Part shown: positions 1-63,094 of the stretch, piece after piece
Numbering within the stretch: the first letter of the stretch is position 1
Layout: every line of letters starts with the position of its first letter
Sequence record: DRR723986_11044
DNA length: 63,094 nt
Direction: 5' to 3' (one strand)
The notes under the pieces: generated by a model
The model's database searches: none
What the model was told of the DNA's origin: nothing
The model's input: the letters and a program-made list of their open reading frames with translations, nothing else
Translations under genes and position numbers: made by a program

Positions 1-1
1 G

Positions 2-169
2 TGGATGAAAGCCATGATTCCACATCACTCTTCAGCCATCATGGTAAGTCAAAAAGCTCATCTCCAAGATCCAGAAGCACAGAAATTGGCGCAGGATATC
101 ATAGAAGCACAGCAGCGGGAGATCGCTCAGATGCAGGCAATGATTGAGCGACTGGAGGCGACTAAATAA
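2..169 (+). CDS. DUF305 / CopM-like ferritin-fold metal-binding protein, 3' part (truncated by window start)
   Basis: Not in the ORF track. Frame +2 reads WMKAMIPHHSSAIMVSQKAHLQDPEAQKLAQDIIEAQQREIAQMQ...ATK*, with the MIPHH..AI and AQ..EI..M DUF305 signatures; the stop is 3 nt before the oxidase start. Confidence 0.85.
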   Translation, partial: WMKAMIPHHSSAIMVSQKAHLQDPEAQKLAQDIIEAQQREIAQMQAMIERLEATK

Positions 170-172
170 GCG

Positions 173-2596
173 ATGAGACTTAAGCTAAAATATCTCATTG
201 GTTCCATTCTGTTTCTTCTTTGCATGGGCGAGAACAGCAGTTTGGCAAAAGCAGATCAGACACCAGCTGACACTGCGACTTATACTTTATCTATAAAAAA
301 AGATATGGTAACCAAAGCTGGAAAACCTGTGCCCGCTATGACTGTTAATGGTGGAATTCCAGGCCCTACACTGACTTTTCAGGAAGGTGGATATGCTGTC
401 ATCTATGTCAAAAATGAAATGGATGTGGAAACTTCAGTTCATTGGCATGGGATCCTTCTTCCGAATTTCTTTGATGGAGTCCCCTATCTGACCACACCTC
501 CGATACTGCCTGGAGAAACCCAAAAATATGAGTTTCCTCTGAAGCAGGCTGGAACCTATTGGTACCATTCGCATACAATGCTTCAGGAGCAAAGTGGTGT
601 TTACGGCTCTATAGTTATTGAACCGAAGGAGAAAACGCTGGAATACGATACAGACTTGGTCATTCTTCTGTCTGATTGGACCAATCAGAAAGCCATGAAT
701 GTAATGCGAAACCTAAAGCGAGGAAATGAATGGTATAACATCAAAAAAGGCACTGCAACCCCTCTAAATCAAGTGATAGCAAGGGGAGGCTTCGGTGCTC
801 AGATGAATTTTTGGAAACAACGAATGGAAGGTGCTGACATTGCAGACATTTACTACAATGCTTTCCTTACAAATGGCCAGTCTATCTCCGAGTACCCCGA
901 TTTGAAACCTGGGGAGAAAGTGCGTGTACGGTTTATCAACGGATCTGCATCATCACAGTTTTGGTTGACTTTCGGAGGAGCGGATCCCCTGCTTGTGTCT
1001 GCTGACGGTCTGGACGTGGAGCCAGTAGTCCACAATAAGACTTTTATCGCCATCGCCGAGACCTACGACTTCATTGTCACTATTCCAGATTCTGGAAAGA
1101 TAGAAATCAGAGCAACAGCACAAGACGGCTCCGGACAAACGTCTGCTTTCTTAGGAAATGGAAATATCCTCAGTGCGCCAGATGTCCCCCGTCCAGACAA
1201 AATAGGAATGATGATGAAAATGGCAAAGATGGACATGAAAATGGGAGCCCCGGCCATGAAGTTTAAACCTTCCGAAGAGAATCCAATAGAAATGATGGAT
1301 AAGTGGGGAATGCAAATGGATGATAAGATGAACATGGACGAAATGAATCCTAATGAAATGAATAAGGATCACTCGAAGATGGAGAAGACTGAAATGACAA
1401 TGGATCATTCCAAGATGAATATGGAAGAGAAAAGCTCAAGTGATTCTTCTAAAAAAGTTACTATGCAAGGTATGGATCATTCCAAAAAGGACCACAATCA
1501 ACCAATGGCTAAACCTATGGAAACGGATGGTAAAATGGACATGGGTGCGTCTATGGACAAAATGCCTGGTATGGATATGTTCGCCGAATACAATTACGAC
1601 TACCTAAAATCACCCGAAAAAACCAGCTTCCCAGCCAATGAAGCTGTAAATGAAGTCCTGCTGAATCTTACAGGAAATATGTGGCGCTACATCTGGAGCA
1701 TGAATGGAGTACCACTAGCTGAAGCTGATAAGATAAAAATCGAAGGCGGAAAAGTGACCCGAATTACCTTGAACAACCTCACGATGATGCATCACCCGAT
1801 GCACCTTCATGGCCATTTCTTCAGAGTAATCAACGATAAAGGAGAATATTCACCTCTCAAGCATACGGTGAATGTGCCTCCAATGCAAAAGATCACTATT
1901 GAATTTGAAGGTACCGAAGAGGGAGATTGGTTTTTCCACTGTCATGTGCTTTATCATATGATGGGTGGAATGGCCAGGATATTCTCTTACGAAACCCCAC
2001 GAGATCCAAGATTAAAAGGCTTTCCGCTAAAAAAACTTATTAAAGAAAGTGATGAATATTTTAACTGGGGAACTGCGAATGTAGCCTCCCAAATGGTAGG
2101 TCTAAACCTAATGTCTTCAAATATTCGCAATCAGTTCAACTTGGATCTGGAATATGGATATAACCAGAATTTTGAAGCAGAGGTAAGCTACGAACGATAT
2201 CTCTATGATTATTTCAGAGTATTCGCTGGAGTGAACCTGGAAAATGAGGTGGCCGAAAGTCTTGATAAGATCAATGCTACGGCAGTGGTCGGGATTCGAT
2301 TCCTCACACCTTACTTATTCAATCTCGATGTAAGGCTTGATAGCAAACTCAGACCAGAATTCAGAATCAACAGAGAAATCATGATTTTCCCACGAACTAC
2401 CATTTTCGCTAATTATGAATATCAAATGGATTTTGGATGGACAAATACCCTTCCCGAATCAGGCGAAAACTCCAACTACAAAGGGGAGACTACCTGGTCA
2501 GCGGGTGCTAGTTATATTTTCTCCAGAAACTTCTCTGTCATGGGAAGTTACGACAATCGTTTTGGCGCCGGTGGTGGATTGACAGTTAGATTTTAA
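173..2596 (+). CDS. Multicopper oxidase (CopA-type) with Met/His-rich insert and C-terminal beta-strand-rich (CopB-like) domain
   Basis: Signal peptide; copper motifs HWHG, WYHSH, HPMHLHGH, HCHVLYHM; Met-rich segment with three DHSK repeats; C-terminus ends GGGLTVRF. Confidence 0.93.
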   Translation: MRLKLKYLIGSILFLLCMGENSSLAKADQTPADTATYTLSIKKDMVTKAGKPVPAMTVNGGIPGPTLTFQEGGYAVIYVKNEMDVETSVHWHGILLPNFFDGVPYLTTPPILPGETQKYEFPLKQAGTYWYHSHTMLQEQSGVYGSIVIEPKEKTLEYDTDLVILLSDWTNQKAMNVMRNLKRGNEWYNIKKGTATPLNQVIARGGFGAQMNFWKQRMEGADIADIYYNAFLTNGQSISEYPDLKPGEKVRVRFINGSASSQFWLTFGGADPLLVSADGLDVEPVVHNKTFIAIAETYDFIVTIPDSGKIEIRATAQDGSGQTSAFLGNGNILSAPDVPRPDKIGMMMKMAKMDMKMGAPAMKFKPSEENPIEMMDKWGMQMDDKMNMDEMNPNEMNKDHSKMEKTEMTMDHSKMNMEEKSSSDSSKKVTMQGMDHSKKDHNQPMAKPMETDGKMDMGASMDKMPGMDMFAEYNYDYLKSPEKTSFPANEAVNEVLLNLTGNMWRYIWSMNGVPLAEADKIKIEGGKVTRITLNNLTMMHHPMHLHGHFFRVINDKGEYSPLKHTVNVPPMQKITIEFEGTEEGDWFFHCHVLYHMMGGMARIFSYETPRDPRLKGFPLKKLIKESDEYFNWGTANVASQMVGLNLMSSNIRNQFNLDLEYGYNQNFEAEVSYERYLYDYFRVFAGVNLENEVAESLDKINATAVVGIRFLTPYLFNLDVRLDSKLRPEFRINREIMIFPRTTIFANYEYQMDFGWTNTLPESGENSNYKGETTWSAGASYIFSRNFSVMGSYDNRFGAGGGLTVRF

Positions 2597-2629
2597 AATC
2601 TTTTAGACAGCTATTTAAACAAAGATAAA

Positions 2630-4660
2630 ATGGAACATTCAGACCATAAACATAAGGAACATGAATCCCATCAAAAGGGAAAGCATGGAATGAAAGGTCA
2701 TGACCATAGCATGCATCATATGCATATGATCCAAGATTTCAAAAAGCGATTCTGGATTTCTCTGGTGATCACCTTGCCAATAGTAGTCTTGGCGCCAATG
2801 ATCCAAGGGCTTTTGAGCTATGAATTCAGATTTGAAGGAGACCGATACTTGCAATTCGCCCTTTCCTCGGTGGTCTTCTTTTATGGAGGCTGGCCATTCT
2901 TAAAGGGCATGGTAGAGGAACTGAAAAAGAAAAAACCAGGCATGATGACATTGATTGCACTGGCGATTTCAGTAGCCTATTTCTATAGCTCAGCTGTAGT
3001 CTTTGGCCTTTCTGGAAAAATATTCTTTTGGGAATTGGTTAGTTTGATTGATATCATGCTGCTAGGACATTGGATAGAAATGAAATCAGTGATGGGAGCT
3101 TCTAATGCTCTTCAGGAACTGGCTAAAATGATGCCTTCAGAAGCTAGGAGAATAAAGGAAAATGGTGAATCCGAAGATGTTCCTATTGCAGAGCTAAAAT
3201 CTGGAGACACAATTTTAGTGAGACCAGGTGAAAAAATTCCAGCTGATGGTGAAATCCTGGAAGGGAGCAGTCATGTAAATGAATCCATGCTTACAGGTGA
3301 GTCCAAACCAGTGGCAAAACAGAAAGACGATGAAGTGATCGGTGGATCAGTGAATGATAATGGTGCCCTAAAAATCAAAGTGAAGCACACTGGAGAAGAG
3401 TCGTACTTGTCCAAAGTAATAGGATTAGTTACAGAGGCACAAAAAACGAAGTCCAATACTCAAAATTTGGCTGACAAAGCTGCAGGCTGGTTGTTCTACA
3501 TCGCTTTGGCAGCAGGAATTATCACCTTGGTAGTATGGCTAAGCCTTGGCAAAGACTTCAATTACGCCCTGGAGAGAATGGTCACGGTCATGATAATATC
3601 CTGTCCCCATGCATTAGGTCTGGCGGTGCCATTGGTTGTTGCTATTTCCACTTCCGTTTCTGCTAAGCACGGCTTGTTGATTCGCAACAGGACTGCCTTT
3701 GAAAATTCAAGGAACCTGACCACCATCATTTTTGACAAGACAGGAACCTTGACCAAAGGTGAATTCGGAGTGACTCGATTCAAAAGCGTAGCAGAGGGAA
3801 TGGAAGATAAAGACTTACTCGCCATTGCAGCAGCACTTGAAAATAGTTCTGAACATCCAATCGCAGCTGGAATTGTAAGAAAATCAAAGGAGCTAGAATT
3901 AAAACTAGGCAAGCCAGAAAACTTCCAAAACATCACTGGAATGGGCATAAAAGCCAATCTTGACGGGAAAGAGATTAGTATTTTAAGCCCGGGCGGGTTA
4001 AAACAAAAAGAAATAGAACAACCTGAAGGTGCTTTCAAAACAGAAGATGAAACAGTAGTCTTTGTACTTTCGGATGAAAAGCTTATTGGTTACATCGCAT
4101 TAGCGGATGAAATCCGTGATGAGTCTCAAGAAGCTATCAATACACTTAAAAAGCACGGAATTAAGATCTTAATGGCTACCGGCGACAATGAAATAGTTGC
4201 CAAAGCAGTAAGTGAGACACTCGGGCTGGACGGCTATTATTCAGAAGTATTGCCGGAAGACAAGCAAAAGATCATCAAAGACCTACAAGCTAAAGGTGAA
4301 TTCGTGGCTATGACCGGAGATGGTGTCAACGATGCCCCAGCTTTAGCTCAGGCAGATGTAGGAATCGCTGTTGGATCAGGTACTGACGTTGCTGCTGAAA
4401 CTGCCGATATCATTTTGGTCAATAGCAACCCAATAGACATCGCCAACCTGATCCTATTCGGAACTGCTACTTACAAAAAAATGATGCAGAATATCTGGTG
4501 GGCAGCAGGATATAATATCGTAGCCGTTCCCTTGGCTGCAGGAGTATTGGCTGGCGCCGGAATTATTCTAAGCCCAGCAATTGGTGCAGCTCTGATGAGT
4601 TTAAGTACAGTCATCGTGGCCTTCAACGCACAATTATTAAAACGGCAGATCAAATCTTAA
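2630..4660 (+). CDS. copB: Copper-exporting P1B-3 type ATPase
   Basis: His-rich N-terminus; [26 protein letters not shown] and MSLS motifs. Confidence 0.93.
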
Positions 4661-4804
4661 CTGACATTATCTAAAAAAGAAATACATAAACCACCCATTG
4701 GCACATAAGATTTCTGGCTGCTAGGCGCTTAGATAAGAAACTTAAAGCATAGGTAAACATCAATAAATAAAACTAAGTATCCGTAAAATTCAAAATGAAG
4801 TAAA

Positions 4805-5407
4805 ATGAAAACTCAAAAAACAATTCTATCGCTGGCATTAATTGCTGGACTTTCTTTTTCACTAATTGCATGTGGAGAAAAGAAACAAGAGGATCATACC
4901 ATGGGATCAGAAGACCATAATGCAATGTCTGAATCTATGGACAACATGGATAAAGGAATGGACATGAGTGGACCGGCCACTAAGACTGATCTAATAGATG
5001 AGTACTTGGAAATCAAAACAGCTCTTGGAAACAACAGTAAGGAAGAAGCTGCAAAAGCAGCAACTAAACTGGCTGAGTATGCAAAAACCATTTCATTCGA
5101 TCAGTTAACCGATGAAAAGAAATCCGAAGTAAGTAGCATATTGGAAGTTATCCAAGAACACAGTGAGCACATCGCCAAAAGTGAAATGGATCATCAGATT
5201 GAGCATTTTGAGGCAATGGGAAAAGACTTCACAGATCTATTGGCAATTGTAGGCTCGGATAGAAAGCTATATCAGCAGCAGTGTCCAATGTATAATAAGA
5301 ATGAAGGTGGCATATGGCTGAGTGATTCAGAAGAAATAAAGAATCCCTTGTTTGCCGGTAAAATGAAAACCTGTGGAGCTGTAAAGCAAGTGATAGAAAT
5401 CGGATGA
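4805..5407 (+). CDS. DUF3347 family lipoprotein (metal-binding)
   Basis: Lipobox LIAC; His/Met-rich linker; C-terminal CPM...W.S..EIKNP..G..M..CG signature. Confidence 0.8.
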   Translation: MKTQKTILSLALIAGLSFSLIACGEKKQEDHTMGSEDHNAMSESMDNMDKGMDMSGPATKTDLIDEYLEIKTALGNNSKEEAAKAATKLAEYAKTISFDQLTDEKKSEVSSILEVIQEHSEHIAKSEMDHQIEHFEAMGKDFTDLLAIVGSDRKLYQQQCPMYNKNEGGIWLSDSEEIKNPLFAGKMKTCGAVKQVIEIG

Positions 5408-5850
5408 AAAAAGTAGTCGGGGTTATTATAACCTTACTCCTTATTGTTTTGGTGGGAATTCAATTCATTCCCACCAATCAAAATCCTTACCTGCCTACAG
5501 ATTCCAATGATTTCATAATTCTTAATAATCCACCTGTGAAAATTGGAAAGATGCTTAAAACTTCATGCTACAACTGCCATAGTGATCAGATCAACTACCC
5601 ATGGTATAGCAAACTTCAGCCTGCTGCTTGGTTACTTGAAAAACATATCCGGGAGGGTAAGGAAGAATTAAATCTTTCTCAATATGGATCACTATCCGGG
5701 AGAATGGAAAAAATGAAATTAGAGAGTATGATTAAACAAATTGAGCAAAAAAAAATGCCTATTTCCTCATACACTCTCATACATCAGGATGCAATATTAT
5801 CTGACTCAGACCGAAAGGAACTCGTTGCTTACCTGCAAAACTTACAGTGA
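5404..5850 (+). CDS. Haem-binding domain protein (c-type cytochrome-like)
   Basis: N-terminal TM segment, CYNCH haem motif, YPWYS, distal Met in KMP; overlaps the upstream stop by 4 nt. Confidence 0.85.
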   Translation: MKKVVGVIITLLLIVLVGIQFIPTNQNPYLPTDSNDFIILNNPPVKIGKMLKTSCYNCHSDQINYPWYSKLQPAAWLLEKHIREGKEELNLSQYGSLSGRMEKMKLESMIKQIEQKKMPISSYTLIHQDAILSDSDRKELVAYLQNLQ

Positions 5851-5938
5851 ATGGAATTTAACAAATTCATGATTTTAGTTTAAAAATTGAATTTGACATA
5901 GTAAACATTAGGATTAAAAATTCTAAGTAATACACAAA

Positions 5939-7726
5939 ATGAAAAATATATTCAATAACAAATTTGTCCTGATTGCTGTCACTTTGCTGATCGGACTGAC
6001 CATAGGTTGGCTACTTAAGCCTGCTCCTTCTCCAAAACTAGAAGCCGATGAACATGAGCATGTCGAGTCGATCGCTGGAATCCCTATTACCTACACTTGC
6101 TCCATGCACCCTCAAATCCGACAGAATGAGCCAGGTGATTGTCCAATCTGCGGAATGGACCTAATCCCATTGGAGAATGATAATGCTGATGCTGATCCTA
6201 TGGCTGTAACCATGTCTCCTACTGCAATGCAACTTGCAGGGGTACAATCAATCCTAGTTGGTAATGCTGATGCTGGAAAGTCAATTCGTCTGAACGGAAA
6301 AATTCAAGCTGATGAACGTCAGAATTATACACAATCAGCGCATATACCGGGAAGGATTGAAGAATTGTCTGTAAACTTCACCGGTGAATATGTAAAAAAA
6401 GGCCAGGTATTAGGCCAAATTTATTCACCGGAATTGGCTACCGCCCAAGAAGAACTTTTTCAGGCACAGAAGATCAAGGATTCCCAACCTGCGCTTTTCA
6501 ATGCAGCCAAAGAAAAACTTAAAAATTGGAAACTGACTGATTCCCAGATAGCACAAATTCTTGCTACAGGAAAAGTAACCGAGCAACTACCAATTTTAGC
6601 GAATGTATCAGGATATGTCACTGATAAAATGGTGAATCTGGGCGACTATGTGAGCAAAGGGGAACCTATATATCAAATTGCTGATCTCAGCAAAGTCTGG
6701 GTATTATTTGACGTCTATGAATCAGAATTGCAATGGGTGAAAAAAGGTGATCAAATCGAATTTACTGTTCAGTCCCTTCCTGGTGAGACTTTCACCGGAA
6801 AACTCAGCTACATCGACCCGATGATCAACCCTCAGACAAGAGTAGCAAAAGCAAGGCTGGAAGTGAGTAATTCTAACCTGAAATTCAAGCCTGAAATGTT
6901 TGTATCCGGGAAAGTGGAAAGTAACGGTAAGTCTATAGATAACAGCATCATAGTTCCAAAAACGGCTGTGATGTGGACAGGAACGAGATCTGTGGTTTAT
7001 GTGAAGAATGTTTCAGATCAAGCAGTAAGTTTTAAGCTTCGGGAAGTAACTCTTGGCGCATCTTTGGGCTCAGAATATGTCATTACTTCAGGTTTAGAAT
7101 CAGGAGAAGAAATCGCAGTAAATGGCACATTCAGCATTGATGCTGCCGCTCAACTTGCGGGGAAACCGAGTATGATGTCTCCTGATGGAGGAGCTGCAAT
7201 GACTGGACACAATCATGGTGGAATGCCTGGAATGAAAATGGAAACTACTAATCACTCATCGCCAAGTGCGGTAGTGTTAACGCCCCAAGCTAAAGATGAG
7301 CTGAAGCTGATTTTTGACAGCTATTTCGAATTAAAAAATGCTTTGACCAAAGATGATCTGTCCATTGCCAAAGCTAGCGCTGCTACAATGCTTGCTTCAG
7401 TGGAAAAAGTAAATATGTCCGAGTTCAAAGGAGATGCCCATATGGAATGGATGAATTACGAAAAAAACATTAAAGTCGATTTGGTTAAAATCAAGAGTGC
7501 TAAATCACTGGAAGATATCCGAAATTCATTTCTTTCTATCTCAGATGAAATGGTTGGTTTGGCCGAAAATTTCACGCCTTTGGCTTCCAAAATTTATGTG
7601 CAGCATTGTCCAATGGCAGATTCCAACAAAGGTGCTGATTGGCTGAGTCTGGAGGAAAAAGTTATGAACCCATACTTTGGAAAAGGTATGCTCTCCTGTG
7701 GAGAAGTCACCAAAACAATTCAATAA
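5939..7726 (+). CDS. CusB-like RND periplasmic adaptor with N-terminal heavy-metal-binding domain and C-terminal DUF3347
   Basis: YTCSMHPQI..CPICGMDL; adaptor core (IYSPEL, DLSKVWV, KPEMFV); C-terminal CPMA...WLS...NPYFG..MLSCG. Confidence 0.9.
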   Translation: MKNIFNNKFVLIAVTLLIGLTIGWLLKPAPSPKLEADEHEHVESIAGIPITYTCSMHPQIRQNEPGDCPICGMDLIPLENDNADADPMAVTMSPTAMQLAGVQSILVGNADAGKSIRLNGKIQADERQNYTQSAHIPGRIEELSVNFTGEYVKKGQVLGQIYSPELATAQEELFQAQKIKDSQPALFNAAKEKLKNWKLTDSQIAQILATGKVTEQLPILANVSGYVTDKMVNLGDYVSKGEPIYQIADLSKVWVLFDVYESELQWVKKGDQIEFTVQSLPGETFTGKLSYIDPMINPQTRVAKARLEVSNSNLKFKPEMFVSGKVESNGKSIDNSIIVPKTAVMWTGTRSVVYVKNVSDQAVSFKLREVTLGASLGSEYVITSGLESGEEIAVNGTFSIDAAAQLAGKPSMMSPDGGAAMTGHNHGGMPGMKMETTNHSSPSAVVLTPQAKDELKLIFDSYFELKNALTKDDLSIAKASAATMLASVEKVNMSEFKGDAHMEWMNYEKNIKVDLVKIKSAKSLEDIRNSFLSISDEMVGLAENFTPLASKIYVQHCPMADSNKGADWLSLEEKVMNPYFGKGMLSCGEVTKTIQ

Positions 7727-7743
7727 TAAAAACGCCCAACTAT

Positions 7744-8343
7744 ATGAAAATCAAACTATTATTACTAGCCTTATTTGCGACTACAGCCTGCAATCCAAAA
7801 AATAAAGAAAACCATGAAATGGATCACATGGAACATCAAATGGAATCAGAATCACATGAAATTCATGAGGCGAAGCCCGCGGAAGTACCCAAAAGCCCCC
7901 GAACTTCAGCTATGGCCATGACAGGTGGTAATCATATTCATATTGATTACAGTGCCCCAAGTGTAAGAGGGAGACAGATTTTTGGCGGGCTTGTGGCTTA
8001 TAATGAAGTCTGGGTGACAGGTGCCCACAAAGCTACCAATATCAAATTTGACAAAGATGTGATCATAAACGGCGAAACGATAAAGGCTGGCCAATATGGG
8101 CTTTTTACCATCCCAGGAAAAGAGGAATGGACAATAATACTGAATCAGGATTGGGACATGCATTTGGCAGATGACTATAATGCTTCCAATGATCTGATCA
8201 GGATCAATGTAAAACCAGAAAAATTAAATGAAACTGTGGAAGCGCTGACTTTCGAAGTCAAAGAAAAAGATGCCAAAACAACTACAGTCGCAATTTCATG
8301 GGACAAGACTAAGGTCTCGTTTGAAGCAGTGAACGCTGAATAA
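7744..8343 (+). CDS. DUF2911 family lipoprotein
   Basis: Start moved to ATG 7744 (MKIKLLL..TTAC lipobox) to avoid overlap with the upstream gene; SPR...IDYSAPSVRGRQIFGGLVAY..VW.TGA signature. Confidence 0.82.
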   Translation: MKIKLLLLALFATTACNPKNKENHEMDHMEHQMESESHEIHEAKPAEVPKSPRTSAMAMTGGNHIHIDYSAPSVRGRQIFGGLVAYNEVWVTGAHKATNIKFDKDVIINGETIKAGQYGLFTIPGKEEWTIILNQDWDMHLADDYNASNDLIRINVKPEKLNETVEALTFEVKEKDAKTTTVAISWDKTKVSFEAVNAE

Positions 8344-9038
8344 TGAGAAAAAACAATCAATATTATGCACGGAGAATCCATAGATTTCTAGGTGTATTTA
8401 TAGGAATCCAATTTATCTTTTGGACTATTTCCGGGCTATACTTCAGTTGGACAGATATCGATGAAATACATGGAGATCATTTTCGTAATGATCATATGAT
8501 GCATGAAAATGCTAGCGAACTAATCGACATCAATCAGCTCGATTCCACCCTAAAGATCTCAACCCTAGAACTTAGATTTGTAAATCATGAACCCTACTAT
8601 TGGGTGAATGAAAGCAAGCTATTTGATGCTAAATCAGGAAAGCTTCATTCAGAGATTTCTGAGGCTGAAGCACGAGAAATCGCTCAAATTTATATCAAAG
8701 AAAATCTCCAAATCAGGGAAGTTAATTACCTGACTGATGCTGGGGCTCATCACGAATACCGAGGTACATCGCTTCCTGCATGGGCAATACATTTCGATAC
8801 CTCTGAAAATCTGGTAGCATATGTAGATGCTAAGAGTGGCCAGTTTACCAAAGTCAGGCACCGAGCTTGGCGTTGGTTTGACTTTCTTTGGATGTTCCAC
8901 ACTATGGACTATGCGGGGAGAGACAACTTCAACAACCTCCTCTTAAGGATATTTTCTCTTGCTGGGTTAGCGGCTGTAGGGTCAGGTTTCACTTTATTCA
9001 TCATGACTCTTAAGAAAAAAAGGCACTCTAAAAAATAG
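8343..9038 (+). CDS. PepSY-associated TM helix membrane protein
   Basis: RRIHRFLG..IGIQ..W.ISGLYFSW N-terminus; WRWFDFLWMFHTMDY C-terminal motif. Confidence 0.8.
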   Translation: MRKNNQYYARRIHRFLGVFIGIQFIFWTISGLYFSWTDIDEIHGDHFRNDHMMHENASELIDINQLDSTLKISTLELRFVNHEPYYWVNESKLFDAKSGKLHSEISEAEAREIAQIYIKENLQIREVNYLTDAGAHHEYRGTSLPAWAIHFDTSENLVAYVDAKSGQFTKVRHRAWRWFDFLWMFHTMDYAGRDNFNNLLLRIFSLAGLAAVGSGFTLFIMTLKKKRHSKK

Positions 9039-9081
9039 AATTCTCCATGTTGAGTAAAGTTTATTAAAATTATATAACTCC

Positions 9082-9876
9082 CTATTTGCTCAATTTCAAA
9101 ATTCTGAATGCACCCTGGACCACCAAAACAAAAACTACTCCTCCAATGATCAAATCTGGAAGACTGGAATTCAACCAGTTGACCAAAAGAGCAGCTACTA
9201 TAACGCCTAAGTTTATGATTACATCATTGGAGGTGAAAATCATACTTGCCTTCATGTGAGCATCTTCTTTACTTTTTGACCTTTGTAAAAGGTAAAGACA
9301 AAGAGCATTAGCGAGTAGTGCAAAAATTGAAACTATAAACATCGTTGAAAAGTTGGGAACTTCTTCCATCCCGAAAAACCTACTTAACACTTCTGAAAAA
9401 CCTATTAGAGCAAGTACAATTTGAAAATACCCCGCAAGTTTTGAAATTCGTTTTTTCTTCCGAATAGTCCCTCCCACCGCAAATATACTAATGCCATACA
9501 CTAAGCTATCTGCAAGCATATCTAAACTGTCCGCAACCAACCCCATGGATTTGGAAAATATTCCTGTAGCCATTTCGATAAGAAAAAAAACGAAGTTGAT
9601 TGCAAGTACATACCAGAGGAGCCTTTTCTGGTTGGAATCCTCAAGGAAATCAGTCTGGTTAGTAAGTTCTGTGGATAGTTTCCTACTTCCCAAATTCAAT
9701 TCATAAATTGACTTTTCAATCTGTTCTATTTCCCCCATATGAAAGACAATCAATCTTCTGTTGGGTATATCAAACTCCAGGTTTTTAACAGAAGTAATTC
9801 CATCCAACTTTATCCGAATCAGATTTTCCTCGGAAGGACAATCCATCTGTTTTATTTCAAATAGTGACTTCTCCAT
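9082..9876 (-). CDS. Cation diffusion facilitator-type transporter with N-terminal HMA-like domain
   Basis: MDCPSEE N-terminal motif; SMGLVADSLDMLAD and FTSNDV transmembrane metal-site motifs. Confidence 0.85.
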   Translation of the reverse strand: MEKSLFEIKQMDCPSEENLIRIKLDGITSVKNLEFDIPNRRLIVFHMGEIEQIEKSIYELNLGSRKLSTELTNQTDFLEDSNQKRLLWYVLAINFVFFLIEMATGIFSKSMGLVADSLDMLADSLVYGISIFAVGGTIRKKKRISKLAGYFQIVLALIGFSEVLSRFFGMEEVPNFSTMFIVSIFALLANALCLYLLQRSKSKEDAHMKASMIFTSNDVIINLGVIVAALLVNWLNSSLPDLIIGGVVFVLVVQGAFRILKLSK

Positions 9877-9917
9877 TTAGTAAAATAAGTAAACGGCTGC
9901 TCATTCATTCAATACTA

Positions 9918-11882
9918 TCAATTCCTTTCGTAGCCAAGCAGTCTCAATGCATTTACTACAACTACAATGGTAGAACCTTCATGAATCAATACAGCAACTC
10001 CAATAGATGCGAATCCAAAAATTGTAGCAGGTATTAAAAGTCCCACTACACCTAAACTGATCCACAGATTTTGTTTGATAATCCCTTTAGCCTTTCTACT
10101 CAGTCCAATTGCAAAAGGTAATATTTCCAACTTATCAGCCATTAAAGCTATATCGGCAGTCTCCAGAGCTACATCAGACCCTGCTGCCCCCATTGCAATT
10201 CCAACAGTACTAGCTGCCATAGCCGGAGCATCATTCACCCCATCACCTACCATAGCTATCTTGGATTCTGACTGCTTTAATTGCTTGATAGCCTCAACCT
10301 TTTCTTCAGGCAACAGACTTCCTTTTGCCCCTGTCAATCCAACCTCTTGGGCTATTGCATCTGCTACTTTCTGATTGTCCCCGCTGAGCATAATCATCTT
10401 TTTAATCCCAATTTCCTTGAGCGCCGCAAGGGTGGACTTTGCCGCAGCTCTTGGAGTATCCATTAACCCGATGATACCAATATAAGTATCGTTTTTCCTC
10501 ACCAGAATTGTTGTGTTCCCATTGGATTCCAAAGATTCTATTTTGTCGATAATTTCTTGTGAGGGTTTGTTATCATCCAGCGCTTCGTACAAATCCAGAT
10601 TGCCAATATAAATTTTATCTGCTCCCACATTTGCCTTTATGCCCTTGCCAAGAACGGCTTCCAATGAATCCGCCTCTGGGATTTTCTTTCCTTCCATCCT
10701 TTCTTTACCGTCTCTTACCACGGCTTTGGCCAAGGGGTGATCACTTAGCCCTTCCACTGCAACTGCGGTTCCCAGCAACTCGTCTTCTGAAATACTATTC
10801 CATGCGATTACCTCTGTGATTTTTGGTTTTCCCTCTGTTAAAGTTCCCGTTTTATCAAATGCAATTGCGGTTAGAACACCCAAATCTTCCAGTGGTCTTC
10901 CTCCCTTAATCAAAACTCCTTTTTTTGCTGCTCGGGCAACGCCACTCAATACCGCACTAGGTGTTGCAATTGCTAGCGCACATGGACTTGCTGCCACCAA
11001 AACTGCCATTGCGCGATAAAAACTATCACTAAAAGGCTCATCCAAGACCAAAAAGGCAAAGCACAGTAGTACTACCAATACCAGAACCGATGGGACAAAA
11101 TACTTTTCAAATTTATCGGTCAGCAGCTGAGTGGGTGATTTCTGTGCTTTGGCTTCATTGACTAAGGTAATTAACCTGGCAACAGTAGAGTCTTCTGCAA
11201 TTTTCAACACCTTTATTTCCAAAGTGCCGTTTCCGTTGATCGTTCCTGAATATGCCCTGTTTTCCTGAGGCACATTATCTAGGGAAATATTCTGTTCATC
11301 CTTTTCTTTTATAGCTTCCTTGTCCACAGGTATACTTTCTCCAGTAATAGGAGATTGATCCACAGCACTACTTCCCTTTACAATAACCCCATCTGCCGCA
11401 ATTCTGGAATTAGGCTTAACAATGATGATATCATCGACCTCCAACTCTTCAATTCCCACTTCCACCGAACTGCCTTCAGTTTTCTTTAAGGCGGTTTTTG
11501 GTGCAAGAGTTGCAAGTGATTCAATGGACTTATGCGCTTTTCCCATAGCGTAATGTTCCAATGAATGCCCAAGACTAAATAGAAACAGCAACAATGCACC
11601 TTCTGCCCATTCTCCCAGGATCGCAGCACCTATGGCTGCGACCAACATGAGAAAATCAATTTCAAAACCTCCCTTTAATATGGTTTCTATCGCCTCTTTC
11701 GCGGTATAGAAGCCCCCAAAAAAATAGGCTCCTATATACATGGCAAGACTTACCCATTGAGGCACATCTTCTAAAAAACTCAGGCCAAACCCAATTCCCA
11801 AAAGAGCTCCACAGCAAATGGAGAAAATCAATTCACTATTCTTTCCGAATATCCCAGAGTGTTCCACTTTTTCCTGTTCCAT
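9918..11882 (-). CDS. Heavy-metal P1B-4-like ATPase (Co/Zn/Cd/Fe)
   Basis: [22 protein letters not shown] and HEGST motifs; no N-terminal metal-binding domain. Confidence 0.92.
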   Translation of the reverse strand: MEQEKVEHSGIFGKNSELIFSICCGALLGIGFGLSFLEDVPQWVSLAMYIGAYFFGGFYTAKEAIETILKGGFEIDFLMLVAAIGAAILGEWAEGALLLFLFSLGHSLEHYAMGKAHKSIESLATLAPKTALKKTEGSSVEVGIEELEVDDIIIVKPNSRIAADGVIVKGSSAVDQSPITGESIPVDKEAIKEKDEQNISLDNVPQENRAYSGTINGNGTLEIKVLKIAEDSTVARLITLVNEAKAQKSPTQLLTDKFEKYFVPSVLVLVVLLCFAFLVLDEPFSDSFYRAMAVLVAASPCALAIATPSAVLSGVARAAKKGVLIKGGRPLEDLGVLTAIAFDKTGTLTEGKPKITEVIAWNSISEDELLGTAVAVEGLSDHPLAKAVVRDGKERMEGKKIPEADSLEAVLGKGIKANVGADKIYIGNLDLYEALDDNKPSQEIIDKIESLESNGNTTILVRKNDTYIGIIGLMDTPRAAAKSTLAALKEIGIKKMIMLSGDNQKVADAIAQEVGLTGAKGSLLPEEKVEAIKQLKQSESKIAMVGDGVNDAPAMAASTVGIAMGAAGSDVALETADIALMADKLEILPFAIGLSRKAKGIIKQNLWISLGVVGLLIPATIFGFASIGVAVLIHEGSTIVVVVNALRLLGYERN

Positions 11883-11929
11883 AGGTTTTCTATTTAAGTT
11901 TCATGTTAGTAGTGTTTTTCACAAAATGA

Positions 11930-13120
11930 TTAATGGTGCCCGCCTTCTTCTTCACTATTCTTTGCCTTTGAAAGTAAGGTAAATGCTCCCTTTGTCACCA
12001 GTTTAATATCCTGATAGACAAGACTGGAATCCAAAAGGGTCACCTGCGTAAATCCGTCCTCCTTATTACCCATTTCTACTTCTATCATTTCATAGTCATA
12101 TGCGGGCTCTCCATTCTCGTCCCGTTGCCCCAAGTAAGAAAAAATGAAATGCTTCTCCCCAAATCTTACCACCGCATCATCTGGTGCTACCAAGACTTCT
12201 TCGCTTGCAGTTTCTATTTTTGCTGTCACATACATCCCTGGGAGCAAATCGGTGTTTTTACTGTCAAAATGCCCATGAACAGTCACCGACCTATCTTTTC
12301 GAACTCCCTTACCCACCAAAAACACATGGGCTTCTCTCCATTCATCATTCGTATTGGCGAGATTGAATTTGATACGCTGATCTTTCTTGATTTTTGGGAT
12401 GTCATTTTCATAGACAGAAAGCTCCACATGGAGATCATCTGAATTCGTTAAATCCATGATTACATCCTGTGGGTTCACATATTTGCCAATATTGGTATAT
12501 ACATCCAGCACAGCTCCAGTCACAGGAGAGTAAATATTCACGACAGATCTGATTTCCCCGGATTCCACTTTCTCCGGATCAAAGCCAATCATGGTCAACT
12601 TGGCTTTGGAGGTTCTGATTCTAGCTTCATTGGCCAGAAAATTACTTTTGGATTCTTCAAATGTCTTTCCGGATGCCACTTGCTCACTGTACAATTTCTC
12701 CTGGCGTTCATATTCAGACTTCAGAAAGGAACTGTTTGCCAGGCTTTCCAAATAATCCTGTTGAAACTGAATGAATTCAGGATTTTCTATTGTCACGAGT
12801 AGTTGGCCTTTTTTCACTTCATCCCCAGGAAGGAGTGTAGTATTCTTCACAAATCCCCCATAAGGCATTGTGATGGAAATATTATTTTGAGGCGGAACGT
12901 CTATCACCCCGTTGACCATCAGTTCGCTGCCAATTTCCCTAAATTCCAGCTTGCCTAGCTCAATCCCGGTGACATCAAATTGTGCCTGACTCAGTTCGAC
13001 CCTGGATTCATTTTCCTCATGATCCCCCTGAATTTCAATGCTTTCAACCTTAGACCCACAGGACGTGGCAATTCCAAGAACAAGTAATGTGAAGAGACTA
13101 TTTATGATATATTTTTTCAT
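11930..13120 (-). CDS. czcB: CzcB-like RND periplasmic adaptor lipoprotein
   Basis: Likely start ATG 13120 (MKKYII..ATSC lipobox); ENPEFIQFQQDYL and LLPGMYV adaptor motifs; directly downstream of the RND pump. Confidence 0.88.
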   Translation of the reverse strand: MKKYIINSLFTLLVLGIATSCGSKVESIEIQGDHEENESRVELSQAQFDVTGIELGKLEFREIGSELMVNGVIDVPPQNNISITMPYGGFVKNTTLLPGDEVKKGQLLVTIENPEFIQFQQDYLESLANSSFLKSEYERQEKLYSEQVASGKTFEESKSNFLANEARIRTSKAKLTMIGFDPEKVESGEIRSVVNIYSPVTGAVLDVYTNIGKYVNPQDVIMDLTNSDDLHVELSVYENDIPKIKKDQRIKFNLANTNDEWREAHVFLVGKGVRKDRSVTVHGHFDSKNTDLLPGMYVTAKIETASEEVLVAPDDAVVRFGEKHFIFSYLGQRDENGEPAYDYEMIEVEMGNKEDGFTQVTLLDSSLVYQDIKLVTKGAFTLLSKAKNSEEEGGHH

Positions 13121-13230
13121 CTGTTTATAGTTTGATTTGCTATGGTTATATGAATCTCGCATTCCTTAATCACCTTAGAATCTGACTTTTTATTCATGCT
13201 TGATTTCATATTATTTCCGTTTGATCGGTT

Positions 13231-16200
13231 TTAGTTGATACCCGATAAGAATTCGATTTGAATAAGTGTTTGATTGGATTTGTCCAGTAAATCCAGATAG
13301 TTGAAGTACACATTCAAGCTTCTATTGAGTCCTTGTGTGTATTCCACATAGCCAATTTCACCACTTTGGAAACCTCTCTGGGATTGTTTTAGGATAAGCT
13401 CTGCTTGAGGAAGAGCACTATCTTCATAAAAATCCAAACTGGTCTGGAATTTTTGGTACTCGAGAAGTAAAGAGGTGAATCGGTTTTCGAGCTCATTGGT
13501 GAATGCTGTTTCTTGTTCCTCTGCTTCAGCAATCCGAATTGATTTTGATTTAATAATCGCTGATTGTGACTTCAAACTGAAAATAGGAATGGCTAAACCC
13601 ACCTGAAATCCATCAAAGCGGTCTTTTGAGCTGTAAACTACAGGGTCTCCAGACATGGTTTGACCTGGCCCATTGAAGGACTGATTAAAATACCCTAGTT
13701 TGATGTCCGGCATCAACCGAGATTTTTCGACTGACTTTTCCTTTTCTGCAATGGCAATTTGCTGCTGAACCCAGGCTAATGTAGGGTTGTCGGCGATACT
13801 ATTCTGGTCCAGAGAAAGCTGAGGTGAATTTTCCTTCAATTCTCCCATTTCAGGCTCAATCGTAACTTCAGCATTGATAAGCATCCTCAACCGTTTGGTA
13901 TTGATCTCCACATCGGCATTGTTCTGAGCTATCATAGCCTGGATCTCAGCCACCTGGGTCTCTGCGGTTGCCTTTTCCAAAAGATTGGTTTCACCAGACT
14001 CAAACCTCAAGGAAGCTGCAGATGCAAACCGGTCATAAATACTGTCTTGCCTGGCAAGTAATTTCCCTTTTTCCCTTGCAGTCCACAACGCATACCAAGT
14101 GGATTTCACGGATCTGATCAATTCATTTTTACTCATCTCCACTGCCAACTCACCAGAAACTATTTTAGATTCAGCCAATCCATTTTGTCGGCTATAGGTG
14201 GTCGGAAACTCAAAAGTCTGGGAAACCGAAAACCGGCTGTCGTTGGTGAAGGCACTGTTTGTCTGGCCATATTCCATGTCCACAGCTGTTTTCCCAATAT
14301 TCCAGCTTGCCCCTTTTAATGCCCGCTGTTGTTCCAATCTAAGTCCTTCAGCTTTGACACTTGGATTGTTTTCCAAAGCAAGTTCTATTGCCTGATCCAG
14401 GGAGGTAACATGCATTGGAGTTTGTGCATAGGAAGATAAATTTCCTAAGGCCAAGAATCCAATCACCAGTAACCCTACAGTGCCTTTGGGTCTTCTCAAA
14501 CCTCTTTCGAAATAATAGTAAAATATAGGTAAGACGACCAAAGTCAGGATGGTTGCCGTAATCAGTCCCCCGATCACCACGGTAGCCAGAGGTTTTTGAA
14601 CTTCCGCTCCACTTGAAGATGAAAGAGCCATTGGCAAAAAGCCCAAAGATGCCACGGAAGCAGTCATAATTACAGGTCTTAACCGGGTTCTAGTTCCCGA
14701 ATAGATCCTTTCAAATATGTCGGTGACCCCTTCCTTTTTCAGGTGGTTAAATTCAGCAATCAGAACTATACCATTAAGTACTGCTACGCCAAACAGAGCA
14801 ATAAACCCGATTCCTGCAGATATACTAAAAGGCATTCCCCGTAAGGTCAAAGCGAAAATCCCTCCGATGGCGGAAAGAGGGATAGCCGTAAAGATCAAAA
14901 TACTCTGTTTGATAGAACCGAATGTGAAGAACAGCAAGACAAAAATCAATAACAAAGCCAACGGAACTGCAATCCCCAGTCTGGCTTTTGCTTCAACCAA
15001 ATTTTCGAATTGGCCTCCGAATGTCACAAAATAACCCGTTTCAAATGTTACAGCATTTTCAATTTTGGACTCTATTTCATTAACTATGCTTTCTACATCC
15101 CGATTTCTCACATTGAATGCGACTACAATTCTCCGCTGGGTATCATCCCGCTGGATTTGATAGGGGCCTTCTTTTACTGAAACTTCAGCTACTTGGTATA
15201 GCGGGATCTGCTCTCCGTTAGCCCGGGCGATAAAAAGATTCTGAACATCCTCAATATCATTTCTTTTAGTCTGATCGAGTCTTATTACCAGATCAAACCG
15301 TTTTTCCCCCTCATAAACCTTCCCGGCTGAAGCACCTGCAAATGCTGCCTGTATAGACCGATTCACTTCTTTTATACTTAGTCCATATTTAGCCAGTTGA
15401 GCCCTTTTGTAATCAATGACTATCTGTGGCACTCCCGTCACTTCCTCTATATAAATATCTTCCGCTCCTTCTACACCTCGTGCTATCTGTCCTATCTGGT
15501 TGGCGTATTCAGATAGTTTTTCAAGGTCTTCTCCATAAATTTTGACAGCCACATCCTGACGCACCCCAGACATTAATTCATTGAAGCGCATTTGTATGGG
15601 TTGTTGAAATCCAAAGTTGACCCCTGGCAAAACTTCCAAAGCTTCAGACATCTTATTTGCCAAATCTTCCCTGTTGGTAGCTGAAGTCCACTCACTTTTA
15701 TCCTTTAAGACAATCATCATATCCGCAGCTTCAACTGGCATGGGATCCGTTGGAATTTCACCTGCCCCGATTTTAGATACAACTTCCACTACCTCTGGAA
15801 ATTGGTCCAAAAGAATCTTCTCTGCCTGGGTTGTAGCCTTCATGGTATTCTGAAGGGAAGAACCAGTGACCACCCGCGTTTCCACAGCAAAATCCCCCTC
15901 TTCCAGAGTAGGTATAAATTCTCCACCCATACGGGAAAAAACCCAACCTGAAACAATCAATAAAACCAAGGCTACACTAATGACTATTCCCCTATGATGC
16001 ATAGCCCATCGAATGGAAGGGTCGTAGAAGCGATGGAAAAATCCCATGATTTTATCAGAAATATTAGGCTTGTCACTGATCTTCTTGCTTAGAAAAAGTG
16101 CAGAGATCATGGGCACGTAAGTAAGCGAGAGTATAAATGCACCAAGAATAGCAAAAGCCACTGTTTGCGCCATTGGTCTGAACATCTTACCCTCAGTTCC

Positions 16201-17601
16201 AACCAATGCTAAAATTGGTAGATATACGATAAGAATTATAATCTCCCCAAACGCAGCTGAATTTCGGATTTTACTTGCAGAAAGAAACACCTCTTCGTCC
16301 ATCTCCAGCTGTGTCAGCTTTGTTTTCCTTTTCACCAAACCTAAATGATGCATGGTTGCCTCAACTATAATGACGGCTCCATCTACAATTAATCCAAAAT
16401 CAATTGCCCCTAAACTCATCAGGTTACCAGACACCCCGAATAGATTCATGAGTGAGAAAGCAAAAAGCAGGGCAAGTGGAATTACCGAAGCCACTATCAG
16501 CCCTGCTCTCAAATTGCCAAGCAAAAGCAGCAAAACAAAAATGACAATCAAGGCGCCCTCAATCAGATTTTTACTAACTGTGCCAATGGCATTGTCCACA
16601 AGTTTGGATCGATCCAAAAAAGGCTCTAAAGTCACCCCTTCGGGCAATGTTTCTTTAATTTCTTCGATTTTTGATTTGACGTTATCAATAACCTCTGCCG
16701 AATTTTCACCTTTCAGCATCATTACAATCGCACTGACTACTTCACCTTCACCATTCCTGGTGGTAGACCCATAGCGCACAGCATTACCAAGCTGTACTTT
16801 TGCGACATCTTTAATGAGAACTGGAATCCCATTTTCATTTACCCGTACGGGGATATTATTGATATCCTCAAAAGAACCTACCAAGCCTTCACTTCGAATA
16901 AATAAAGCAGTTAGATCCTTCTCAATATAGGCTCCACCGGTATTTTCATTATTATCTTCAAGCGCCTGGAAAATATCAGCAATTGATACATTCAAAGATT
17001 TGAGCCGATCAGGCTCTATGGCGATTTCATATTGTTTGAGATACCCTCCAAAGCTGCTCACATCAGCTACCCCTGGCGTACCAAGTAGCTGCCTTCTGAC
17101 TATCCAATCCTGAATAGTTCTAAGTTCACGTGCATCATATTTGTCTTCATAGCCAGGTTCTACACCAACTACATATTGGTAAATTTCCCCTAACCCTGTG
17201 GTAATCGGAGCCATCCCCGGAGCTCCTATCCCCGGAGGTATTTGTTCTTTGACTTCGGACATGCGTTCATTTACCTGTTGTCTGGCCCAATAGACATCCA
17301 CATTCTCCTTAAACACAATGGTAACAACTGACAACCCGAAACGCGAAAAGCTTCTGATTTCTTCAATGTCAGGAATAGTGGCCATCGTGATTTCGATGGG
17401 AAATGTGATTAAACGCTCTACTTCTTCAGCCGCCAATGACGGGGAAGTAGTGATTACTTGTACTTGATTATTGGTAATATCAGGAACTGCATCAATGGGA
17501 AGTTGGGTAAGTGAATACCCGCCCACAATGACTAATCCTATGGTAAGTAGCCCGATTATCAGTTTATTTTTAACTGAGAACCGGATTATATTATCCAGCA
17601 T
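13231..17601 (-). CDS. czcA: CusA/CzcA heavy-metal RND pump fused to a C-terminal TolC-like outer-membrane factor
   Basis: LPIDAVPDITNNQVQ, GAIDFGLIVDGAVIIVE and RLRPVIMTA motifs, then about 400 aa of OMF-like sequence (LDQAIELALENNP, RFESGETNLLE). Confidence 0.93.
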   Translation of the reverse strand: MLDNIIRFSVKNKLIIGLLTIGLVIVGGYSLTQLPIDAVPDITNNQVQVITTSPSLAAEEVERLITFPIEITMATIPDIEEIRSFSRFGLSVVTIVFKENVDVYWARQQVNERMSEVKEQIPPGIGAPGMAPITTGLGEIYQYVVGVEPGYEDKYDARELRTIQDWIVRRQLLGTPGVADVSSFGGYLKQYEIAIEPDRLKSLNVSIADIFQALEDNNENTGGAYIEKDLTALFIRSEGLVGSFEDINNIPVRVNENGIPVLIKDVAKVQLGNAVRYGSTTRNGEGEVVSAIVMMLKGENSAEVIDNVKSKIEEIKETLPEGVTLEPFLDRSKLVDNAIGTVSKNLIEGALIVIFVLLLLLGNLRAGLIVASVIPLALLFAFSLMNLFGVSGNLMSLGAIDFGLIVDGAVIIVEATMHHLGLVKRKTKLTQLEMDEEVFLSASKIRNSAAFGEIIILIVYLPILALVGTEGKMFRPMAQTVAFAILGAFILSLTYVPMISALFLSKKISDKPNISDKIMGFFHRFYDPSIRWAMHHRGIVISVALVLLIVSGWVFSRMGGEFIPTLEEGDFAVETRVVTGSSLQNTMKATTQAEKILLDQFPEVVEVVSKIGAGEIPTDPMPVEAADMMIVLKDKSEWTSATNREDLANKMSEALEVLPGVNFGFQQPIQMRFNELMSGVRQDVAVKIYGEDLEKLSEYANQIGQIARGVEGAEDIYIEEVTGVPQIVIDYKRAQLAKYGLSIKEVNRSIQAAFAGASAGKVYEGEKRFDLVIRLDQTKRNDIEDVQNLFIARANGEQIPLYQVAEVSVKEGPYQIQRDDTQRRIVVAFNVRNRDVESIVNEIESKIENAVTFETGYFVTFGGQFENLVEAKARLGIAVPLALLLIFVLLFFTFGSIKQSILIFTAIPLSAIGGIFALTLRGMPFSISAGIGFIALFGVAVLNGIVLIAEFNHLKKEGVTDIFERIYSGTRTRLRPVIMTASVASLGFLPMALSSSSGAEVQKPLATVVIGGLITATILTLVVLPIFYYYFERGLRRPKGTVGLLVIGFLALGNLSSYAQTPMHVTSLDQAIELALENNPSVKAEGLRLEQQRALKGASWNIGKTAVDMEYGQTNSAFTNDSRFSVSQTFEFPTTYSRQNGLAESKIVSGELAVEMSKNELIRSVKSTWYALWTAREKGKLLARQDSIYDRFASAASLRFESGETNLLEKATAETQVAEIQAMIAQNNADVEINTKRLRMLINAEVTIEPEMGELKENSPQLSLDQNSIADNPTLAWVQQQIAIAEKEKSVEKSRLMPDIKLGYFNQSFNGPGQTMSGDPVVYSSKDRFDGFQVGLAIPIFSLKSQSAIIKSKSIRIAEAEEQETAFTNELENRFTSLLLEYQKFQTSLDFYEDSALPQAELILKQSQRGFQSGEIGYVEYTQGLNRSLNVYFNYLDLLDKSNQTLIQIEFLSGIN

Positions 17602-17733
17602 AAGGAATTAAGTTTTATGAATTAAAATGGAAGTGGGCAGATTTGCCCAAAGAAAAAAGCACTCACAGCAATCCTAAACAGGAATATCAAGTATTCTGAT
17701 CAGGATAAATTGCTACGAAATGAAATGAGGGAA

Positions 17734-18126
17734 TTAGCCCCGAGGAGGCTGAAAAAGTTCACCTAAAACCGGTGAGGTAAAAAGGAAATTATAATAGCTT
17801 TCTGCTTGTACCTTCTCAGTAAAAGACTGAGGTACTACAAATTCAGCAATGGAGGAGAAATAGATTGAAGGGTGGGAACAGGTATGATTTCCGTGAAATG
17901 GTAAATTCTCATGATTTTCTTCGTCATGACCTGTATTATCATTCCCGTGATCTATGTAATCTTCAACGAAGAAGTCTAATACTGAATCACCATGCTCCTT
18001 CTGATGCTCTCCAAAATGTGAAAGCAAGAAGGGAAGCTTTTGAATCTGACAGCATAAATCCAAATTCATCGACAACATCCCCAATAGGAGTAGCGCAATA
18101 AATGAATTATTTCCAAGCCGTTTCAT
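17734..18126 (-). CDS. Small His-rich hypothetical protein heading the czc operon
   Basis: Hydrophobic N-terminus, KLPFLLSHFGEH, HDEENHENLPFH, C-terminal FQPPR. Confidence 0.7.
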   Translation of the reverse strand: MKRLGNNSFIALLLLGMLSMNLDLCCQIQKLPFLLSHFGEHQKEHGDSVLDFFVEDYIDHGNDNTGHDEENHENLPFHGNHTCSHPSIYFSSIAEFVVPQSFTEKVQAESYYNFLFTSPVLGELFQPPRG

Positions 18127-18131
18127 ATTTG

Positions 18132-18167
18132 CAAAGCTACAAAATAAAGTAGTGCAAGGCTATTGCA
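18132..18167 (-). promoter_or_regulatory. Bacteroidota -7 promoter element plus TGCAA-N5-TTGCA palindrome (candidate metal-repressor operator)
   Basis: Minus strand TAGCTTTG (18139-18132) is a perfect TAnnTTTG, 5 nt before ATG 18126; palindrome tgcaa-ggcta-ttgca at 18153-18167. Confidence 0.55.
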
Positions 18168-18277
18168 GAAAAAAAGCAATTATACAACCTCTAAGGTTTT
18201 ACTAAATTCTAAAACAATTTGATAAACAGCTGCATAAAAAATCATTTTCCAGCTATGTCAAGGATAAAGTAATAAAA

Positions 18278-20269
18278 TCATTCAATCTTCTTTATCACCA
18301 AATGCTTCAGTCCTGGATCGTTCAGTAGCCTACTCATCTCAGCTTGAATAATATCCTGAACATCCTGTTTTATCTGCAGGTAATTTCTCTGTACGATAGT
18401 ATTGTCCAGCTTTCGGATTTCAGGTATAGACTGATAGTTCTCCTGCTCCTTTTTAAGGGCTTTATGGTCGTTGATAATTTCAGAATGAAATGCTTTTAAA
18501 CTCAGTTTACAATCTGGATTATCTGCTACCATCCCTACAAATTCACCCGATGAAAGAGAGGATATGGTAGAAGGTGGAACAGCAGACTCCAACTGTTTTG
18601 ATCGACTGACAGAAGTATCTGCACTGTTTATGGAAAGGCTCTGCCTGTCTTGCATGATCTTCCCTATCCTATCTGATAATTGTTTGGCAGAATCCCCATT
18701 CACCTGCCCTGAAATGATATTTCCAACTATGCCCATAATCACATCGGCAAGTTCTCGTCCATAGTCTTTTCTAAGCTGGCTAAGATCCTGAACTCCCAAT
18801 GTAGTAGCAACTTTATTACTCCTTGCCGTAGCAATCAGACTGTCCATTCCGTTCAAATAGATGGTCGGAAACTCATCGAAAATCAGACTGCTTTTTAGCT
18901 TTCCCTTTTGGTTTACCAGCTTCACTAGACGGTTTACATACAGTGAAAGTACTGCTCCATAAATCTGAATTTTCTGGGGATTGTTTCCCATGCAAACCAA
19001 CTTTGGCTCCTCCGGATTATTGATATCCAGCGTAAAATCATTGCCTGAAAGCACGTAATATAACTGAGCTGAAGATAGTCTTGCCATGGATATTTTAGCC
19101 GATGCTATCTGTCCTTCCAGCTGCTCCATCACATCGTTGAGGTAGGCATTTACAAAAGGATTGATGAGCACATCAATGTCTTTTTCGGTCCGTAACACCG
19201 TAAATAACTCATCGTAATCTGCCTGCATCAATTCAATTACATGCGGCAGCGTGCAGAATTCTCCACCGTTGTATTTTCTCAAAAACCAGATGATGGAAGT
19301 CAGGAAATTGATCGGTGATTCCACAAAAAAGTCTCCCTGCTTTTTGATCCATTCCCTGTTCAACCCCATCAAAATAGTCCGTGCCGACTCTGCTGCATCG
19401 GTAATATCCAGCATGGTTTCCGGTGCCAATGGATTGCATCTGTGACTCCGGGTGAGATCATCAAAATTGATCACGAAGAACTCTGGGACCACTTTATAAC
19501 TAGCCTTATTCTTTAACCAGGTATTGTAGACAATAGCCGATAGATCGTCGAATTTGAAGTCATACACAAACATGGAAAAGCCCTTTTTGATGTGCTGGGT
19601 GATCACATGTCGGATGACAAAATAGCTCTTTCCCGAACCCGGTGTTCCCAAAACCATCAGTCCACGAAATGGATTGATGACATTGATCCAGCTGTCTCTA
19701 ACCTTTCCTTTCAGTTTATATTTTGCAGGTAGATTGACTGAGAATTCATTTTCTAGCAGCCGTTCCTCCTGAGGAAAGGTCTCATTTTTTGAATTGAAAA
19801 CATCACTACTGAGTTTGTCATAAATAATTCTAGAAAGCTTAGTTCCACCCGAAAGGGTAAGCAAAAAACCTAAGGAGGTAACTGTCATGTAGGTAATCGA
19901 AATCCATTCTATTGGCGCTTCCCACAGCATCAAGACGTAACTGCCTGAATAAAATACCAGGCCCAAAACGCCATAAACCGAAGCTGTTTTGGCATTCATC
20001 TTTTCATTCTTCCTACCCTTGATTCCCAAAAGTGAGATCGCAAGCAAGGCAATCGCAATAAGCTTGGAGGTATAAAAATCCTCAAAGAGACCGGTACTTA
20101 TAACATTCTCTAATACTCCATCAGTCAGATCTGAAACCAGTCCCCAGTCTTTGAAAGTAGCATAGCAATAGTAATAAAAATGCAGTCCCAAAACCCCAAC
20201 TCCCATTAGGCGGGTCATGTCCAAAATCTTGCGTAATCCCTGCTCGTTTTCTCCAGTTTGCATCCCCAT
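18278..20269 (-). CDS. mobC: Conjugal transfer coupling protein MobC (VirD4/TraG-like, YWFCY domain)
   Basis: HFYYYCY (YWFCY-type) N-terminus; Walker A GTPGSGKS; DEFPT; ATARSNKVA. Confidence 0.93.
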   Translation of the reverse strand: MGMQTGENEQGLRKILDMTRLMGVGVLGLHFYYYCYATFKDWGLVSDLTDGVLENVISTGLFEDFYTSKLIAIALLAISLLGIKGRKNEKMNAKTASVYGVLGLVFYSGSYVLMLWEAPIEWISITYMTVTSLGFLLTLSGGTKLSRIIYDKLSSDVFNSKNETFPQEERLLENEFSVNLPAKYKLKGKVRDSWINVINPFRGLMVLGTPGSGKSYFVIRHVITQHIKKGFSMFVYDFKFDDLSAIVYNTWLKNKASYKVVPEFFVINFDDLTRSHRCNPLAPETMLDITDAAESARTILMGLNREWIKKQGDFFVESPINFLTSIIWFLRKYNGGEFCTLPHVIELMQADYDELFTVLRTEKDIDVLINPFVNAYLNDVMEQLEGQIASAKISMARLSSAQLYYVLSGNDFTLDINNPEEPKLVCMGNNPQKIQIYGAVLSLYVNRLVKLVNQKGKLKSSLIFDEFPTIYLNGMDSLIATARSNKVATTLGVQDLSQLRKDYGRELADVIMGIVGNIISGQVNGDSAKQLSDRIGKIMQDRQSLSINSADTSVSRSKQLESAVPPSTISSLSSGEFVGMVADNPDCKLSLKAFHSEIINDHKALKKEQENYQSIPEIRKLDNTIVQRNYLQIKQDVQDIIQAEMSRLLNDPGLKHLVIKKIE

Positions 20270-20289
20270 CCCCTCCTAGTTTAATCCTG

Positions 20290-21573
20290 TTATTTTACCT
20301 GCTTTCTCTTTTTCCGTTTCTTCTTCCGCCATTCAAATGGCAGGTAACTATACGTCTCCATCGGTGTAATCACTTCATCAAACAAACCACTTGAAGAGCC
20401 ATTGGAAGTTCTGGTTTCCTTATCAGAATTCAGTATGATAGATCGCTGAGCGTGTGAAATTTCCTGCTGGAGACTTGGTGATTTGAGGAACGATTCGGTA
20501 GAACCCGTTTCATTTTTCTGAATACTTTTTAATCGATTTAACAATCCATTCACACTGTATTTTTTACCCAGTGCACTTCCGTTAAACACACATTTGGTTC
20601 GGTGGTCAACAAAAGTAATCCCATACAGCCGACCTTCTTGATTCTCCCGTTTGACCGTGACAATGCCCTGCTTCTCCAGGCATTTTATTACCTCATCCAA
20701 ACTGCTTTTATGCATCTTCAATACAGTCAGATCAATTGCTGAGCGAATGGAATTGATATATTTCTTACGTTCTGTTTTATTGAATTCAAACTTTGATTCT
20801 ATGGTATTAAGTGTAGCAGGAAAATGAAAACTGCTTGCCTTTACAGGTACCCCAACTTTATTTCCTTGACCATCCAACACCCGGTAAACCAGTCCTCTAT
20901 TTTTGAAAATTCGTGATTCTTCAGTCCCACGGTCAGCCAAAATCCGATAGCCTTTCAATAACGCATTTAGTTCAGGCAAGGAAGTGTAACTGTAGTTTCT
21001 TAACACATGTTGCAATACATTTCCAATAGCTCTCTTAGTCTCAGATTTACCATAGTCCAGTTTGGAAATCGACACAGGCTTTGCTATAAAAAGGCCCTGT
21101 TTCTGAGACTCGGCTGGCACCAAACCAAACTGTTTTTCGATGGCTTTTCGGGTCGGTTCAGACTTGAGTTTTCCGATATTATGCAAGGGAATCCGCTTGC
21201 CGTCCAGCTCAATATTGGTTGTCACAATATGCAGGTGTGGGTGGCCTGCATCGGTATGTTTATACACCAGATAAGGTTGGTTTTCAAACCCAATCCCATG
21301 CATGTATTCCTTGGCAATCTTTTGTAATTTTTCTTTTTCAAAATCCTCTCCAGGAGCAAAATTGAGAGAAATATGCACTGAATTCACTGAAGTTTTGGAG
21401 TTCAATTCAGTCAGTTTAAGCATGTATTTCAAACGAATATCTGCTGACTTGACCCCTTCCTCAACCGGATAGTTCTGGATCAAAAGCAATTCAGCCATTC
21501 CTTGTTCTACCTTATTTTCATTGTAGTGGAATGGTCGTCTTAAAGAAGCGCTGGTCTTTATGATTGCAACCAT
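20290..21573 (-). CDS. mobB: Relaxase (MOBP-type, Bacteroidota MobB)
   Basis: YNENKV, HISLNF, HTDAGHPHLHIV (HUH) and YGITFVDH motifs. Confidence 0.93.
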   Translation of the reverse strand: MVAIIKTSASLRRPFHYNENKVEQGMAELLLIQNYPVEEGVKSADIRLKYMLKLTELNSKTSVNSVHISLNFAPGEDFEKEKLQKIAKEYMHGIGFENQPYLVYKHTDAGHPHLHIVTTNIELDGKRIPLHNIGKLKSEPTRKAIEKQFGLVPAESQKQGLFIAKPVSISKLDYGKSETKRAIGNVLQHVLRNYSYTSLPELNALLKGYRILADRGTEESRIFKNRGLVYRVLDGQGNKVGVPVKASSFHFPATLNTIESKFEFNKTERKKYINSIRSAIDLTVLKMHKSSLDEVIKCLEKQGIVTVKRENQEGRLYGITFVDHRTKCVFNGSALGKKYSVNGLLNRLKSIQKNETGSTESFLKSPSLQQEISHAQRSIILNSDKETRTSNGSSSGLFDEVITPMETYSYLPFEWRKKKRKKRKQVK

Positions 21574-21947
21574 TTCGCTGCTGATTGATTGATAAAAAGG
21601 GTAACCGATTTCAGTGAATCTTCAATCACCCGCTGTAATATGTTTCCCTCAGAAAGGTGAATTTTTAGTTCATTTCCAGTAGTTGAATTTATCTTTTTCA
21701 CCAACTGATTATAGTTGGTAGCAATACCATGCAAGTCTCTCCTCAGCGATGTTAACTCGGCCAAAAGTTCCTGCATTCCGGTATCCTTATACCTCCCGAT
21801 AACAGGCTTTTTCAAAAGCAATTTTCTGGTATAATCACTTAGGCTTTCATGGACTGTCTGCCCAAATGCAGTTTGGATTTTCTCATATTCTTGGAGTGTC
21901 AGTCTAACATGCAGCCATTTGTTTCTCTTGTTTTCTTCCTTCATCAC
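21558..21947 (-). CDS. mobA: Relaxosome accessory ribbon-helix-helix protein
   Basis: WLHVRLT..EY and LSDYTRKLLL RHH pattern, GIATNYNQL motif; overlaps the relaxase start. Confidence 0.85.
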   Translation of the reverse strand: MMKEENKRNKWLHVRLTLQEYEKIQTAFGQTVHESLSDYTRKLLLKKPVIGRYKDTGMQELLAELTSLRRDLHGIATNYNQLVKKINSTTGNELKIHLSEGNILQRVIEDSLKSVTLFINQSAAKWLQS

Positions 21948-21983
21948 GATCCTTTTTCACTGTTCAACATCTTTACAAATTCC

Positions 21984-22044
21984 AACCCCACGACTTCGGA
22001 GTAAGGGGTTCAAGATCCCGGTTGTGATACAACCGTACATCTTG
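21984..22044. other. Candidate origin of transfer (nested inverted repeats)
   Basis: AACCCC(21984-89)/GGGGTT(22005-10); then CAAGAT(22011-16)/ATCTTG(22039-44) enclosing CGGTTGT-gat-ACAACCG; immediately upstream of mobA. Confidence 0.6.
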
Positions 22045-22263
22045 CCGATTTCAGAGGACACAGGAAATCCCGTTAGCTTATTGAAGGTTTATCAAGCTTT
22101 GGAAAAATCGCTGATCCATTTTATAATCCCAGTCGGTAGGTGATACAAGTATAAAAAGTGCTTGGATCATTTACCTATCCTGATCAATTTCTAAATAGGC
22201 TCATTTCATTGATAGACAGTAGTTTTAGGAAAACATTATTTCCAACTCAAAACCAAAGAAGCC

Positions 22264-22545
22264 ATGGCTATCTCATCTCTTGAAACAATTTACGATACCC
22301 TACTTGCCGTTCCAGGCATGAATGACACAGTAAAAATCGATCTGAAAATTCCCCGCAAAACCGTGTTATTACTAAGTGAAGTAATCACACGTGGAATGGA
22401 ACAAAAATCTGAACCCGGTAAAAACCCTATTCGTATTTCAAAAGAATCAGAAGAAGAGCTGAATGCTATTATCTCCGATAGCTTGGAGAAAGCGGGACTA
22501 ACTACCCTAAGTTCCAAACTTAAAAGGCTGACAAGTCAAGGCTAG
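22264..22545 (+). CDS. Hypothetical protein divergent from mobA
   Basis: Clean 93-aa ORF with A-rich upstream region; PGMNDTVKIDLKIPRK motif that I recall beside Bacteroidota mob regions. Confidence 0.7.
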   Translation: MAISSLETIYDTLLAVPGMNDTVKIDLKIPRKTVLLLSEVITRGMEQKSEPGKNPIRISKESEEELNAIISDSLEKAGLTTLSSKLKRLTSQG

Positions 22546-22613
22546 GAGAAACAGGCTACTTATTGCTAAAAAATACAGAAAGCTTAGGTATCATTACAAT
22601 GATCAAACCTACC

Positions 22614-23018
22614 TTATACAAATCGATTCATTGACGGAGGGAATGAATCGGTTTGTAAAGGGTAGATCAATCTTTTGCCAAAGCCCTGTTCCGCCGGAAC
22701 AAGGAAGTGGGCTGTGGGATCTTCTTGACTTTTTTCTGTTTTATCAGAGTCTTGAATTTTATACTTACCTCTGTCAATCAGATAAATACTCCATAAAAAT
22801 ATAATCAGCATTCCCAAGATCATCATTGGAATACTCACAAACATCATAAAACCTTCAACCATAGAACTTAAAACTGCTTTGCTATATCTGGAATAATATT
22901 GGAATCCTCCAGGTCCTCGCCGGTAAAACCTCCTACGATTCACCCATACCCTCAACGCAAAGCCTCCTCCCAAAAGACAAATTCCTACTGATACAATAAA
23001 TACTTTTTCCCAAAACAT
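22614..23018 (-). CDS. Small two-TM membrane protein
   Basis: Two hydrophobic segments flanking RRRFYRRGPGG; starts 8 nt after the rteC stop. Confidence 0.65.
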   Translation of the reverse strand: MFWEKVFIVSVGICLLGGGFALRVWVNRRRFYRRGPGGFQYYSRYSKAVLSSMVEGFMMFVSIPMMILGMLIIFLWSIYLIDRGKYKIQDSDKTEKSQEDPTAHFLVPAEQGFGKRLIYPLQTDSFPPSMNRFV

Positions 23019-23026
23019 AATTTGTC

Positions 23027-23866
23027 CTATTGATATCCCATGTCCGTATCATCCATCCGCTTCACCAAGCTTTCCTTCAGACCATCCAAAAAGATTGTTC
23101 TCCCTTTTTTCCTGCCCCTCATGCTCTGGAATGTGCGGTAGAAATTCCCAACCTTTACATGAAAGATTTTCTCCAGAATCGATATGATCATCTTCACATC
23201 ACTCTTTCCGTGATTTACAGAGCCTCTTGAATGCAGCGCATAAGCCAATTCAATCAATGCAGACTTTGAGTCCGTCCATTCATGGTTTGAATTTTTGTCC
23301 CCACTTTTACCTAGCCCCAATTCTAATTTTATTAACTGTTCTTGCATATATTCAATCAGACTTTCATAAGCCATTATTTTGGCCAACTTACTGCTGTTCA
23401 CTGTAGAAAACTCCGGGTCAAAATCAAAGGAATAATCTGGGATAAATGAAACAGGGAGAGAATTTCTTAAAAACAGCTGTTCGTCCTGGTCACACCTATC
23501 CAACTGATGGTAGATATAGAGCTGATGGTTTCTAGCAAAAAAATCCTGAATCTGATCCATTACATGATGATAATACGACTTGATGAGCTCTTTCTTTCCT
23601 ATAGGTCTTCTTGATTCAATGTATGTAAGCTCAGAATAAAATATTAGTTCTTTATAAAATAGAGGTTTGTACTCCTTAAAGAACTTTAACTCCTCGGTAC
23701 TATCAGCAAATTGATATCCCCCCATAAACAATTTAAGTTTGAGTAAAATAGCATGGACAGCTCTTCCACTTTTCTCAGCTTTTTGTATTTCGCTTGAAGT
23801 TTCTTTCGCCACCTCTTTCAGTGACAACTCCATCTCCTCAAAAAGCTTTTCTACAAATGCTTTCAT
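23027..23866 (-). CDS. rteC: RteC domain transcriptional regulator
   Basis: EELKFFKEYKP and WTDSKSALIELAYAL...FYRTF..MRGRK..RT.FLD.L signatures. Confidence 0.9.
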   Translation of the reverse strand: MKAFVEKLFEEMELSLKEVAKETSSEIQKAEKSGRAVHAILLKLKLFMGGYQFADSTEELKFFKEYKPLFYKELIFYSELTYIESRRPIGKKELIKSYYHHVMDQIQDFFARNHQLYIYHQLDRCDQDEQLFLRNSLPVSFIPDYSFDFDPEFSTVNSSKLAKIMAYESLIEYMQEQLIKLELGLGKSGDKNSNHEWTDSKSALIELAYALHSRGSVNHGKSDVKMIISILEKIFHVKVGNFYRTFQSMRGRKKGRTIFLDGLKESLVKRMDDTDMGYQ

Positions 23867-23951
23867 ATCCTCCTTATTTATTTCCAGAACTCTGATTGCC
23901 TCTCAACTCATTCAGTGCCTTTTTTTAATCCTAATACTTAGGGAATGATTA

Positions 23952-24800
23952 CTACTTCCCAGCTTCAAAACTACTCATATAAGCCTCCAGACTTTCTTTG
24001 CACTTGTCGAGAAATACAGTCCTATTTTTCTTACGCGTCTTAATTTCCAGGAAGGTTCTATAATACCCTTGCAGTTCCCTACCGAATACTTCTGCCAGAA
24101 TGGTTGCCAATTCCGTAACACTGGCATTTCCGTAATTTATTGCATTTGAAGTCTTCAGGGCATATACCAATTCCACCAAGTCCGCCTTTTTCCCAGTCCA
24201 AAGCAATTTGGGATTTTTATCCTCATTAACTGGGCTCTTTGGGTCATGTAAGAACAATAATTGATCATGGATATAGCCTGCCAATGAAAGAGTGCCCATG
24301 ATCCTGGCACAATACAAAGTATAGACAGTACAATATCTGGTATCCAGGGTATGCCAGAATAAATTCGGTTTATATACTGGCGCCTGCGCACTTCTTAAGA
24401 AAAAAACCTTGTCCTGGTTCTCTTTTCTCATTAGGAGATAATTGTAAAGGTTCTGGTTGCTTTGTAAGAACTCCTGTACACTCAGCAATTCCTTTTCGTA
24501 GAATTTTCTGATTTCATGTTCCGGCCCAGCCGGTTTGACAGACTCCATATTGAAAAGCTCGGAGAAATAGACAGACTCCCTTAGGAGGTAAGTCATATGG
24601 TGTTTGAAAAATTCTATCTCCTCCGTATCAGACGCAAATTCGTATTTGTCCATGAACAGTTTGATCTTATCCAAAGCCCTATCCACTAGGTGAAAGGCAG
24701 ATTCAAATTGGATGAGCTTGTTTTCTCCATCCATTTTCAAAACCTCCAGATCATTTTTCAGTCTGGAGATTATCTGGTCCGAAAACGCGAGAATGCTCAT
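23952..24800 (-). CDS. rteC: RteC domain transcriptional regulator (second, divergent paralogue)
   Basis: EEIEFFK and WTGKKADLVELVYAL...YYRTF.EIKTRKKNRT.FLD signatures. Confidence 0.88.
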   Translation of the reverse strand: MSILAFSDQIISRLKNDLEVLKMDGENKLIQFESAFHLVDRALDKIKLFMDKYEFASDTEEIEFFKHHMTYLLRESVYFSELFNMESVKPAGPEHEIRKFYEKELLSVQEFLQSNQNLYNYLLMRKENQDKVFFLRSAQAPVYKPNLFWHTLDTRYCTVYTLYCARIMGTLSLAGYIHDQLLFLHDPKSPVNEDKNPKLLWTGKKADLVELVYALKTSNAINYGNASVTELATILAEVFGRELQGYYRTFLEIKTRKKNRTVFLDKCKESLEAYMSSFEAGK

Positions 24801-24823
24801 AAATTAGAATTTTAAGTGAAGAA

Positions 24824-26377
24824 TCAACTCTTCCTGTAGCGTGGAGAAATCGAAAGTGACCAATGCACTGAACCTGCAATCTTGTATTTGATCTGTTTGA
24901 GGTATTTCAGAACACCGCTGTTTTCTGGTCTGTATTCTTCCCTCCATTTCTTATCCATCATCACAAATTCCTCCAATCCTTCCGCATGCAGATTTAAAAC
25001 TTCTTGCTGGGCCTCCTTGAAACTCATTCCTTTATGTTGCATCAACAACGCCACTGCATTCATAAAATCACCTCTATCAGCTTCTTTTTGGTAAGATATC
25101 AGGTCATTGGATAAGTAGATCAGCTTGGCAGCTTGCACACGGAGATCGGATGTATCTTTCCAGTCAGAAGAATCACTTGTAAAATTCTCACCTGATTCAA
25201 AAGCACAAAGGGCCAAGGCTAGATTTCCTCCTGAAAAAGCTGGCCTGATATCCTGGTATTCTTCCCAACTAGGCAGAGTCTTTTTATCCTTAAATTCCGC
25301 TTCAATTTTATTCTTTTGCATATAATTCAGAACCTCAGAAAAAATCAGCCCCTTGAGTTCTTTATTGCCCGAAACCAACACATCGAATTCTGTGGCCAGA
25401 TCACTAAAAGCATTAAGGAAAAGGGATATGCGATCAGGATTAAATCCTAGTGGTTTACCCTCCATGACGTTTACACTCCCGGATAGAAGGTAATTCCAAA
25501 AATCGGCCTTCTGTCCAATATGCAAATCATCCGTCATATCATCCATATAAAACAGCCAGAGGTAGAGCTTGGAAATCCAAACCCCTTTTTCAATATCAAT
25601 TTCCGGATACAGGCAGGAGGACAGGTAGCTGAATTTCTGATTTTTGTAGTAAGCCACCTCTTCCTTACTCCTTAGGATTGAATGAAAGTGAAATGCCCAG
25701 GATGCTGTTTGATCTTCGATGTCAGCAGCATCATTATGCACATATGCCGGAAAAGGATAATGTAAAACTTTTCCAAGTTGACCAATTTTGTCTATTGTTT
25801 TTGCTTCATACGTCTCTTTCTTGATACGAGCAGCAGTAGCATAACTTACCCCTAAGAGGCTTGCCTTTTCCTTATTAGTCAAGTCATATTTGAAAGATGG
25901 AAACTTCTCTTCAATCACCCGAATCTTATCCCGGTAGTTCATCTGGGTAAATGCATACCATTCCACATCAGCATATCGAACTTTCGCTATCTGGGATTTT
26001 GAAAAGTCTGTGAACTCAGGTATTTCCTTCAGCAATAGCGCTTCATTTAGGTAGGAAAGGCTTATGTAAACAGCTTCTCCAAAAGACTTGAAGCGATATT
26101 TACTGGGCACCTGCGTCTGATACGATTCAAAATCCATGAAGACATCCCCTGGAAAATAAAGTCTGGATAGGTTACCCATGTAATACATTCCGACCATTCC
26201 TTCCACCAGGAACCTAGATTCAATTTCCACAGTACCAGCATGGCGAATTGTAGCTTTCCGTTTAGCTGTACCTATTTCCAAAAACTCACCTACTCTTTCA
26301 AAGGCCTGAGTACTTACTTTACCTTCCAGTCCGAAGAGTTTCTTTAAAAATATTGGGTCCAAATCATACAGCTCCAT
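24824..26377 (-). CDS. Fusion: Crp/Fnr-like domain (cNMP-binding fold + HTH) joined to a class I terpene synthase
   Basis: aa 1-187 Crp-like, ending KASLLGVSYATAARIK; aa ~205-517 carry DDMTD (279-283), R378, NDLISYQKE (424-432) and W506..RY(513-514). Confidence 0.85.
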   Translation of the reverse strand: MELYDLDPIFLKKLFGLEGKVSTQAFERVGEFLEIGTAKRKATIRHAGTVEIESRFLVEGMVGMYYMGNLSRLYFPGDVFMDFESYQTQVPSKYRFKSFGEAVYISLSYLNEALLLKEIPEFTDFSKSQIAKVRYADVEWYAFTQMNYRDKIRVIEEKFPSFKYDLTNKEKASLLGVSYATAARIKKETYEAKTIDKIGQLGKVLHYPFPAYVHNDAADIEDQTASWAFHFHSILRSKEEVAYYKNQKFSYLSSCLYPEIDIEKGVWISKLYLWLFYMDDMTDDLHIGQKADFWNYLLSGSVNVMEGKPLGFNPDRISLFLNAFSDLATEFDVLVSGNKELKGLIFSEVLNYMQKNKIEAEFKDKKTLPSWEEYQDIRPAFSGGNLALALCAFESGENFTSDSSDWKDTSDLRVQAAKLIYLSNDLISYQKEADRGDFMNAVALLMQHKGMSFKEAQQEVLNLHAEGLEEFVMMDKKWREEYRPENSGVLKYLKQIKYKIAGSVHWSLSISPRYRKS

Positions 26378-26669
26378 GATGACATCTTTAGTTAGATTTC
26401 ACATTACTTCCATTTACAAAACCCCTTGCCAGAGCCTATTTTAAATTGCCTTTGCAGTTGAAGATCCAACTGTTGAACTTGCTAGTTCTGTTATTACTAA
26501 AAAAACAGTAGTCCAGTTTAAAATCCCGACACCTAAAAACCAAGTAATCAATCACTTATTTTTCAAAACCATTTAAAATTGTATAATTGATACACTTTTT
26601 AAGTTTATCACCCACCTTGTGAATTCTGGATTTTTATAATACCCAACTTTCCATCGACCATTAAAATGA

Positions 26670-27098
26670 ATGGAAAACTCAGAAAAATCAGCTATCCCAA
26701 GCATCCTGCTGATCCTCTTATGGACCTATACTGGAATTGACAAAATCCTACACTGGCAGGACAGCAGAAAAGCATTCCATAACCAGACCTTTCCTGCAGA
26801 GTTGGCAGAAGTACTGGCCTATGCAGTACCGACTATTGAGTTGCTGATTGCCTTACTCCTACTCTTTTCAGTCAGTAGATGGTGGGGATACCTCTCAAGT
26901 ATCCTCCTCCTCACCGTCTTCACCACCTATGTGGGATTGATCTGGGTAGGAGCTTTTCCCAGAGTTCCCTGCAACTGTGCGGGAGTTTTAGAAAGCTTAA
27001 GTTGGAAAGCACATTTCTGGCTTAACAGTGGAATGATTGGAATAAGTATCATCGGACTATACTTCACAAAAAAGCGGAATCCTCAGATCCCGCCTTGA
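26670..27098 (+). CDS. MauE/DoxX family redox-associated membrane protein
   Basis: LWTYTGIDK, P.IEL, four TM segments, VPCNCAGV (CxCxG) and W.AHFWLN motifs. Confidence 0.88.
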   Translation: MENSEKSAIPSILLILLWTYTGIDKILHWQDSRKAFHNQTFPAELAEVLAYAVPTIELLIALLLLFSVSRWWGYLSSILLLTVFTTYVGLIWVGAFPRVPCNCAGVLESLSWKAHFWLNSGMIGISIIGLYFTKKRNPQIPP

Positions 27099-27366
27099 GG
27101 CGTTAAGTTTTTAGTAGGTGATAGCAACTATTTCCTTAAACAATATAAACTAAATATTAATTACACCAGCATCTAAAGAGTAAATAATTAAACACTATCG
27201 CTCTGAAGAATAAAGACTTGTCACTAGGAATTTGAAAAAACGGGGCAGGAAAAGGCATTATCCCACCCCAAAAAATAGCTTAATGAAAATCAACTCAATT
27301 TACCGCATTACCTGTCTCCGAATCTGGAAGTGGAGACTCCAGACTATACTGGGTAGTGCAAGAGGG

Positions 27367-27441
27367 AGATGCCGAAAACCCTTTAAACAGAGTAGGTATT
27401 TTAACCACTTCCGGTAAACAGCATGTAGCTCAATCCGGGAA
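27367..27441 (+). ncRNA. Candidate structured RNA leader (loop-E hairpin) upstream of the peptide gene
   Basis: AGAUGCC(27367-73) pairs with GGUAUUU(27395-401) around GAA/AGUA; a second stem UUCCGG(27409-14)/CCGGGA(27435-40). The G-U pairs favour the + strand. Confidence 0.4.
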
Positions 27442-27490
27442 TCCTAAACGTTTTCCCTGTTTTTGATTTGTTAAAAAACAGGACACAACG

Positions 27491-27775
27491 ATGAATACTT
27501 TAATTAAAAGATTACCTGCTTTTGCATTTGTAATAGCAGCCTTTGCTGCATTTGCATTCAATGCTCCTGTCATAGGCAGCGAACCTACGGCAACTAAAAT
27601 CTGGACCCCAGACACTTCCCAACCTAATGGCTACCGGGATGTCACTATTCAGGTTCAATCCGAGGACTATGAGTGTAATGCCAGTGAAATGGATTGTTTG
27701 GTAGAATTCTCCAACGATAACCCTGCGACTGGCATCCCTAACGTCCTGAGCGAAGGAGAATTCGTAGAATTATAA
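27491..27775 (+). CDS. Small secreted acidic peptide with a C-x6-C pair (DUF6520-like)
   Basis: Ala/Phe-rich signal peptide (LPAFAFVIAAFAAFAF), YECNASEMDC; A-rich translation start and its own terminator. Confidence 0.75.
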   Translation: MNTLIKRLPAFAFVIAAFAAFAFNAPVIGSEPTATKIWTPDTSQPNGYRDVTIQVQSEDYECNASEMDCLVEFSNDNPATGIPNVLSEGEFVEL

Positions 27776-27794
27776 TTTAAAACTTATAGGCACT

Positions 27795-27825
27795 AACCCA
27801 AGGCTCAGCAGAGCCTTGGGTTTTT
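27795..27825 (+). terminator. Intrinsic terminator between the convergent peptide gene and susD (possibly bidirectional)
   Basis: Perfect 12-bp stem AACCCAAGGCTC-agca-GAGCCTTGGGTT followed by T-run. Confidence 0.88.
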
Positions 27826-27830
27826 ATGGA

Positions 27831-29210
27831 TTAAGGATTCTGGATTATTCCACTTCTGCTGATTTCATCCAATGGAATAGGAAATGCATATCTAGGAGAA
27901 TTAGGAGCCAATTCATATCGAATCCCATTCACTTCTCTCACCAAAGTTTCTGTTTCACCTTCCTGATTCAATCTCCTCAAATCCATCCAGCGCAACCCTC
28001 TCCCTATCAACTCTTTTCTCCGCTCTTGCAGAATTCTTTCCAATACCTCTTCTAAGTTCAATTCGGCTAATGGCACCCAAGAATCTGATTGATACCTTAA
28101 GGAAAGCAAGTCATTGAGCATACTTAATGCCTGGTCATCCTCGCCTGTTCTGACCAATGCTTCCGCAGCATTCAGGTACAATTCCCCTACACTGATCCCA
28201 CCAAAATTCTGTGTAGCCCCAGAAAGCTTTCCTGTATAATTAAAATTTCCAGAGGATGTCTCATCAAAAAAAGCAGGTTTTCTTAAATCATTTTCCTCAA
28301 AAAGATCTATCAAGGCTGAATCCACAAATACCTGAGTAGATCTCAAATAGGAATAACTAAATAAGGTGGAGTAAAATATAGTCTCCTCATCAAAGCGTGT
28401 AAAAGGTCTTCTAGCTTCTACATCTATATTATTAAAATCCAGACGATCGGTATAAATCCCCAAAGCTTCTATAGAGGATTTGGCTGCCAATTCATATTGG
28501 AAGGTATTTAGATATACTCTGGAGAGCACTCCTAAAGCTATTGCTTTGGATGGCCTGGTTTTGGGCATATTGTTTTCCGGCAACAATTCCACTGCCCTAG
28601 TCAAATCCGCATCAATTTGATCATAGCTTTCCTGTAGATTAGCTCGCTCCAGCTCCTCATTTACATCTGCAGTGGACTTGAGCACGATTCCTAACAAGGA
28701 CTCATTTCCCCCTGCTTTCTGGTAGGGCATTGCAAATTCCGATACCAATTGCAGGTAAGCATAGCCTCGGTAGAAATAAGCCGAACCAAGCAAGGTTTGG
28801 TAAAACTCACTCTGCTCCCCTTCGAAATCCTCCAATACTTCCAAGGCAACATTAGAATAAAATACCTGCTCGTACAAACTGTTCCAGTCCCCAGAGAATC
28901 CGGATGGATAAGGGTCATCTGACCAGATAAATACCGCCTGCTCAATGGGATTACTTAACGCTGCATATCCTGCATCGGAAATCCAGACCTCCTCGGATGC
29001 AATACTTGGCAAGGTTGCCTGCCCATTGAATACATTCGTATTATCCAGCAGGCTCTGCACATCTGCCAAGGTTTTGGGAACTACCAGGCTTTGATTAGGT
29101 TTGGCATCCAAAAACTCCTCGCAGGACATCAGGCCAAAGAGGCAAAAACAAGACAGCAAAAGTGCCAATCTACCTTTCTTTTGTTTAATCTGTTCTAGTA
29201 TATTTTTCAT
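27831..29210 (-). CDS. susD: RagB/SusD family outer-membrane lipoprotein
   Basis: Lipobox LMSC then EEFLDAKP; AYFYRG, ELYLNAAEA, ERRKEL..RGLRWMDLRR, YAFPIP..E. Confidence 0.93.
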   Translation of the reverse strand: MKNILEQIKQKKGRLALLLSCFCLFGLMSCEEFLDAKPNQSLVVPKTLADVQSLLDNTNVFNGQATLPSIASEEVWISDAGYAALSNPIEQAVFIWSDDPYPSGFSGDWNSLYEQVFYSNVALEVLEDFEGEQSEFYQTLLGSAYFYRGYAYLQLVSEFAMPYQKAGGNESLLGIVLKSTADVNEELERANLQESYDQIDADLTRAVELLPENNMPKTRPSKAIALGVLSRVYLNTFQYELAAKSSIEALGIYTDRLDFNNIDVEARRPFTRFDEETIFYSTLFSYSYLRSTQVFVDSALIDLFEENDLRKPAFFDETSSGNFNYTGKLSGATQNFGGISVGELYLNAAEALVRTGEDDQALSMLNDLLSLRYQSDSWVPLAELNLEEVLERILQERRKELIGRGLRWMDLRRLNQEGETETLVREVNGIRYELAPNSPRYAFPIPLDEISRSGIIQNP

Positions 29211-29344
29211 TTGATTTATAATTAATGAGTTAAAAAGGGGCCCGGGAATTTCTCCCCGGACAGGTCTAAAAGAGGAACCACCCTCACCTTATGAAGAAAT
29301 TTGATGACCGGCTCCCTTTTAATTCTTGATGATCTTTTTGCTGG

Positions 29345-32300
29345 TTAGAAATCCAGTTGAACTCCCACTGCGATACTTTTTCTAGGCTTGAAAGTTCCAA
29401 AATCAGGATCCCAGTCTGTATCCGTGGCTTTCCAGATAATGCCTAGATTATTGGCATATAAATAGAATTCAGCATTGTTGAAAATCCCTGCTCGCTTGGA
29501 TGTGGTAGAAATTTTATAACCCAGCCGGATATCCTGTAAGCGGATATGATCCCCTTTTTCTACCAAGACCGAACTGCTTCTGTAAAACTGATCCCGAAAT
29601 GCATCCCTCGCCTCAGGCGTGGAAGGCACCTGTGTAATCAATTCATCCCCTACTTCCTGCCAGCGAAGGGCATAATCAGAATGACCTCCCCGACCCTGCA
29701 AAATGGATTCATATTGCACCGAAGATCTTCGGAAGTAATACCCGAAGCGATAGGATATATTTGCCGAAAGACTAAAGCCCTGAAAGCTGAGGCTATTCCT
29801 GAATGAGCCAAAAATTGTGGGACGTGCCGGACCGTGATAAACTAGCGATTCCAATGTGGCTCCGTTGATGATCTCCCGATATTCTTCACTGGCTTCTCCA
29901 TCCAGCAAACCCACAGGATCTCCTGTTTCATGATTCAATCCCATCCATGGCAAGGAATAAACCCCAAAAAGAGGTCTTCCTTCGATTGGAAAATAGGTTC
30001 CTCCCAAGCCTGTTATACCATAGTTCAGCAGGTTGTTCACATTGATCTCATCTTCGTAGGAAGTGACTTTTTCCTTGATTCCACTAAGCAATAGCACCGA
30101 CGACCAGGTAAATTTCCCTTTCAGATTGACCGTTTCCAGTGAGAGATCAAAACCTTTGGTTTGCGTGGCAGCATTGTTCCCTGAGAATGATGTGATTCCG
30201 GTGGAAGGTGCATAAGGAATTGTGCCGATCAGTTCCAAGCCTTCCTTTTTGTAAAATTCAAAGGTGCCTTTTATCCTACCTGACCTGTTTTCCCAGTCGA
30301 GACCCAGATTCAGAATCTTGATCCGCTCCCAGCGTAGATTTTCATTTGGGGGATTTACGATGATGGAATAAGGAATCTGGGTAATAGGATTAAATGTAGT
30401 CGAACGCGCCGTGGTGAAAGCAGTCAGGCTACGGTCAACGTTTCCATTGTATCCATAGGAAGCTCGGAGCTTCATAAACGGCATCCAAGCCCAGTTATAA
30501 AACTTTTCTTCGCTCAGCGTCCATCCCAATCCGGCAGACCAGAGCGGAACAGATTTTTGATTGGCAGCGACGCCAAAAAGATTGGAAGCATCTTTTCTTG
30601 CACTCAAGGTGAGCAGGTATCGGTCTTGATACACTAGCGAAGCATTGGCAAAACCTGAATAGAATCGATCACGCAGCAAACTGATTCCTTCAGTGTTGGG
30701 AATCCGTGCCGTAGCAAAAGGATTGGTGGACAAGGGGAACAAACTCACATAATCCACCACCTGTGTGGTAGCCAATTCAGGATTATATCCGTAATATCTC
30801 CCTGAAAAGGAGTTGGACTCCAAGGCTTTGACTTCCGTTCCTGCCAGCACATTTAATTTCCATCCCTGTTCCCAATCTTTTTCATAATTGGCTTGCAGCC
30901 TACCTGAATGGGAATAAGCTCTAGAATTCGAGTAGTTATAAATGCCTCCCTTTGGTATGGCATAAGACAAGTCTCCCTCTTCGGCTACTTGGGTAAATTG
31001 ATTAATCAAATTCCGGGCATCATAGCTATTATCCTGATACTGGCGTTCTGACATGCCTGTATTCTGCCAATATTGATACAAGCCCTGAACTGATAAGCCT
31101 GGAAGCACCTCATAAGCCAATCCCAAATTTACCCGCCAATCATCCCGCAGGGAAGTAGTGTTAGATCTTCCTTTTTCCTCCAAAGGAATAAAAGACCAGT
31201 CCAATAAGCCCAAGCTTTCCATTTCCTCCTTAAACCCCTTTCTGTAGTCCCGGTTTAACGCTAAGGGATTTCCTGATTCATCTGCCAGCCTTGCATAGGG
31301 ATAGGTTCCTGCATAGCTGCTGAAGGTAATATCATCGGGAGCCATATGAGCATCCGTATCCCTGCTTTTCACCCCATAAAAAGCAGTCTGAACCTTCAGT
31401 TTATCCGAAAAGACAGAAAAATCATTTTTCAGGGAAAAGGTAATCCGATTGGAAGCATCCCCAATGATTTCTGGTCGAATGTCGTCATAACCTAAAGAAA
31501 TCCGGTAGGTATGGTAATTTCCTCCTCCCGCTATTCCAAGATTGTATTGCTGATTGAGTTGGGGCCTATAGATGTATTCATTCAGATTATTTCTCAGATC
31601 ATAACTTCGGAATGCTGCGATCCTTGCATCCGCTTCCGATGATGAGATCAATCCATCCCGTTTTGCGATTAAGGTTTCCACGACCGGACTTAATACCTCA
31701 TTTCCAAAATCAGACTCCAAGGCAGTATAAAAGCCCTGTCCGAAGAGCATTTCCTCCACATCGATGTAATCATCTACTCCTAGGTTTGGAGCAAGAAAAG
31801 GATCGGTAGGTTGAATCCAGTTGGCATTACCTGTAAAACTGACTCGGGTGGCTTGGTTGCTCTTTCCTGATTTGGTGGTAATAACGATCACCCCATTTCC
31901 TGCACGGGCACCCCAGATTGAAGCCGCAGCAGCATCCCTCAAGACGGTAATACTGGAAACGTCATTCGGGTTGATATCCTCCAGATTTCCATCATAGGGA
32001 AAATTATCTATCACAATCAAAGGCTGGGAAAACCTTCCCAAGGTACTTCTGCCTCGGATGGAAATGGGATCTCTCCCCACGTCACCGGTACGGTTCAGGA
32101 TCAGACCGGAAGTAACATCTTCCAATCGATCAATCAGGTTGGTACTTACCCTACGATCCACCAGTTCCTCATTCAAGGAAACAAAAGAACCTGAAGCCCT
32201 GCTCTTCGGAATCTCCTGATAACCAGTGGCGAGTACCTCTACGCCTCCCAACTCAAAGTCTTCTGGCGCCAAAAGGATAGTTAACTGCTCCGAAAGAGGA

Positions 32301-32560
32301 ACTTCCATTTCAATTTCCCGGACAGTATAACCCAGGTAGCTAATCCGAAGCGTATAGGTTCCTGCGTCCAACTCAAAACGGAATACACCTTCCTCATTGG
32401 TAATTTTCCCCGTTCCGCTTTCCAGAACACGCACCGAAGCTCCGATCAATGCTTCACCGGTAGTTTGATCCTGCACCCTTCCTACAACTTGCAGATTCTG
32501 GGCGCATAGATCCATAGAAGAAAAGGCCAAAACAAAAATTAGAATCAGTAGATTTTTCAT
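29345..32560 (-). CDS. susC: SusC/RagA family TonB-dependent outer-membrane transporter
   Basis: Carboxypeptidase-like N-domain; plug INPNDVSSITVLRDAAAASIWGARAGNGVIVITTK; LRWE; C-terminal F. Confidence 0.95.
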   Translation of the reverse strand: MKNLLILIFVLAFSSMDLCAQNLQVVGRVQDQTTGEALIGASVRVLESGTGKITNEEGVFRFELDAGTYTLRISYLGYTVREIEMEVPLSEQLTILLAPEDFELGGVEVLATGYQEIPKSRASGSFVSLNEELVDRRVSTNLIDRLEDVTSGLILNRTGDVGRDPISIRGRSTLGRFSQPLIVIDNFPYDGNLEDINPNDVSSITVLRDAAAASIWGARAGNGVIVITTKSGKSNQATRVSFTGNANWIQPTDPFLAPNLGVDDYIDVEEMLFGQGFYTALESDFGNEVLSPVVETLIAKRDGLISSSEADARIAAFRSYDLRNNLNEYIYRPQLNQQYNLGIAGGGNYHTYRISLGYDDIRPEIIGDASNRITFSLKNDFSVFSDKLKVQTAFYGVKSRDTDAHMAPDDITFSSYAGTYPYARLADESGNPLALNRDYRKGFKEEMESLGLLDWSFIPLEEKGRSNTTSLRDDWRVNLGLAYEVLPGLSVQGLYQYWQNTGMSERQYQDNSYDARNLINQFTQVAEEGDLSYAIPKGGIYNYSNSRAYSHSGRLQANYEKDWEQGWKLNVLAGTEVKALESNSFSGRYYGYNPELATTQVVDYVSLFPLSTNPFATARIPNTEGISLLRDRFYSGFANASLVYQDRYLLTLSARKDASNLFGVAANQKSVPLWSAGLGWTLSEEKFYNWAWMPFMKLRASYGYNGNVDRSLTAFTTARSTTFNPITQIPYSIIVNPPNENLRWERIKILNLGLDWENRSGRIKGTFEFYKKEGLELIGTIPYAPSTGITSFSGNNAATQTKGFDLSLETVNLKGKFTWSSVLLLSGIKEKVTSYEDEINVNNLLNYGITGLGGTYFPIEGRPLFGVYSLPWMGLNHETGDPVGLLDGEASEEYREIINGATLESLVYHGPARPTIFGSFRNSLSFQGFSLSANISYRFGYYFRRSSVQYESILQGRGGHSDYALRWQEVGDELITQVPSTPEARDAFRDQFYRSSSVLVEKGDHIRLQDIRLGYKISTTSKRAGIFNNAEFYLYANNLGIIWKATDTDWDPDFGTFKPRKSIAVGVQLDF

Positions 32561-33942
32561 AAAGCCAGTACTTTAGCATCCCCTATTTTTTCCAAAACCA
32601 ATACGTTGATCTCCACTTCCTTTTCCAGCAGATCCAAACCCACCTGACGTAGCGCCTGCTTCAGGCTGGAAATACTGGATAGCTGTGCTTCCAGTTCCAG
32701 ATCAATGGGATAGTCTATTCCGGTCAGGTTGAGGATAGGGAATTCTGATCGTTGATAGAAATAGAAATTAAGGTGATAGACAAAGCCCTGCAAGGGATAA
32801 TTTTGCATACTAAGCCCAAAGGCTCCGGCTTGATAGCTGCTTTCAACCTCTTGCGCTTTGGGGTAGTTAGTTCCTTCCTGCTGAACTATCGCATACACCT
32901 TCCGCTTCTCCTTTTTGACAGAGGCCTTGATATGGGGGAAGTACCTGTTTAGATCCTCGCGCATCAGCGCATAGGGATTTTGGGAAGGAGGAGCGATCAA
33001 CTCATAGCCAAAAACATGATTACCCTGTTCTTTCCAGTCCAGATAATCCATTCCTGTCTTTTTGGTAAAGAGTTCTTCGGCTTCAAATCCAATAGTCTGA
33101 ATACGGTTTCTCCCATAATAATCCACCAGATCCCTTTCCGAAAAAGCCAACTGGTAATGCCTGATCAAGGGCATATTGACGATGCGGATATGGGAAAGGT
33201 CCTCGTATTCCTGAATGATAGAACCCGATACATCGGGGATATATCCTGTCAGCGCAGACTGAAACCAGATGTTTTTAGAAGGTACCTGGGGGCTTTCAGA
33301 AATCAGTTTGTCATACCTTCCCAGTAGTATTTTACGGTCCTCTTTGTAGCGGAAAACCGAAGCATCCCCTGTGAGCATTTTTTCCAGATTGGAACTAGTC
33401 AGATCCTCCAAACCTGTAATTGCAATCACCCTCCCTTCTGGATCCACGATAACAAAATGAGGAATCGTGGAATGCGGAAACAGCTCTCGCATCTTACCTG
33501 CATGTAGCACTAGGGGTAAATCAACCCCGACAAGGGATTCGTAACCGGCAAAAACCTCGGAAACCCGCTCTTCTTCAAAGATGGTCATAGGAATAATTGC
33601 AATCTGATCCCTAAACTCCTGACTCAGATTTGCCATCCTTGGCAATGAAGCAATACTTGCTGTGCAGGTAGGCGCCCAAAACTCCAGGATGAGGTATTTG
33701 CCGCGGTAATCGTCCAATCGGAGCTTATCCGAGTCAAACTTCAAGACCTCGGAGAATTCGATGCCCTTAGGAATCTGGTCTCCTATACTCAAGGTATCGG
33801 AGCGGGTCTCCCCGCCCCGATGGACTCCGGCATAATAAACCAAATCCTGCCCTGGAGTAGGTGAATCAGCAACCTGTGCTGTGGTGGTGCTTATGGGTAG
33901 ACATAGCAGTCCCATTAAGCATATGAGTATGTGTTTTTTCAT
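32557..33942 (-). CDS. TlpA/redoxin-family exported protein with CxxS site and uncharacterised C-terminal domain
   Basis: Signal peptide; LDDYRGKYLILEFWAPTCTAS and IPHFVIVDPEGRV thioredoxin-fold motifs; overlaps susC start by 4 nt. Confidence 0.82.
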   Translation of the reverse strand: MKKHILICLMGLLCLPISTTTAQVADSPTPGQDLVYYAGVHRGGETRSDTLSIGDQIPKGIEFSEVLKFDSDKLRLDDYRGKYLILEFWAPTCTASIASLPRMANLSQEFRDQIAIIPMTIFEEERVSEVFAGYESLVGVDLPLVLHAGKMRELFPHSTIPHFVIVDPEGRVIAITGLEDLTSSNLEKMLTGDASVFRYKEDRKILLGRYDKLISESPQVPSKNIWFQSALTGYIPDVSGSIIQEYEDLSHIRIVNMPLIRHYQLAFSERDLVDYYGRNRIQTIGFEAEELFTKKTGMDYLDWKEQGNHVFGYELIAPPSQNPYALMREDLNRYFPHIKASVKKEKRKVYAIVQQEGTNYPKAQEVESSYQAGAFGLSMQNYPLQGFVYHLNFYFYQRSEFPILNLTGIDYPIDLELEAQLSSISSLKQALRQVGLDLLEKEVEINVLVLEKIGDAKVLAL

Positions 33943-33985
33943 GCTTTTACGATTTTAAGCTGGAAGACGGAAGACTGAAGTGGGT

Positions 33986-34041
33986 CTCGCCATTGAGAGG
34001 TGGTAGAGGCTGTCCCGATTCATCAGGAACGAAGCAACCTC
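33986..34041. repeat. Degenerate REP-like palindromic element
   Basis: GCTGTCCCGAT core matches the reverse complement of the ATCGGGACAGGC element near 43100; intergenic. Confidence 0.3.
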
Positions 34042-34404
34042 AGTCGCAGTGAGCAGAAGTCAGAAAGCTAAAAGCTTAAGTAAGAAATCTAAAATCCTTA
34101 CAACAGACCTTCAGGTCATTTCGAAGGAGTTCCAAATGAGAAATCTCTCAACTCTAACTTATTGATTCTTGGCTCTTTGTACTTGGCACTCGGTACATTT
34201 TTCAAGACATACCTCTTCCATCCTGCCTTTCTCAGGCAACCAGCAATAATGAATAAGAAATAAACAGAAGTAATGGAGCTATTGACCTGCTGCAGCAGAT
34301 GATCTCCATCATCATGTAATGTCACTCCCTGATGTTTATGGATAGTCCTACCAAACCTACAAAGCCCAATCGGAAGCAATCAGAGAGAAAAAGTGCCCTG
34401 ATCC

Positions 34405-34593
34405 TTAAATCGGATTCTTGGGCTTCAGAGCATACAGGCGATCTACCGCGGCGATGCCGTGTTCCTTTGGTAATAATCTACAATCAATAGGTAGTGAGCA
34501 ATGTGTCCCAAGGTAAAATGCAGTCCTTTCATTAATCCAGAAATTCCTTCCTGGGAAGCTTTGTAATCCAGAAAAAATCAAGATCTGTTCCAT
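34405..34593 (-). CDS. Small hypothetical protein (62 aa) directly after the structured leader
   Basis: ATG at 34593 within the tracked 90-aa ORF; first ORF downstream of the hairpin/U-tract; no family recognised. Confidence 0.4.
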   Translation of the reverse strand: MEQILIFSGLQSFPGRNFWINERTAFYLGTHCSLPIDCRLLPKEHGIAAVDRLYALKPKNPI

Positions 34594-34623
34594 GATACTT
34601 GGGTTATTACTATAGTCCCCAAG

Positions 34624-34776
34624 AAAAAAAGCCAATGGAGTGGACTCTCCTTCTTGCAGAAACTGAGGTACGGCCAAGCACCCTAGAAATGAGCAAGCGA
34701 GTAGCCCACGCCAATGGCGTGAGCATTCTCACCTTTGTCTCATTTCTATTATTGAAAATTGGCCGTTTTCAGTTTC
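34624..34776 (-). promoter_or_regulatory. Long imperfect hairpin with alternative terminator (attenuator-like 5' leader)
   Basis: Nested inverted repeats 34659-66/34769-76, 34670-77/34759-66, 34684-93/34739-48 and 34704-13/34715-24; a near-copy of the apical sequence at 34631-46 is followed by U7 on the minus strand. Confidence 0.6.
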
Positions 34777-34940
34777 GAGACTCAAGTGCGAATACTATGG
34801 AATCAGATGTTCCACAAATATTAGGTTTCAACTTTTGAAATCCTAGGCTAAATATAAGAATTAAATCAATTAGTTGGCTTAAACACCAACATTATTTACA
34901 CTCTTTTTAAAGATTTTGAGATTTGTTAGCAGAACACGCA

Positions 34941-35216
34941 ATGGATTCAGAGGAAAAAAGAAGAATTCTCAAAAAACTTGGGGAAAAAATATCACAATTA
35001 AAAAAAGCTCAGAAACTGAGTTACAGGCAACTAGCGGCTAACTGCGACATTGATCATGCTGATTTAAAAAAGTACGAAAAAGGAGTAGACATTCAATTTA
35101 GCACTCTTATTGAACTTGGGAAGCTTTATAAAATCCATCCAAAAGATCTTGTTGACCTAGATTATAATATTGATTTTACCGAATCCTCAGAAAAAGGGGG
35201 AAATTCTAACAATTAG
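34941..35216 (+). CDS. XRE-family helix-turn-helix regulator
   Basis: LGEKISQLKK.QKLSYRQLA..CDID...L.KYEKG....FSTL; ATG 34941 preferred over TTG 34923. Confidence 0.88.
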   Translation: MDSEEKRRILKKLGEKISQLKKAQKLSYRQLAANCDIDHADLKKYEKGVDIQFSTLIELGKLYKIHPKDLVDLDYNIDFTESSEKGGNSNN

Positions 35217-35307
35217 GCCTATAGGTTGTTATCTTAACAATATAGAAGCGATTGGTGATTCCTGAGGAGGGGGTGGTTTGAAAAACCCATATCTAGCCAA
35301 AGAGCTT

Positions 35308-36099
35308 TTACACACGTGGCTTCAAAGAATTCAAAAAAAGATCTGCTTTATCAAATGGAAATAGTTTAATCGAAAGCTCCCCAGATAGGTTCTTAGGATA
35401 ACCCAAAGGCATGTTCAATAAAGCTAAATCACAATCATCAACATAATATTCTTTATACCTCCTAACAATTCCAGCTGAACGTATAAGATTTTCCAAATCA
35501 TAAAAATTTATTGCTAAATTATTAATTCTATTGATAGAATCCTCTGTTTCAATAAATGACTCAACCATATTTATCTTCTCTATTAAATGGAGATCATTTC
35601 TTACTTTTTTCTTCCAGTTAAATCCATCGATTATATCCTTAGTAAAAAGATCTATTCTATTTTCAATCTTATTTTGGGCACTCATTACTGAGTTAAAAAT
35701 AATATTTGGGAATCCACAATGTTGAATATAATTTCTCATCTCATAGCTGAATCTATATACGAATGAGTTGTCATATTCTAAATTAGTTGCGCTTTTAAAA
35801 GCTATTAATTCATCAGACTCCTTGCCGAAATCCCTATTCACAGTAGTTTCCCAATAGTCAAGGAAAGATCGAAAGTTGTTATAATACTCACTAACCAATC
35901 TTTCAATTTTTGTTGTTTTCTTAATACTCAAATAATGATCAATTTCGGAAATAATCTCTGTAAGTTTTATCTTTTGAGATATCTTCCTATCAAAAAAGGA
36001 GACACAAGCTATAGATCTGGCGACCAATGAGTATTCCTCCTCCCCAATCTCTTTTAACATTTCAATTTTGCCTTTTGAGACGTAAGCCAACTTCTTCAT
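35308..36099 (-). CDS. Hypothetical protein with HEPN-like RxxxxH motif
   Basis: Helical, AT-rich; SFLDY...YEMRNYIQH. Confidence 0.6.
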   Translation of the reverse strand: MKKLAYVSKGKIEMLKEIGEEEYSLVARSIACVSFFDRKISQKIKLTEIISEIDHYLSIKKTTKIERLVSEYYNNFRSFLDYWETTVNRDFGKESDELIAFKSATNLEYDNSFVYRFSYEMRNYIQHCGFPNIIFNSVMSAQNKIENRIDLFTKDIIDGFNWKKKVRNDLHLIEKINMVESFIETEDSINRINNLAINFYDLENLIRSAGIVRRYKEYYVDDCDLALLNMPLGYPKNLSGELSIKLFPFDKADLFLNSLKPRV

Positions 36100-36164
36100 A
36101 TCTGGATCAGATTCAACATAAAATCAAAACTGCAAAAATTGTTACAATAATAACTATTCGATTC

Positions 36165-36779
36165 CTAAACCATTTTAAAATCAAAAAACATATGATACAG
36201 CCCTATACTCGAAGTATCAGACCTTTGATGGGAAGAGTTGAAAAATGAGGTTGAAAATGACGATGAAGGACTAATCGCAAGCGTATGTGCTAAAGAATGA
36301 ATTTTACTTTGTAAGGTAGAGCTTATTGTGACTTGATCTCCTGAAATTACAAATCCGATCATTCCGGCTAATTCATCCCCTTCAGCATATTGTAAATTAA
36401 TGAAGCGATCCAGCCCATTAGTAATATAAGCACTGTCCGCATTTTTCAATCTTTTGCATTCAATGATAAATTCCATTCCTGAAAATTTAAACGAGAAGTC
36501 CGAACGTACTTTAGTTCCATCGCCAGCAAAGCTCCAATTTTCCCAATTGAGGTAAATAACTTTAATTTGAAGCCATTTTCTTAAAGGGGATTTTTCATTA
36601 TTATAAAGGTCATCGCAAAACCTATCCCTAATATCATTCTCTGTACTAATCTTCTTATCGATTCGATCATACGCTCCAATGAGAGAAAATAAATATAGTT
36701 TTTCAATTATATCCTGTTTAGAAGTATATCCTAGATTGGAAAGATTAGTGGCGATAAACTCAGCTTGGGTAGAACTCAT
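36165..36779 (-). CDS. Putative PD-(D/E)xK nuclease-fold protein coupled to the methyltransferase
   Basis: RSDF...IIECKRL motif; start overlaps the MTase stop. Confidence 0.65.
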   Translation of the reverse strand: MSSTQAEFIATNLSNLGYTSKQDIIEKLYLFSLIGAYDRIDKKISTENDIRDRFCDDLYNNEKSPLRKWLQIKVIYLNWENWSFAGDGTKVRSDFSFKFSGMEFIIECKRLKNADSAYITNGLDRFINLQYAEGDELAGMIGFVISGDQVTISSTLQSKIHSLAHTLAISPSSSFSTSFFNSSHQRSDTSSIGLYHMFFDFKMV

Positions 36780-39694
36780 TAGGCTGGCAAATAATTAATG
36801 AACGCCTCAATTTCCTCTTTGGCATCTTTCATAGCCTGTCTTATCGTCCAGTCTTTGAATTGATTACTTTTAATGATATAGAACTTGCCTTGCTCTTTAT
36901 CGTAAATTTTAACCTTTTCTTCAAACAGAATTTTAATGGAATCAGTATTGGTAAGCTGCTTGGCTTTTACAAAATTCACAATAGATAGCTGAGAATCTCT
37001 TAGCAGTTCAGCCTCTTTCTCTTTATCATTAATGGCAATGCAGAGGACCACGCCTAGGTATTTGGAAATATGGTAACTTGCATTGATTGTTTTTTTATTT
37101 GACAACAAAAGAGAATAAGCATCTTTGAAGGCATGCCAATAAGCATTCATATCGGAGGGTCGTACTGTAAGATCCTTCTTGCCTGCTCTATTGACACGGA
37201 CATCATAAAATTCTCGAATAATTTCCTTCTCATAATCCAACAATCCGTAGAGATCAAAAACCATTTCATTGAGATGAAGAATTTCACTTTCGCAATCTTC
37301 TCCATTGACTTTTTTATTTTGAATCATTTCAATCAACAAAGTCATTTGAAATAAACAATCCACATTTGTGATTTCTTTAAATGGAAGATTTGCAATATCC
37401 TCGTTCCTGAGATTTACCCAGGTCTTGCCTTTTCCCCATTGTACAGAAAGCTGGTATATAATAAAACCTATAAGTTGAGAATTGAATACACCTAGGTACG
37501 GAAGATAGTTCTCTATATAAGCCCCTTTACTTCTGAATTTTACAGAAAGCATATTGTCTTTAAATACAACTTCGTCTGTTAAAAAAAGCCCTCTTAATTT
37601 CAGTCCGTCTTGTTTAGTTGGCCCAATTGGAAGGACAATTCTTTTATGATTAAAAATAGATTCATCCTTTCTTCTTCTTTCCATTTCCTGATTCCAATCA
37701 AACAACCCCAGTTCTTTAGTTTTCTGGACAAATTGTTCAAAATCATAAGGTTCAATTTTTCTCTTCCAAATAGGATCACCTAAAGAGACCATGTTTTTCT
37801 TTGCAATAAACCCCCTTCGAACTTCTACCTCTAAGTTTCTCTGAGGCGCTAATTTACCATTGAGCAATTCATAGCTTTCAATATCTCCATGAATTAAAAT
37901 TTTCCAAAGCGAATCATGCTCAATAAATTCGTTCTGCTTCAATTCAAACAGATCTGAGTTAGTAAAATGTATCAATTCAAACTGTCTTGCGAATTCCGTA
38001 AGCTTTGGTGAAATATATCGTAGTGTATTATCCTCTGTGGTTTTATTCCTGAAAATAAGAACAACGCAGGGTTCGCTTGCACCCACCTCGACCTGCTGCC
38101 CATGAACATTCCCTATTACTGATTTTTTGAACAGAATTTCATTATAATGGGAAAGCTCATAAAAGGTCTTAATCTGATATTTCTCTAATACGTTCTTTCG
38201 GAAATCTAGTGTCTTGTCATTTAAGAAAATAGAGTTCTTAACCACCATGACATATATAGTATTAAGATCACCCCACTTGGATACCCTCGTGATAAATGCT
38301 TGCGACCTTTCAAAATCTGCCACATATCTATATTCTGGGTATTTTCCAGATTTATCATCAATAGCGGCTCTCTCTTGAAGATAGACTTGGTTAACTTTTG
38401 GATCAGAGGAACCAATGGGGACAGAGCCCCAAGGCGGATTAGAGGCAATACAATCAAAAACTTTGTCCGTAAACAGGTCCTCCAAAATAGTATTTCCACC
38501 GATCAAAGTCTCTCCAATTAAGCTTGGAAGGATTGGATTCTCCTGCTCTATTTTCTCTCTGATAAAATCCGAAGACTCCTCTTCAAGAAGAGCTAAGTAA
38601 AGGCTAAATGCTGCAATTTGTAAAGCATTCCGATCTATATCGATACCGAAAAGCTGGGTCTGAAGTATTCTCTTTTTTTGTTCATAGTCCAACCCGCGAC
38701 CATAAGATTTTTGGATCATCTGAAAGGCATGCACCAGAAATGCTCCAGACCCAACCGCAGGATCCAAAATAGTAGATTTGGGATTTTCTTTGAGCTTCTC
38801 GTCAAAAGATTGTGAAAGCATGAAATCTACCAGAAAATCAGGAGTGTAATATATACCATCCCCTTTTTTGGTACTGCTTTTCAAAAATGCCTCGTAAACA
38901 TGGCTTATTAGCTGTATAGGAATATTGTCAAACTGATAAGGGAAAAGCGATAATTGTCCCGATTTATAATCAGATTTAAAGAAAAGAGAAAGTTTATGGA
39001 GGTATGTAGTCTCTATTTGTGAACCATCAAACTCTGCATCGTATTTGAAAATATCCCCATTAATTCTTGCCACTTTTTCAAAAGCCGCGATTAGTTGTTG
39101 CGGGTCTCTACTTTCCAAAACATCCAGCAAATAATTTTCATTGAAAATCCCCCTATCTTCCAAATACTTAATAAATAAGCACCTAAGAATCAATAAATGT
39201 ATGATTTGATCATTTCCATTTCTGACCAAATCACTTTTTAATTCCAGTAAGTTTAAAAGAAGATCCTTGTCAACAGTTCTATTATTCTTCCTTCGGTGTT
39301 TACTGACATAGTCGAAAAAATAAGCCGCATCTATAGCTGATTTCGTAAATATAAGATCATCAATATTCTCGTATCCTGTTGTATTAGTCCCATATTCGAA
39401 ACTAGCTATACAGATGGATTTCTTAAGAGGCTTATCTTTATCAGGCTTTTCCTTTGCGTTGATTAAATAGGTTTTGCTCTCAGAAACTGCTACAAACACA
39501 GGATCCAGATTCTTATTCCATAGGCGTTTATGGGTGTCGTAAATATCAGATTCATTTGATACATGGGCATATTTTACCGATAGCTTGCCTTGATGAATCG
39601 TGTACTGAAACTGACTGTCTCGTAGCCCTTTATGAACTTCTTCATTGGAGAAGCCAAGATTACTTAGGAATTTACGAAACATTTTTTCCATCAT
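36779..39694 (-). CDS. Large N6-adenine DNA methyltransferase (type IIG/Eco57I-like)
   Basis: GIYYTP, ILDPAVGSGAFL (motif I), FGIDID, SNPPW (motif IV); TRD-like C-terminal half. Confidence 0.9.
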   Translation of the reverse strand: MMEKMFRKFLSNLGFSNEEVHKGLRDSQFQYTIHQGKLSVKYAHVSNESDIYDTHKRLWNKNLDPVFVAVSESKTYLINAKEKPDKDKPLKKSICIASFEYGTNTTGYENIDDLIFTKSAIDAAYFFDYVSKHRRKNNRTVDKDLLLNLLELKSDLVRNGNDQIIHLLILRCLFIKYLEDRGIFNENYLLDVLESRDPQQLIAAFEKVARINGDIFKYDAEFDGSQIETTYLHKLSLFFKSDYKSGQLSLFPYQFDNIPIQLISHVYEAFLKSSTKKGDGIYYTPDFLVDFMLSQSFDEKLKENPKSTILDPAVGSGAFLVHAFQMIQKSYGRGLDYEQKKRILQTQLFGIDIDRNALQIAAFSLYLALLEEESSDFIREKIEQENPILPSLIGETLIGGNTILEDLFTDKVFDCIASNPPWGSVPIGSSDPKVNQVYLQERAAIDDKSGKYPEYRYVADFERSQAFITRVSKWGDLNTIYVMVVKNSIFLNDKTLDFRKNVLEKYQIKTFYELSHYNEILFKKSVIGNVHGQQVEVGASEPCVVLIFRNKTTEDNTLRYISPKLTEFARQFELIHFTNSDLFELKQNEFIEHDSLWKILIHGDIESYELLNGKLAPQRNLEVEVRRGFIAKKNMVSLGDPIWKRKIEPYDFEQFVQKTKELGLFDWNQEMERRRKDESIFNHKRIVLPIGPTKQDGLKLRGLFLTDEVVFKDNMLSVKFRSKGAYIENYLPYLGVFNSQLIGFIIYQLSVQWGKGKTWVNLRNEDIANLPFKEITNVDCLFQMTLLIEMIQNKKVNGEDCESEILHLNEMVFDLYGLLDYEKEIIREFYDVRVNRAGKKDLTVRPSDMNAYWHAFKDAYSLLLSNKKTINASYHISKYLGVVLCIAINDKEKEAELLRDSQLSIVNFVKAKQLTNTDSIKILFEEKVKIYDKEQGKFYIIKSNQFKDWTIRQAMKDAKEEIEAFINYLPA

Positions 39695-39875
39695 TTACGC
39701 ACAGTTAATAGGCAAAAATAGGATTTTATACCACCCAAACTACTCTAACGAGTAACCTCACCATCAAAAATGATGCGGATACAGGAATTTGACATCAGAA
39801 GTCAAAATAATTTTCCATTAATGTCAAATCTGTCATTGAGACTTTGTGAAGCTGGAATCTTTGTGTTCTGTTACT

Positions 39876-40655
39876 TTATTCTTTTTCTTCCTTCGGAAGT
39901 ATAATTGCTTTCGAATTTTTTAGAACATCTCGAACACCTGTTTCAGTACGTGAAGTAAAAGATCCGATTTCTTTTTCTAGAAAGTCAAACCATTTTCTTC
40001 CCAAATCATCAATGAAATCCACCAAGGAATCATGGGCTCTGGAGCTATATGATGGCACCCAAAGTAATTTTGGTTCATTAGAACCTACAATTTCAACATA
40101 TCGATTGACAGTAAGGTAAAGAAAGCAATCGATTGAACTATAAGTTTGAGTTAAAATATCGCCACAAAGTGCTGCAACGATATCTACTGGAAATGCCGTG
40201 AATCCATCGTTTACAAAAATCAATACACCAGTCGGTTCATTTATTGAAAAGTGTTCTTTTGTTTCACGAATTTGAATATTTGCTTTTTTAATGATTCGGG
40301 CAATCGAAGGGCGAGCTAACCGAAAAAACTCCTCAATAAACCAAGGCGGGTAACCTTCTGTTCCGCCTAATATCTTTGGCTTCCATTTTGGGTTTTCAAT
40401 AAATAGTCTTTCATGTAGATCTTTCACTCCTTTATACGCTCTCTCGGTTTCAAGAAACTCTGTTTGAATTTCTTTAAGTTCACAAACCACTTTGGCATCT
40501 GAAAAAATAAAATCTGCGTTATTGAAATTTGGTGCAGAAGGAAGGATATCCGATACTACTTTTCCGTTCGCGCTATTGACGAACTTTTTCCATGTGGACT
40601 CTACTGGGATTGGATCATGAGGACCAACATCCCAAAAACCTACAATACTTGCCAT
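39876..40655 (-). CDS. Hypothetical protein, possible restriction-endonuclease fold
   Basis: NADF...VCELK pattern followed by KKANIQIRETK and GVLIFVND. Confidence 0.55.
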   Translation of the reverse strand: MASIVGFWDVGPHDPIPVESTWKKFVNSANGKVVSDILPSAPNFNNADFIFSDAKVVCELKEIQTEFLETERAYKGVKDLHERLFIENPKWKPKILGGTEGYPPWFIEEFFRLARPSIARIIKKANIQIRETKEHFSINEPTGVLIFVNDGFTAFPVDIVAALCGDILTQTYSSIDCFLYLTVNRYVEIVGSNEPKLLWVPSYSSRAHDSLVDFIDDLGRKWFDFLEKEIGSFTSRTETGVRDVLKNSKAIILPKEEKE

Positions 40656-41006
40656 AAAATATTTATAAACAATCCCACTTAACTAGTTAATTAACAGTCA
40701 GAAAATAGTAAATTCATTAATTGGACAGGGTGGGATTTGCCTGCCTTACATTCCGGACCAAGGCTAATTCCGATCTTTATCTGAATGACTGAAAGATTTC
40801 TTGACGCCTTTTTTTATCCTCGTGTCAAAACCAATTTACAATTGGATTTTCTACTTCTCCACCCCCCTTCACTTTTCTACCCTGAAAACTGGCCCACTTT
40901 GGAACTGTTCGTCTTTGTCCTGACCTTTTTGAACCATCAATACAAGTACATGGCTTTCATACTTGTTTCTACAAGCCAGATGAAATCATAGCTGTTATCC
41001 CCAGTA

Positions 41007-41981
41007 CTATATTCGGTTGTTTGCTGAAAGTTTTCTATAGTGTTCCCCCAAAGCAGTTAACTTACAGGATTTACTTTCCATTGCAGCATTCCACATGTGT
41101 GGTGCATCAACTGGCTTCAATAAATTCAGTCTATTATACTTTTGAAGGATAGAGAAAGTTTTAGTGTTTTGTTCAATAGGGTCAGGCATTCCTTGGTCCC
41201 TTCCTTTGAGTTCTGGTTCATAGGTTGGGTCAAGTTTAAACTCATAACCTGCTATTGGAAATAAATCTCTAATCATTCGTAGGTCACCCAGTTCTATGGA
41301 TGGCGCCGCTTTTCTTAAGGATATAAAATTCCTGACGTTAGTTTTGAAAATAGGTCGCTGTTCCCAAGCACCTAAAGATTGGTCTATGTGGGCATATACA
41401 CTACCAGGTGTAATGTCTCCAAGTATGTTTGATGCACTGCCACTTAATGCATCAACCAACAAAGTGGTAAAAACACCACTTCCATTATTTTCTGATGCAT
41501 ACTGATCAGAAGTTGAGGCAGTCAAAATTGTTATACCTTCTGAAATTAGTGCACTTTCTTGAACGTTGGGGGAATTCCCAGCTATACCCGAATGACAGCT
41601 GTCTAGGATGATAACTTTATTTCTCGCTGGCGAGCTATTTGCTAAAACTAAAATATCGTTCAACGAAACCCCGTCATCCCCTCTTTTTGCATCACTGCCT
41701 AGAAGGTATCCGCCGGTATTTTCGATGTGCCCGTGTCCGGCGAAATATAAAAGGGCCACTTCTGCTTTAGTTGAAAACAGCTTGGTTATTGCATCTTTTA
41801 ATTCTCCTCTTTCGAGGTTTTCTTTTGAATTCGAGGCTGTCATCAACCTACATTCAAAATTTACTGAACCATCAAAATTTCTCTCCAATATCCCCTTGAC
41901 TGAATAAGCATCATTTACACAACCATACAAATCTCCTCCATAAGGGTAATGGTTAATTCCAATTATTAATGCGATTTTCAT
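41007..41981 (-). CDS. Caspase-like (C14) protease, putative Thoeris type IV effector
   Basis: ALIIGINHY, LYGCVNDA, catalytic YFAGHG and ILDSCHSG, GVFT..LVDALSG. Confidence 0.92.
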   Translation of the reverse strand: MKIALIIGINHYPYGGDLYGCVNDAYSVKGILERNFDGSVNFECRLMTASNSKENLERGELKDAITKLFSTKAEVALLYFAGHGHIENTGGYLLGSDAKRGDDGVSLNDILVLANSSPARNKVIILDSCHSGIAGNSPNVQESALISEGITILTASTSDQYASENNGSGVFTTLLVDALSGSASNILGDITPGSVYAHIDQSLGAWEQRPIFKTNVRNFISLRKAAPSIELGDLRMIRDLFPIAGYEFKLDPTYEPELKGRDQGMPDPIEQNTKTFSILQKYNRLNLLKPVDAPHMWNAAMESKSCKLTALGEHYRKLSANNRI

Positions 41982-41992
41982 AACATAGAGAA

Positions 41993-42355
41993 TTAAATTC
42001 TATCAATAAAATTTGAAATATTGCTATCCGACCAAACTTGAGTATTTACCCCAATAATATTAGTCCGGTCAAATGAATATGCCCAAATTCCAAGGATTGG
42101 CTTCTTTTCTTCTTTTGCGCATTCTATCTCCCATTTTTGTCCGCTTGATGATAAAGAATTTTGACTCACCAAAACAATAACTCCATTGGAACGACGAATT
42201 CTAGTTCGTACCCGTTCCTTCCACTCCGAGCTATAAGGCTCTTTTACTGACATATCAATAAATTCATAGGGCGATCTAGGATGTAATGATTGCCCCTTTA
42301 ATAGGTCTCGCTGTCTCTCATCATTTATAGAGAATGCAATAAATAGTGTTTTCAT
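41993..42355 (-). CDS. thsB: Short TIR-domain protein (ThsB/DUF1863-like)
   Basis: LFIAF, DMSVKEP, IRRSNGVIVLVS and QKWEIECA with catalytic Glu; 11 nt upstream of the caspase. Confidence 0.85.
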   Translation of the reverse strand: MKTLFIAFSINDERQRDLLKGQSLHPRSPYEFIDMSVKEPYSSEWKERVRTRIRRSNGVIVLVSQNSLSSSGQKWEIECAKEEKKPILGIWAYSFDRTNIIGVNTQVWSDSNISNFIDRI

Positions 42356-42392
42356 CTTTTTATTTAGTTCAGGATTTAAAAATTGAATAATG

Positions 42393-42965
42393 TTAAAAAA
42401 GGGTTCTGGCTTGGTAGGATGGCTGTTTTCTTTCTAAAATCAGACTTTTCAAATCAACATATTTGTTTGCATTTTCAATTGCATATAATTTTAAACCAGC
42501 CCAGTCACTTTCTCTTGATATATAAGGATAAAGCAATAAATATTCTGATCGAATAAAAGAACTAGATACCTTTTCACCCTGCTCAATAGGTACTATAGCA
42601 CATGATTGAGTTTGACAATCAACAAATCCAAGTTCCCAAGGGATCCATTTACTTAATCCAGCATTTGTTGATATAGCAAGTAAAAGACTTTTAGAACTCT
42701 TCATTCTACTTCTTATTAATTCTGCAGTCTCTTTTGTAACCCTATTCCTATCCAGGTATGGATCTACGATCCAATCCACATAAACATTGAATCCAGCCTT
42801 AGTTAATTCAATGAAAAGCCCCTCAACTACATCTCTATCTAAATAGGAATGAGAGAGAAAAACATCAAATTTTTCAACCTTTCTTGACTCTGAAAAAAGC
42901 CTGTCTTTTTGATAAACATTTTCACGAGAAACAGCCTTGAGCCTAGATTCGTTAAATAGTGCCAT
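42393..42965 (-). CDS. thsB: TIR-domain protein (ThsB-like)
   Basis: FDVFLSHS, VYVDW, SKWIPWELG with catalytic Glu, EYL.LYP. Confidence 0.88.
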   Translation of the reverse strand: MALFNESRLKAVSRENVYQKDRLFSESRKVEKFDVFLSHSYLDRDVVEGLFIELTKAGFNVYVDWIVDPYLDRNRVTKETAELIRSRMKSSKSLLLAISTNAGLSKWIPWELGFVDCQTQSCAIVPIEQGEKVSSSFIRSEYLLLYPYISRESDWAGLKLYAIENANKYVDLKSLILERKQPSYQARTLF

Positions 42966-43081
42966 AGGTTTTTAAATTAATTATAATTAGTAATATTTTT
43001 AAATGCCTAATTCCCATACTTGACTATACTTACTTGTTATTATATAAATCAACGTTATTATCCCACCTCAACCCTCCCTCT

Positions 43082-43112
43082 TCCCGATATCGCTTTGCTC
43101 ATCGGGACAGGC
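43082..43112. repeat. REP-like palindrome
   Basis: TCCCGAT...ATCGGGA inverted repeat; a second hairpin CGAGAT-tgaa-ATCTCG lies near 43184-43199. Confidence 0.4.
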
Positions 43113-43593
43113 TCTCTGTAAATCAATACCAGTATTTAAACACTACCTGTAAACTTTTTTTAGGACGAGTCACACTTTGTTCTCGAGATTGAAATCTCGG
43201 GATTAAAATATCGGGATCTTCGAATTCAATAACTAAAAGGCTTGAGCAAGAAAGGAAAAAAATAATACCAGCACATACCCTATACAGGGTATTTTTTGGG
43301 GAAATCGGAGAAAATGTTAAGGAATTGAGGTGTTTTTCGGTTGGTCCACAAAATTATCTGCATTCGTTGTGTCATTTTGCAGACAAAAGTAGAAAGTGAG
43401 GTTCGTGACCTAGTTAAGGATCAGAAATGCGGTTGATGGGTTTGGATCCTTTTAGCTAGTTGTGATGTAGTATCGATTGCTTTATCGGACTCAGAGGGGT
43501 CGATATACTCAGGAATATCCAGATGGGCTGGAAGAACTGCACCATCCATATGCTCTATAACTTATCCACCCAGATTTTGTCTATTTGCATTAA

Positions 43594-44166
43594 TTATTTC
43601 GTGCCCAAGAACCTGAATATATTGTTAATATTGATGCCAATTCCAGCAATGTTTGGCTCAAGAATTATTGTGTCGTTAAGTATTTTTCCGACCCCACCTT
43701 TTAATTCCTTTTTTACTTTAAAGTCTTTTATCTCCCTTTTGTTTTTAATGTCTTGGAAGACTTTCTCAATGAGCTTTATGACATCTTGAGGAGACTTACA
43801 TACCTTGGCAATTTCAATAAAAACCAACTTATCTTCTGGAATTTTCCCTCCAATTGCTTGTTTATCATGTCCATCCAAAAAGTACTTCGGATGAATTGTT
43901 GTAATCATCAATGCAGGAAGAAGTTCCTTAGGGTCAATACCGTTTACAGATTCCCAAGACATTAGTTCCGAGTAAAAATGACTTTCGGGGATTCCTTGAA
44001 TAGCCACCGATTCATTTTCGGCTGCAAATTTTGCAATCTTATCAAAACTGTCCCGCAGAGTTTTACTTATCGGCTCATCCCAATTGTAATAATCAAGGAT
44101 GTACAGGTAATAATTTCTTTCTACATTCTCTGGAATTGCTGCTATTGTGCTAATCTTTAGCCCCAT
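43594..44166 (-). CDS. Hypothetical protein
   Basis: 190-aa ORF; YYLYILDY, LPALMITT and C-terminal ILEPNIAGIGIN; no function assignable. Confidence 0.75.
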   Translation of the reverse strand: MGLKISTIAAIPENVERNYYLYILDYYNWDEPISKTLRDSFDKIAKFAAENESVAIQGIPESHFYSELMSWESVNGIDPKELLPALMITTIHPKYFLDGHDKQAIGGKIPEDKLVFIEIAKVCKSPQDVIKLIEKVFQDIKNKREIKDFKVKKELKGGVGKILNDTIILEPNIAGIGININNIFRFLGTK

Positions 44167-44236
44167 TATGTTTTAATTTTCAATTTTAAAAATCAATAGA
44201 TACACCATACAAATATTTGGATTTACACAGCCAGAC

Positions 44237-44352
44237 CTAAACCTGAAGATATGAAATTTTGAGATCTTTCCATAAAGCCCTTACCTTCTGGAAAACCGAA
44301 TTTATTCAGGGAAAACCTCATTCCCTACTCAACCTGTAGCCCATTCAAACAT
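44237..44352 (-). pseudogene. Decayed copy of the 3' end of the DUF2971 gene
   Basis: Aligns by eye to 45340-45454; reads CLNGLQVE*GMRFSLNKFGFPEGKGFMERS, then a +1 frameshift, then KISYLQV*. Confidence 0.8.
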
Positions 44353-44475
44353 TTTCCCCTGTCTCAGTGTAGTTAAATCAATTGTGGTGTCTGGATGGGA
44401 TCTGGAATTCCACCCAGATATTCATACTAATTTGTAACAAGCTCTTTGATCTTCTGATATTCATGTTCCAAATAA

Positions 44476-45276
44476 CTACTTATCTTGGCCAACAATAAAG
44501 GAAAAGTCATTTCCACAAGGGCATCCTTCAATCAAGTTTTCTTCATAGAAGTTAATGTATACCCTTACAGCTTCAATTGCTTTGTAATAATCAAAATTCA
44601 GCAAATCTCTGTAAACACCTTTATAACCTGTGTTTGTAAAACCATCGGGTTTTAGGTGAATAATGTGATTTCGAAGTTTGATCAAATTATCAATTTGGGC
44701 ATTATATCTTCTATACCTAGGTGGCCGGAACTTTCTCCCCTTAATTGCAGGAATAGAATGGTATAATTTTAATGTAACAGTTGGGACTAGCTCTTTGCCA
44801 TCACTTCCTATAAATCGATAGCCATTTGGAATAACTCTATTGGCAAAGCTTTCTAATGCTGCTTGAAGATTAATAATACAATTAATCGCTAATTGAAAAT
44901 ACATCCCTGCATGACTTAAATTAACTGGTTCTCCACCTTTTCCAATTTCCTTTACATCAGGAGCCTGAGACAAGAGCAAATCTTTATAATACTTCAGTTG
45001 ACCGGAGCACATTACAGCATTGGAAAAAAATATCGTCACAGGATTAAGCTCAACGACAACCCTTTTAACTTTATCGTCCAAATAATCAAAACCATACAGG
45101 ATTCTATCTGGAAACATAAGGATTATATCCATTTCATCCTGTTCGGCCAACTTATTTGACTCTAGATAAGATTTGGCATATTCCAGACTTTCCGGTGGAT
45201 ACTTTATCTTATCTAATTCATTTGGAAGAAAATTAATGATCTGTTCTCTGCTAGGCTTTAGTTTGATATGGGCCAT
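44476..45276 (-). CDS. Hypothetical protein with HEPN-like RxxxxH motif
   Basis: AALESFAN...KLRNHIIH; C-terminal CPCG. Confidence 0.65.
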   Translation of the reverse strand: MAHIKLKPSREQIINFLPNELDKIKYPPESLEYAKSYLESNKLAEQDEMDIILMFPDRILYGFDYLDDKVKRVVVELNPVTIFFSNAVMCSGQLKYYKDLLLSQAPDVKEIGKGGEPVNLSHAGMYFQLAINCIINLQAALESFANRVIPNGYRFIGSDGKELVPTVTLKLYHSIPAIKGRKFRPPRYRRYNAQIDNLIKLRNHIIHLKPDGFTNTGYKGVYRDLLNFDYYKAIEAVRVYINFYEENLIEGCPCGNDFSFIVGQDK

Positions 45277-45339
45277 AATAGGACATCGTTAAAATTGAAC
45301 AAATTATACTTGGCACCAAAAGCTTTAAATAGGAAAATC

Positions 45340-46173
45340 CTATACCTGACGATACGAAATTTTAGATCTTTCTATAAAGGCCTTTCCTTCTGGAAAATTG
45401 TGCTTTTTTAGAAAAAACCTCATCCCTTGCTCAACCTGAAGCCCATTCAAACATGGTCCAATAACGATTTTCTTCAAAATCTCTTTCCGGAATTTATGCT
45501 CGATAAATGGGACAAATAGATTTCCTTTTGTTCTAAACTGATAGTTTTTCCATTCATTGGTGCATAGTCTCCATTCAGCTTCTGAGCTATAGGAATTGGA
45601 TTTTGTAGAAAACCCATATTTTGACATTGAGAAAAAAAGATTGCCATCATTAAAACCTGTTGTTATACGCCCATTCTCCGATTTTTCTATTTTGAAATCA
45701 TCATAATTATTTTTCCAGTATTGTCGGAAATCATCCTCTACCATTTCCTTACAATATTCACATTTCAAAAGTCTTGTATTTGTAACCTCAGGATCCTTTG
45801 AATAGCTCATTAACATTTCTTTATCCAGTCCTATACAGACTCCATTTCCATCATGACCATAAGCTCTCCACATTGATAAATCATCTTCATGTTCTGATAA
45901 TGATAATATAAATGGCTCACCTGGCAAGTAAGCAAAGGATCCGAAAATCCCACCTCTACCAAACAAAACATCACTTTTCTTTTCAGAAATTTGATGCTCC
46001 ACCTCATATTCATGCAAAGTTTCTGTAATTATTTTGTTCACAAATTCAAATTCATCAGGATCATTCATGAAGTTTGCATGGGTGGCCCTGAGAACAATAT
46101 TTTCACCATCACCGAGAAGAATCTTGTGCAAACTTTCTATTGAAGTATAATGGTGTAAAAGTTCTTCTGTCAT
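45340..46173 (-). CDS. DUF2971 domain protein
   Basis: LHHYTS, MNDPDE, LSMWRAYG..G.GVCIG, K...YSSEAEWR, IVIGP. Confidence 0.88.
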   Translation of the reverse strand: MTEELLHHYTSIESLHKILLGDGENIVLRATHANFMNDPDEFEFVNKIITETLHEYEVEHQISEKKSDVLFGRGGIFGSFAYLPGEPFILSLSEHEDDLSMWRAYGHDGNGVCIGLDKEMLMSYSKDPEVTNTRLLKCEYCKEMVEDDFRQYWKNNYDDFKIEKSENGRITTGFNDGNLFFSMSKYGFSTKSNSYSSEAEWRLCTNEWKNYQFRTKGNLFVPFIEHKFRKEILKKIVIGPCLNGLQVEQGMRFFLKKHNFPEGKAFIERSKISYRQV

Positions 46174-46200
46174 TTTTAATTGTATTGATTCTACTATTAA

Positions 46201-47874
46201 TTATTGAAGGATCAAATGCGGAAAGAGATCAAAAAGCAATTCATTTGTCCGATTATCTTGTTTAGGAGAGATTGAATTCCATTTTTCAAGCTTTTTTGAA
46301 AATGTCTTCTTTTTGTCAGATTCAATAACCATTTCCCACAGTTCCGCTCGTTTTAATGCGAGCTTAATTTTACGCCAATGATTTTGGTAATATTCGATAG
46401 CATTGTTCGCAAATGGCACCCACTTATCTTCGCCGTAGTTAAATCCAATTATTTTTCTCTGATTAATCGATTCAAATATTAAAAGTAGCTTTTGATTGTA
46501 AAAAACATCATCCACTAAATCCCTATTATCTAATCTATTACAAAGATCATAAGCAATCTGATCAGCTAGACAAATTTCCTGCAAGGAGGTTGCCTGTAAT
46601 ACATTTCGATCTTTTTCATTCATATGATAACCTCTCCTGAACAGCAGTCGAAGAATCATGTTTTTATATTTACCAAGGCCTTCGATCACCTTTATAAACA
46701 CAGTTCTATTTGATCTATCTACAACATCTATATCCAGTTCAATTTCTCTACACCCCAAGATAAAGCTCAAAAAATATGGATCCGAGACTTTTGCCTCATC
46801 TATCCATTCCAAAAGTGCATTTGTACGATATCTATCAGGATTATTTAATCCGAGACTATTGTTTAGGGTAGCAACTTCAAAACTCTCCAAATTTTTAACT
46901 TTCTTACTCACACTACTATAATCATGGGCATTCCCCATCTTCAATCTTTTTATTTCTCCAATTATTGCTTGGGCTTTTGAATGGGCAGCGTTTTCAATTT
47001 GAACTTGAAGTTTTTTTTCTTCTTCGATTCTAATAGCTTCTTTCTTAATTATTTGTTGACCTTTAATCTTTTCTAGGTTTTCGGTAAAATCAAAAAAATA
47101 TGTCTGCATAGTCTGGACATCAAAACTTATTTGGTCCAGCGTAATAGACTTTTTTCGCCAAGGAGTTAATAAAGCATTTTCTTTAGTTAGGAATGGAAAT
47201 TTATAGTCACAAATTAGCTTGAAGTCAGTGCATGACTCATCCAGTTTAAAAAAATTCTGATGATCTGAAAGATACTTTAAATCCTTCTCTTTTGTTCCTT
47301 GATCCCTTATATCATAAGTATCCAGAATCCAAATTAAGTAGATGCCATGATTTTTATAGAAATTATGCCTACTCAGAATATATCCCAGTGAAAGCTCTGA
47401 TAATTGAATTTCAAAAACCAGTTCCTTTCCTTTGTACCTACAGTAAACGTCTGGCTTTCTCCGATCTCTGCCCTTAATAATAAACTTATCATCCACTGAT
47501 ATTGAGTCTACTTCCACACCTTCCACAAATGCCAGTCGATCTCCGATTTTCTGCTTTAATTCTTTATGCCTTTCACTTTCTTTCGCTATTAAGGCTCTTT
47601 CATAAAGTTTTTGTTCATCCGGGTTAAAATTGTTTTGCACTAAAAAACACGGATCATGGTTTGGAAAATGCTTAAAATGGATCTTATCATTTTTGCTTCC
47701 AGAAATACCTAAATCCTGACCGCATTCAATGCATTCAAAAGATATTGATTTCTCATGGTAAAGTCTTCGATAAAGAAAAGCTTCTTTAGTTTCAATAAAC
47801 CTTTCACTGGCTCTAAAGATCTCACCTGTTTCCTTACACCGTGCTACATCAATTGTCCTACGAAATTTCCCCAT
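46201..47874 (-). CDS. CoiA-like/DUF6035 PD-(D/E)xK nuclease-family protein
   Basis: Zn-finger-like CIECG...HFKH...C; ESERHKELK; RKPDV...VFEIQLS; likely start ATG 47874. Confidence 0.75.
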   Translation of the reverse strand: MGKFRRTIDVARCKETGEIFRASERFIETKEAFLYRRLYHEKSISFECIECGQDLGISGSKNDKIHFKHFPNHDPCFLVQNNFNPDEQKLYERALIAKESERHKELKQKIGDRLAFVEGVEVDSISVDDKFIIKGRDRRKPDVYCRYKGKELVFEIQLSELSLGYILSRHNFYKNHGIYLIWILDTYDIRDQGTKEKDLKYLSDHQNFFKLDESCTDFKLICDYKFPFLTKENALLTPWRKKSITLDQISFDVQTMQTYFFDFTENLEKIKGQQIIKKEAIRIEEEKKLQVQIENAAHSKAQAIIGEIKRLKMGNAHDYSSVSKKVKNLESFEVATLNNSLGLNNPDRYRTNALLEWIDEAKVSDPYFLSFILGCREIELDIDVVDRSNRTVFIKVIEGLGKYKNMILRLLFRRGYHMNEKDRNVLQATSLQEICLADQIAYDLCNRLDNRDLVDDVFYNQKLLLIFESINQRKIIGFNYGEDKWVPFANNAIEYYQNHWRKIKLALKRAELWEMVIESDKKKTFSKKLEKWNSISPKQDNRTNELLFDLFPHLILQ

Positions 47875-48087
47875 TTTAATTTTTGCCAATTCTACAGAAG
47901 ACAAAACACTGAATACAACAAGCTAATTATATGAATCATAGTTACAAATATTAGCTGAAAAACAAACTAGATGATCATATATTTGACACAAAATGACGCA
48001 TTAAACCGAGTAAATAACTTATTGAATTGAAATTCAAAAAATGAGGTGTTTGCCTATATAAACCAACCAAAAACAGTGACAAAGTTA

Positions 48088-48783
48088 TTAAGCCATCATC
48101 CGCTCCAACTTCTCCTTCCATTTTTCCCAATCAGGCATATAACGGGATTGAAGTCTGAAAAAAGCAGGCGAATGATCCGGGTGAACCAAATGGCATAGCT
48201 CATGAATAATGACATATTCTATGCATCCTTTGGGTGCTTTGATCAAATCAGGATTCAGGATTATTTTTCCATTTGGAGTGCAGCTTCCCCATCTCAAAGC
48301 CATATCTCGTATGACCACTGAATTTGGGACCACACCTTCTGATCTAAATTTTAGAATTAACTCAGAAGCAATTTTCTCAAATTTCTTCCGAGCTAGTTGT
48401 AGATACCAAGCCTTCATCAATTCCTTCACTTTACCACGATCTGTAGTCTCTACACGAATTTCTCCATGAAGTAACTTCACCGAATCCTGACTTGCCTCTT
48501 CTATCATCAATCGGTACTGCCTTCCCAGATATAGATGAGTCTCTCCGCTTACATAGTTACGCTCTGTTAGTCTCGGCTGGAATGACAAAAAGAAACTCTG
48601 CTGCTTGATAATCCATGCAGCACGTTTTTGCAAAACCTGTTTGATCTTTTCTCTGTTGGCAGAGGCAGGTGCTTTGACCAAGACTTCGGAGGTAGGTGTG
48701 ACAGTTATTCCCAAGGTTTTCCGATCCGAAAAACTCACTTCATAATCGATCACCCTAGAACCAAACTGAATTGAATCTTTCAT
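48088..48783 (-). CDS. M48/YgjP-like (DUF45) zinc metallopeptidase associated with type I RM
   Basis: YLGRQY, RWGSC, YVIIHELCHL..PDHS..F; overlaps the hsdR stop. Confidence 0.9.
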   Translation of the reverse strand: MKDSIQFGSRVIDYEVSFSDRKTLGITVTPTSEVLVKAPASANREKIKQVLQKRAAWIIKQQSFFLSFQPRLTERNYVSGETHLYLGRQYRLMIEEASQDSVKLLHGEIRVETTDRGKVKELMKAWYLQLARKKFEKIASELILKFRSEGVVPNSVVIRDMALRWGSCTPNGKIILNPDLIKAPKGCIEYVIIHELCHLVHPDHSPAFFRLQSRYMPDWEKWKEKLERMMA

Positions 48784-51700
48784 GATCGATAGCGTTTTTT
48801 GGCAACGGCCAAGATTCTTTCAGCCAAGGAATCGATCTCTGAGTAGGAAATCTCCCTCGCATGTTTATCACGGACTTCATCTATCAGGTAGTCCCCTATC
48901 TCGATAATAAGTTTACCGGTAATCTCTCTTTTGGACTCCCACTCCACAATAGGACTCTGCCCCTGACCAAACACCTCCGCTTTTATAAGCTGATTTATTT
49001 TCAATGCAGAAGTTTCGCAGATAGACTTTAGCGCATCGCTGTTGGAAATCTTTTCATCCAAAAACTCCTTGGTCAATCCATAAAAAGCAGCTGCCACCGA
49101 CTCGTCCTTAAGCAGCTCGGGAATGTCCGAATCTGTATGATTGAGCACCGCATCCATGACATTTTTTGTCTTTTGAAGATATTGGGTTTCCGAAATCCTC
49201 CTCGCCTCATAATCGGCAATTGTTTGGGATAAGAGTTGAGAAAACTTCTTATAAAAAGCAGGATCTTCATCCATCTTTTCGGAGATATACTTGGCTGTCC
49301 GGCTTGCGATTTTATCTGCTTTCGCCGCCTCTCCCACCGTCTTCTCAACTTCACTAGCAAAACTGTCTTTGTCAAAAATATTGACCAAATCAGTAATGGG
49401 CTCTACCTCCTCTGCAGTCACATGAGTATCCAGCAGTTTTTGAATCTGCTCTTCATATCGACTGTAATCTATCCGGTCAGAAAACCTTGCAACAACTGCG
49501 ACACGTAGTTTCATAAAAAAAAGCAGATCGGATTTGTACCGATCGATTTCCTTTGGGTCAGTTCTCTCATGAAAGGAAATGGTCGAAAGAGCAAGTTTCA
49601 AACTTTTACCGTAAGAAGTGAGCTTGTCATAAAAAATCACCCTAACTGACTCGTCACGCAAGATAAGATGATAAGCCTCCGCATCCCTTGTGTTTTTTAC
49701 ACTTTTAAAAATATCCCAAAGTTCAGAATGCCTCTGCGGAAGTCGGTTGATCTCTACCTCTATATTCACCAGTGTTCCTTCCATATCGAGCTCATCAAAC
49801 TCCTGAAAAGCAGCATACATCTTCAATGCATCGTCCAAATTTTCAATGACTCCATAATAGTCTATCACAAATCCGAAATCTTTACCTTCTTCTACTCGAT
49901 TCACCCGGGCAATAGCCTGGAGCAGTTTGTGATCTTTGAGATTTCTGGTCAAATAAAGAACCGTGTTTTTGGGTTCATCAAAGCCCGTCAACAACTTATC
50001 TACAACAATTATAATTTCTCGATCAGGCAGGTTTTGAAAGCGACTGATCACTTGGCTCTCGTACTTTTTGGCAGATCCATGTTCCTGCATCATCTTTTTC
50101 CAAAACCTTTGCACTTTGTCACTGCTTTGCTCATAGGCATTGTCTTCTCCTTCCCGATCATCTATGGGTGAAATCAAAACTTCAGAGCTTACCAGTCCTA
50201 TTTCATCCAAGATCTCTTTGTATTTGATTGCACTTAGCTTTTTGTCGCAGACCAACATACCTTTAAACCCTGTCCCTTGCCAATTGTCCCTAAAGTGTCT
50301 ACTGATATCCCAGCAGGTCACATAAATTCTTTGCTCAGCAGAGTTGATCTGGTCAGCACGGCTAAATTTCCGCTTGAAATCAGCCTTTTCCCTATCATTA
50401 AAAGGCTCCGAAACCATATCAAAAAATCGATCTAGAGGACCTGAATTCACTTTTAGATATGGCAATCTCCCCTCATACAAGAGTGGGACGACCGCCCCAT
50501 CTTTCACGGCTTCATCTACAGTGTAGGCATCGATCATCCCCCCAAATTTGGCAGCTGTACTCTTCTCTTTCTTGAAAAGAGGAGTACCTGTCATCGCAAT
50601 AAAACATGCATTTGGCAGGGTCTTTTGCATTTCGATATTGAAGGTTCCATGCTGGGTCCGATGTCCTTCGTCTATCAAAACAAAAATATTCGGATTTTCC
50701 AGCGGCTTTTGAATCTTCTTTACCGCAGCGGTGAATTTGTTGATTATCGTAGTGACTACAGCATCACTTGGACTTTCGAGCAAATGTACCAGTTGCGTTC
50801 CAGTCGAAGCATTATTGACTGCCATCCCACATTTTCGAAACGTACTGGTAATTTGTCTGTCCAGATCCGTCCGATCCGTTACCAAAATGATTTTTGGATT
50901 CAAAATGCTTTTTTCCATGGCAATCGCCTGCGCCATCATGACCATCGTAAGAGATTTACCACTTCCCTGTGTATGCCAAATCACCCCACCTTCTCGTCGA
51001 TCCCTACCTTTTGCATCTTTTACTAAAACCTTAAGACGTGCCAATGTCTTCTTGACTGCAAAGTACTGCTGATATCGAGCGACCTTCTTCGTACCACCAT
51101 CAAACAGAATAAAGTTGTATATCAAATCAAGAAGCCTCTCCGGTCGACATAGATTGAATAAAAACTCATCTTGCGCCGTAAATTGTATTTCTTCCTTCTC
51201 CAAGTCTTCAAAATATCGCTTGACATAGGAAAAGCGATCCGAAAACAGTTTCTGGTGTGTGGTAGGCTCTAGTTTGTCTTTTTTGATTACCCTTAATTGA
51301 TCCTCATATTCCTTCCTTTTCAAATCGGATGAAATCTTTTCTTTCCACTGCGCCCAAAATTTCAACGGAGTACCATTGGTAGCATAGCTTGTTTCTTGGT
51401 TTGCCAATGATACCAGCAGCTGGGCATACACATAAAAATTTCTAATCCCGTCCTCCTGCTGATTTCTCAAATGTTGGGAGATAGCCTGCTTGATCGGCTC
51501 CTTCATGTCCGGTCGCTTACACTCTAGGATCACAATGGGAATTCCGTTGATAAAAATCACTAGATCCGGAATGTAATGATCTTTGCCGTTGCTACGTAAC
51601 ACTTTGAATTCTTCTGAAACCTGAAACTTATTATTTTGGGGATTTTCCCAATCTATGTACTGTAGGGTAAAACTTTTCCGATCTCCATCCACAGTCTGCT

Positions 51701-52028
51701 CCACGGCCATTCCCAAAGTCAGCAGGTTATAGATTATTTCGGTGGAATGGATATAGCCTTCGTTCAAAGGAATCTCCTGAAGTTTTCGGATTCCGTTTTC
51801 AATATTTGCTTCGCTGATGTAAGTGTTACGACTGGAACTGACTTTCTTTTCAGAATTAATCAAACGAAGTTGCTTTCGAAGTACCTCTTCCAGCAAAACC
51901 TGGGTAGTTTTTCCTCCACGCAGTTTCATTGTTTCCTCTTCCGGCAGGTACTCAAACCCAAGTTTGCAGAGCAATTGTATTGCAGGAATCTGTGAAATAT
52001 GATCTTCTTTGAAACTGGGTGTATCCAT
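48780..52028 (-). CDS. hsdR: Type I restriction enzyme R subunit
   Basis: PDLVIFINGIPIVILECK, WHTQGSGKS, DEGHR, TGTP, LLTGFD, QAIARVNR. Confidence 0.96.
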   Translation of the reverse strand: MDTPSFKEDHISQIPAIQLLCKLGFEYLPEEETMKLRGGKTTQVLLEEVLRKQLRLINSEKKVSSSRNTYISEANIENGIRKLQEIPLNEGYIHSTEIIYNLLTLGMAVEQTVDGDRKSFTLQYIDWENPQNNKFQVSEEFKVLRSNGKDHYIPDLVIFINGIPIVILECKRPDMKEPIKQAISQHLRNQQEDGIRNFYVYAQLLVSLANQETSYATNGTPLKFWAQWKEKISSDLKRKEYEDQLRVIKKDKLEPTTHQKLFSDRFSYVKRYFEDLEKEEIQFTAQDEFLFNLCRPERLLDLIYNFILFDGGTKKVARYQQYFAVKKTLARLKVLVKDAKGRDRREGGVIWHTQGSGKSLTMVMMAQAIAMEKSILNPKIILVTDRTDLDRQITSTFRKCGMAVNNASTGTQLVHLLESPSDAVVTTIINKFTAAVKKIQKPLENPNIFVLIDEGHRTQHGTFNIEMQKTLPNACFIAMTGTPLFKKEKSTAAKFGGMIDAYTVDEAVKDGAVVPLLYEGRLPYLKVNSGPLDRFFDMVSEPFNDREKADFKRKFSRADQINSAEQRIYVTCWDISRHFRDNWQGTGFKGMLVCDKKLSAIKYKEILDEIGLVSSEVLISPIDDREGEDNAYEQSSDKVQRFWKKMMQEHGSAKKYESQVISRFQNLPDREIIIVVDKLLTGFDEPKNTVLYLTRNLKDHKLLQAIARVNRVEEGKDFGFVIDYYGVIENLDDALKMYAAFQEFDELDMEGTLVNIEVEINRLPQRHSELWDIFKSVKNTRDAEAYHLILRDESVRVIFYDKLTSYGKSLKLALSTISFHERTDPKEIDRYKSDLLFFMKLRVAVVARFSDRIDYSRYEEQIQKLLDTHVTAEEVEPITDLVNIFDKDSFASEVEKTVGEAAKADKIASRTAKYISEKMDEDPAFYKKFSQLLSQTIADYEARRISETQYLQKTKNVMDAVLNHTDSDIPELLKDESVAAAFYGLTKEFLDEKISNSDALKSICETSALKINQLIKAEVFGQGQSPIVEWESKREITGKLIIEIGDYLIDEVRDKHAREISYSEIDSLAERILAVAKKRYRS

Positions 52029-52142
52029 ATGGCTTGTTAAAAAAGGTTAAAATCTGAGCTGTTTTCTTCTCTAATTAGACTGATTTTAAACAAAAACTGT
52101 GAAATTATTGTGTAATTCATGTGAAATGATCAAGTTTGCATT

Positions 52143-52226
52143 GTCATCGCCCAAAGGGTGAAAGACCTGGTTGCCCGCAGATCCGTAAATGCGGACCGCA
52201 TTCATCGAAATGCGGTTTTCTTTTTT
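52143..52226 (+). ncRNA. Candidate small RNA convergent on the DUF3800 gene pair
   Basis: GC-rich ~85-nt island with three stems; the last (ACCGCATT/AATGCGGT) is followed by TTTCTTTTTT. CAAGTTTG (one mismatch to TAnnTTTG) lies at 52131-38. Confidence 0.5.
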
Positions 52227-52725
52227 ATAGCCCATGGTAATCCCTATACCTTTTTAAATAGGTTCTTCTTTCCAATACATCCACTTTAAAACCAGTGACT
52301 ACTAACAAGTCACTTCCGATTGGTTTCAAAACCACCATAAAATCAGCTTCTTGAAACCAGAAGTGCTTTTTCAATACTCCCTTATTATCTGTGAATTCAT
52401 AATACTTAATTCTAGGATCTTCAAAATGAAGTAAAATGGGTTTTATCCAATGGAGGCAATTTGTCCTAGCCGGGTCAAACATCCTTTGTCCTTTCATTTT
52501 GCTTTCCCTGGTAATCAGGTGCACAAACGTCTCTGGATACCCTCTAAATTCCCGATTGAAAGATGGTTTATCCACGACTTTCACTCTTCTACCGTCTATC
52601 TCAAATGGCTCATCAATAAAATCATTTTGAAAAATTTTCAGTAAAACGTCAAGCTGGTCTTTGGTAAGTTCTTCATATCCCAAGTCATCAAATAATTCTT
52701 CCAGGTCATCTAAATCCAACATCAC
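52225..52725 (-). CDS. Hypothetical protein coupled to the DUF3800 gene (resembles phage P1 RlfB-like 'restriction cassette' proteins)
   Basis: FVHLITR...R.FDP.R...LHWIKPI motif; overlaps the DUF3800 stop by 4 nt. Confidence 0.65.
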   Translation of the reverse strand: MMLDLDDLEELFDDLGYEELTKDQLDVLLKIFQNDFIDEPFEIDGRRVKVVDKPSFNREFRGYPETFVHLITRESKMKGQRMFDPARTNCLHWIKPILLHFEDPRIKYYEFTDNKGVLKKHFWFQEADFMVVLKPIGSDLLVVTGFKVDVLERRTYLKRYRDYHGL

Positions 52726-53432
52726 TTCAAATTCTTGGGTTGATGATCAAAAATATTGAACTTCTCCTCCCAAGGCTCTGTCCCTTCATCCAATGAATAA
52801 CCTGACTTATTCTCCAAATAATCAATTATTTCCTTTTTCACCTGCGACGCGCCTTTTTTAAGATGCTCCCCTCTTGCCTTGTAGGTAATAGCACCAATAA
52901 AAAGGTCAGTTAGCTGCATCAACTCATTCTCATCGGAATGGATGTGTTGAAAATGAGTAAATGGAGAGTTTCCAGCATATTTGTTGACAAAGACCCGTTC
53001 TATTTGTTCTAGCTGCTCCCGTCCCCTGGTATCTTTAATATCCATAAAAACGCGATACTCATTTTGCCGGGGTGGATTTGTCATGGAATTCAAGACAAAA
53101 TAAACCAGCTTGTAATAGTAGCTGTTATGATCTCCTTTGTTGAAATCCTCATGATGCAATCGATCCTTATACTTCATCAGGAGGCATCTAAAGAATATCG
53201 GCTGATCAAAGAAGAAATCTATCAATGTGCGGTACATCGGCATTCTGGAAATAGACAGCTTATTCCACTTGATCTCAGTAGGTGATTTATAATGCAGCTT
53301 GATGGATTTGATTCCCGCCTTGATGTCTTCGTAATCTGTCGCCTCAATCTTCAGATAACCGATACACATAACAGGAAATCCATCATTTTCCAGATGGCAG
53401 CTTTCGTCTATGTAGATGTTTTTAATGCTCAT
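52722..53432 (-). CDS. DUF3800 domain protein (RNase H-like fold; RlfA-like)
   Basis: IYIDESCHL, EIKW, MDIKD and S....MQLTDLFIGA acidic motifs. Confidence 0.88.
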   Translation of the reverse strand: MSIKNIYIDESCHLENDGFPVMCIGYLKIEATDYEDIKAGIKSIKLHYKSPTEIKWNKLSISRMPMYRTLIDFFFDQPIFFRCLLMKYKDRLHHEDFNKGDHNSYYYKLVYFVLNSMTNPPRQNEYRVFMDIKDTRGREQLEQIERVFVNKYAGNSPFTHFQHIHSDENELMQLTDLFIGAITYKARGEHLKKGASQVKKEIIDYLENKSGYSLDEGTEPWEEKFNIFDHQPKNLK

Positions 53433-53448
53433 ATTCCAAAGACAGCTT

Positions 53449-54711
53449 TTACTTTTGTTTGGCTAATTTTTCAAATTCACTTTCTGATAGACAACATTCT
53501 ATCACAACCTTTCCACTTCCACAAAAACAAGTATCCTTTTTACTTAAATAGGTTTTCCTTACGATAAAATCACCTGATTCACCATCTTCAAACTCTACTT
53601 TTTCTCCTTGTGATGCTCTGATAAATTTGTCCATTTGAGATTTAGCATACTCACGTTCTTCCATCGAAAGCTCCCTACTCTTGAAGTTAGAAAGCGGATA
53701 ATTCAAATATCTCTTCCAAATCTGAAATGTTAACGAAGCCTCATTAATTGGAGGTATGGAAGCAAATTTCCTTTTTTCCTCCAATTCCTTCTTATCAATA
53801 AACTCTACTATATTTCTTAAATCAATTTTTAAATCTTCCCCAATGACAAACATTTGATCCTTTCTAATAATCAATGGAACCAGCTGCTTGTGAATTTTAT
53901 CATTCGATGTAAACACATTACAGAATGGAAGATAAAAAAGGTATTCCAGATCCACTTTATTCGTAGGTCTAACACCGATTAATTCGTTCTTTAAACCAAA
54001 CAAAAACAATAAATCAACCTTCAAACAATGGATTGAATAGGGTAAGTAATTACGTAAAATTGGCTTTTCGGCTAAAACCCAACTATTAAAGAGTTTTACA
54101 CCATCAATATCACCTCTACTGTAAAAATCAATAATGTGGGCTAAAAGTTGGTCTTGGAAGTTTGGGTTGGAAATTATTTCATCAACATATAAATCTAAAT
54201 CTTTCAAAGATTTAAGCTTAGGGATGGTTAAGTTTTTAAGAATCTTTTGAAGATTTTTAAGGACATCTTCTTGAGTAGTTGTATCCCTCCAAATTTTGGA
54301 TAACATGTGGTCTGCCTCAGAAAAACGACCATCTTTCCATTTGTGAATAGCAACTTCCTCTTCAGTCTCCTTAACAATGAAGCCTTTGCTTCCATCCTCT
54401 GCTTGAACCAATTTCTCCATTTGTAAGAATGGTCTTCCATCGAGCGGAATCTCACCTCCAGTTAGTTCAACATGAATTAGACTTTTATAATAACCATTTA
54501 CCACACTTTGCATAGGAAAAAGCTTTTTCGCAAAATCACTTACAATTTCAACAGCAGATCTTTTCTCTGGATCAAAGTCCTTTTTAAGATCACCCAAGAT
54601 TTCCATTACTAAAACAGGCGCAATATTATGCTTATAATAGCGACTAAGTTTTTCTAGTTCAGCAAAGCTTAACGATTGAAATGTAGACTTATCGACAATT
54701 ATTGTTATCAT
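53449..54711 (-). CDS. Hypothetical protein with PIN-like acidic motifs and C-terminal SEC-C motif
   Basis: IIVDKS, VMEILGDL, VDLEYLFY..F...FTSND; C-terminal CFCGSGKVVIECC. Confidence 0.65.
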   Translation of the reverse strand: MITIIVDKSTFQSLSFAELEKLSRYYKHNIAPVLVMEILGDLKKDFDPEKRSAVEIVSDFAKKLFPMQSVVNGYYKSLIHVELTGGEIPLDGRPFLQMEKLVQAEDGSKGFIVKETEEEVAIHKWKDGRFSEADHMLSKIWRDTTTQEDVLKNLQKILKNLTIPKLKSLKDLDLYVDEIISNPNFQDQLLAHIIDFYSRGDIDGVKLFNSWVLAEKPILRNYLPYSIHCLKVDLLFLFGLKNELIGVRPTNKVDLEYLFYLPFCNVFTSNDKIHKQLVPLIIRKDQMFVIGEDLKIDLRNIVEFIDKKELEEKRKFASIPPINEASLTFQIWKRYLNYPLSNFKSRELSMEEREYAKSQMDKFIRASQGEKVEFEDGESGDFIVRKTYLSKKDTCFCGSGKVVIECCLSESEFEKLAKQK

Positions 54712-54763
54712 GTTTATTAGCTCGATTCAGAGTTTTAAATATTTTTCATCTAAGCTATTTAAT

Positions 54764-55543
54764 TCAAGCATTGCCATGTATTAAATCTGAAATTTCTACA
54801 GCAATCTCCTCTACTGTGAATAATGATGTGTTTCTAGCAACTCTATCCGCTATGGAAGGTGAAAAATCCATAACTTCCTTTTTGGTTATTTCATGCCATA
54901 TAGGAAGAAGAACCTGCTCACCACTTACCATCCGTGTGATAATCCCATCAAGCTCATAATTTGTCCATCCTTTTTTTATAAAATTTCTCGATAAAACCAC
55001 TATTCCAAACCTGCTTTTTGCTAAACCTTTGTCTATTTTCTGCCTTAAGCTATCACCTATTTTTAATTCAAAATCATCATACCAGACTTTCAATCCAGCA
55101 TCGCGTAAAGCAAACGCTAAGGGTTTAACCACAGAATCCTTGTCGTCCGAGGCATGGGAAATAAAAACATCAAATTCCCTTTCATCATCCTCAACAATAC
55201 CAAAAGGAGTTTCATTTCTGCCCTGAACTAATGATGGAACACTAGACAAAGGAGTTTCTTGATAAGTAGGAAGGGCAGATGGGAGTACTTTTACGCTAGC
55301 ATTTGTCGTTCCTCTTAATCCCTTCATATCTACCGTCACGTACCAATGTCCCGAATTTGGAACACCTAGAACTACTGGAGATCTTTTAATAAGCCCACCA
55401 ACGTATCTATAACTACGCCCACTTTTATAATTCGAGTAATTAGAACTATCCATTAAACAAACATTCGCAGCATTTCCAGAAAGAGTAACCTGAACTCTTT
55501 CTCCTCTTTTCAATTGCTTGAGATCATAAACTAAATATTTCAT
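54764..55543 (-). CDS. DUF1883 + TIR domain protein
   Basis: N-domain ANVCLMD..NY..Y..G...Y.GG....SPV...VP.SGHW; TIR part FDVFISHASDDK, VWYDDF, GDSLR..ID.GL, WTNYELDG. Confidence 0.88.
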   Translation of the reverse strand: MKYLVYDLKQLKRGERVQVTLSGNAANVCLMDSSNYSNYKSGRSYRYVGGLIKRSPVVLGVPNSGHWYVTVDMKGLRGTTNASVKVLPSALPTYQETPLSSVPSLVQGRNETPFGIVEDDEREFDVFISHASDDKDSVVKPLAFALRDAGLKVWYDDFELKIGDSLRQKIDKGLAKSRFGIVVLSRNFIKKGWTNYELDGIITRMVSGEQVLLPIWHEITKKEVMDFSPSIADRVARNTSLFTVEEIAVEISDLIHGNA

Positions 55544-55548
55544 AAAAT

Positions 55549-56772
55549 CTAAATTTTAACCCTCACATTCCCTGTCATCAACTTCTGCATCATCCCCTTT
55601 TTCTGCTCCCGCAACTTTTCCGCCTTGGTCTTAAGCAGGTTGATTTCAAAATCTGCTGTTTGGAGAACTTTAGCTATAGCGCACTGTTCCTCAAAAATTG
55701 GATTTGGAATCTTTACCATACAAAAATCATCATAGCTAATTTGCTTCCCATCTCGAATCCCAATTACAGCCGTAGCTAATCGTCCAATAAATTCAATACT
55801 TTTAAAATATTGCTTATAGAACTCGTCATTGATTTTCTCACTAGGTTTTAAGATCGTGTATGCTGGACTTACCAATCCCCTATAATTTGAATATTCCAAT
55901 CCTCCTTGAAAAGATCGAAGACTAATTACAAAATCCCCAACCTCAACAAGTTTAAAACCTTCTGTACCGCTTGATGGCATTGTAACCCGACCTTCCAACA
56001 TGGATCGCGGAATCATTCCCCTATCTTGGTTTGCAGAAAGTAATTCTTCATTTGCAAATCCTTTCTTAGTAAAACTTTCAAAAACTTTACCAGCACTTTC
56101 TTTCTTCCACTCCCCACTAAAACCTTTCAATCGTTTCTTTCCAGTAAGCAAATTCTGCATCAGCCATTTTTTGCGGAGTACTTTCTGAGTGATTAGGATT
56201 TGTGTGATCTGGATCGCCTGATCAATCGTGCCAAGCACTTCAGCAATGGCACGCTGCTCTTGGAGCGGTGGAAGGAGAATTTTCACTTGTTCTAGATCCT
56301 TTTGACCTATATTAGATCTTACTGCCCCTTGACCACTCTTAATTATCTGACTTCTAACATATTCTGACCGGAAACAATATTTCTTATAATAATCATCAAG
56401 ATCGCCACTTATAGGCCTACCTCTAATCACAAAACCACCAAAAGCGACATCTTCTTCTCCCAAATAGACTGAAGAAAAACCAATTTCATTTGTAACTTCA
56501 GAAGTCCTGTTAAATAAAACATCACCAAAGTTTACAGAGTATATAAGCTTTTGATCTTCGGAAATCTGTACTGAACCAGGTATTTTGGAATATGTAAGGG
56601 AAGAATTATTAATCACTTCCATCACGTTAATAAATTTCACACCATCTCCGTAACTTTCCTTTCCAGCATTAATCCCATTTTTAAGTGAGAAAAGCGACCC
56701 TATAGTTTCGGTTTTCCAACCGTTTGGAACCTCAAACTCCAAACCTGCTTTTTTTACTTTATCGCTCACCAT
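55549..56772 (-). CDS. hsdS: Type I RM specificity subunit
   Basis: Two TRDs separated by PPLQEQRAIA...LMQNLLTG and P.FEEQCAIA...MMQKLMTG. Confidence 0.93.
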   Translation of the reverse strand: MVSDKVKKAGLEFEVPNGWKTETIGSLFSLKNGINAGKESYGDGVKFINVMEVINNSSLTYSKIPGSVQISEDQKLIYSVNFGDVLFNRTSEVTNEIGFSSVYLGEEDVAFGGFVIRGRPISGDLDDYYKKYCFRSEYVRSQIIKSGQGAVRSNIGQKDLEQVKILLPPLQEQRAIAEVLGTIDQAIQITQILITQKVLRKKWLMQNLLTGKKRLKGFSGEWKKESAGKVFESFTKKGFANEELLSANQDRGMIPRSMLEGRVTMPSSGTEGFKLVEVGDFVISLRSFQGGLEYSNYRGLVSPAYTILKPSEKINDEFYKQYFKSIEFIGRLATAVIGIRDGKQISYDDFCMVKIPNPIFEEQCAIAKVLQTADFEINLLKTKAEKLREQKKGMMQKLMTGNVRVKI

Positions 56773-58010
56773 CAGTTACCATAATGCTTTAAGTAGTCCT
56801 TATTAATTTTATCAAATAGCATCTGGATCACTCTTTCCATTTCACGCATAGACAACTGGCTCTCCAGCTGAAATACTTCTTTGTCCACATAGATCACCCA
56901 AGCGGAAACTAAATCCATTTGATCTTCCAGTTCAAAAAATTGCTTCTTAATAATAATGCTAGTTTGCGCTCCCCAGATCTGATGGTCACCCCTTACTTCC
57001 CTAACTAGGTGGTATTTGATTCCTGATTCAAAATCATCTGCTCCATATTGCTCAATATGATCTTTAAAAAAGTTCATGCCCGTGGACAAATCAACATTTT
57101 CTAAATTCTTTCTTTTTGTAAAAAAAGTGTAATTGATGTCTTGCTCCCGGATTCCATAGGCTTCAATCAAACGAGTCTCCAACATCACCAAAACAGATTC
57201 CAGGTCCTCATGAATCCACTTTTTCGCCGTATTGTCTCTTGTCTCAGGTAAATAAAGATCACCTTTTACCTTAAAACTCCCATCAGGTAAAAGCCAACAT
57301 TCCAACCATTCAGGACCATCATCGGAATTCAGCTTTTTACCTATAGTCTTTCTTTCTTCTTCATACACTCTTTCCCAATAATCCCATTCCTCCGCCGGTA
57401 CCTCAATCAATGCAATCTCCCGATAAGGCATATCCAAATATTCCGATAAATTCTCATTGATTCGAATGATATCGTCCACTTTCAGGTAATTGAGGCAATC
57501 CCCACTTGAAATTATATTTTCAATTTCAGTGAGTTCTTGTAAAATATATGACTCAAGCTTTTCATCAGGAAAGGCAGAAATTTGTTCCAAAAAAATCCTC
57601 CCATCTTCAACGAGATTTTCCTCAAGTGAATTAAGATCAGGATTCTGTTTATGTTGAAATAAACGATTCTCTTCTAATTCCGATCCTAAAAAATAGAATT
57701 TCAGTAACTCTAAATCTGAAGGTTTTAGCGTATGAACAAAGTCCTTAATAATTTTTCTAACTGGAATCAATTCATCAACAGGAAAATCCCCAAAATCAAC
57801 AACCCGTCTAAAAATATTCGCAGCCATATTGGAAATCATTGGAAACTTCACACCATCCTCTACATACCAATCAACGATAAGTCGGCGAAATAAGGGCACC
57901 AAAATCAATCTGGCCTGTTTGTTAATCGCAAATGTCCATGCCTCTCTCATTGGCACTTGATGGGGAGTCCGAACCCCAGACTTGAGTCTAATATGGTGAA
58001 ATTGGCTCAT
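56772..58010 (-). CDS. Hypothetical acidic protein inserted between hsdM and hsdS
   Basis: 412-aa ORF abutting both neighbours; no motif recognised. Confidence 0.7.
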   Translation of the reverse strand: MSQFHHIRLKSGVRTPHQVPMREAWTFAINKQARLILVPLFRRLIVDWYVEDGVKFPMISNMAANIFRRVVDFGDFPVDELIPVRKIIKDFVHTLKPSDLELLKFYFLGSELEENRLFQHKQNPDLNSLEENLVEDGRIFLEQISAFPDEKLESYILQELTEIENIISSGDCLNYLKVDDIIRINENLSEYLDMPYREIALIEVPAEEWDYWERVYEEERKTIGKKLNSDDGPEWLECWLLPDGSFKVKGDLYLPETRDNTAKKWIHEDLESVLVMLETRLIEAYGIREQDINYTFFTKRKNLENVDLSTGMNFFKDHIEQYGADDFESGIKYHLVREVRGDHQIWGAQTSIIIKKQFFELEDQMDLVSAWVIYVDKEVFQLESQLSMREMERVIQMLFDKINKDYLKHYGN

Positions 58011-58013
58011 CCT

Positions 58014-59585
58014 TTATCCTTTTAGCAACTCATTGAGGTATTCGTCCATCTTAGCCTGAACAATCTTCAGTTCTCCTTCCAACTTTTTAATCTCCTGCTG
58101 GACTGCCTGGATATCAACTTCAGGTTCCTCCTCAAAGGTGTCCACATATCGTGGAATATTCAGGTTAAAGTCATTCTCCTTGATCTCCTCAAATGTGGCG
58201 ACATAGCTGAATTTATCCTCTACCACACCAGGCTGGGATTTACCTTCATTAAAATTCCGGTAGGTATCTACAATATGCTTGATATCCGAATCCCGAAGCT
58301 TATTTTGATTTTTGGCAGCAGCATAATGTTGAGAAGCATCTATGAATAAGACGCTCTTACCCTGCTTTTTATCCCGGTTGAAAATCAGGATTGCTGCTGG
58401 AATACCCGTTCCAAAAAATAAGTTTGCAGGAAGACCGATCACTGCTTCCAGCAGATTCTCCTCAATGGTTTTCTGTCTTATACGTCCTTCAGAACTGCCT
58501 CGAAAAAGTACTCCATGAGGAACAACCACTCCAACCTTCCCCTTTCCCTCATAGGTCGTTTCGATCATATGGGTGATAAATGCCCAATCGCCTTTACTTT
58601 TTGGTGGCACCCCTCTCCAAAAACGATTATATAGATCCGTTTCAGGATCCCAAGTTACCGTAGTTATTTCTCCATCTTTATCCTCGATTTTCCCCCATTT
58701 ATCCAAGGAGAAAGGTGGATTAGCAACCACAGTATCAAACTTCATCAGAGAATCTCCTTCTTTCAGTTTAGGATTCCGTATGGTGTCTCCCCATCTGATG
58801 GTAGCATTATCAAATCCGTGCAAAAACATATTCATTACCGCCAAAGCCCAGGTACTACCATTAGCTTCCTGACCATAGAGCGAGAAATTAGACGAACCAA
58901 CCTCCTGACCTGCCTTGATCAGCAAGGATCCAGATCCACATGTAGGATCACATATCCTTGAACCTGGAGCTGATTTAGTCAACTTAGCCAACAAAGTCGA
59001 GACTTCACTTGGTGTAAAGAACTCACCCGCCTTCTTTCCTGCATCGGAAGCAAAGTTGGAAATCAAGTACTCATAAGCTCCCCCAATGATATCTACCCCA
59101 GAAAGATGAGATGGCCTCAAATCCAACTCAGGCTTATTGAAGTCCAAAAGTAGATTTTTGAGTCGGTTGTTTTTATCCTTTGGCTCTCCCAATACACTGC
59201 TATTGAAGCTGATATTTTTAAAAATCCCTGCTCCATCTTCACTATACAGCTTTTGGCGATTGGCTTCTTCCAGGTCCACAAGGGCAATATCTATCAACTC
59301 TCCAATATTTACCGCATTTCTGTTGGCATACAAATACTTAAAATGGCTATGCTCTGGAACAATAAATCGCTCGTGACGCATGGCTCGCTTTGCACGCTCT
59401 TGGTCTCCGTGATATTTTTTTAAGTATTCCTCTTCTGTGTCATCATTCACATCACTCAGGTATTTGACAAAAAGCATGGTCAACACATAATCCTTATAGA
59501 CACTGGGGTCAATGCTTCCACGGAACGTATCACAGGCTCTCCAGACCGCGTCGTTGATGTCTTTTTGCGTTATTATTTTACTCAT
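58014..59585 (-). CDS. hsdM: Type I RM methyltransferase subunit
   Basis: GEFFTP, DPTCGSGSLL, NPPFS, PHGVLFRG, NLNIPRYV. Confidence 0.96.
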   Translation of the reverse strand: MSKIITQKDINDAVWRACDTFRGSIDPSVYKDYVLTMLFVKYLSDVNDDTEEEYLKKYHGDQERAKRAMRHERFIVPEHSHFKYLYANRNAVNIGELIDIALVDLEEANRQKLYSEDGAGIFKNISFNSSVLGEPKDKNNRLKNLLLDFNKPELDLRPSHLSGVDIIGGAYEYLISNFASDAGKKAGEFFTPSEVSTLLAKLTKSAPGSRICDPTCGSGSLLIKAGQEVGSSNFSLYGQEANGSTWALAVMNMFLHGFDNATIRWGDTIRNPKLKEGDSLMKFDTVVANPPFSLDKWGKIEDKDGEITTVTWDPETDLYNRFWRGVPPKSKGDWAFITHMIETTYEGKGKVGVVVPHGVLFRGSSEGRIRQKTIEENLLEAVIGLPANLFFGTGIPAAILIFNRDKKQGKSVLFIDASQHYAAAKNQNKLRDSDIKHIVDTYRNFNEGKSQPGVVEDKFSYVATFEEIKENDFNLNIPRYVDTFEEEPEVDIQAVQQEIKKLEGELKIVQAKMDEYLNELLKG

Positions 59586-60144
59586 ATTGCTGTATAATAG
59601 TATTTAAATCCTGCTCAAAACTCAGCTTCTTTAATCGCTCTATCTTTGAAACCAGATCATTTTCTTCTTTTTTTAATTTACTTAATGCGACCAACTTTTG
59701 CTGGATTCCCCTTGGAATCATCACAACTTCAAATTCCTCCAATTGCTTTTTACTTATTGAGGGAATCGAAGTCCCTTTAGCGACTCCTTTCAAATATTCC
59801 TGACTATGCCTCGAGTTAAGAATCAAGGTAACATACTCAGGATCCACCGTTTTCTCCCAAATAGAAATAATCAAAAATGATGTGGAAGCTATCGCAGGCA
59901 AGTTCCGTGATTCATAGACAGCTGCAAAGTTCTTCAATCCTTTTGCTGAAAATAAGATATCTCCAGGCTTCAATACATGTTTCTCCGAAATATCCTGCCA
60001 TTGAACGTCTGGGAAAAGCTCGGAGTCAAGCTCGCCATCAGCATTGAAATGCTTAGCTTGCAAGTAAACCAAATCACCTTGAGCCTGGGGTTTTAGAAAA
60101 ACACCGGATTTTATGGACGCTATATTTTTGAGTGCTTTTTTCAA
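59578..60144 (-). CDS. Single-TRD (half-size) HsdS-like protein
   Basis: LKNIASIKSG, LKPGDILF, GTSIPSISKK.L, P...QQK; TTG start; overlaps hsdM. Confidence 0.8.
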   Translation of the reverse strand: MKKALKNIASIKSGVFLKPQAQGDLVYLQAKHFNADGELDSELFPDVQWQDISEKHVLKPGDILFSAKGLKNFAAVYESRNLPAIASTSFLIISIWEKTVDPEYVTLILNSRHSQEYLKGVAKGTSIPSISKKQLEEFEVVMIPRGIQQKLVALSKLKKEENDLVSKIERLKKLSFEQDLNTIIQQYE

Positions 60145-60583
60145 TTTTATTTCTTAGTACATCAATTACGATTTTACATAGTTAAGGAGAAATTCTTAAA
60201 AAAAACACAAAATGGAAAATTTATTTTTAAGTACGCGTATTACTAAAAAATGAAATTAAAATTCTAAACGAGTATTTGATTAAAACTAAAAATTATGGTC
60301 AATAGAAAGTAAAAGTCCACCAATACGTCTTATTGATCTGTTTGGTATTCTGCAAATCAAATAACCCTCATGTTTATCCGAAAAAAGAACTGCCTTCACA
60401 TCCTCCACGGAGGCTATTCTAGAATTAGTTGGTATCAGCTCCTTGATCACTAGATCCAGATCACCAGCTATTTCTTTGGTGTGTTTTATTTTTTTCTATA
60501 TGAATGACCTCTACTAGTTTATAATTCAAGCCAGTGAGCCAACAATCATTTGCTTCAAAATCCAGTTTAATATAAACCGAAAG

Positions 60584-61027
60584 CTACTTCTCTGCTTCTG
60601 AATACTTTGCTCGGCCTACTAAGGGTTCGGAAATGATGAAATCAACAGAATCACCACTTTTGTAACTGGATGCTTTACATGAAAAACATAAAAATGATAT
60701 GGTTTGCCCTGATTCCATTTTGACAATCACATTATATGCATCTTCTCTATAATGAGTAAATGAAGACATCATACTAGGATGATCAGAAAACATTGACGGC
60801 GGCCCCACCCATTCACCCTCAGAAAAAGAATATCCAACTACAGTTCCTTTTGCAGTGTATGAATTACCCAGTAATTCATTTGTAATAATTACAACTAGAA
60901 CAATAATAGGGAAAAGGATGAAAACCCTGAAAAACGAAATATTTAATGACCTTGTTTCTGAATCAATCAATGCGATTTCCCTATCTCTTCTATCCTCCCA
61001 ATCAGAATAACCATTTAAATACCTCAT
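60584..61027 (-). CDS. Hypothetical single-TM protein
   Basis: 147-aa ORF with one hydrophobic segment and a beta-rich C-terminus. Confidence 0.55.
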   Translation of the reverse strand: MRYLNGYSDWEDRRDREIALIDSETRSLNISFFRVFILFPIIVLVVIITNELLGNSYTAKGTVVGYSFSEGEWVGPPSMFSDHPSMMSSFTHYREDAYNVIVKMESGQTISFLCFSCKASSYKSGDSVDFIISEPLVGRAKYSEAEK

Positions 61028-61333
61028 TATTAATTATCTATACCCATATAAATATAAGATAGTTTTTGAGAAGTGACCGTTAACACTTTACTAATTCAAC
61101 AAACTCAGTCTCAAATTCCGGGATGACTTGGTCGGGGAAATTTATTAGCTTTTTAATTTAAACACCAAGATAAAAGAGGCATTGCCACGAAGATTATGGC
61201 GAACACACAGCCCTTCCCTTATTTTTCAAAATCACTGAGACAGTTTAGTTCAAAAAGAATTTAAAACAAGGCAGAACCAAATTATTCACTCAAAGTCATT
61301 CGATATTGTGATAAGAATCATTTCAAATATCGC

Positions 61334-61582
61334 ATGTACAACTGGGCAGAAATATGTAGTGAATTAAAAGGGATCGAGAAGCGTGTGGAAATAAAAGTAA
61401 GCTTGATTATAAGCACAAATCCAGATCCATTCCCTTTTGATCGCCTTAAAAAGGCGCATGAAATTGCATCTCTTTCCAGGGCCATCCGAGGATTTATTGA
61501 GCAGGATAATGAAAAGGATGGTTCTATTCTCCTACAAATGCTTCTGGAAAAGGGAGTAAAACTAAAGTCGGTAAGGGAATAG
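61334..61582 (+). CDS. Hypothetical protein
   Basis: 82-aa ATG ORF filling an otherwise empty gap; no family recognised. Confidence 0.55.
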   Translation: MYNWAEICSELKGIEKRVEIKVSLIISTNPDPFPFDRLKKAHEIASLSRAIRGFIEQDNEKDGSILLQMLLEKGVKLKSVRE

Positions 61583-61700
61583 AGCGAAAAAAATCATATA
61601 ACCGCTTGCACTACGACTACAGAATAAATCAGCATTTGGTAGACGAACTAATGCTTCCTCTATATTATTTGACATATTTGTACGAGAATAGATTAAACAC

Positions 61701-62000
61701 ATGAGAAAATTAATCGTCCATTTTATACAAAAGGATTCCAAGAGTAAAGATTCAATTCTTATCCTGAAGATCGGGGGAGTCAACAACACAGGTCAGCGGT
61801 GGGCGATCAGTACCAAAGAGGCTATTGAAGGGATACGATCCGGAAATTGGGAGTTGTTTGTTTTAGCAAACACCAATGAGATCCCGGTGCGAATCAAAGA
61901 GACCGAAGACACACCTCCGATATTATTTGCCCAGGGAGACGGTTACCTCCACAACATTCTGGAGGATCTACCGGAAATCAATTGGGAGGAAATTCTTTAA
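61701..62000 (+). CDS. DUF3892-like small protein
   Basis: IGG.N..G.RW......AIEGIRSG...FV and C-terminal NILEDLPE pattern. Confidence 0.7.
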   Translation: MRKLIVHFIQKDSKSKDSILILKIGGVNNTGQRWAISTKEAIEGIRSGNWELFVLANTNEIPVRIKETEDTPPILFAQGDGYLHNILEDLPEINWEEIL

Positions 62001-62143
62001 TCTGATAATCCGGAATAATGCCAGATTCCATATTTCCTTACCTAACCCTAGGTAATACAGAGTACAGGATAAAGAAGAGGCATTGCCGCAAATAGTATCC
62101 GAATAGGTGCAATTGGATGTAGCTATCAATAGTTACTGGGCAC

Positions 62144-63094
62144 TTAGCCAATAATTCTTAATTTTCCCTCTGTATGTTCCAAAAAGGCATTGCTTTGTTC
62201 CAACAGTGCCTGCATTTTGTCCATGTCCTCGCTTACAATCGTGGCGCTAAATTCATGGGTACGGGCAAGCATTCGAATATAGGGCTTAGGATCACTTTGT
62301 CTGGTTAATTTTCTTAAGGCTCCCAAATAATCCTCCCTATATACTGTTGGTATTATTATTTTGGATTGCATTGCTTTTGTTAGCTCAGCATTCATCATTA
62401 CCCTGGCCACACGCCCGTTTCCATCCAAAAACGGATGAATTTCGCTGATAACGAACATAATATAGGCTGCCTTCGCAAATGGGTGCTTTAGTGCTTGGTA
62501 AAAGTCAAAACTTTTGATCAGCGTTCCCCTTACAAGTGAAGAATCAACAAATTCAGTTTGACCGGCATAATTATTAATATGCTTAAAACTTCCGGGATTC
62601 TTATCTGCCCTAGCAGATAACAATAGCTGGTGTCTATAACTCAATATGGTAAGTAATTCCTCCGGTGAATTGGGAGTAGTAATCATTTCGCTCTTATTTG
62701 AGACAATTTTGTAGGTCCCCAAAACGTCATGCGAATCTTCATTTCTCTTTACAAGTGGTTGTTGGGTCTGGATAATTTGCTTTGCTTCCGCCACTTCGAA
62801 GACGGTACCCTCAATGTAATTAGAAAAATAACTTTCAAAAAATGCAAAATTCCTGTACGACTTGTTACTGAGGTTTTGCTCTTCCCTGTATTTGAATTCC
62901 TGTTGGACCAATTCCTGAAACAACATTTCGACTAAACTAATCCTGGCAGGATCATAAGGATTACCAAATGCACGTGCGGCGGCTACCGGAGATTTTAATA
63001 TAGTTGCCGGATGGGTTGTCAGTAGTGCGCTGATTATCTTGTTTAGTTTATCAAACTCGGTTAGCATATTTAATTCCTTTGCTAGGATCCTAGC
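62144..63094 (-). CDS. Fic family protein (5' end beyond the window)
   Basis: HPFLDGNGRVAR Fic motif; SNYIEG; the frame stays open to the last base. Confidence 0.9.
   Translation of the reverse strand, partial: ARILAKELNMLTEFDKLNKIISALLTTHPATILKSPVAAARAFGNPYDPARISLVEMLFQELVQQEFKYREEQNLSNKSYRNFAFFESYFSNYIEGTVFEVAEAKQIIQTQQPLVKRNEDSHDVLGTYKIVSNKSEMITTPNSPEELLTILSYRHQLLLSARADKNPGSFKHINNYAGQTEFVDSSLVRGTLIKSFDFYQALKHPFAKAAYIMFVISEIHPFLDGNGRVARVMMNAELTKAMQSKIIIPTVYREDYLGALRKLTRQSDPKPYIRMLARTHEFSATIVSEDMDKMQALLEQSNAFLEHTEGKLRIIG

Follow-up and report, generated by a model that had tools for sequence, protein, structure and literature searches.

To our knowledge, almost all bacterial terpene synthases are free-standing enzymes, and little is known of the biological role of their products or of how these are regulated. 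Bifunctional proteins that act both as enzymes and as regulators form a class known as trigger enzymes. In PutA, BirA and BioL, metabolic state feeds back on transcription (described for BirA and BioL in PMC12704756), and the MocR-type BioL is presented in the same account as an HTH joined to a domain that resembles an enzyme and detects a pathway intermediate. BioL was considered as a Crp-type precedent and rejected, being MocR-type in that account (PMC12704756). The closest characterised enzyme to the synthase discussed here is BpCAS, the cembrene A/nephthenol synthase of Belliella pelovolcani (UniProt A0A1N7KE47), described in a study that screened 334 synthases (PMC12009305). On the element CTnDOT, rteC is reported to be switched on by a regulator encoded upstream, and RteC to activate the excision operon (PMC3809561). 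The original prediction drew an analogy with cNMP-binding genes that neighbour 2-methylisoborneol synthases. That analogy is outdated: these neighbours are now regarded as shell proteins of family 2B encapsulins, an unrelated architecture and, in the account given by PMC11550324, one without cAMP binding.

In the window studied here (the whole stretch of DNA analysed, 63,094 nucleotides from sequence record DRR723986_11044), one polypeptide is confirmed, at the level of sequence, to join a Crp/Fnr-type regulator module to a catalytically complete-looking terpene synthase. The original prediction knew of no characterised fusion of this kind, and our literature search for a characterised Crp-HTH::terpene synthase fusion found none either. 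The gene and its parts are as follows.

24824..26377, minus strand: whole fusion ORF, ATG start, 517 aa and a stop codon
25817..26377, minus strand: N-terminal Crp/Fnr-like module, aa 1-187 (profiles A2 and A5; dN/dS 0.12)
25817..25885, minus strand: helix-turn-helix, aa 165-187 (DLTNKEKASLLGVSYATAARIKK), aligning with the CRP HTH
25760..25816, minus strand: variable 19-aa linker, aa 188-206, unconserved in alignments A1 and A3 (dN/dS 0.54)
24827..25759, minus strand: predicted class I terpene synthase domain, aa 207-517 (PF19086; BpCAS alignment; dN/dS 0.14)
25529..25543, minus strand: DDMTD metal-binding motif, aa 279-283 (residue check; A1 conservation)
25244..25246, minus strand: R378, diphosphate-sensor position (aligned Arg in T-muurolol synthase and BpCAS)
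25082..25108, minus strand: NDLISYQKE, the NSE triad, aa 424-432 (residue check; A1 conservation)
24836..24841, minus strand: C-terminal RY pair, aa 513-514 (residue check; invariant in A1)

The single 517-aa ORF lacking a Met at the junction is borne out by the ORF coordinates and by a check of in-frame start codons. Met stands at residues 1, 61, 64, 67, 81, 146 and 278 and at later ones; across residues 176-224 the sole in-frame ATG, GTG or TTG is a GTG at 213, within the synthase domain, and the linker holds no start codon. P258, DDMTD at 279, R378, NDLISYQKE at 424, N440, W506 and R513-Y514 all lie where they had been placed, with R378 46 residues before N424 as claimed, and the HTH string quoted at that time, ASLLGVSYATAARIKK, corresponds to residues 172-187 of the fusion protein.

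Residues 270-468 match Pfam Terpene_syn_C_2 (PF19086) at E 6.1e-29 (101.6 bits against a cut-off of 23.7), PF03936 scores 46.6 bits against a cut-off of 26.3, and the synthase half aligns end to end with solved bacterial terpene synthases. DDMTD is aligned with the DDxxx(D/E) of the solved synthases and of BpCAS; D279, D280 and D283 are invariant in alignment A1, which covers the window's clade, and a motif of this type occurs in 18 of the 21 sequences of the diverse alignment A3. N424, S428 and E432 are also invariant in A1, as are all catalytic residues within this clade. R378 is aligned to an Arg of T-muurolol synthase and BpCAS (Lys in 4/21 sequences of A3), and R513-Y514 align with the RY of the same two enzymes. 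In bacterial class I terpene synthases, the diphosphate-sensor Arg lies about 46 residues before the NSE triad and an RY pair stands near the C-terminus. With PF19086 above its cut-off and DDxxD, NSE, Arg and RY present, the complete motif set that had been claimed holds, and the C-terminal half is, on sequence grounds, a class I terpene synthase with all catalytic motifs in place.

The synthase half is 29% identical to BpCAS over 312 aa (E 2e-29), with DDxxD, RPxxSG, NDxxSYxKE and RY aligned; because identity reaches only 29%, the product of the window enzyme is not inferable from this match. NCBIfam product-specific synthase models all fall far below their cut-offs, the best at 72.9 against 500 bits. 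The BpCAS sequence (P0036) and the synthase ORF of locus L078 are identical; at this locus a 192-aa Crp-like gene lies 25 nt upstream of the synthase and a divergent MauE gene is followed by SusD and SusC. BpCAS was considered as a fused member and rejected, as its 312-aa sequence represents the split form; with the Belliella baltica fusion as query, none of 7 matches was a B. pelovolcani protein.

The N-terminal domain belongs to the Crp/Fnr superfamily at the level of family profiles only, because the window domain taken alone gives no cNMP or Crp match in a Pfam scan, even at E<=10, and reaches PDB 3dn7 at only E 0.058 in a single-sequence search. A profile built from 12 fusion N-domains (A2) matches 3dn7 at E 1.2e-8 (28-188 against 25-191 of 194), and a wider family profile (A5) matches 3dn7 at E 1.2e-18 and E. 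coli CAP at about 2e-12 over 27-189, so that the Crp-like character claimed for this domain is supported by the profiles. PF00027 matches the fusion proteins of relatives at E 3.4e-6 to 3.9e-3, its cut-off is passed by one stand-alone relative (30.4 bits), and HTH_Crp_2 or Crp matches occur in relatives only (L075, 2.9e-7; L052, 3.6e-4; L060, 6.3e-3). The alignment with Crp-type regulators runs the full length of the N-terminal 196 aa, and the module within it (aa 1-187) is made up of an effector barrel, followed by a long helix and then a minimal HTH, which stops at the same point as in stand-alone relatives. Compared with CRP, the C-terminal wing (the beta-hairpin after the recognition helix) is absent, together with about 10 residues before the HTH; stand-alone relatives of the 3dn7 type are likewise wingless and terminate 3-15 residues past the recognition helix. 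A word-index search for shorter N-domain relatives returned one 252-aa fragment only. DNA binding by this short Crp-like subfamily is assumed, because the subfamily's solved structure, 3dn7, is named only in generic terms. In the HTH alignment R184 sits opposite R185 of CRP, which contacts DNA, and R184 is found in at least 90% of 39 family sequences, and all fused members, across 19-85% identity, retain R184 and the HTH consensus LLGxSxxTxxR.

Within the barrel, D82 and S92 are conserved and lie opposite E72 and S83 of CRP, which contact cAMP, suggesting a working ligand pocket. The column of CRP R82, which binds the cAMP phosphate, holds P91 here and an Arg in 0 of 13 aligned family sequences. 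Thus, gating of the synthase by cyclic nucleotides is unlikely, as is a cNMP as the barrel ligand. The missing Arg does not argue against the superfamily assignment, as the Crp/Fnr superfamily includes members that do not bind cNMPs.

Loss of DDxxD and NSE is seen in four fused members (three of the 21 in A3, and L076 with its 472-aa protein), all of which have kept the N-domain and the HTH. Three of these degenerate fusions can be placed in a locus, and each of the three is the only Crp-like gene of its locus, next to MauE. Degenerate members sit on a very long branch of the careful tree (2.67 changes per column), which points to a shift of constraint on that branch that is not common to other members.

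The surroundings of the fusion gene in the window are as follows.

22614..24800, minus strand: downstream genes, with rteC at 23952-24800, a second rteC at 23027-23866 and a 134-aa ORF at 22614-23018
26378..26669, no strand: shared divergent intergenic region of 292 bp, candidate operator/promoter, with inverted repeats; conserved only among close Algoriphagus copies
26670..27098, plus strand: MauE/DoxX-type membrane protein (Pfam MauE, 4e-31), divergent from the fusion gene
27362..27398, plus strand: DUF805b RNA motif (Rfam RF02914; 42.7 bits, gathering score 35.6), preceding the peptide gene
27491..27775, plus strand: DUF6520 small secreted-looking protein with two invariant Cys (Pfam 3.3e-6; alignment A7)
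27831..32560, minus strand: outer-membrane pair, SusD-like (27831-29210) and SusC-like (29345-32560), convergent on the peptide gene

The regulator half stands back-to-back with MauE in 45 of 45 related loci, fused and split; the module on that side consists of an operon of mauE, the DUF805b RNA and the DUF6520 peptide gene, with SusD/SusC genes flanking it. SusD is present in 15/15 and 27/30 loci of two locus sets, the three misses being at contig ends, and the DUF805b motif recurs at the same position in 5/8 distant loci. Literature searches returned no paper on DUF6520 (PF20130), only unrelated papers for a broader MauE/DoxX/SusC query and, for DUF805b, a single mention in an unrelated methods paper. 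Two repeats lie in the shared intergenic region: at 26580-26594 the perfect palindrome TGTATAATTGATACA, and at 26454-26473 an inverted repeat of the form 7-N6-7. Neither recurs above chance in the window (3 matches where 1.9 are expected, and 1 where 0.11 is expected). When 40 MauE/regulator intergenic regions were searched for inverted repeats of 5 bp with spacer lengths of 0-10, no common operator motif was found beyond close Algoriphagus copies. Matches of sigma-70 promoter type were not enriched (16 against 12.9 +/- 3.5), and terminator-like sites numbered 3 against 4.6. The fusion is the only Crp-like gene beside MauE in the window and in 19 of 33 fused loci; in 14 of the 33 a separate stand-alone Crp-like gene lies between MauE and the fusion and could be the true regulator there.

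Both rteC genes are well matched by Pfam RteC (2e-55 and 6.9e-68). The nearer one starts 23 nt past the fusion stop, and the terminator scan found no terminator-like site between that gene and the fusion. The link to downstream rteC genes raised by the original prediction holds by position in the window and in 18 of 45 loci, where an RteC gene follows the fusion; these form the subset on conjugative elements, and the link is not family-wide.

Homologues of full length, which the original prediction proposed to look for in other genomes, were found. One search gave 14 clusters at 43-85% identity, a second gave 15 at 50% identity, and in both the lengths were 509-527 aa, fragments excepted. The fused arrangement occurs in 33 further loci from many assemblies (15 of them named loci from the locus search); these loci take in the full-length fused frames present in 17 of the 301 Cyclobacteriaceae genomes sampled. 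Purifying selection acts on both halves, with a median dN/dS of 0.12 in the N-domain and 0.14 in the synthase; the linker has 0.54. In 12 loci, that of BpCAS among them, regulator and synthase are separate neighbouring genes; some such pairs are spaced, or overlap, by just a few bases. The careful tree contains 27 fused, 13 split and 12 synthase-only rows; a single branch supported at 99/99 parts the fused rows from all the others, and a single change, whether fusion or fission, suffices in 100% of 200 bootstrap trees. In a quick N-domain tree, the fused N-domains cluster with the regulators that adjoin split synthases (clade support 100). Read from these trees, only one fusion or fission event would be required; they show the fused form as one old lineage within the Cyclobacteriaceae and its architecture as derived from a regulator gene and a synthase gene directly downstream of that regulator.

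As some split pairs lie only a few bases apart or overlap, a single indel could join the two genes, and a sequencing or assembly error, or a recent frameshift, might therefore have created the window ORF. We regard this as extremely improbable. Two independent contigs (X3 record 5 and X4 record 11) span the junction with no frameshift and no gap there, the 33 further fused loci come from many assemblies, the full-length homologues of the two cluster searches keep to 509-527 aa apart from fragments, the linker evolves in frame, and the fused forms make up a single well-supported lineage. A joining error and the lack of any relative with the fusion, either of which was to have overturned the original prediction, are contradicted by these contigs and loci.

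On a narrow balance of the evidence, we think it probable that this is a natural two-part protein acting as both regulator and enzyme. Such a protein would dimerise via the Crp-type helix, bind the 292-bp shared intergenic region and control both the mauE-peptide operon and its own operon, here with two rteC genes. Since these two rteC genes lie on a conjugative element, the fusion would occupy the position of rteB on CTnDOT. The synthase half would convert a prenyl diphosphate to a terpene, a diterpene being plausible given BpCAS, and, the two halves being one chain, a ligand in the barrel pocket (other than a cyclic nucleotide) or in the synthase active site would be able to change DNA binding or catalysis. 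Of the two functions originally offered, a ligand-gated synthase and a transcription factor that senses a prenyl diphosphate or its own product, the transcription factor appears to gain most, because MauE is divergent in 45/45 loci, the HTH is kept and even degenerate members retain it. Several observations count against a combined regulator and enzyme: the 310-aa domain hangs directly off the recognition helix; the window N-domain is assigned through profiles, having no Pfam Crp/cNMP match at E<=10; the short family lacks the CRP wing and about 10 residues before the HTH; the 40 intergenic regions share no operator motif beyond close Algoriphagus copies; and 14/33 fused loci hold a separate Crp-like gene beside MauE.

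The last two of these observations would fit a protein that is an enzyme only, in which the Crp-like half no longer binds DNA and serves as an allosteric or dimerising domain of an active synthase; the complete catalytic motifs and the conserved D82 and S92, opposite E72 and S83 of CRP, also agree with it. We consider this unlikely, as the HTH including R184 is retained in all fused members down to 19% identity, the N-domain is constrained over its full length (dN/dS 0.12), 19 of 33 fused loci have no other regulator beside MauE, and a purely enzyme-regulatory domain leaves unexplained why catalytically degenerate members keep the N-domain and HTH. These same members, four fusions that persist without DDxxD and NSE as the sole Crp-like gene where the locus is known, would be expected if the protein were instead purely a regulator whose synthase fold mainly binds a prenyl diphosphate or terpene as effector, as the aminotransferase-like domain of MocR-type regulators does, with little or no product in vivo; BioL, as described in PMC12704756, is a precedent for an HTH with an enzyme-like sensor domain. 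The change of constraint is confined to their very long branch, however, the catalytic residues are invariant in the window's clade (synthase dN/dS 0.14) and the split sister group includes the active enzyme BpCAS, which makes a pure regulator quite improbable for the window protein.

By analogy with LuxI and LuxR, a signal synthase may have been fused to its own receptor in one chain and may gate transfer of the element through rteC, a proposal that we offer as a long shot. A terpene made by the synthase half would exit the cell; the secreted, disulfide-bonded DUF6520 protein, matured with MauE assisting, would capture it and hand it to SusC/SusD for re-uptake; and the non-cNMP barrel pocket would sense it and turn on the shared promoters. 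Since the operon thus switched on carries rteC, excision and transfer of the element would come under the control of the terpene signal. What lies behind this proposal is the invariant neighbourhood (45/45 loci), the conserved barrel pocket and the position upstream of rteC.

The conserved joining of a terpene synthase to a transcription-factor module provides direct genetic evidence that the synthase and a regulator act together. The design is conserved but unstudied and may tie gene control directly to terpene chemistry. The family also offers a natural experimental series of split pairs (with an active enzyme), fusions with intact motifs and fusions with dead motifs. It suggests a first function for the short Crp-like regulators that are so abundant in Bacteroidota, as well as for the uncharacterised MauE/DUF6520/SusCD module, and the version upstream of rteC on a conjugative element may bear on how such elements decide to transfer.

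Compared with known systems, the family 2B encapsulins (EshA/Sg Enc) share a cNMP-binding fold genetically linked to a 2-methylisoborneol or geosmin synthase; as described in PMC11550324 and PMC13739066, that fold is an insertion in a shell that encapsulates the synthase, whereas here a Crp-type module with an HTH is fused to the synthase itself. A family 2B encapsulin system was considered for this locus and rejected, as the N-terminal 196 aa are Crp-type and not a disordered cargo-loading domain. NCBIfam encapsulin-cargo models match only residues 373-515 of the synthase part (44.6 bits against a cut-off of 1200), and no encapsulin shell gene was present among the neighbouring genes scanned. 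CTnDOT, a conjugative element of Bacteroidota, resembles the window in that a regulator gene immediately precedes rteC. Its RteB belongs to the two-component response regulators, unlike the fusion protein, and the link between fusion and rteC is positional only; no response-regulator gene like RteB was found among the window ORFs scanned, and the element extends past the window. BpCAS differs in being a stand-alone 312-aa enzyme whose regulator is a separate gene. Among solved structures, the N-domain is closest to PDB 3dn7 ('cyclic nucleotide binding regulatory protein', 194 aa), which matches it nearly end to end and is equally short, stopping just past the HTH, but stands alone. With E. coli CRP/CAP, the profile match spans barrel and HTH, and E72, S83 and R185 correspond to D82, S92 and R184; the fusion differs in having P91 for R82, no wing and a terpene synthase after the recognition helix. 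PutA (with its RHH domain), BirA, the MocR-type BioL and GabR likewise carry a DNA-binding domain and an enzyme or enzyme-fold domain in one chain, though with another DNA-binding fold and another enzyme, and with neither a terpene synthase nor an additional complete Crp-type barrel. The window protein appears to combine a DNA-binding-type domain and an enzyme domain in one conserved polypeptide, the feature by which bifunctional enzyme-regulators are recognised.

At 24824..26377 on the minus strand, the ORF listing gives one uninterrupted 517-aa frame with an ATG start, as in the original prediction, and the residues named there are all in place: P258, DDMTD at 279-283, R378 (46 residues before N424), NDLISYQKE at 424-432, N440, W506 and R513-Y514. 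The junction had been described as free of Met, and residues 176-224 indeed hold no in-frame ATG, GTG or TTG other than a GTG at residue 213, which falls within the synthase domain. Full-length homologues are present in many relatives. A word-index search returned 14 more clusters (517-522 aa, 43-85% identity, 99-100% coverage), and an exhaustive profile search gave 1992 proteins with E<=1e-3, of which 150 were listed. The listed matches include 15 full-length two-domain representatives (509-527 aa), two shortened forms (456 and 394 aa), a 472-aa form and, lower down, proteins of ~310 aa with the synthase only, along with a few N-domain relatives that stand alone. By source names the fusion family includes Algoriphagus, Litoribacter, Belliella, Mongoliitalea, Echinicola, Cecembia and Arthrospiribacter; its members are usually annotated as "terpene synthase family protein" and occasionally as "CRP-like cAMP-binding protein". 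Of the 15 loci returned by the genome scan, 14 belong to Algoriphagus and the other to a Flavobacteriales MAG. Matches occurred in 24 of 301 sampled Cyclobacteriaceae genomes, 17 of them with a full-length fused frame, and in 3 of 401 sampled Bacteroidota genomes, all of one genus.

A sequencing error joining two genes had been named as a possible refutation. Contigs from two independent runs cross the junction: X3 record 5 (25488-25876) without a gap, and X4 record 11 (25598-26700) with its sole gap at 26428, in the intergenic region. Relatives carry a compensating +1/-1 pair at 25919/25920 and 25925. Median dN/dS (Nei-Gojobori; window plus 11 Algoriphagus copies, leaving out L011, L013, L014 and L015, which differ in length or are too divergent) came to 0.12 across the N-domain, from 49 usable pairs out of 66; the linker reached 0.54 (43 pairs) and the synthase domain 0.14 (53 pairs). 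For practical purposes, a sequencing artefact is excluded. Some genomes carry the entire module two or three times, in diverged form (G001 contigs C3, C49 and C9; L003/L006/L009; L004/L008). The fusion proteins of these copies are 80-89% identical to that of the window, the C9 copy being much lower, and the multiplicity fits the presence of several related conjugative elements in one genome.

Two genes lie divergent from the fusion gene:

26670-27098, plus strand, mauE
27491-27775, plus strand, DUF6520 gene

Beyond them come a SusD-like and a SusC-like gene, both convergent, and a thioredoxin-fold gene. On the 3' side, 23 nt past the fusion stop codon, stand two rteC paralogues and a 134-aa ORF, followed by mobC, a relaxase, a coupling protein and heavy-metal efflux genes; a defence island lies at the other side of the fusion region. 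The mobilization, relaxase and coupling genes, with the surrounding cargo, mark the window as part of a conjugative element. The SusC-SusD-MauE/fusion arrangement recurred in 15/15 genome-scan loci (tblastn, window proteins as queries), and in 30 further loci divergent MauE was found in all and SusD in 27, the three misses being contig ends. RteC follows the fusion in only 18 of the 45 loci, namely all 15 genome-scan loci plus L060, L062 and L064. Since MauE is found in all 45 loci and RteC in a subset, the constant partner is the MauE/DUF6520/SusCD module rather than the conjugative element. The A5 HMM, some of whose rows were themselves among the sequences scanned and so match by construction, detected a second, stand-alone Crp-like gene in the MauE-fusion interval of 14 of the 33 fused loci, and none there in the other 19 or in the window.

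Several features of these surroundings deserve record. The tandem rteC paralogues (23027-24800, minus strand) share only ~31-33% identity, and the pair is kept in 13 of the 15 named loci. Pairing of MauE with DUF6520 (window 26670-27775; L080-L091) reaches well past the fusion family: of 401 Bacteroidota genomes sampled, 16 from at least five families matched DUF6520, and 12/12 fetched loci have a MauE homologue within 1.5 kb. DUF6520 proteins share a signal-like stretch at the N-terminus that closes with AFAF(T/N)xP, and two of their Cys, 6-8 residues apart, are invariant. A DUF805b RNA motif (RF02914, a cis-regulatory candidate) occupies the gap from mauE to the DUF6520 gene, on their strand (27362-27398, plus). 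The motif exceeded the Rfam gathering score in the window and, of the 8 distant loci scanned, in 5; it looks like a fixed component of the module.

DUF805b motif copies in distant loci (Rfam)
L057, 11317-11352
L053, 13655-13690
L062, 5914-5948
L014, 7006-7040
L015, 6915-6950

In 16 of 45 loci (L049, L051-L057, L063, L065-L067, L073-L075, L077), a 248-aa protein without a Pfam family and then a DUF5675 protein, at times preceded by DUF6266, lie 1-7 kb 3' of the synthase; this set was found neither in the window nor in the conjugative-element copies. Locus L052 carries a second, stand-alone and very divergent terpene synthase (9551-10489, plus strand; 312 aa; PF19086, 1.6e-8) 6 nt after the fusion gene. 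Within the heavy-metal cargo, a 1456-aa ORF (13231-17601, minus strand) joins a complete AcrB/CzcA-type RND transporter (Pfam ACR_tran, 5-1031) to an outer-membrane efflux protein domain (OEP, 1267-1454), so that the pump appears fused to its outer-membrane factor. The defence island (35308-60144) is dense. TIR-domain, DUF1883-TIR and DUF3800 genes are interspersed among those of a type I restriction-modification system; the island also contains DUF6035/DUF7829, an Eco57I/MmeI-like methylase-nuclease and a caspase-like peptidase that adjoins two TIR/ThsB-like genes.

Twelve of the 45 loci carry both halves as separate same-strand genes: six with a spacer of 8-32 nt or an overlap of 8-14 nt, three with a ~70-200 nt spacer, two with ~1.5 kb and one ~70 nt after a 201-aa regulator. 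In a careful maximum-likelihood tree of the synthase domain (52 rows, omitting six near-duplicate Algoriphagus loci and L076), the 27 fused rows lie on one side of a single branch (support 99/99), with the 13 split and the 12 synthase-only rows on the other, and a single change of state suffices in 200/200 bootstrap trees. As the root is a midpoint placed for drawing only, this tree does not distinguish fusion from fission. A quickly built N-domain tree (58 rows) unites fused N-domains and regulators adjoining split synthases in one clade (support 100), while 12 of the 14 extra stand-alone regulators beside fusions form another. One split synthase ORF (L078:2877-3815) is identical to P0036, by source names Belliella pelovolcani A0A1N7KE47, the accession given for the cembrene A synthase BpCAS, for which cembrene A and (+)-nephthenol are reported as products in GGPP-overproducing E. 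coli (PMC12009305).

BpCAS is the nearest characterised relative found for the window synthase domain (29% identity, E 2e-29). Residues 270-468 match Pfam Terpene_syn_C_2 (E 6.1e-29; 101.6 bits against a cut-off of 23.7), and Terpene_synth_C also matches in the C-terminal half (E 3.4e-12). Residues 201-517 align over their full length with solved bacterial synthases, best with 9hq2 (E 5.3e-14), then with T-muurolol, spiroviolene-synthase variants, 10-epi-cubebol and 4okm, with the aspartate-rich motif, Arg-x-x-x-Ser-Gly segment, NSE triad and RY pair in register. By every sequence test, this half reads as a class I synthase. Product-specific NCBIfam models span the whole domain and score so far under their cut-offs (4-epi-cubebol synthase highest, 72.9 of 500 bits required) that no product is assignable. 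Among 21 aligned fusion proteins (19-85% identity), DDxxD, NSE and RY are kept in 18; P0032-P0034 have lost all three and retain the N-domain and HTH consensus. The synthase tree places the degenerate pair among the fused rows, at the end of a branch 2.67 changes per column long. The 472-aa protein of L076, whose alignment to the family spans 459 columns (hhalign probability 99.9%, E 5.8e-34), has a replaced aspartate motif, no NSE segment and an intact HTH. No further Crp-like gene adjoins MauE at L076 or at the loci of P0032 (L057) and P0034 (L063).

The prediction of a Crp-like N-terminal half holds at the level of family profiles and not for the single sequence, which gave no cNMP or Crp match in Pfam even at E<=10 and in the PDB reached only 3dn7 (E 0.058). 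A profile of 12 fusion N-domains matched 3dn7 at E 1.2e-8 (28-188 against 25-191 of 194). The wider A5 profile, built from 25 fusion N-domains plus 14 stand-alone relatives (39 rows), reached 3dn7 at E 1.2e-18 and E. coli CAP chains at ~2e-12, covering both barrel and HTH (27-189 against 14-192), with many Crp/Fnr regulators below. PF00027 weakly matched several relatives' fusion proteins (3.4e-6 to 3.9e-3), its cut-off was passed by some stand-alone relatives, and it is present in the precomputed annotation of two homologues. When the CRP sequence of the E. coli K-12 record was aligned with 13 family sequences, its E72, S83 and R185 fell opposite conserved D82, S92 and R184; R82, the cAMP-phosphate ligand, fell opposite P91, with Arg in 0/13, so a cyclic nucleotide is probably not the ligand. 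The family also lacks the CRP terminal beta-hairpin and ~10 residues preceding the HTH. The HTH is minimal, the stand-alone relatives ending right after it, and on these alignments the N-half belongs to the Crp/Fnr superfamily but has neither the wing nor the cassette for cyclic nucleotides.

The analysis establishes the architecture and its single lineage; both halves are constrained, the linker is free, and the divergent partner is invariant. We propose that the fusion protein, as a Crp-type dimer, would occupy the shared 292-bp intergenic region and regulate both the mauE-peptide operon and its own, which in the window would include rteC, and that the synthase half would make a terpene. In CTnDOT, the rteC product is described as activating the excision operon, with rteC itself turned on by an upstream-encoded regulator (PMC3809561). 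In the intergenic region a perfect palindrome (26580-26594) overlaps the best promoter-like match. The region also contains a 7-N6-7 inverted repeat (26454-26473), and both elements are conserved among close copies only. Against the DNA-binding step stand the weak single-sequence signal, the missing wing, the large domain following the recognition helix, the failure to find a shared operator among 40 intergenic regions and the separate regulator in 14 fused loci.

The architecture is real, conserved and uncharacterised: as the original prediction had supposed, the literature searched, with most subscription journals outside its scope, gave no account of a terpene synthase joined to a DNA-binding domain, whether Crp-type or other. 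Split, putatively active fused and degenerate fused forms offer an informative natural series. The analogy with cNMP-binding genes near 2-methylisoborneol synthases does not carry over, since the cNMP-domain genes near 2-methylisoborneol and geosmin synthases are described as family 2B encapsulin shells, a different arrangement (PMC11550324; PMC13739066). The nearest concept is a bifunctional enzyme-regulator such as PutA or BirA, or a MocR-type regulator with an enzyme-fold sensor.
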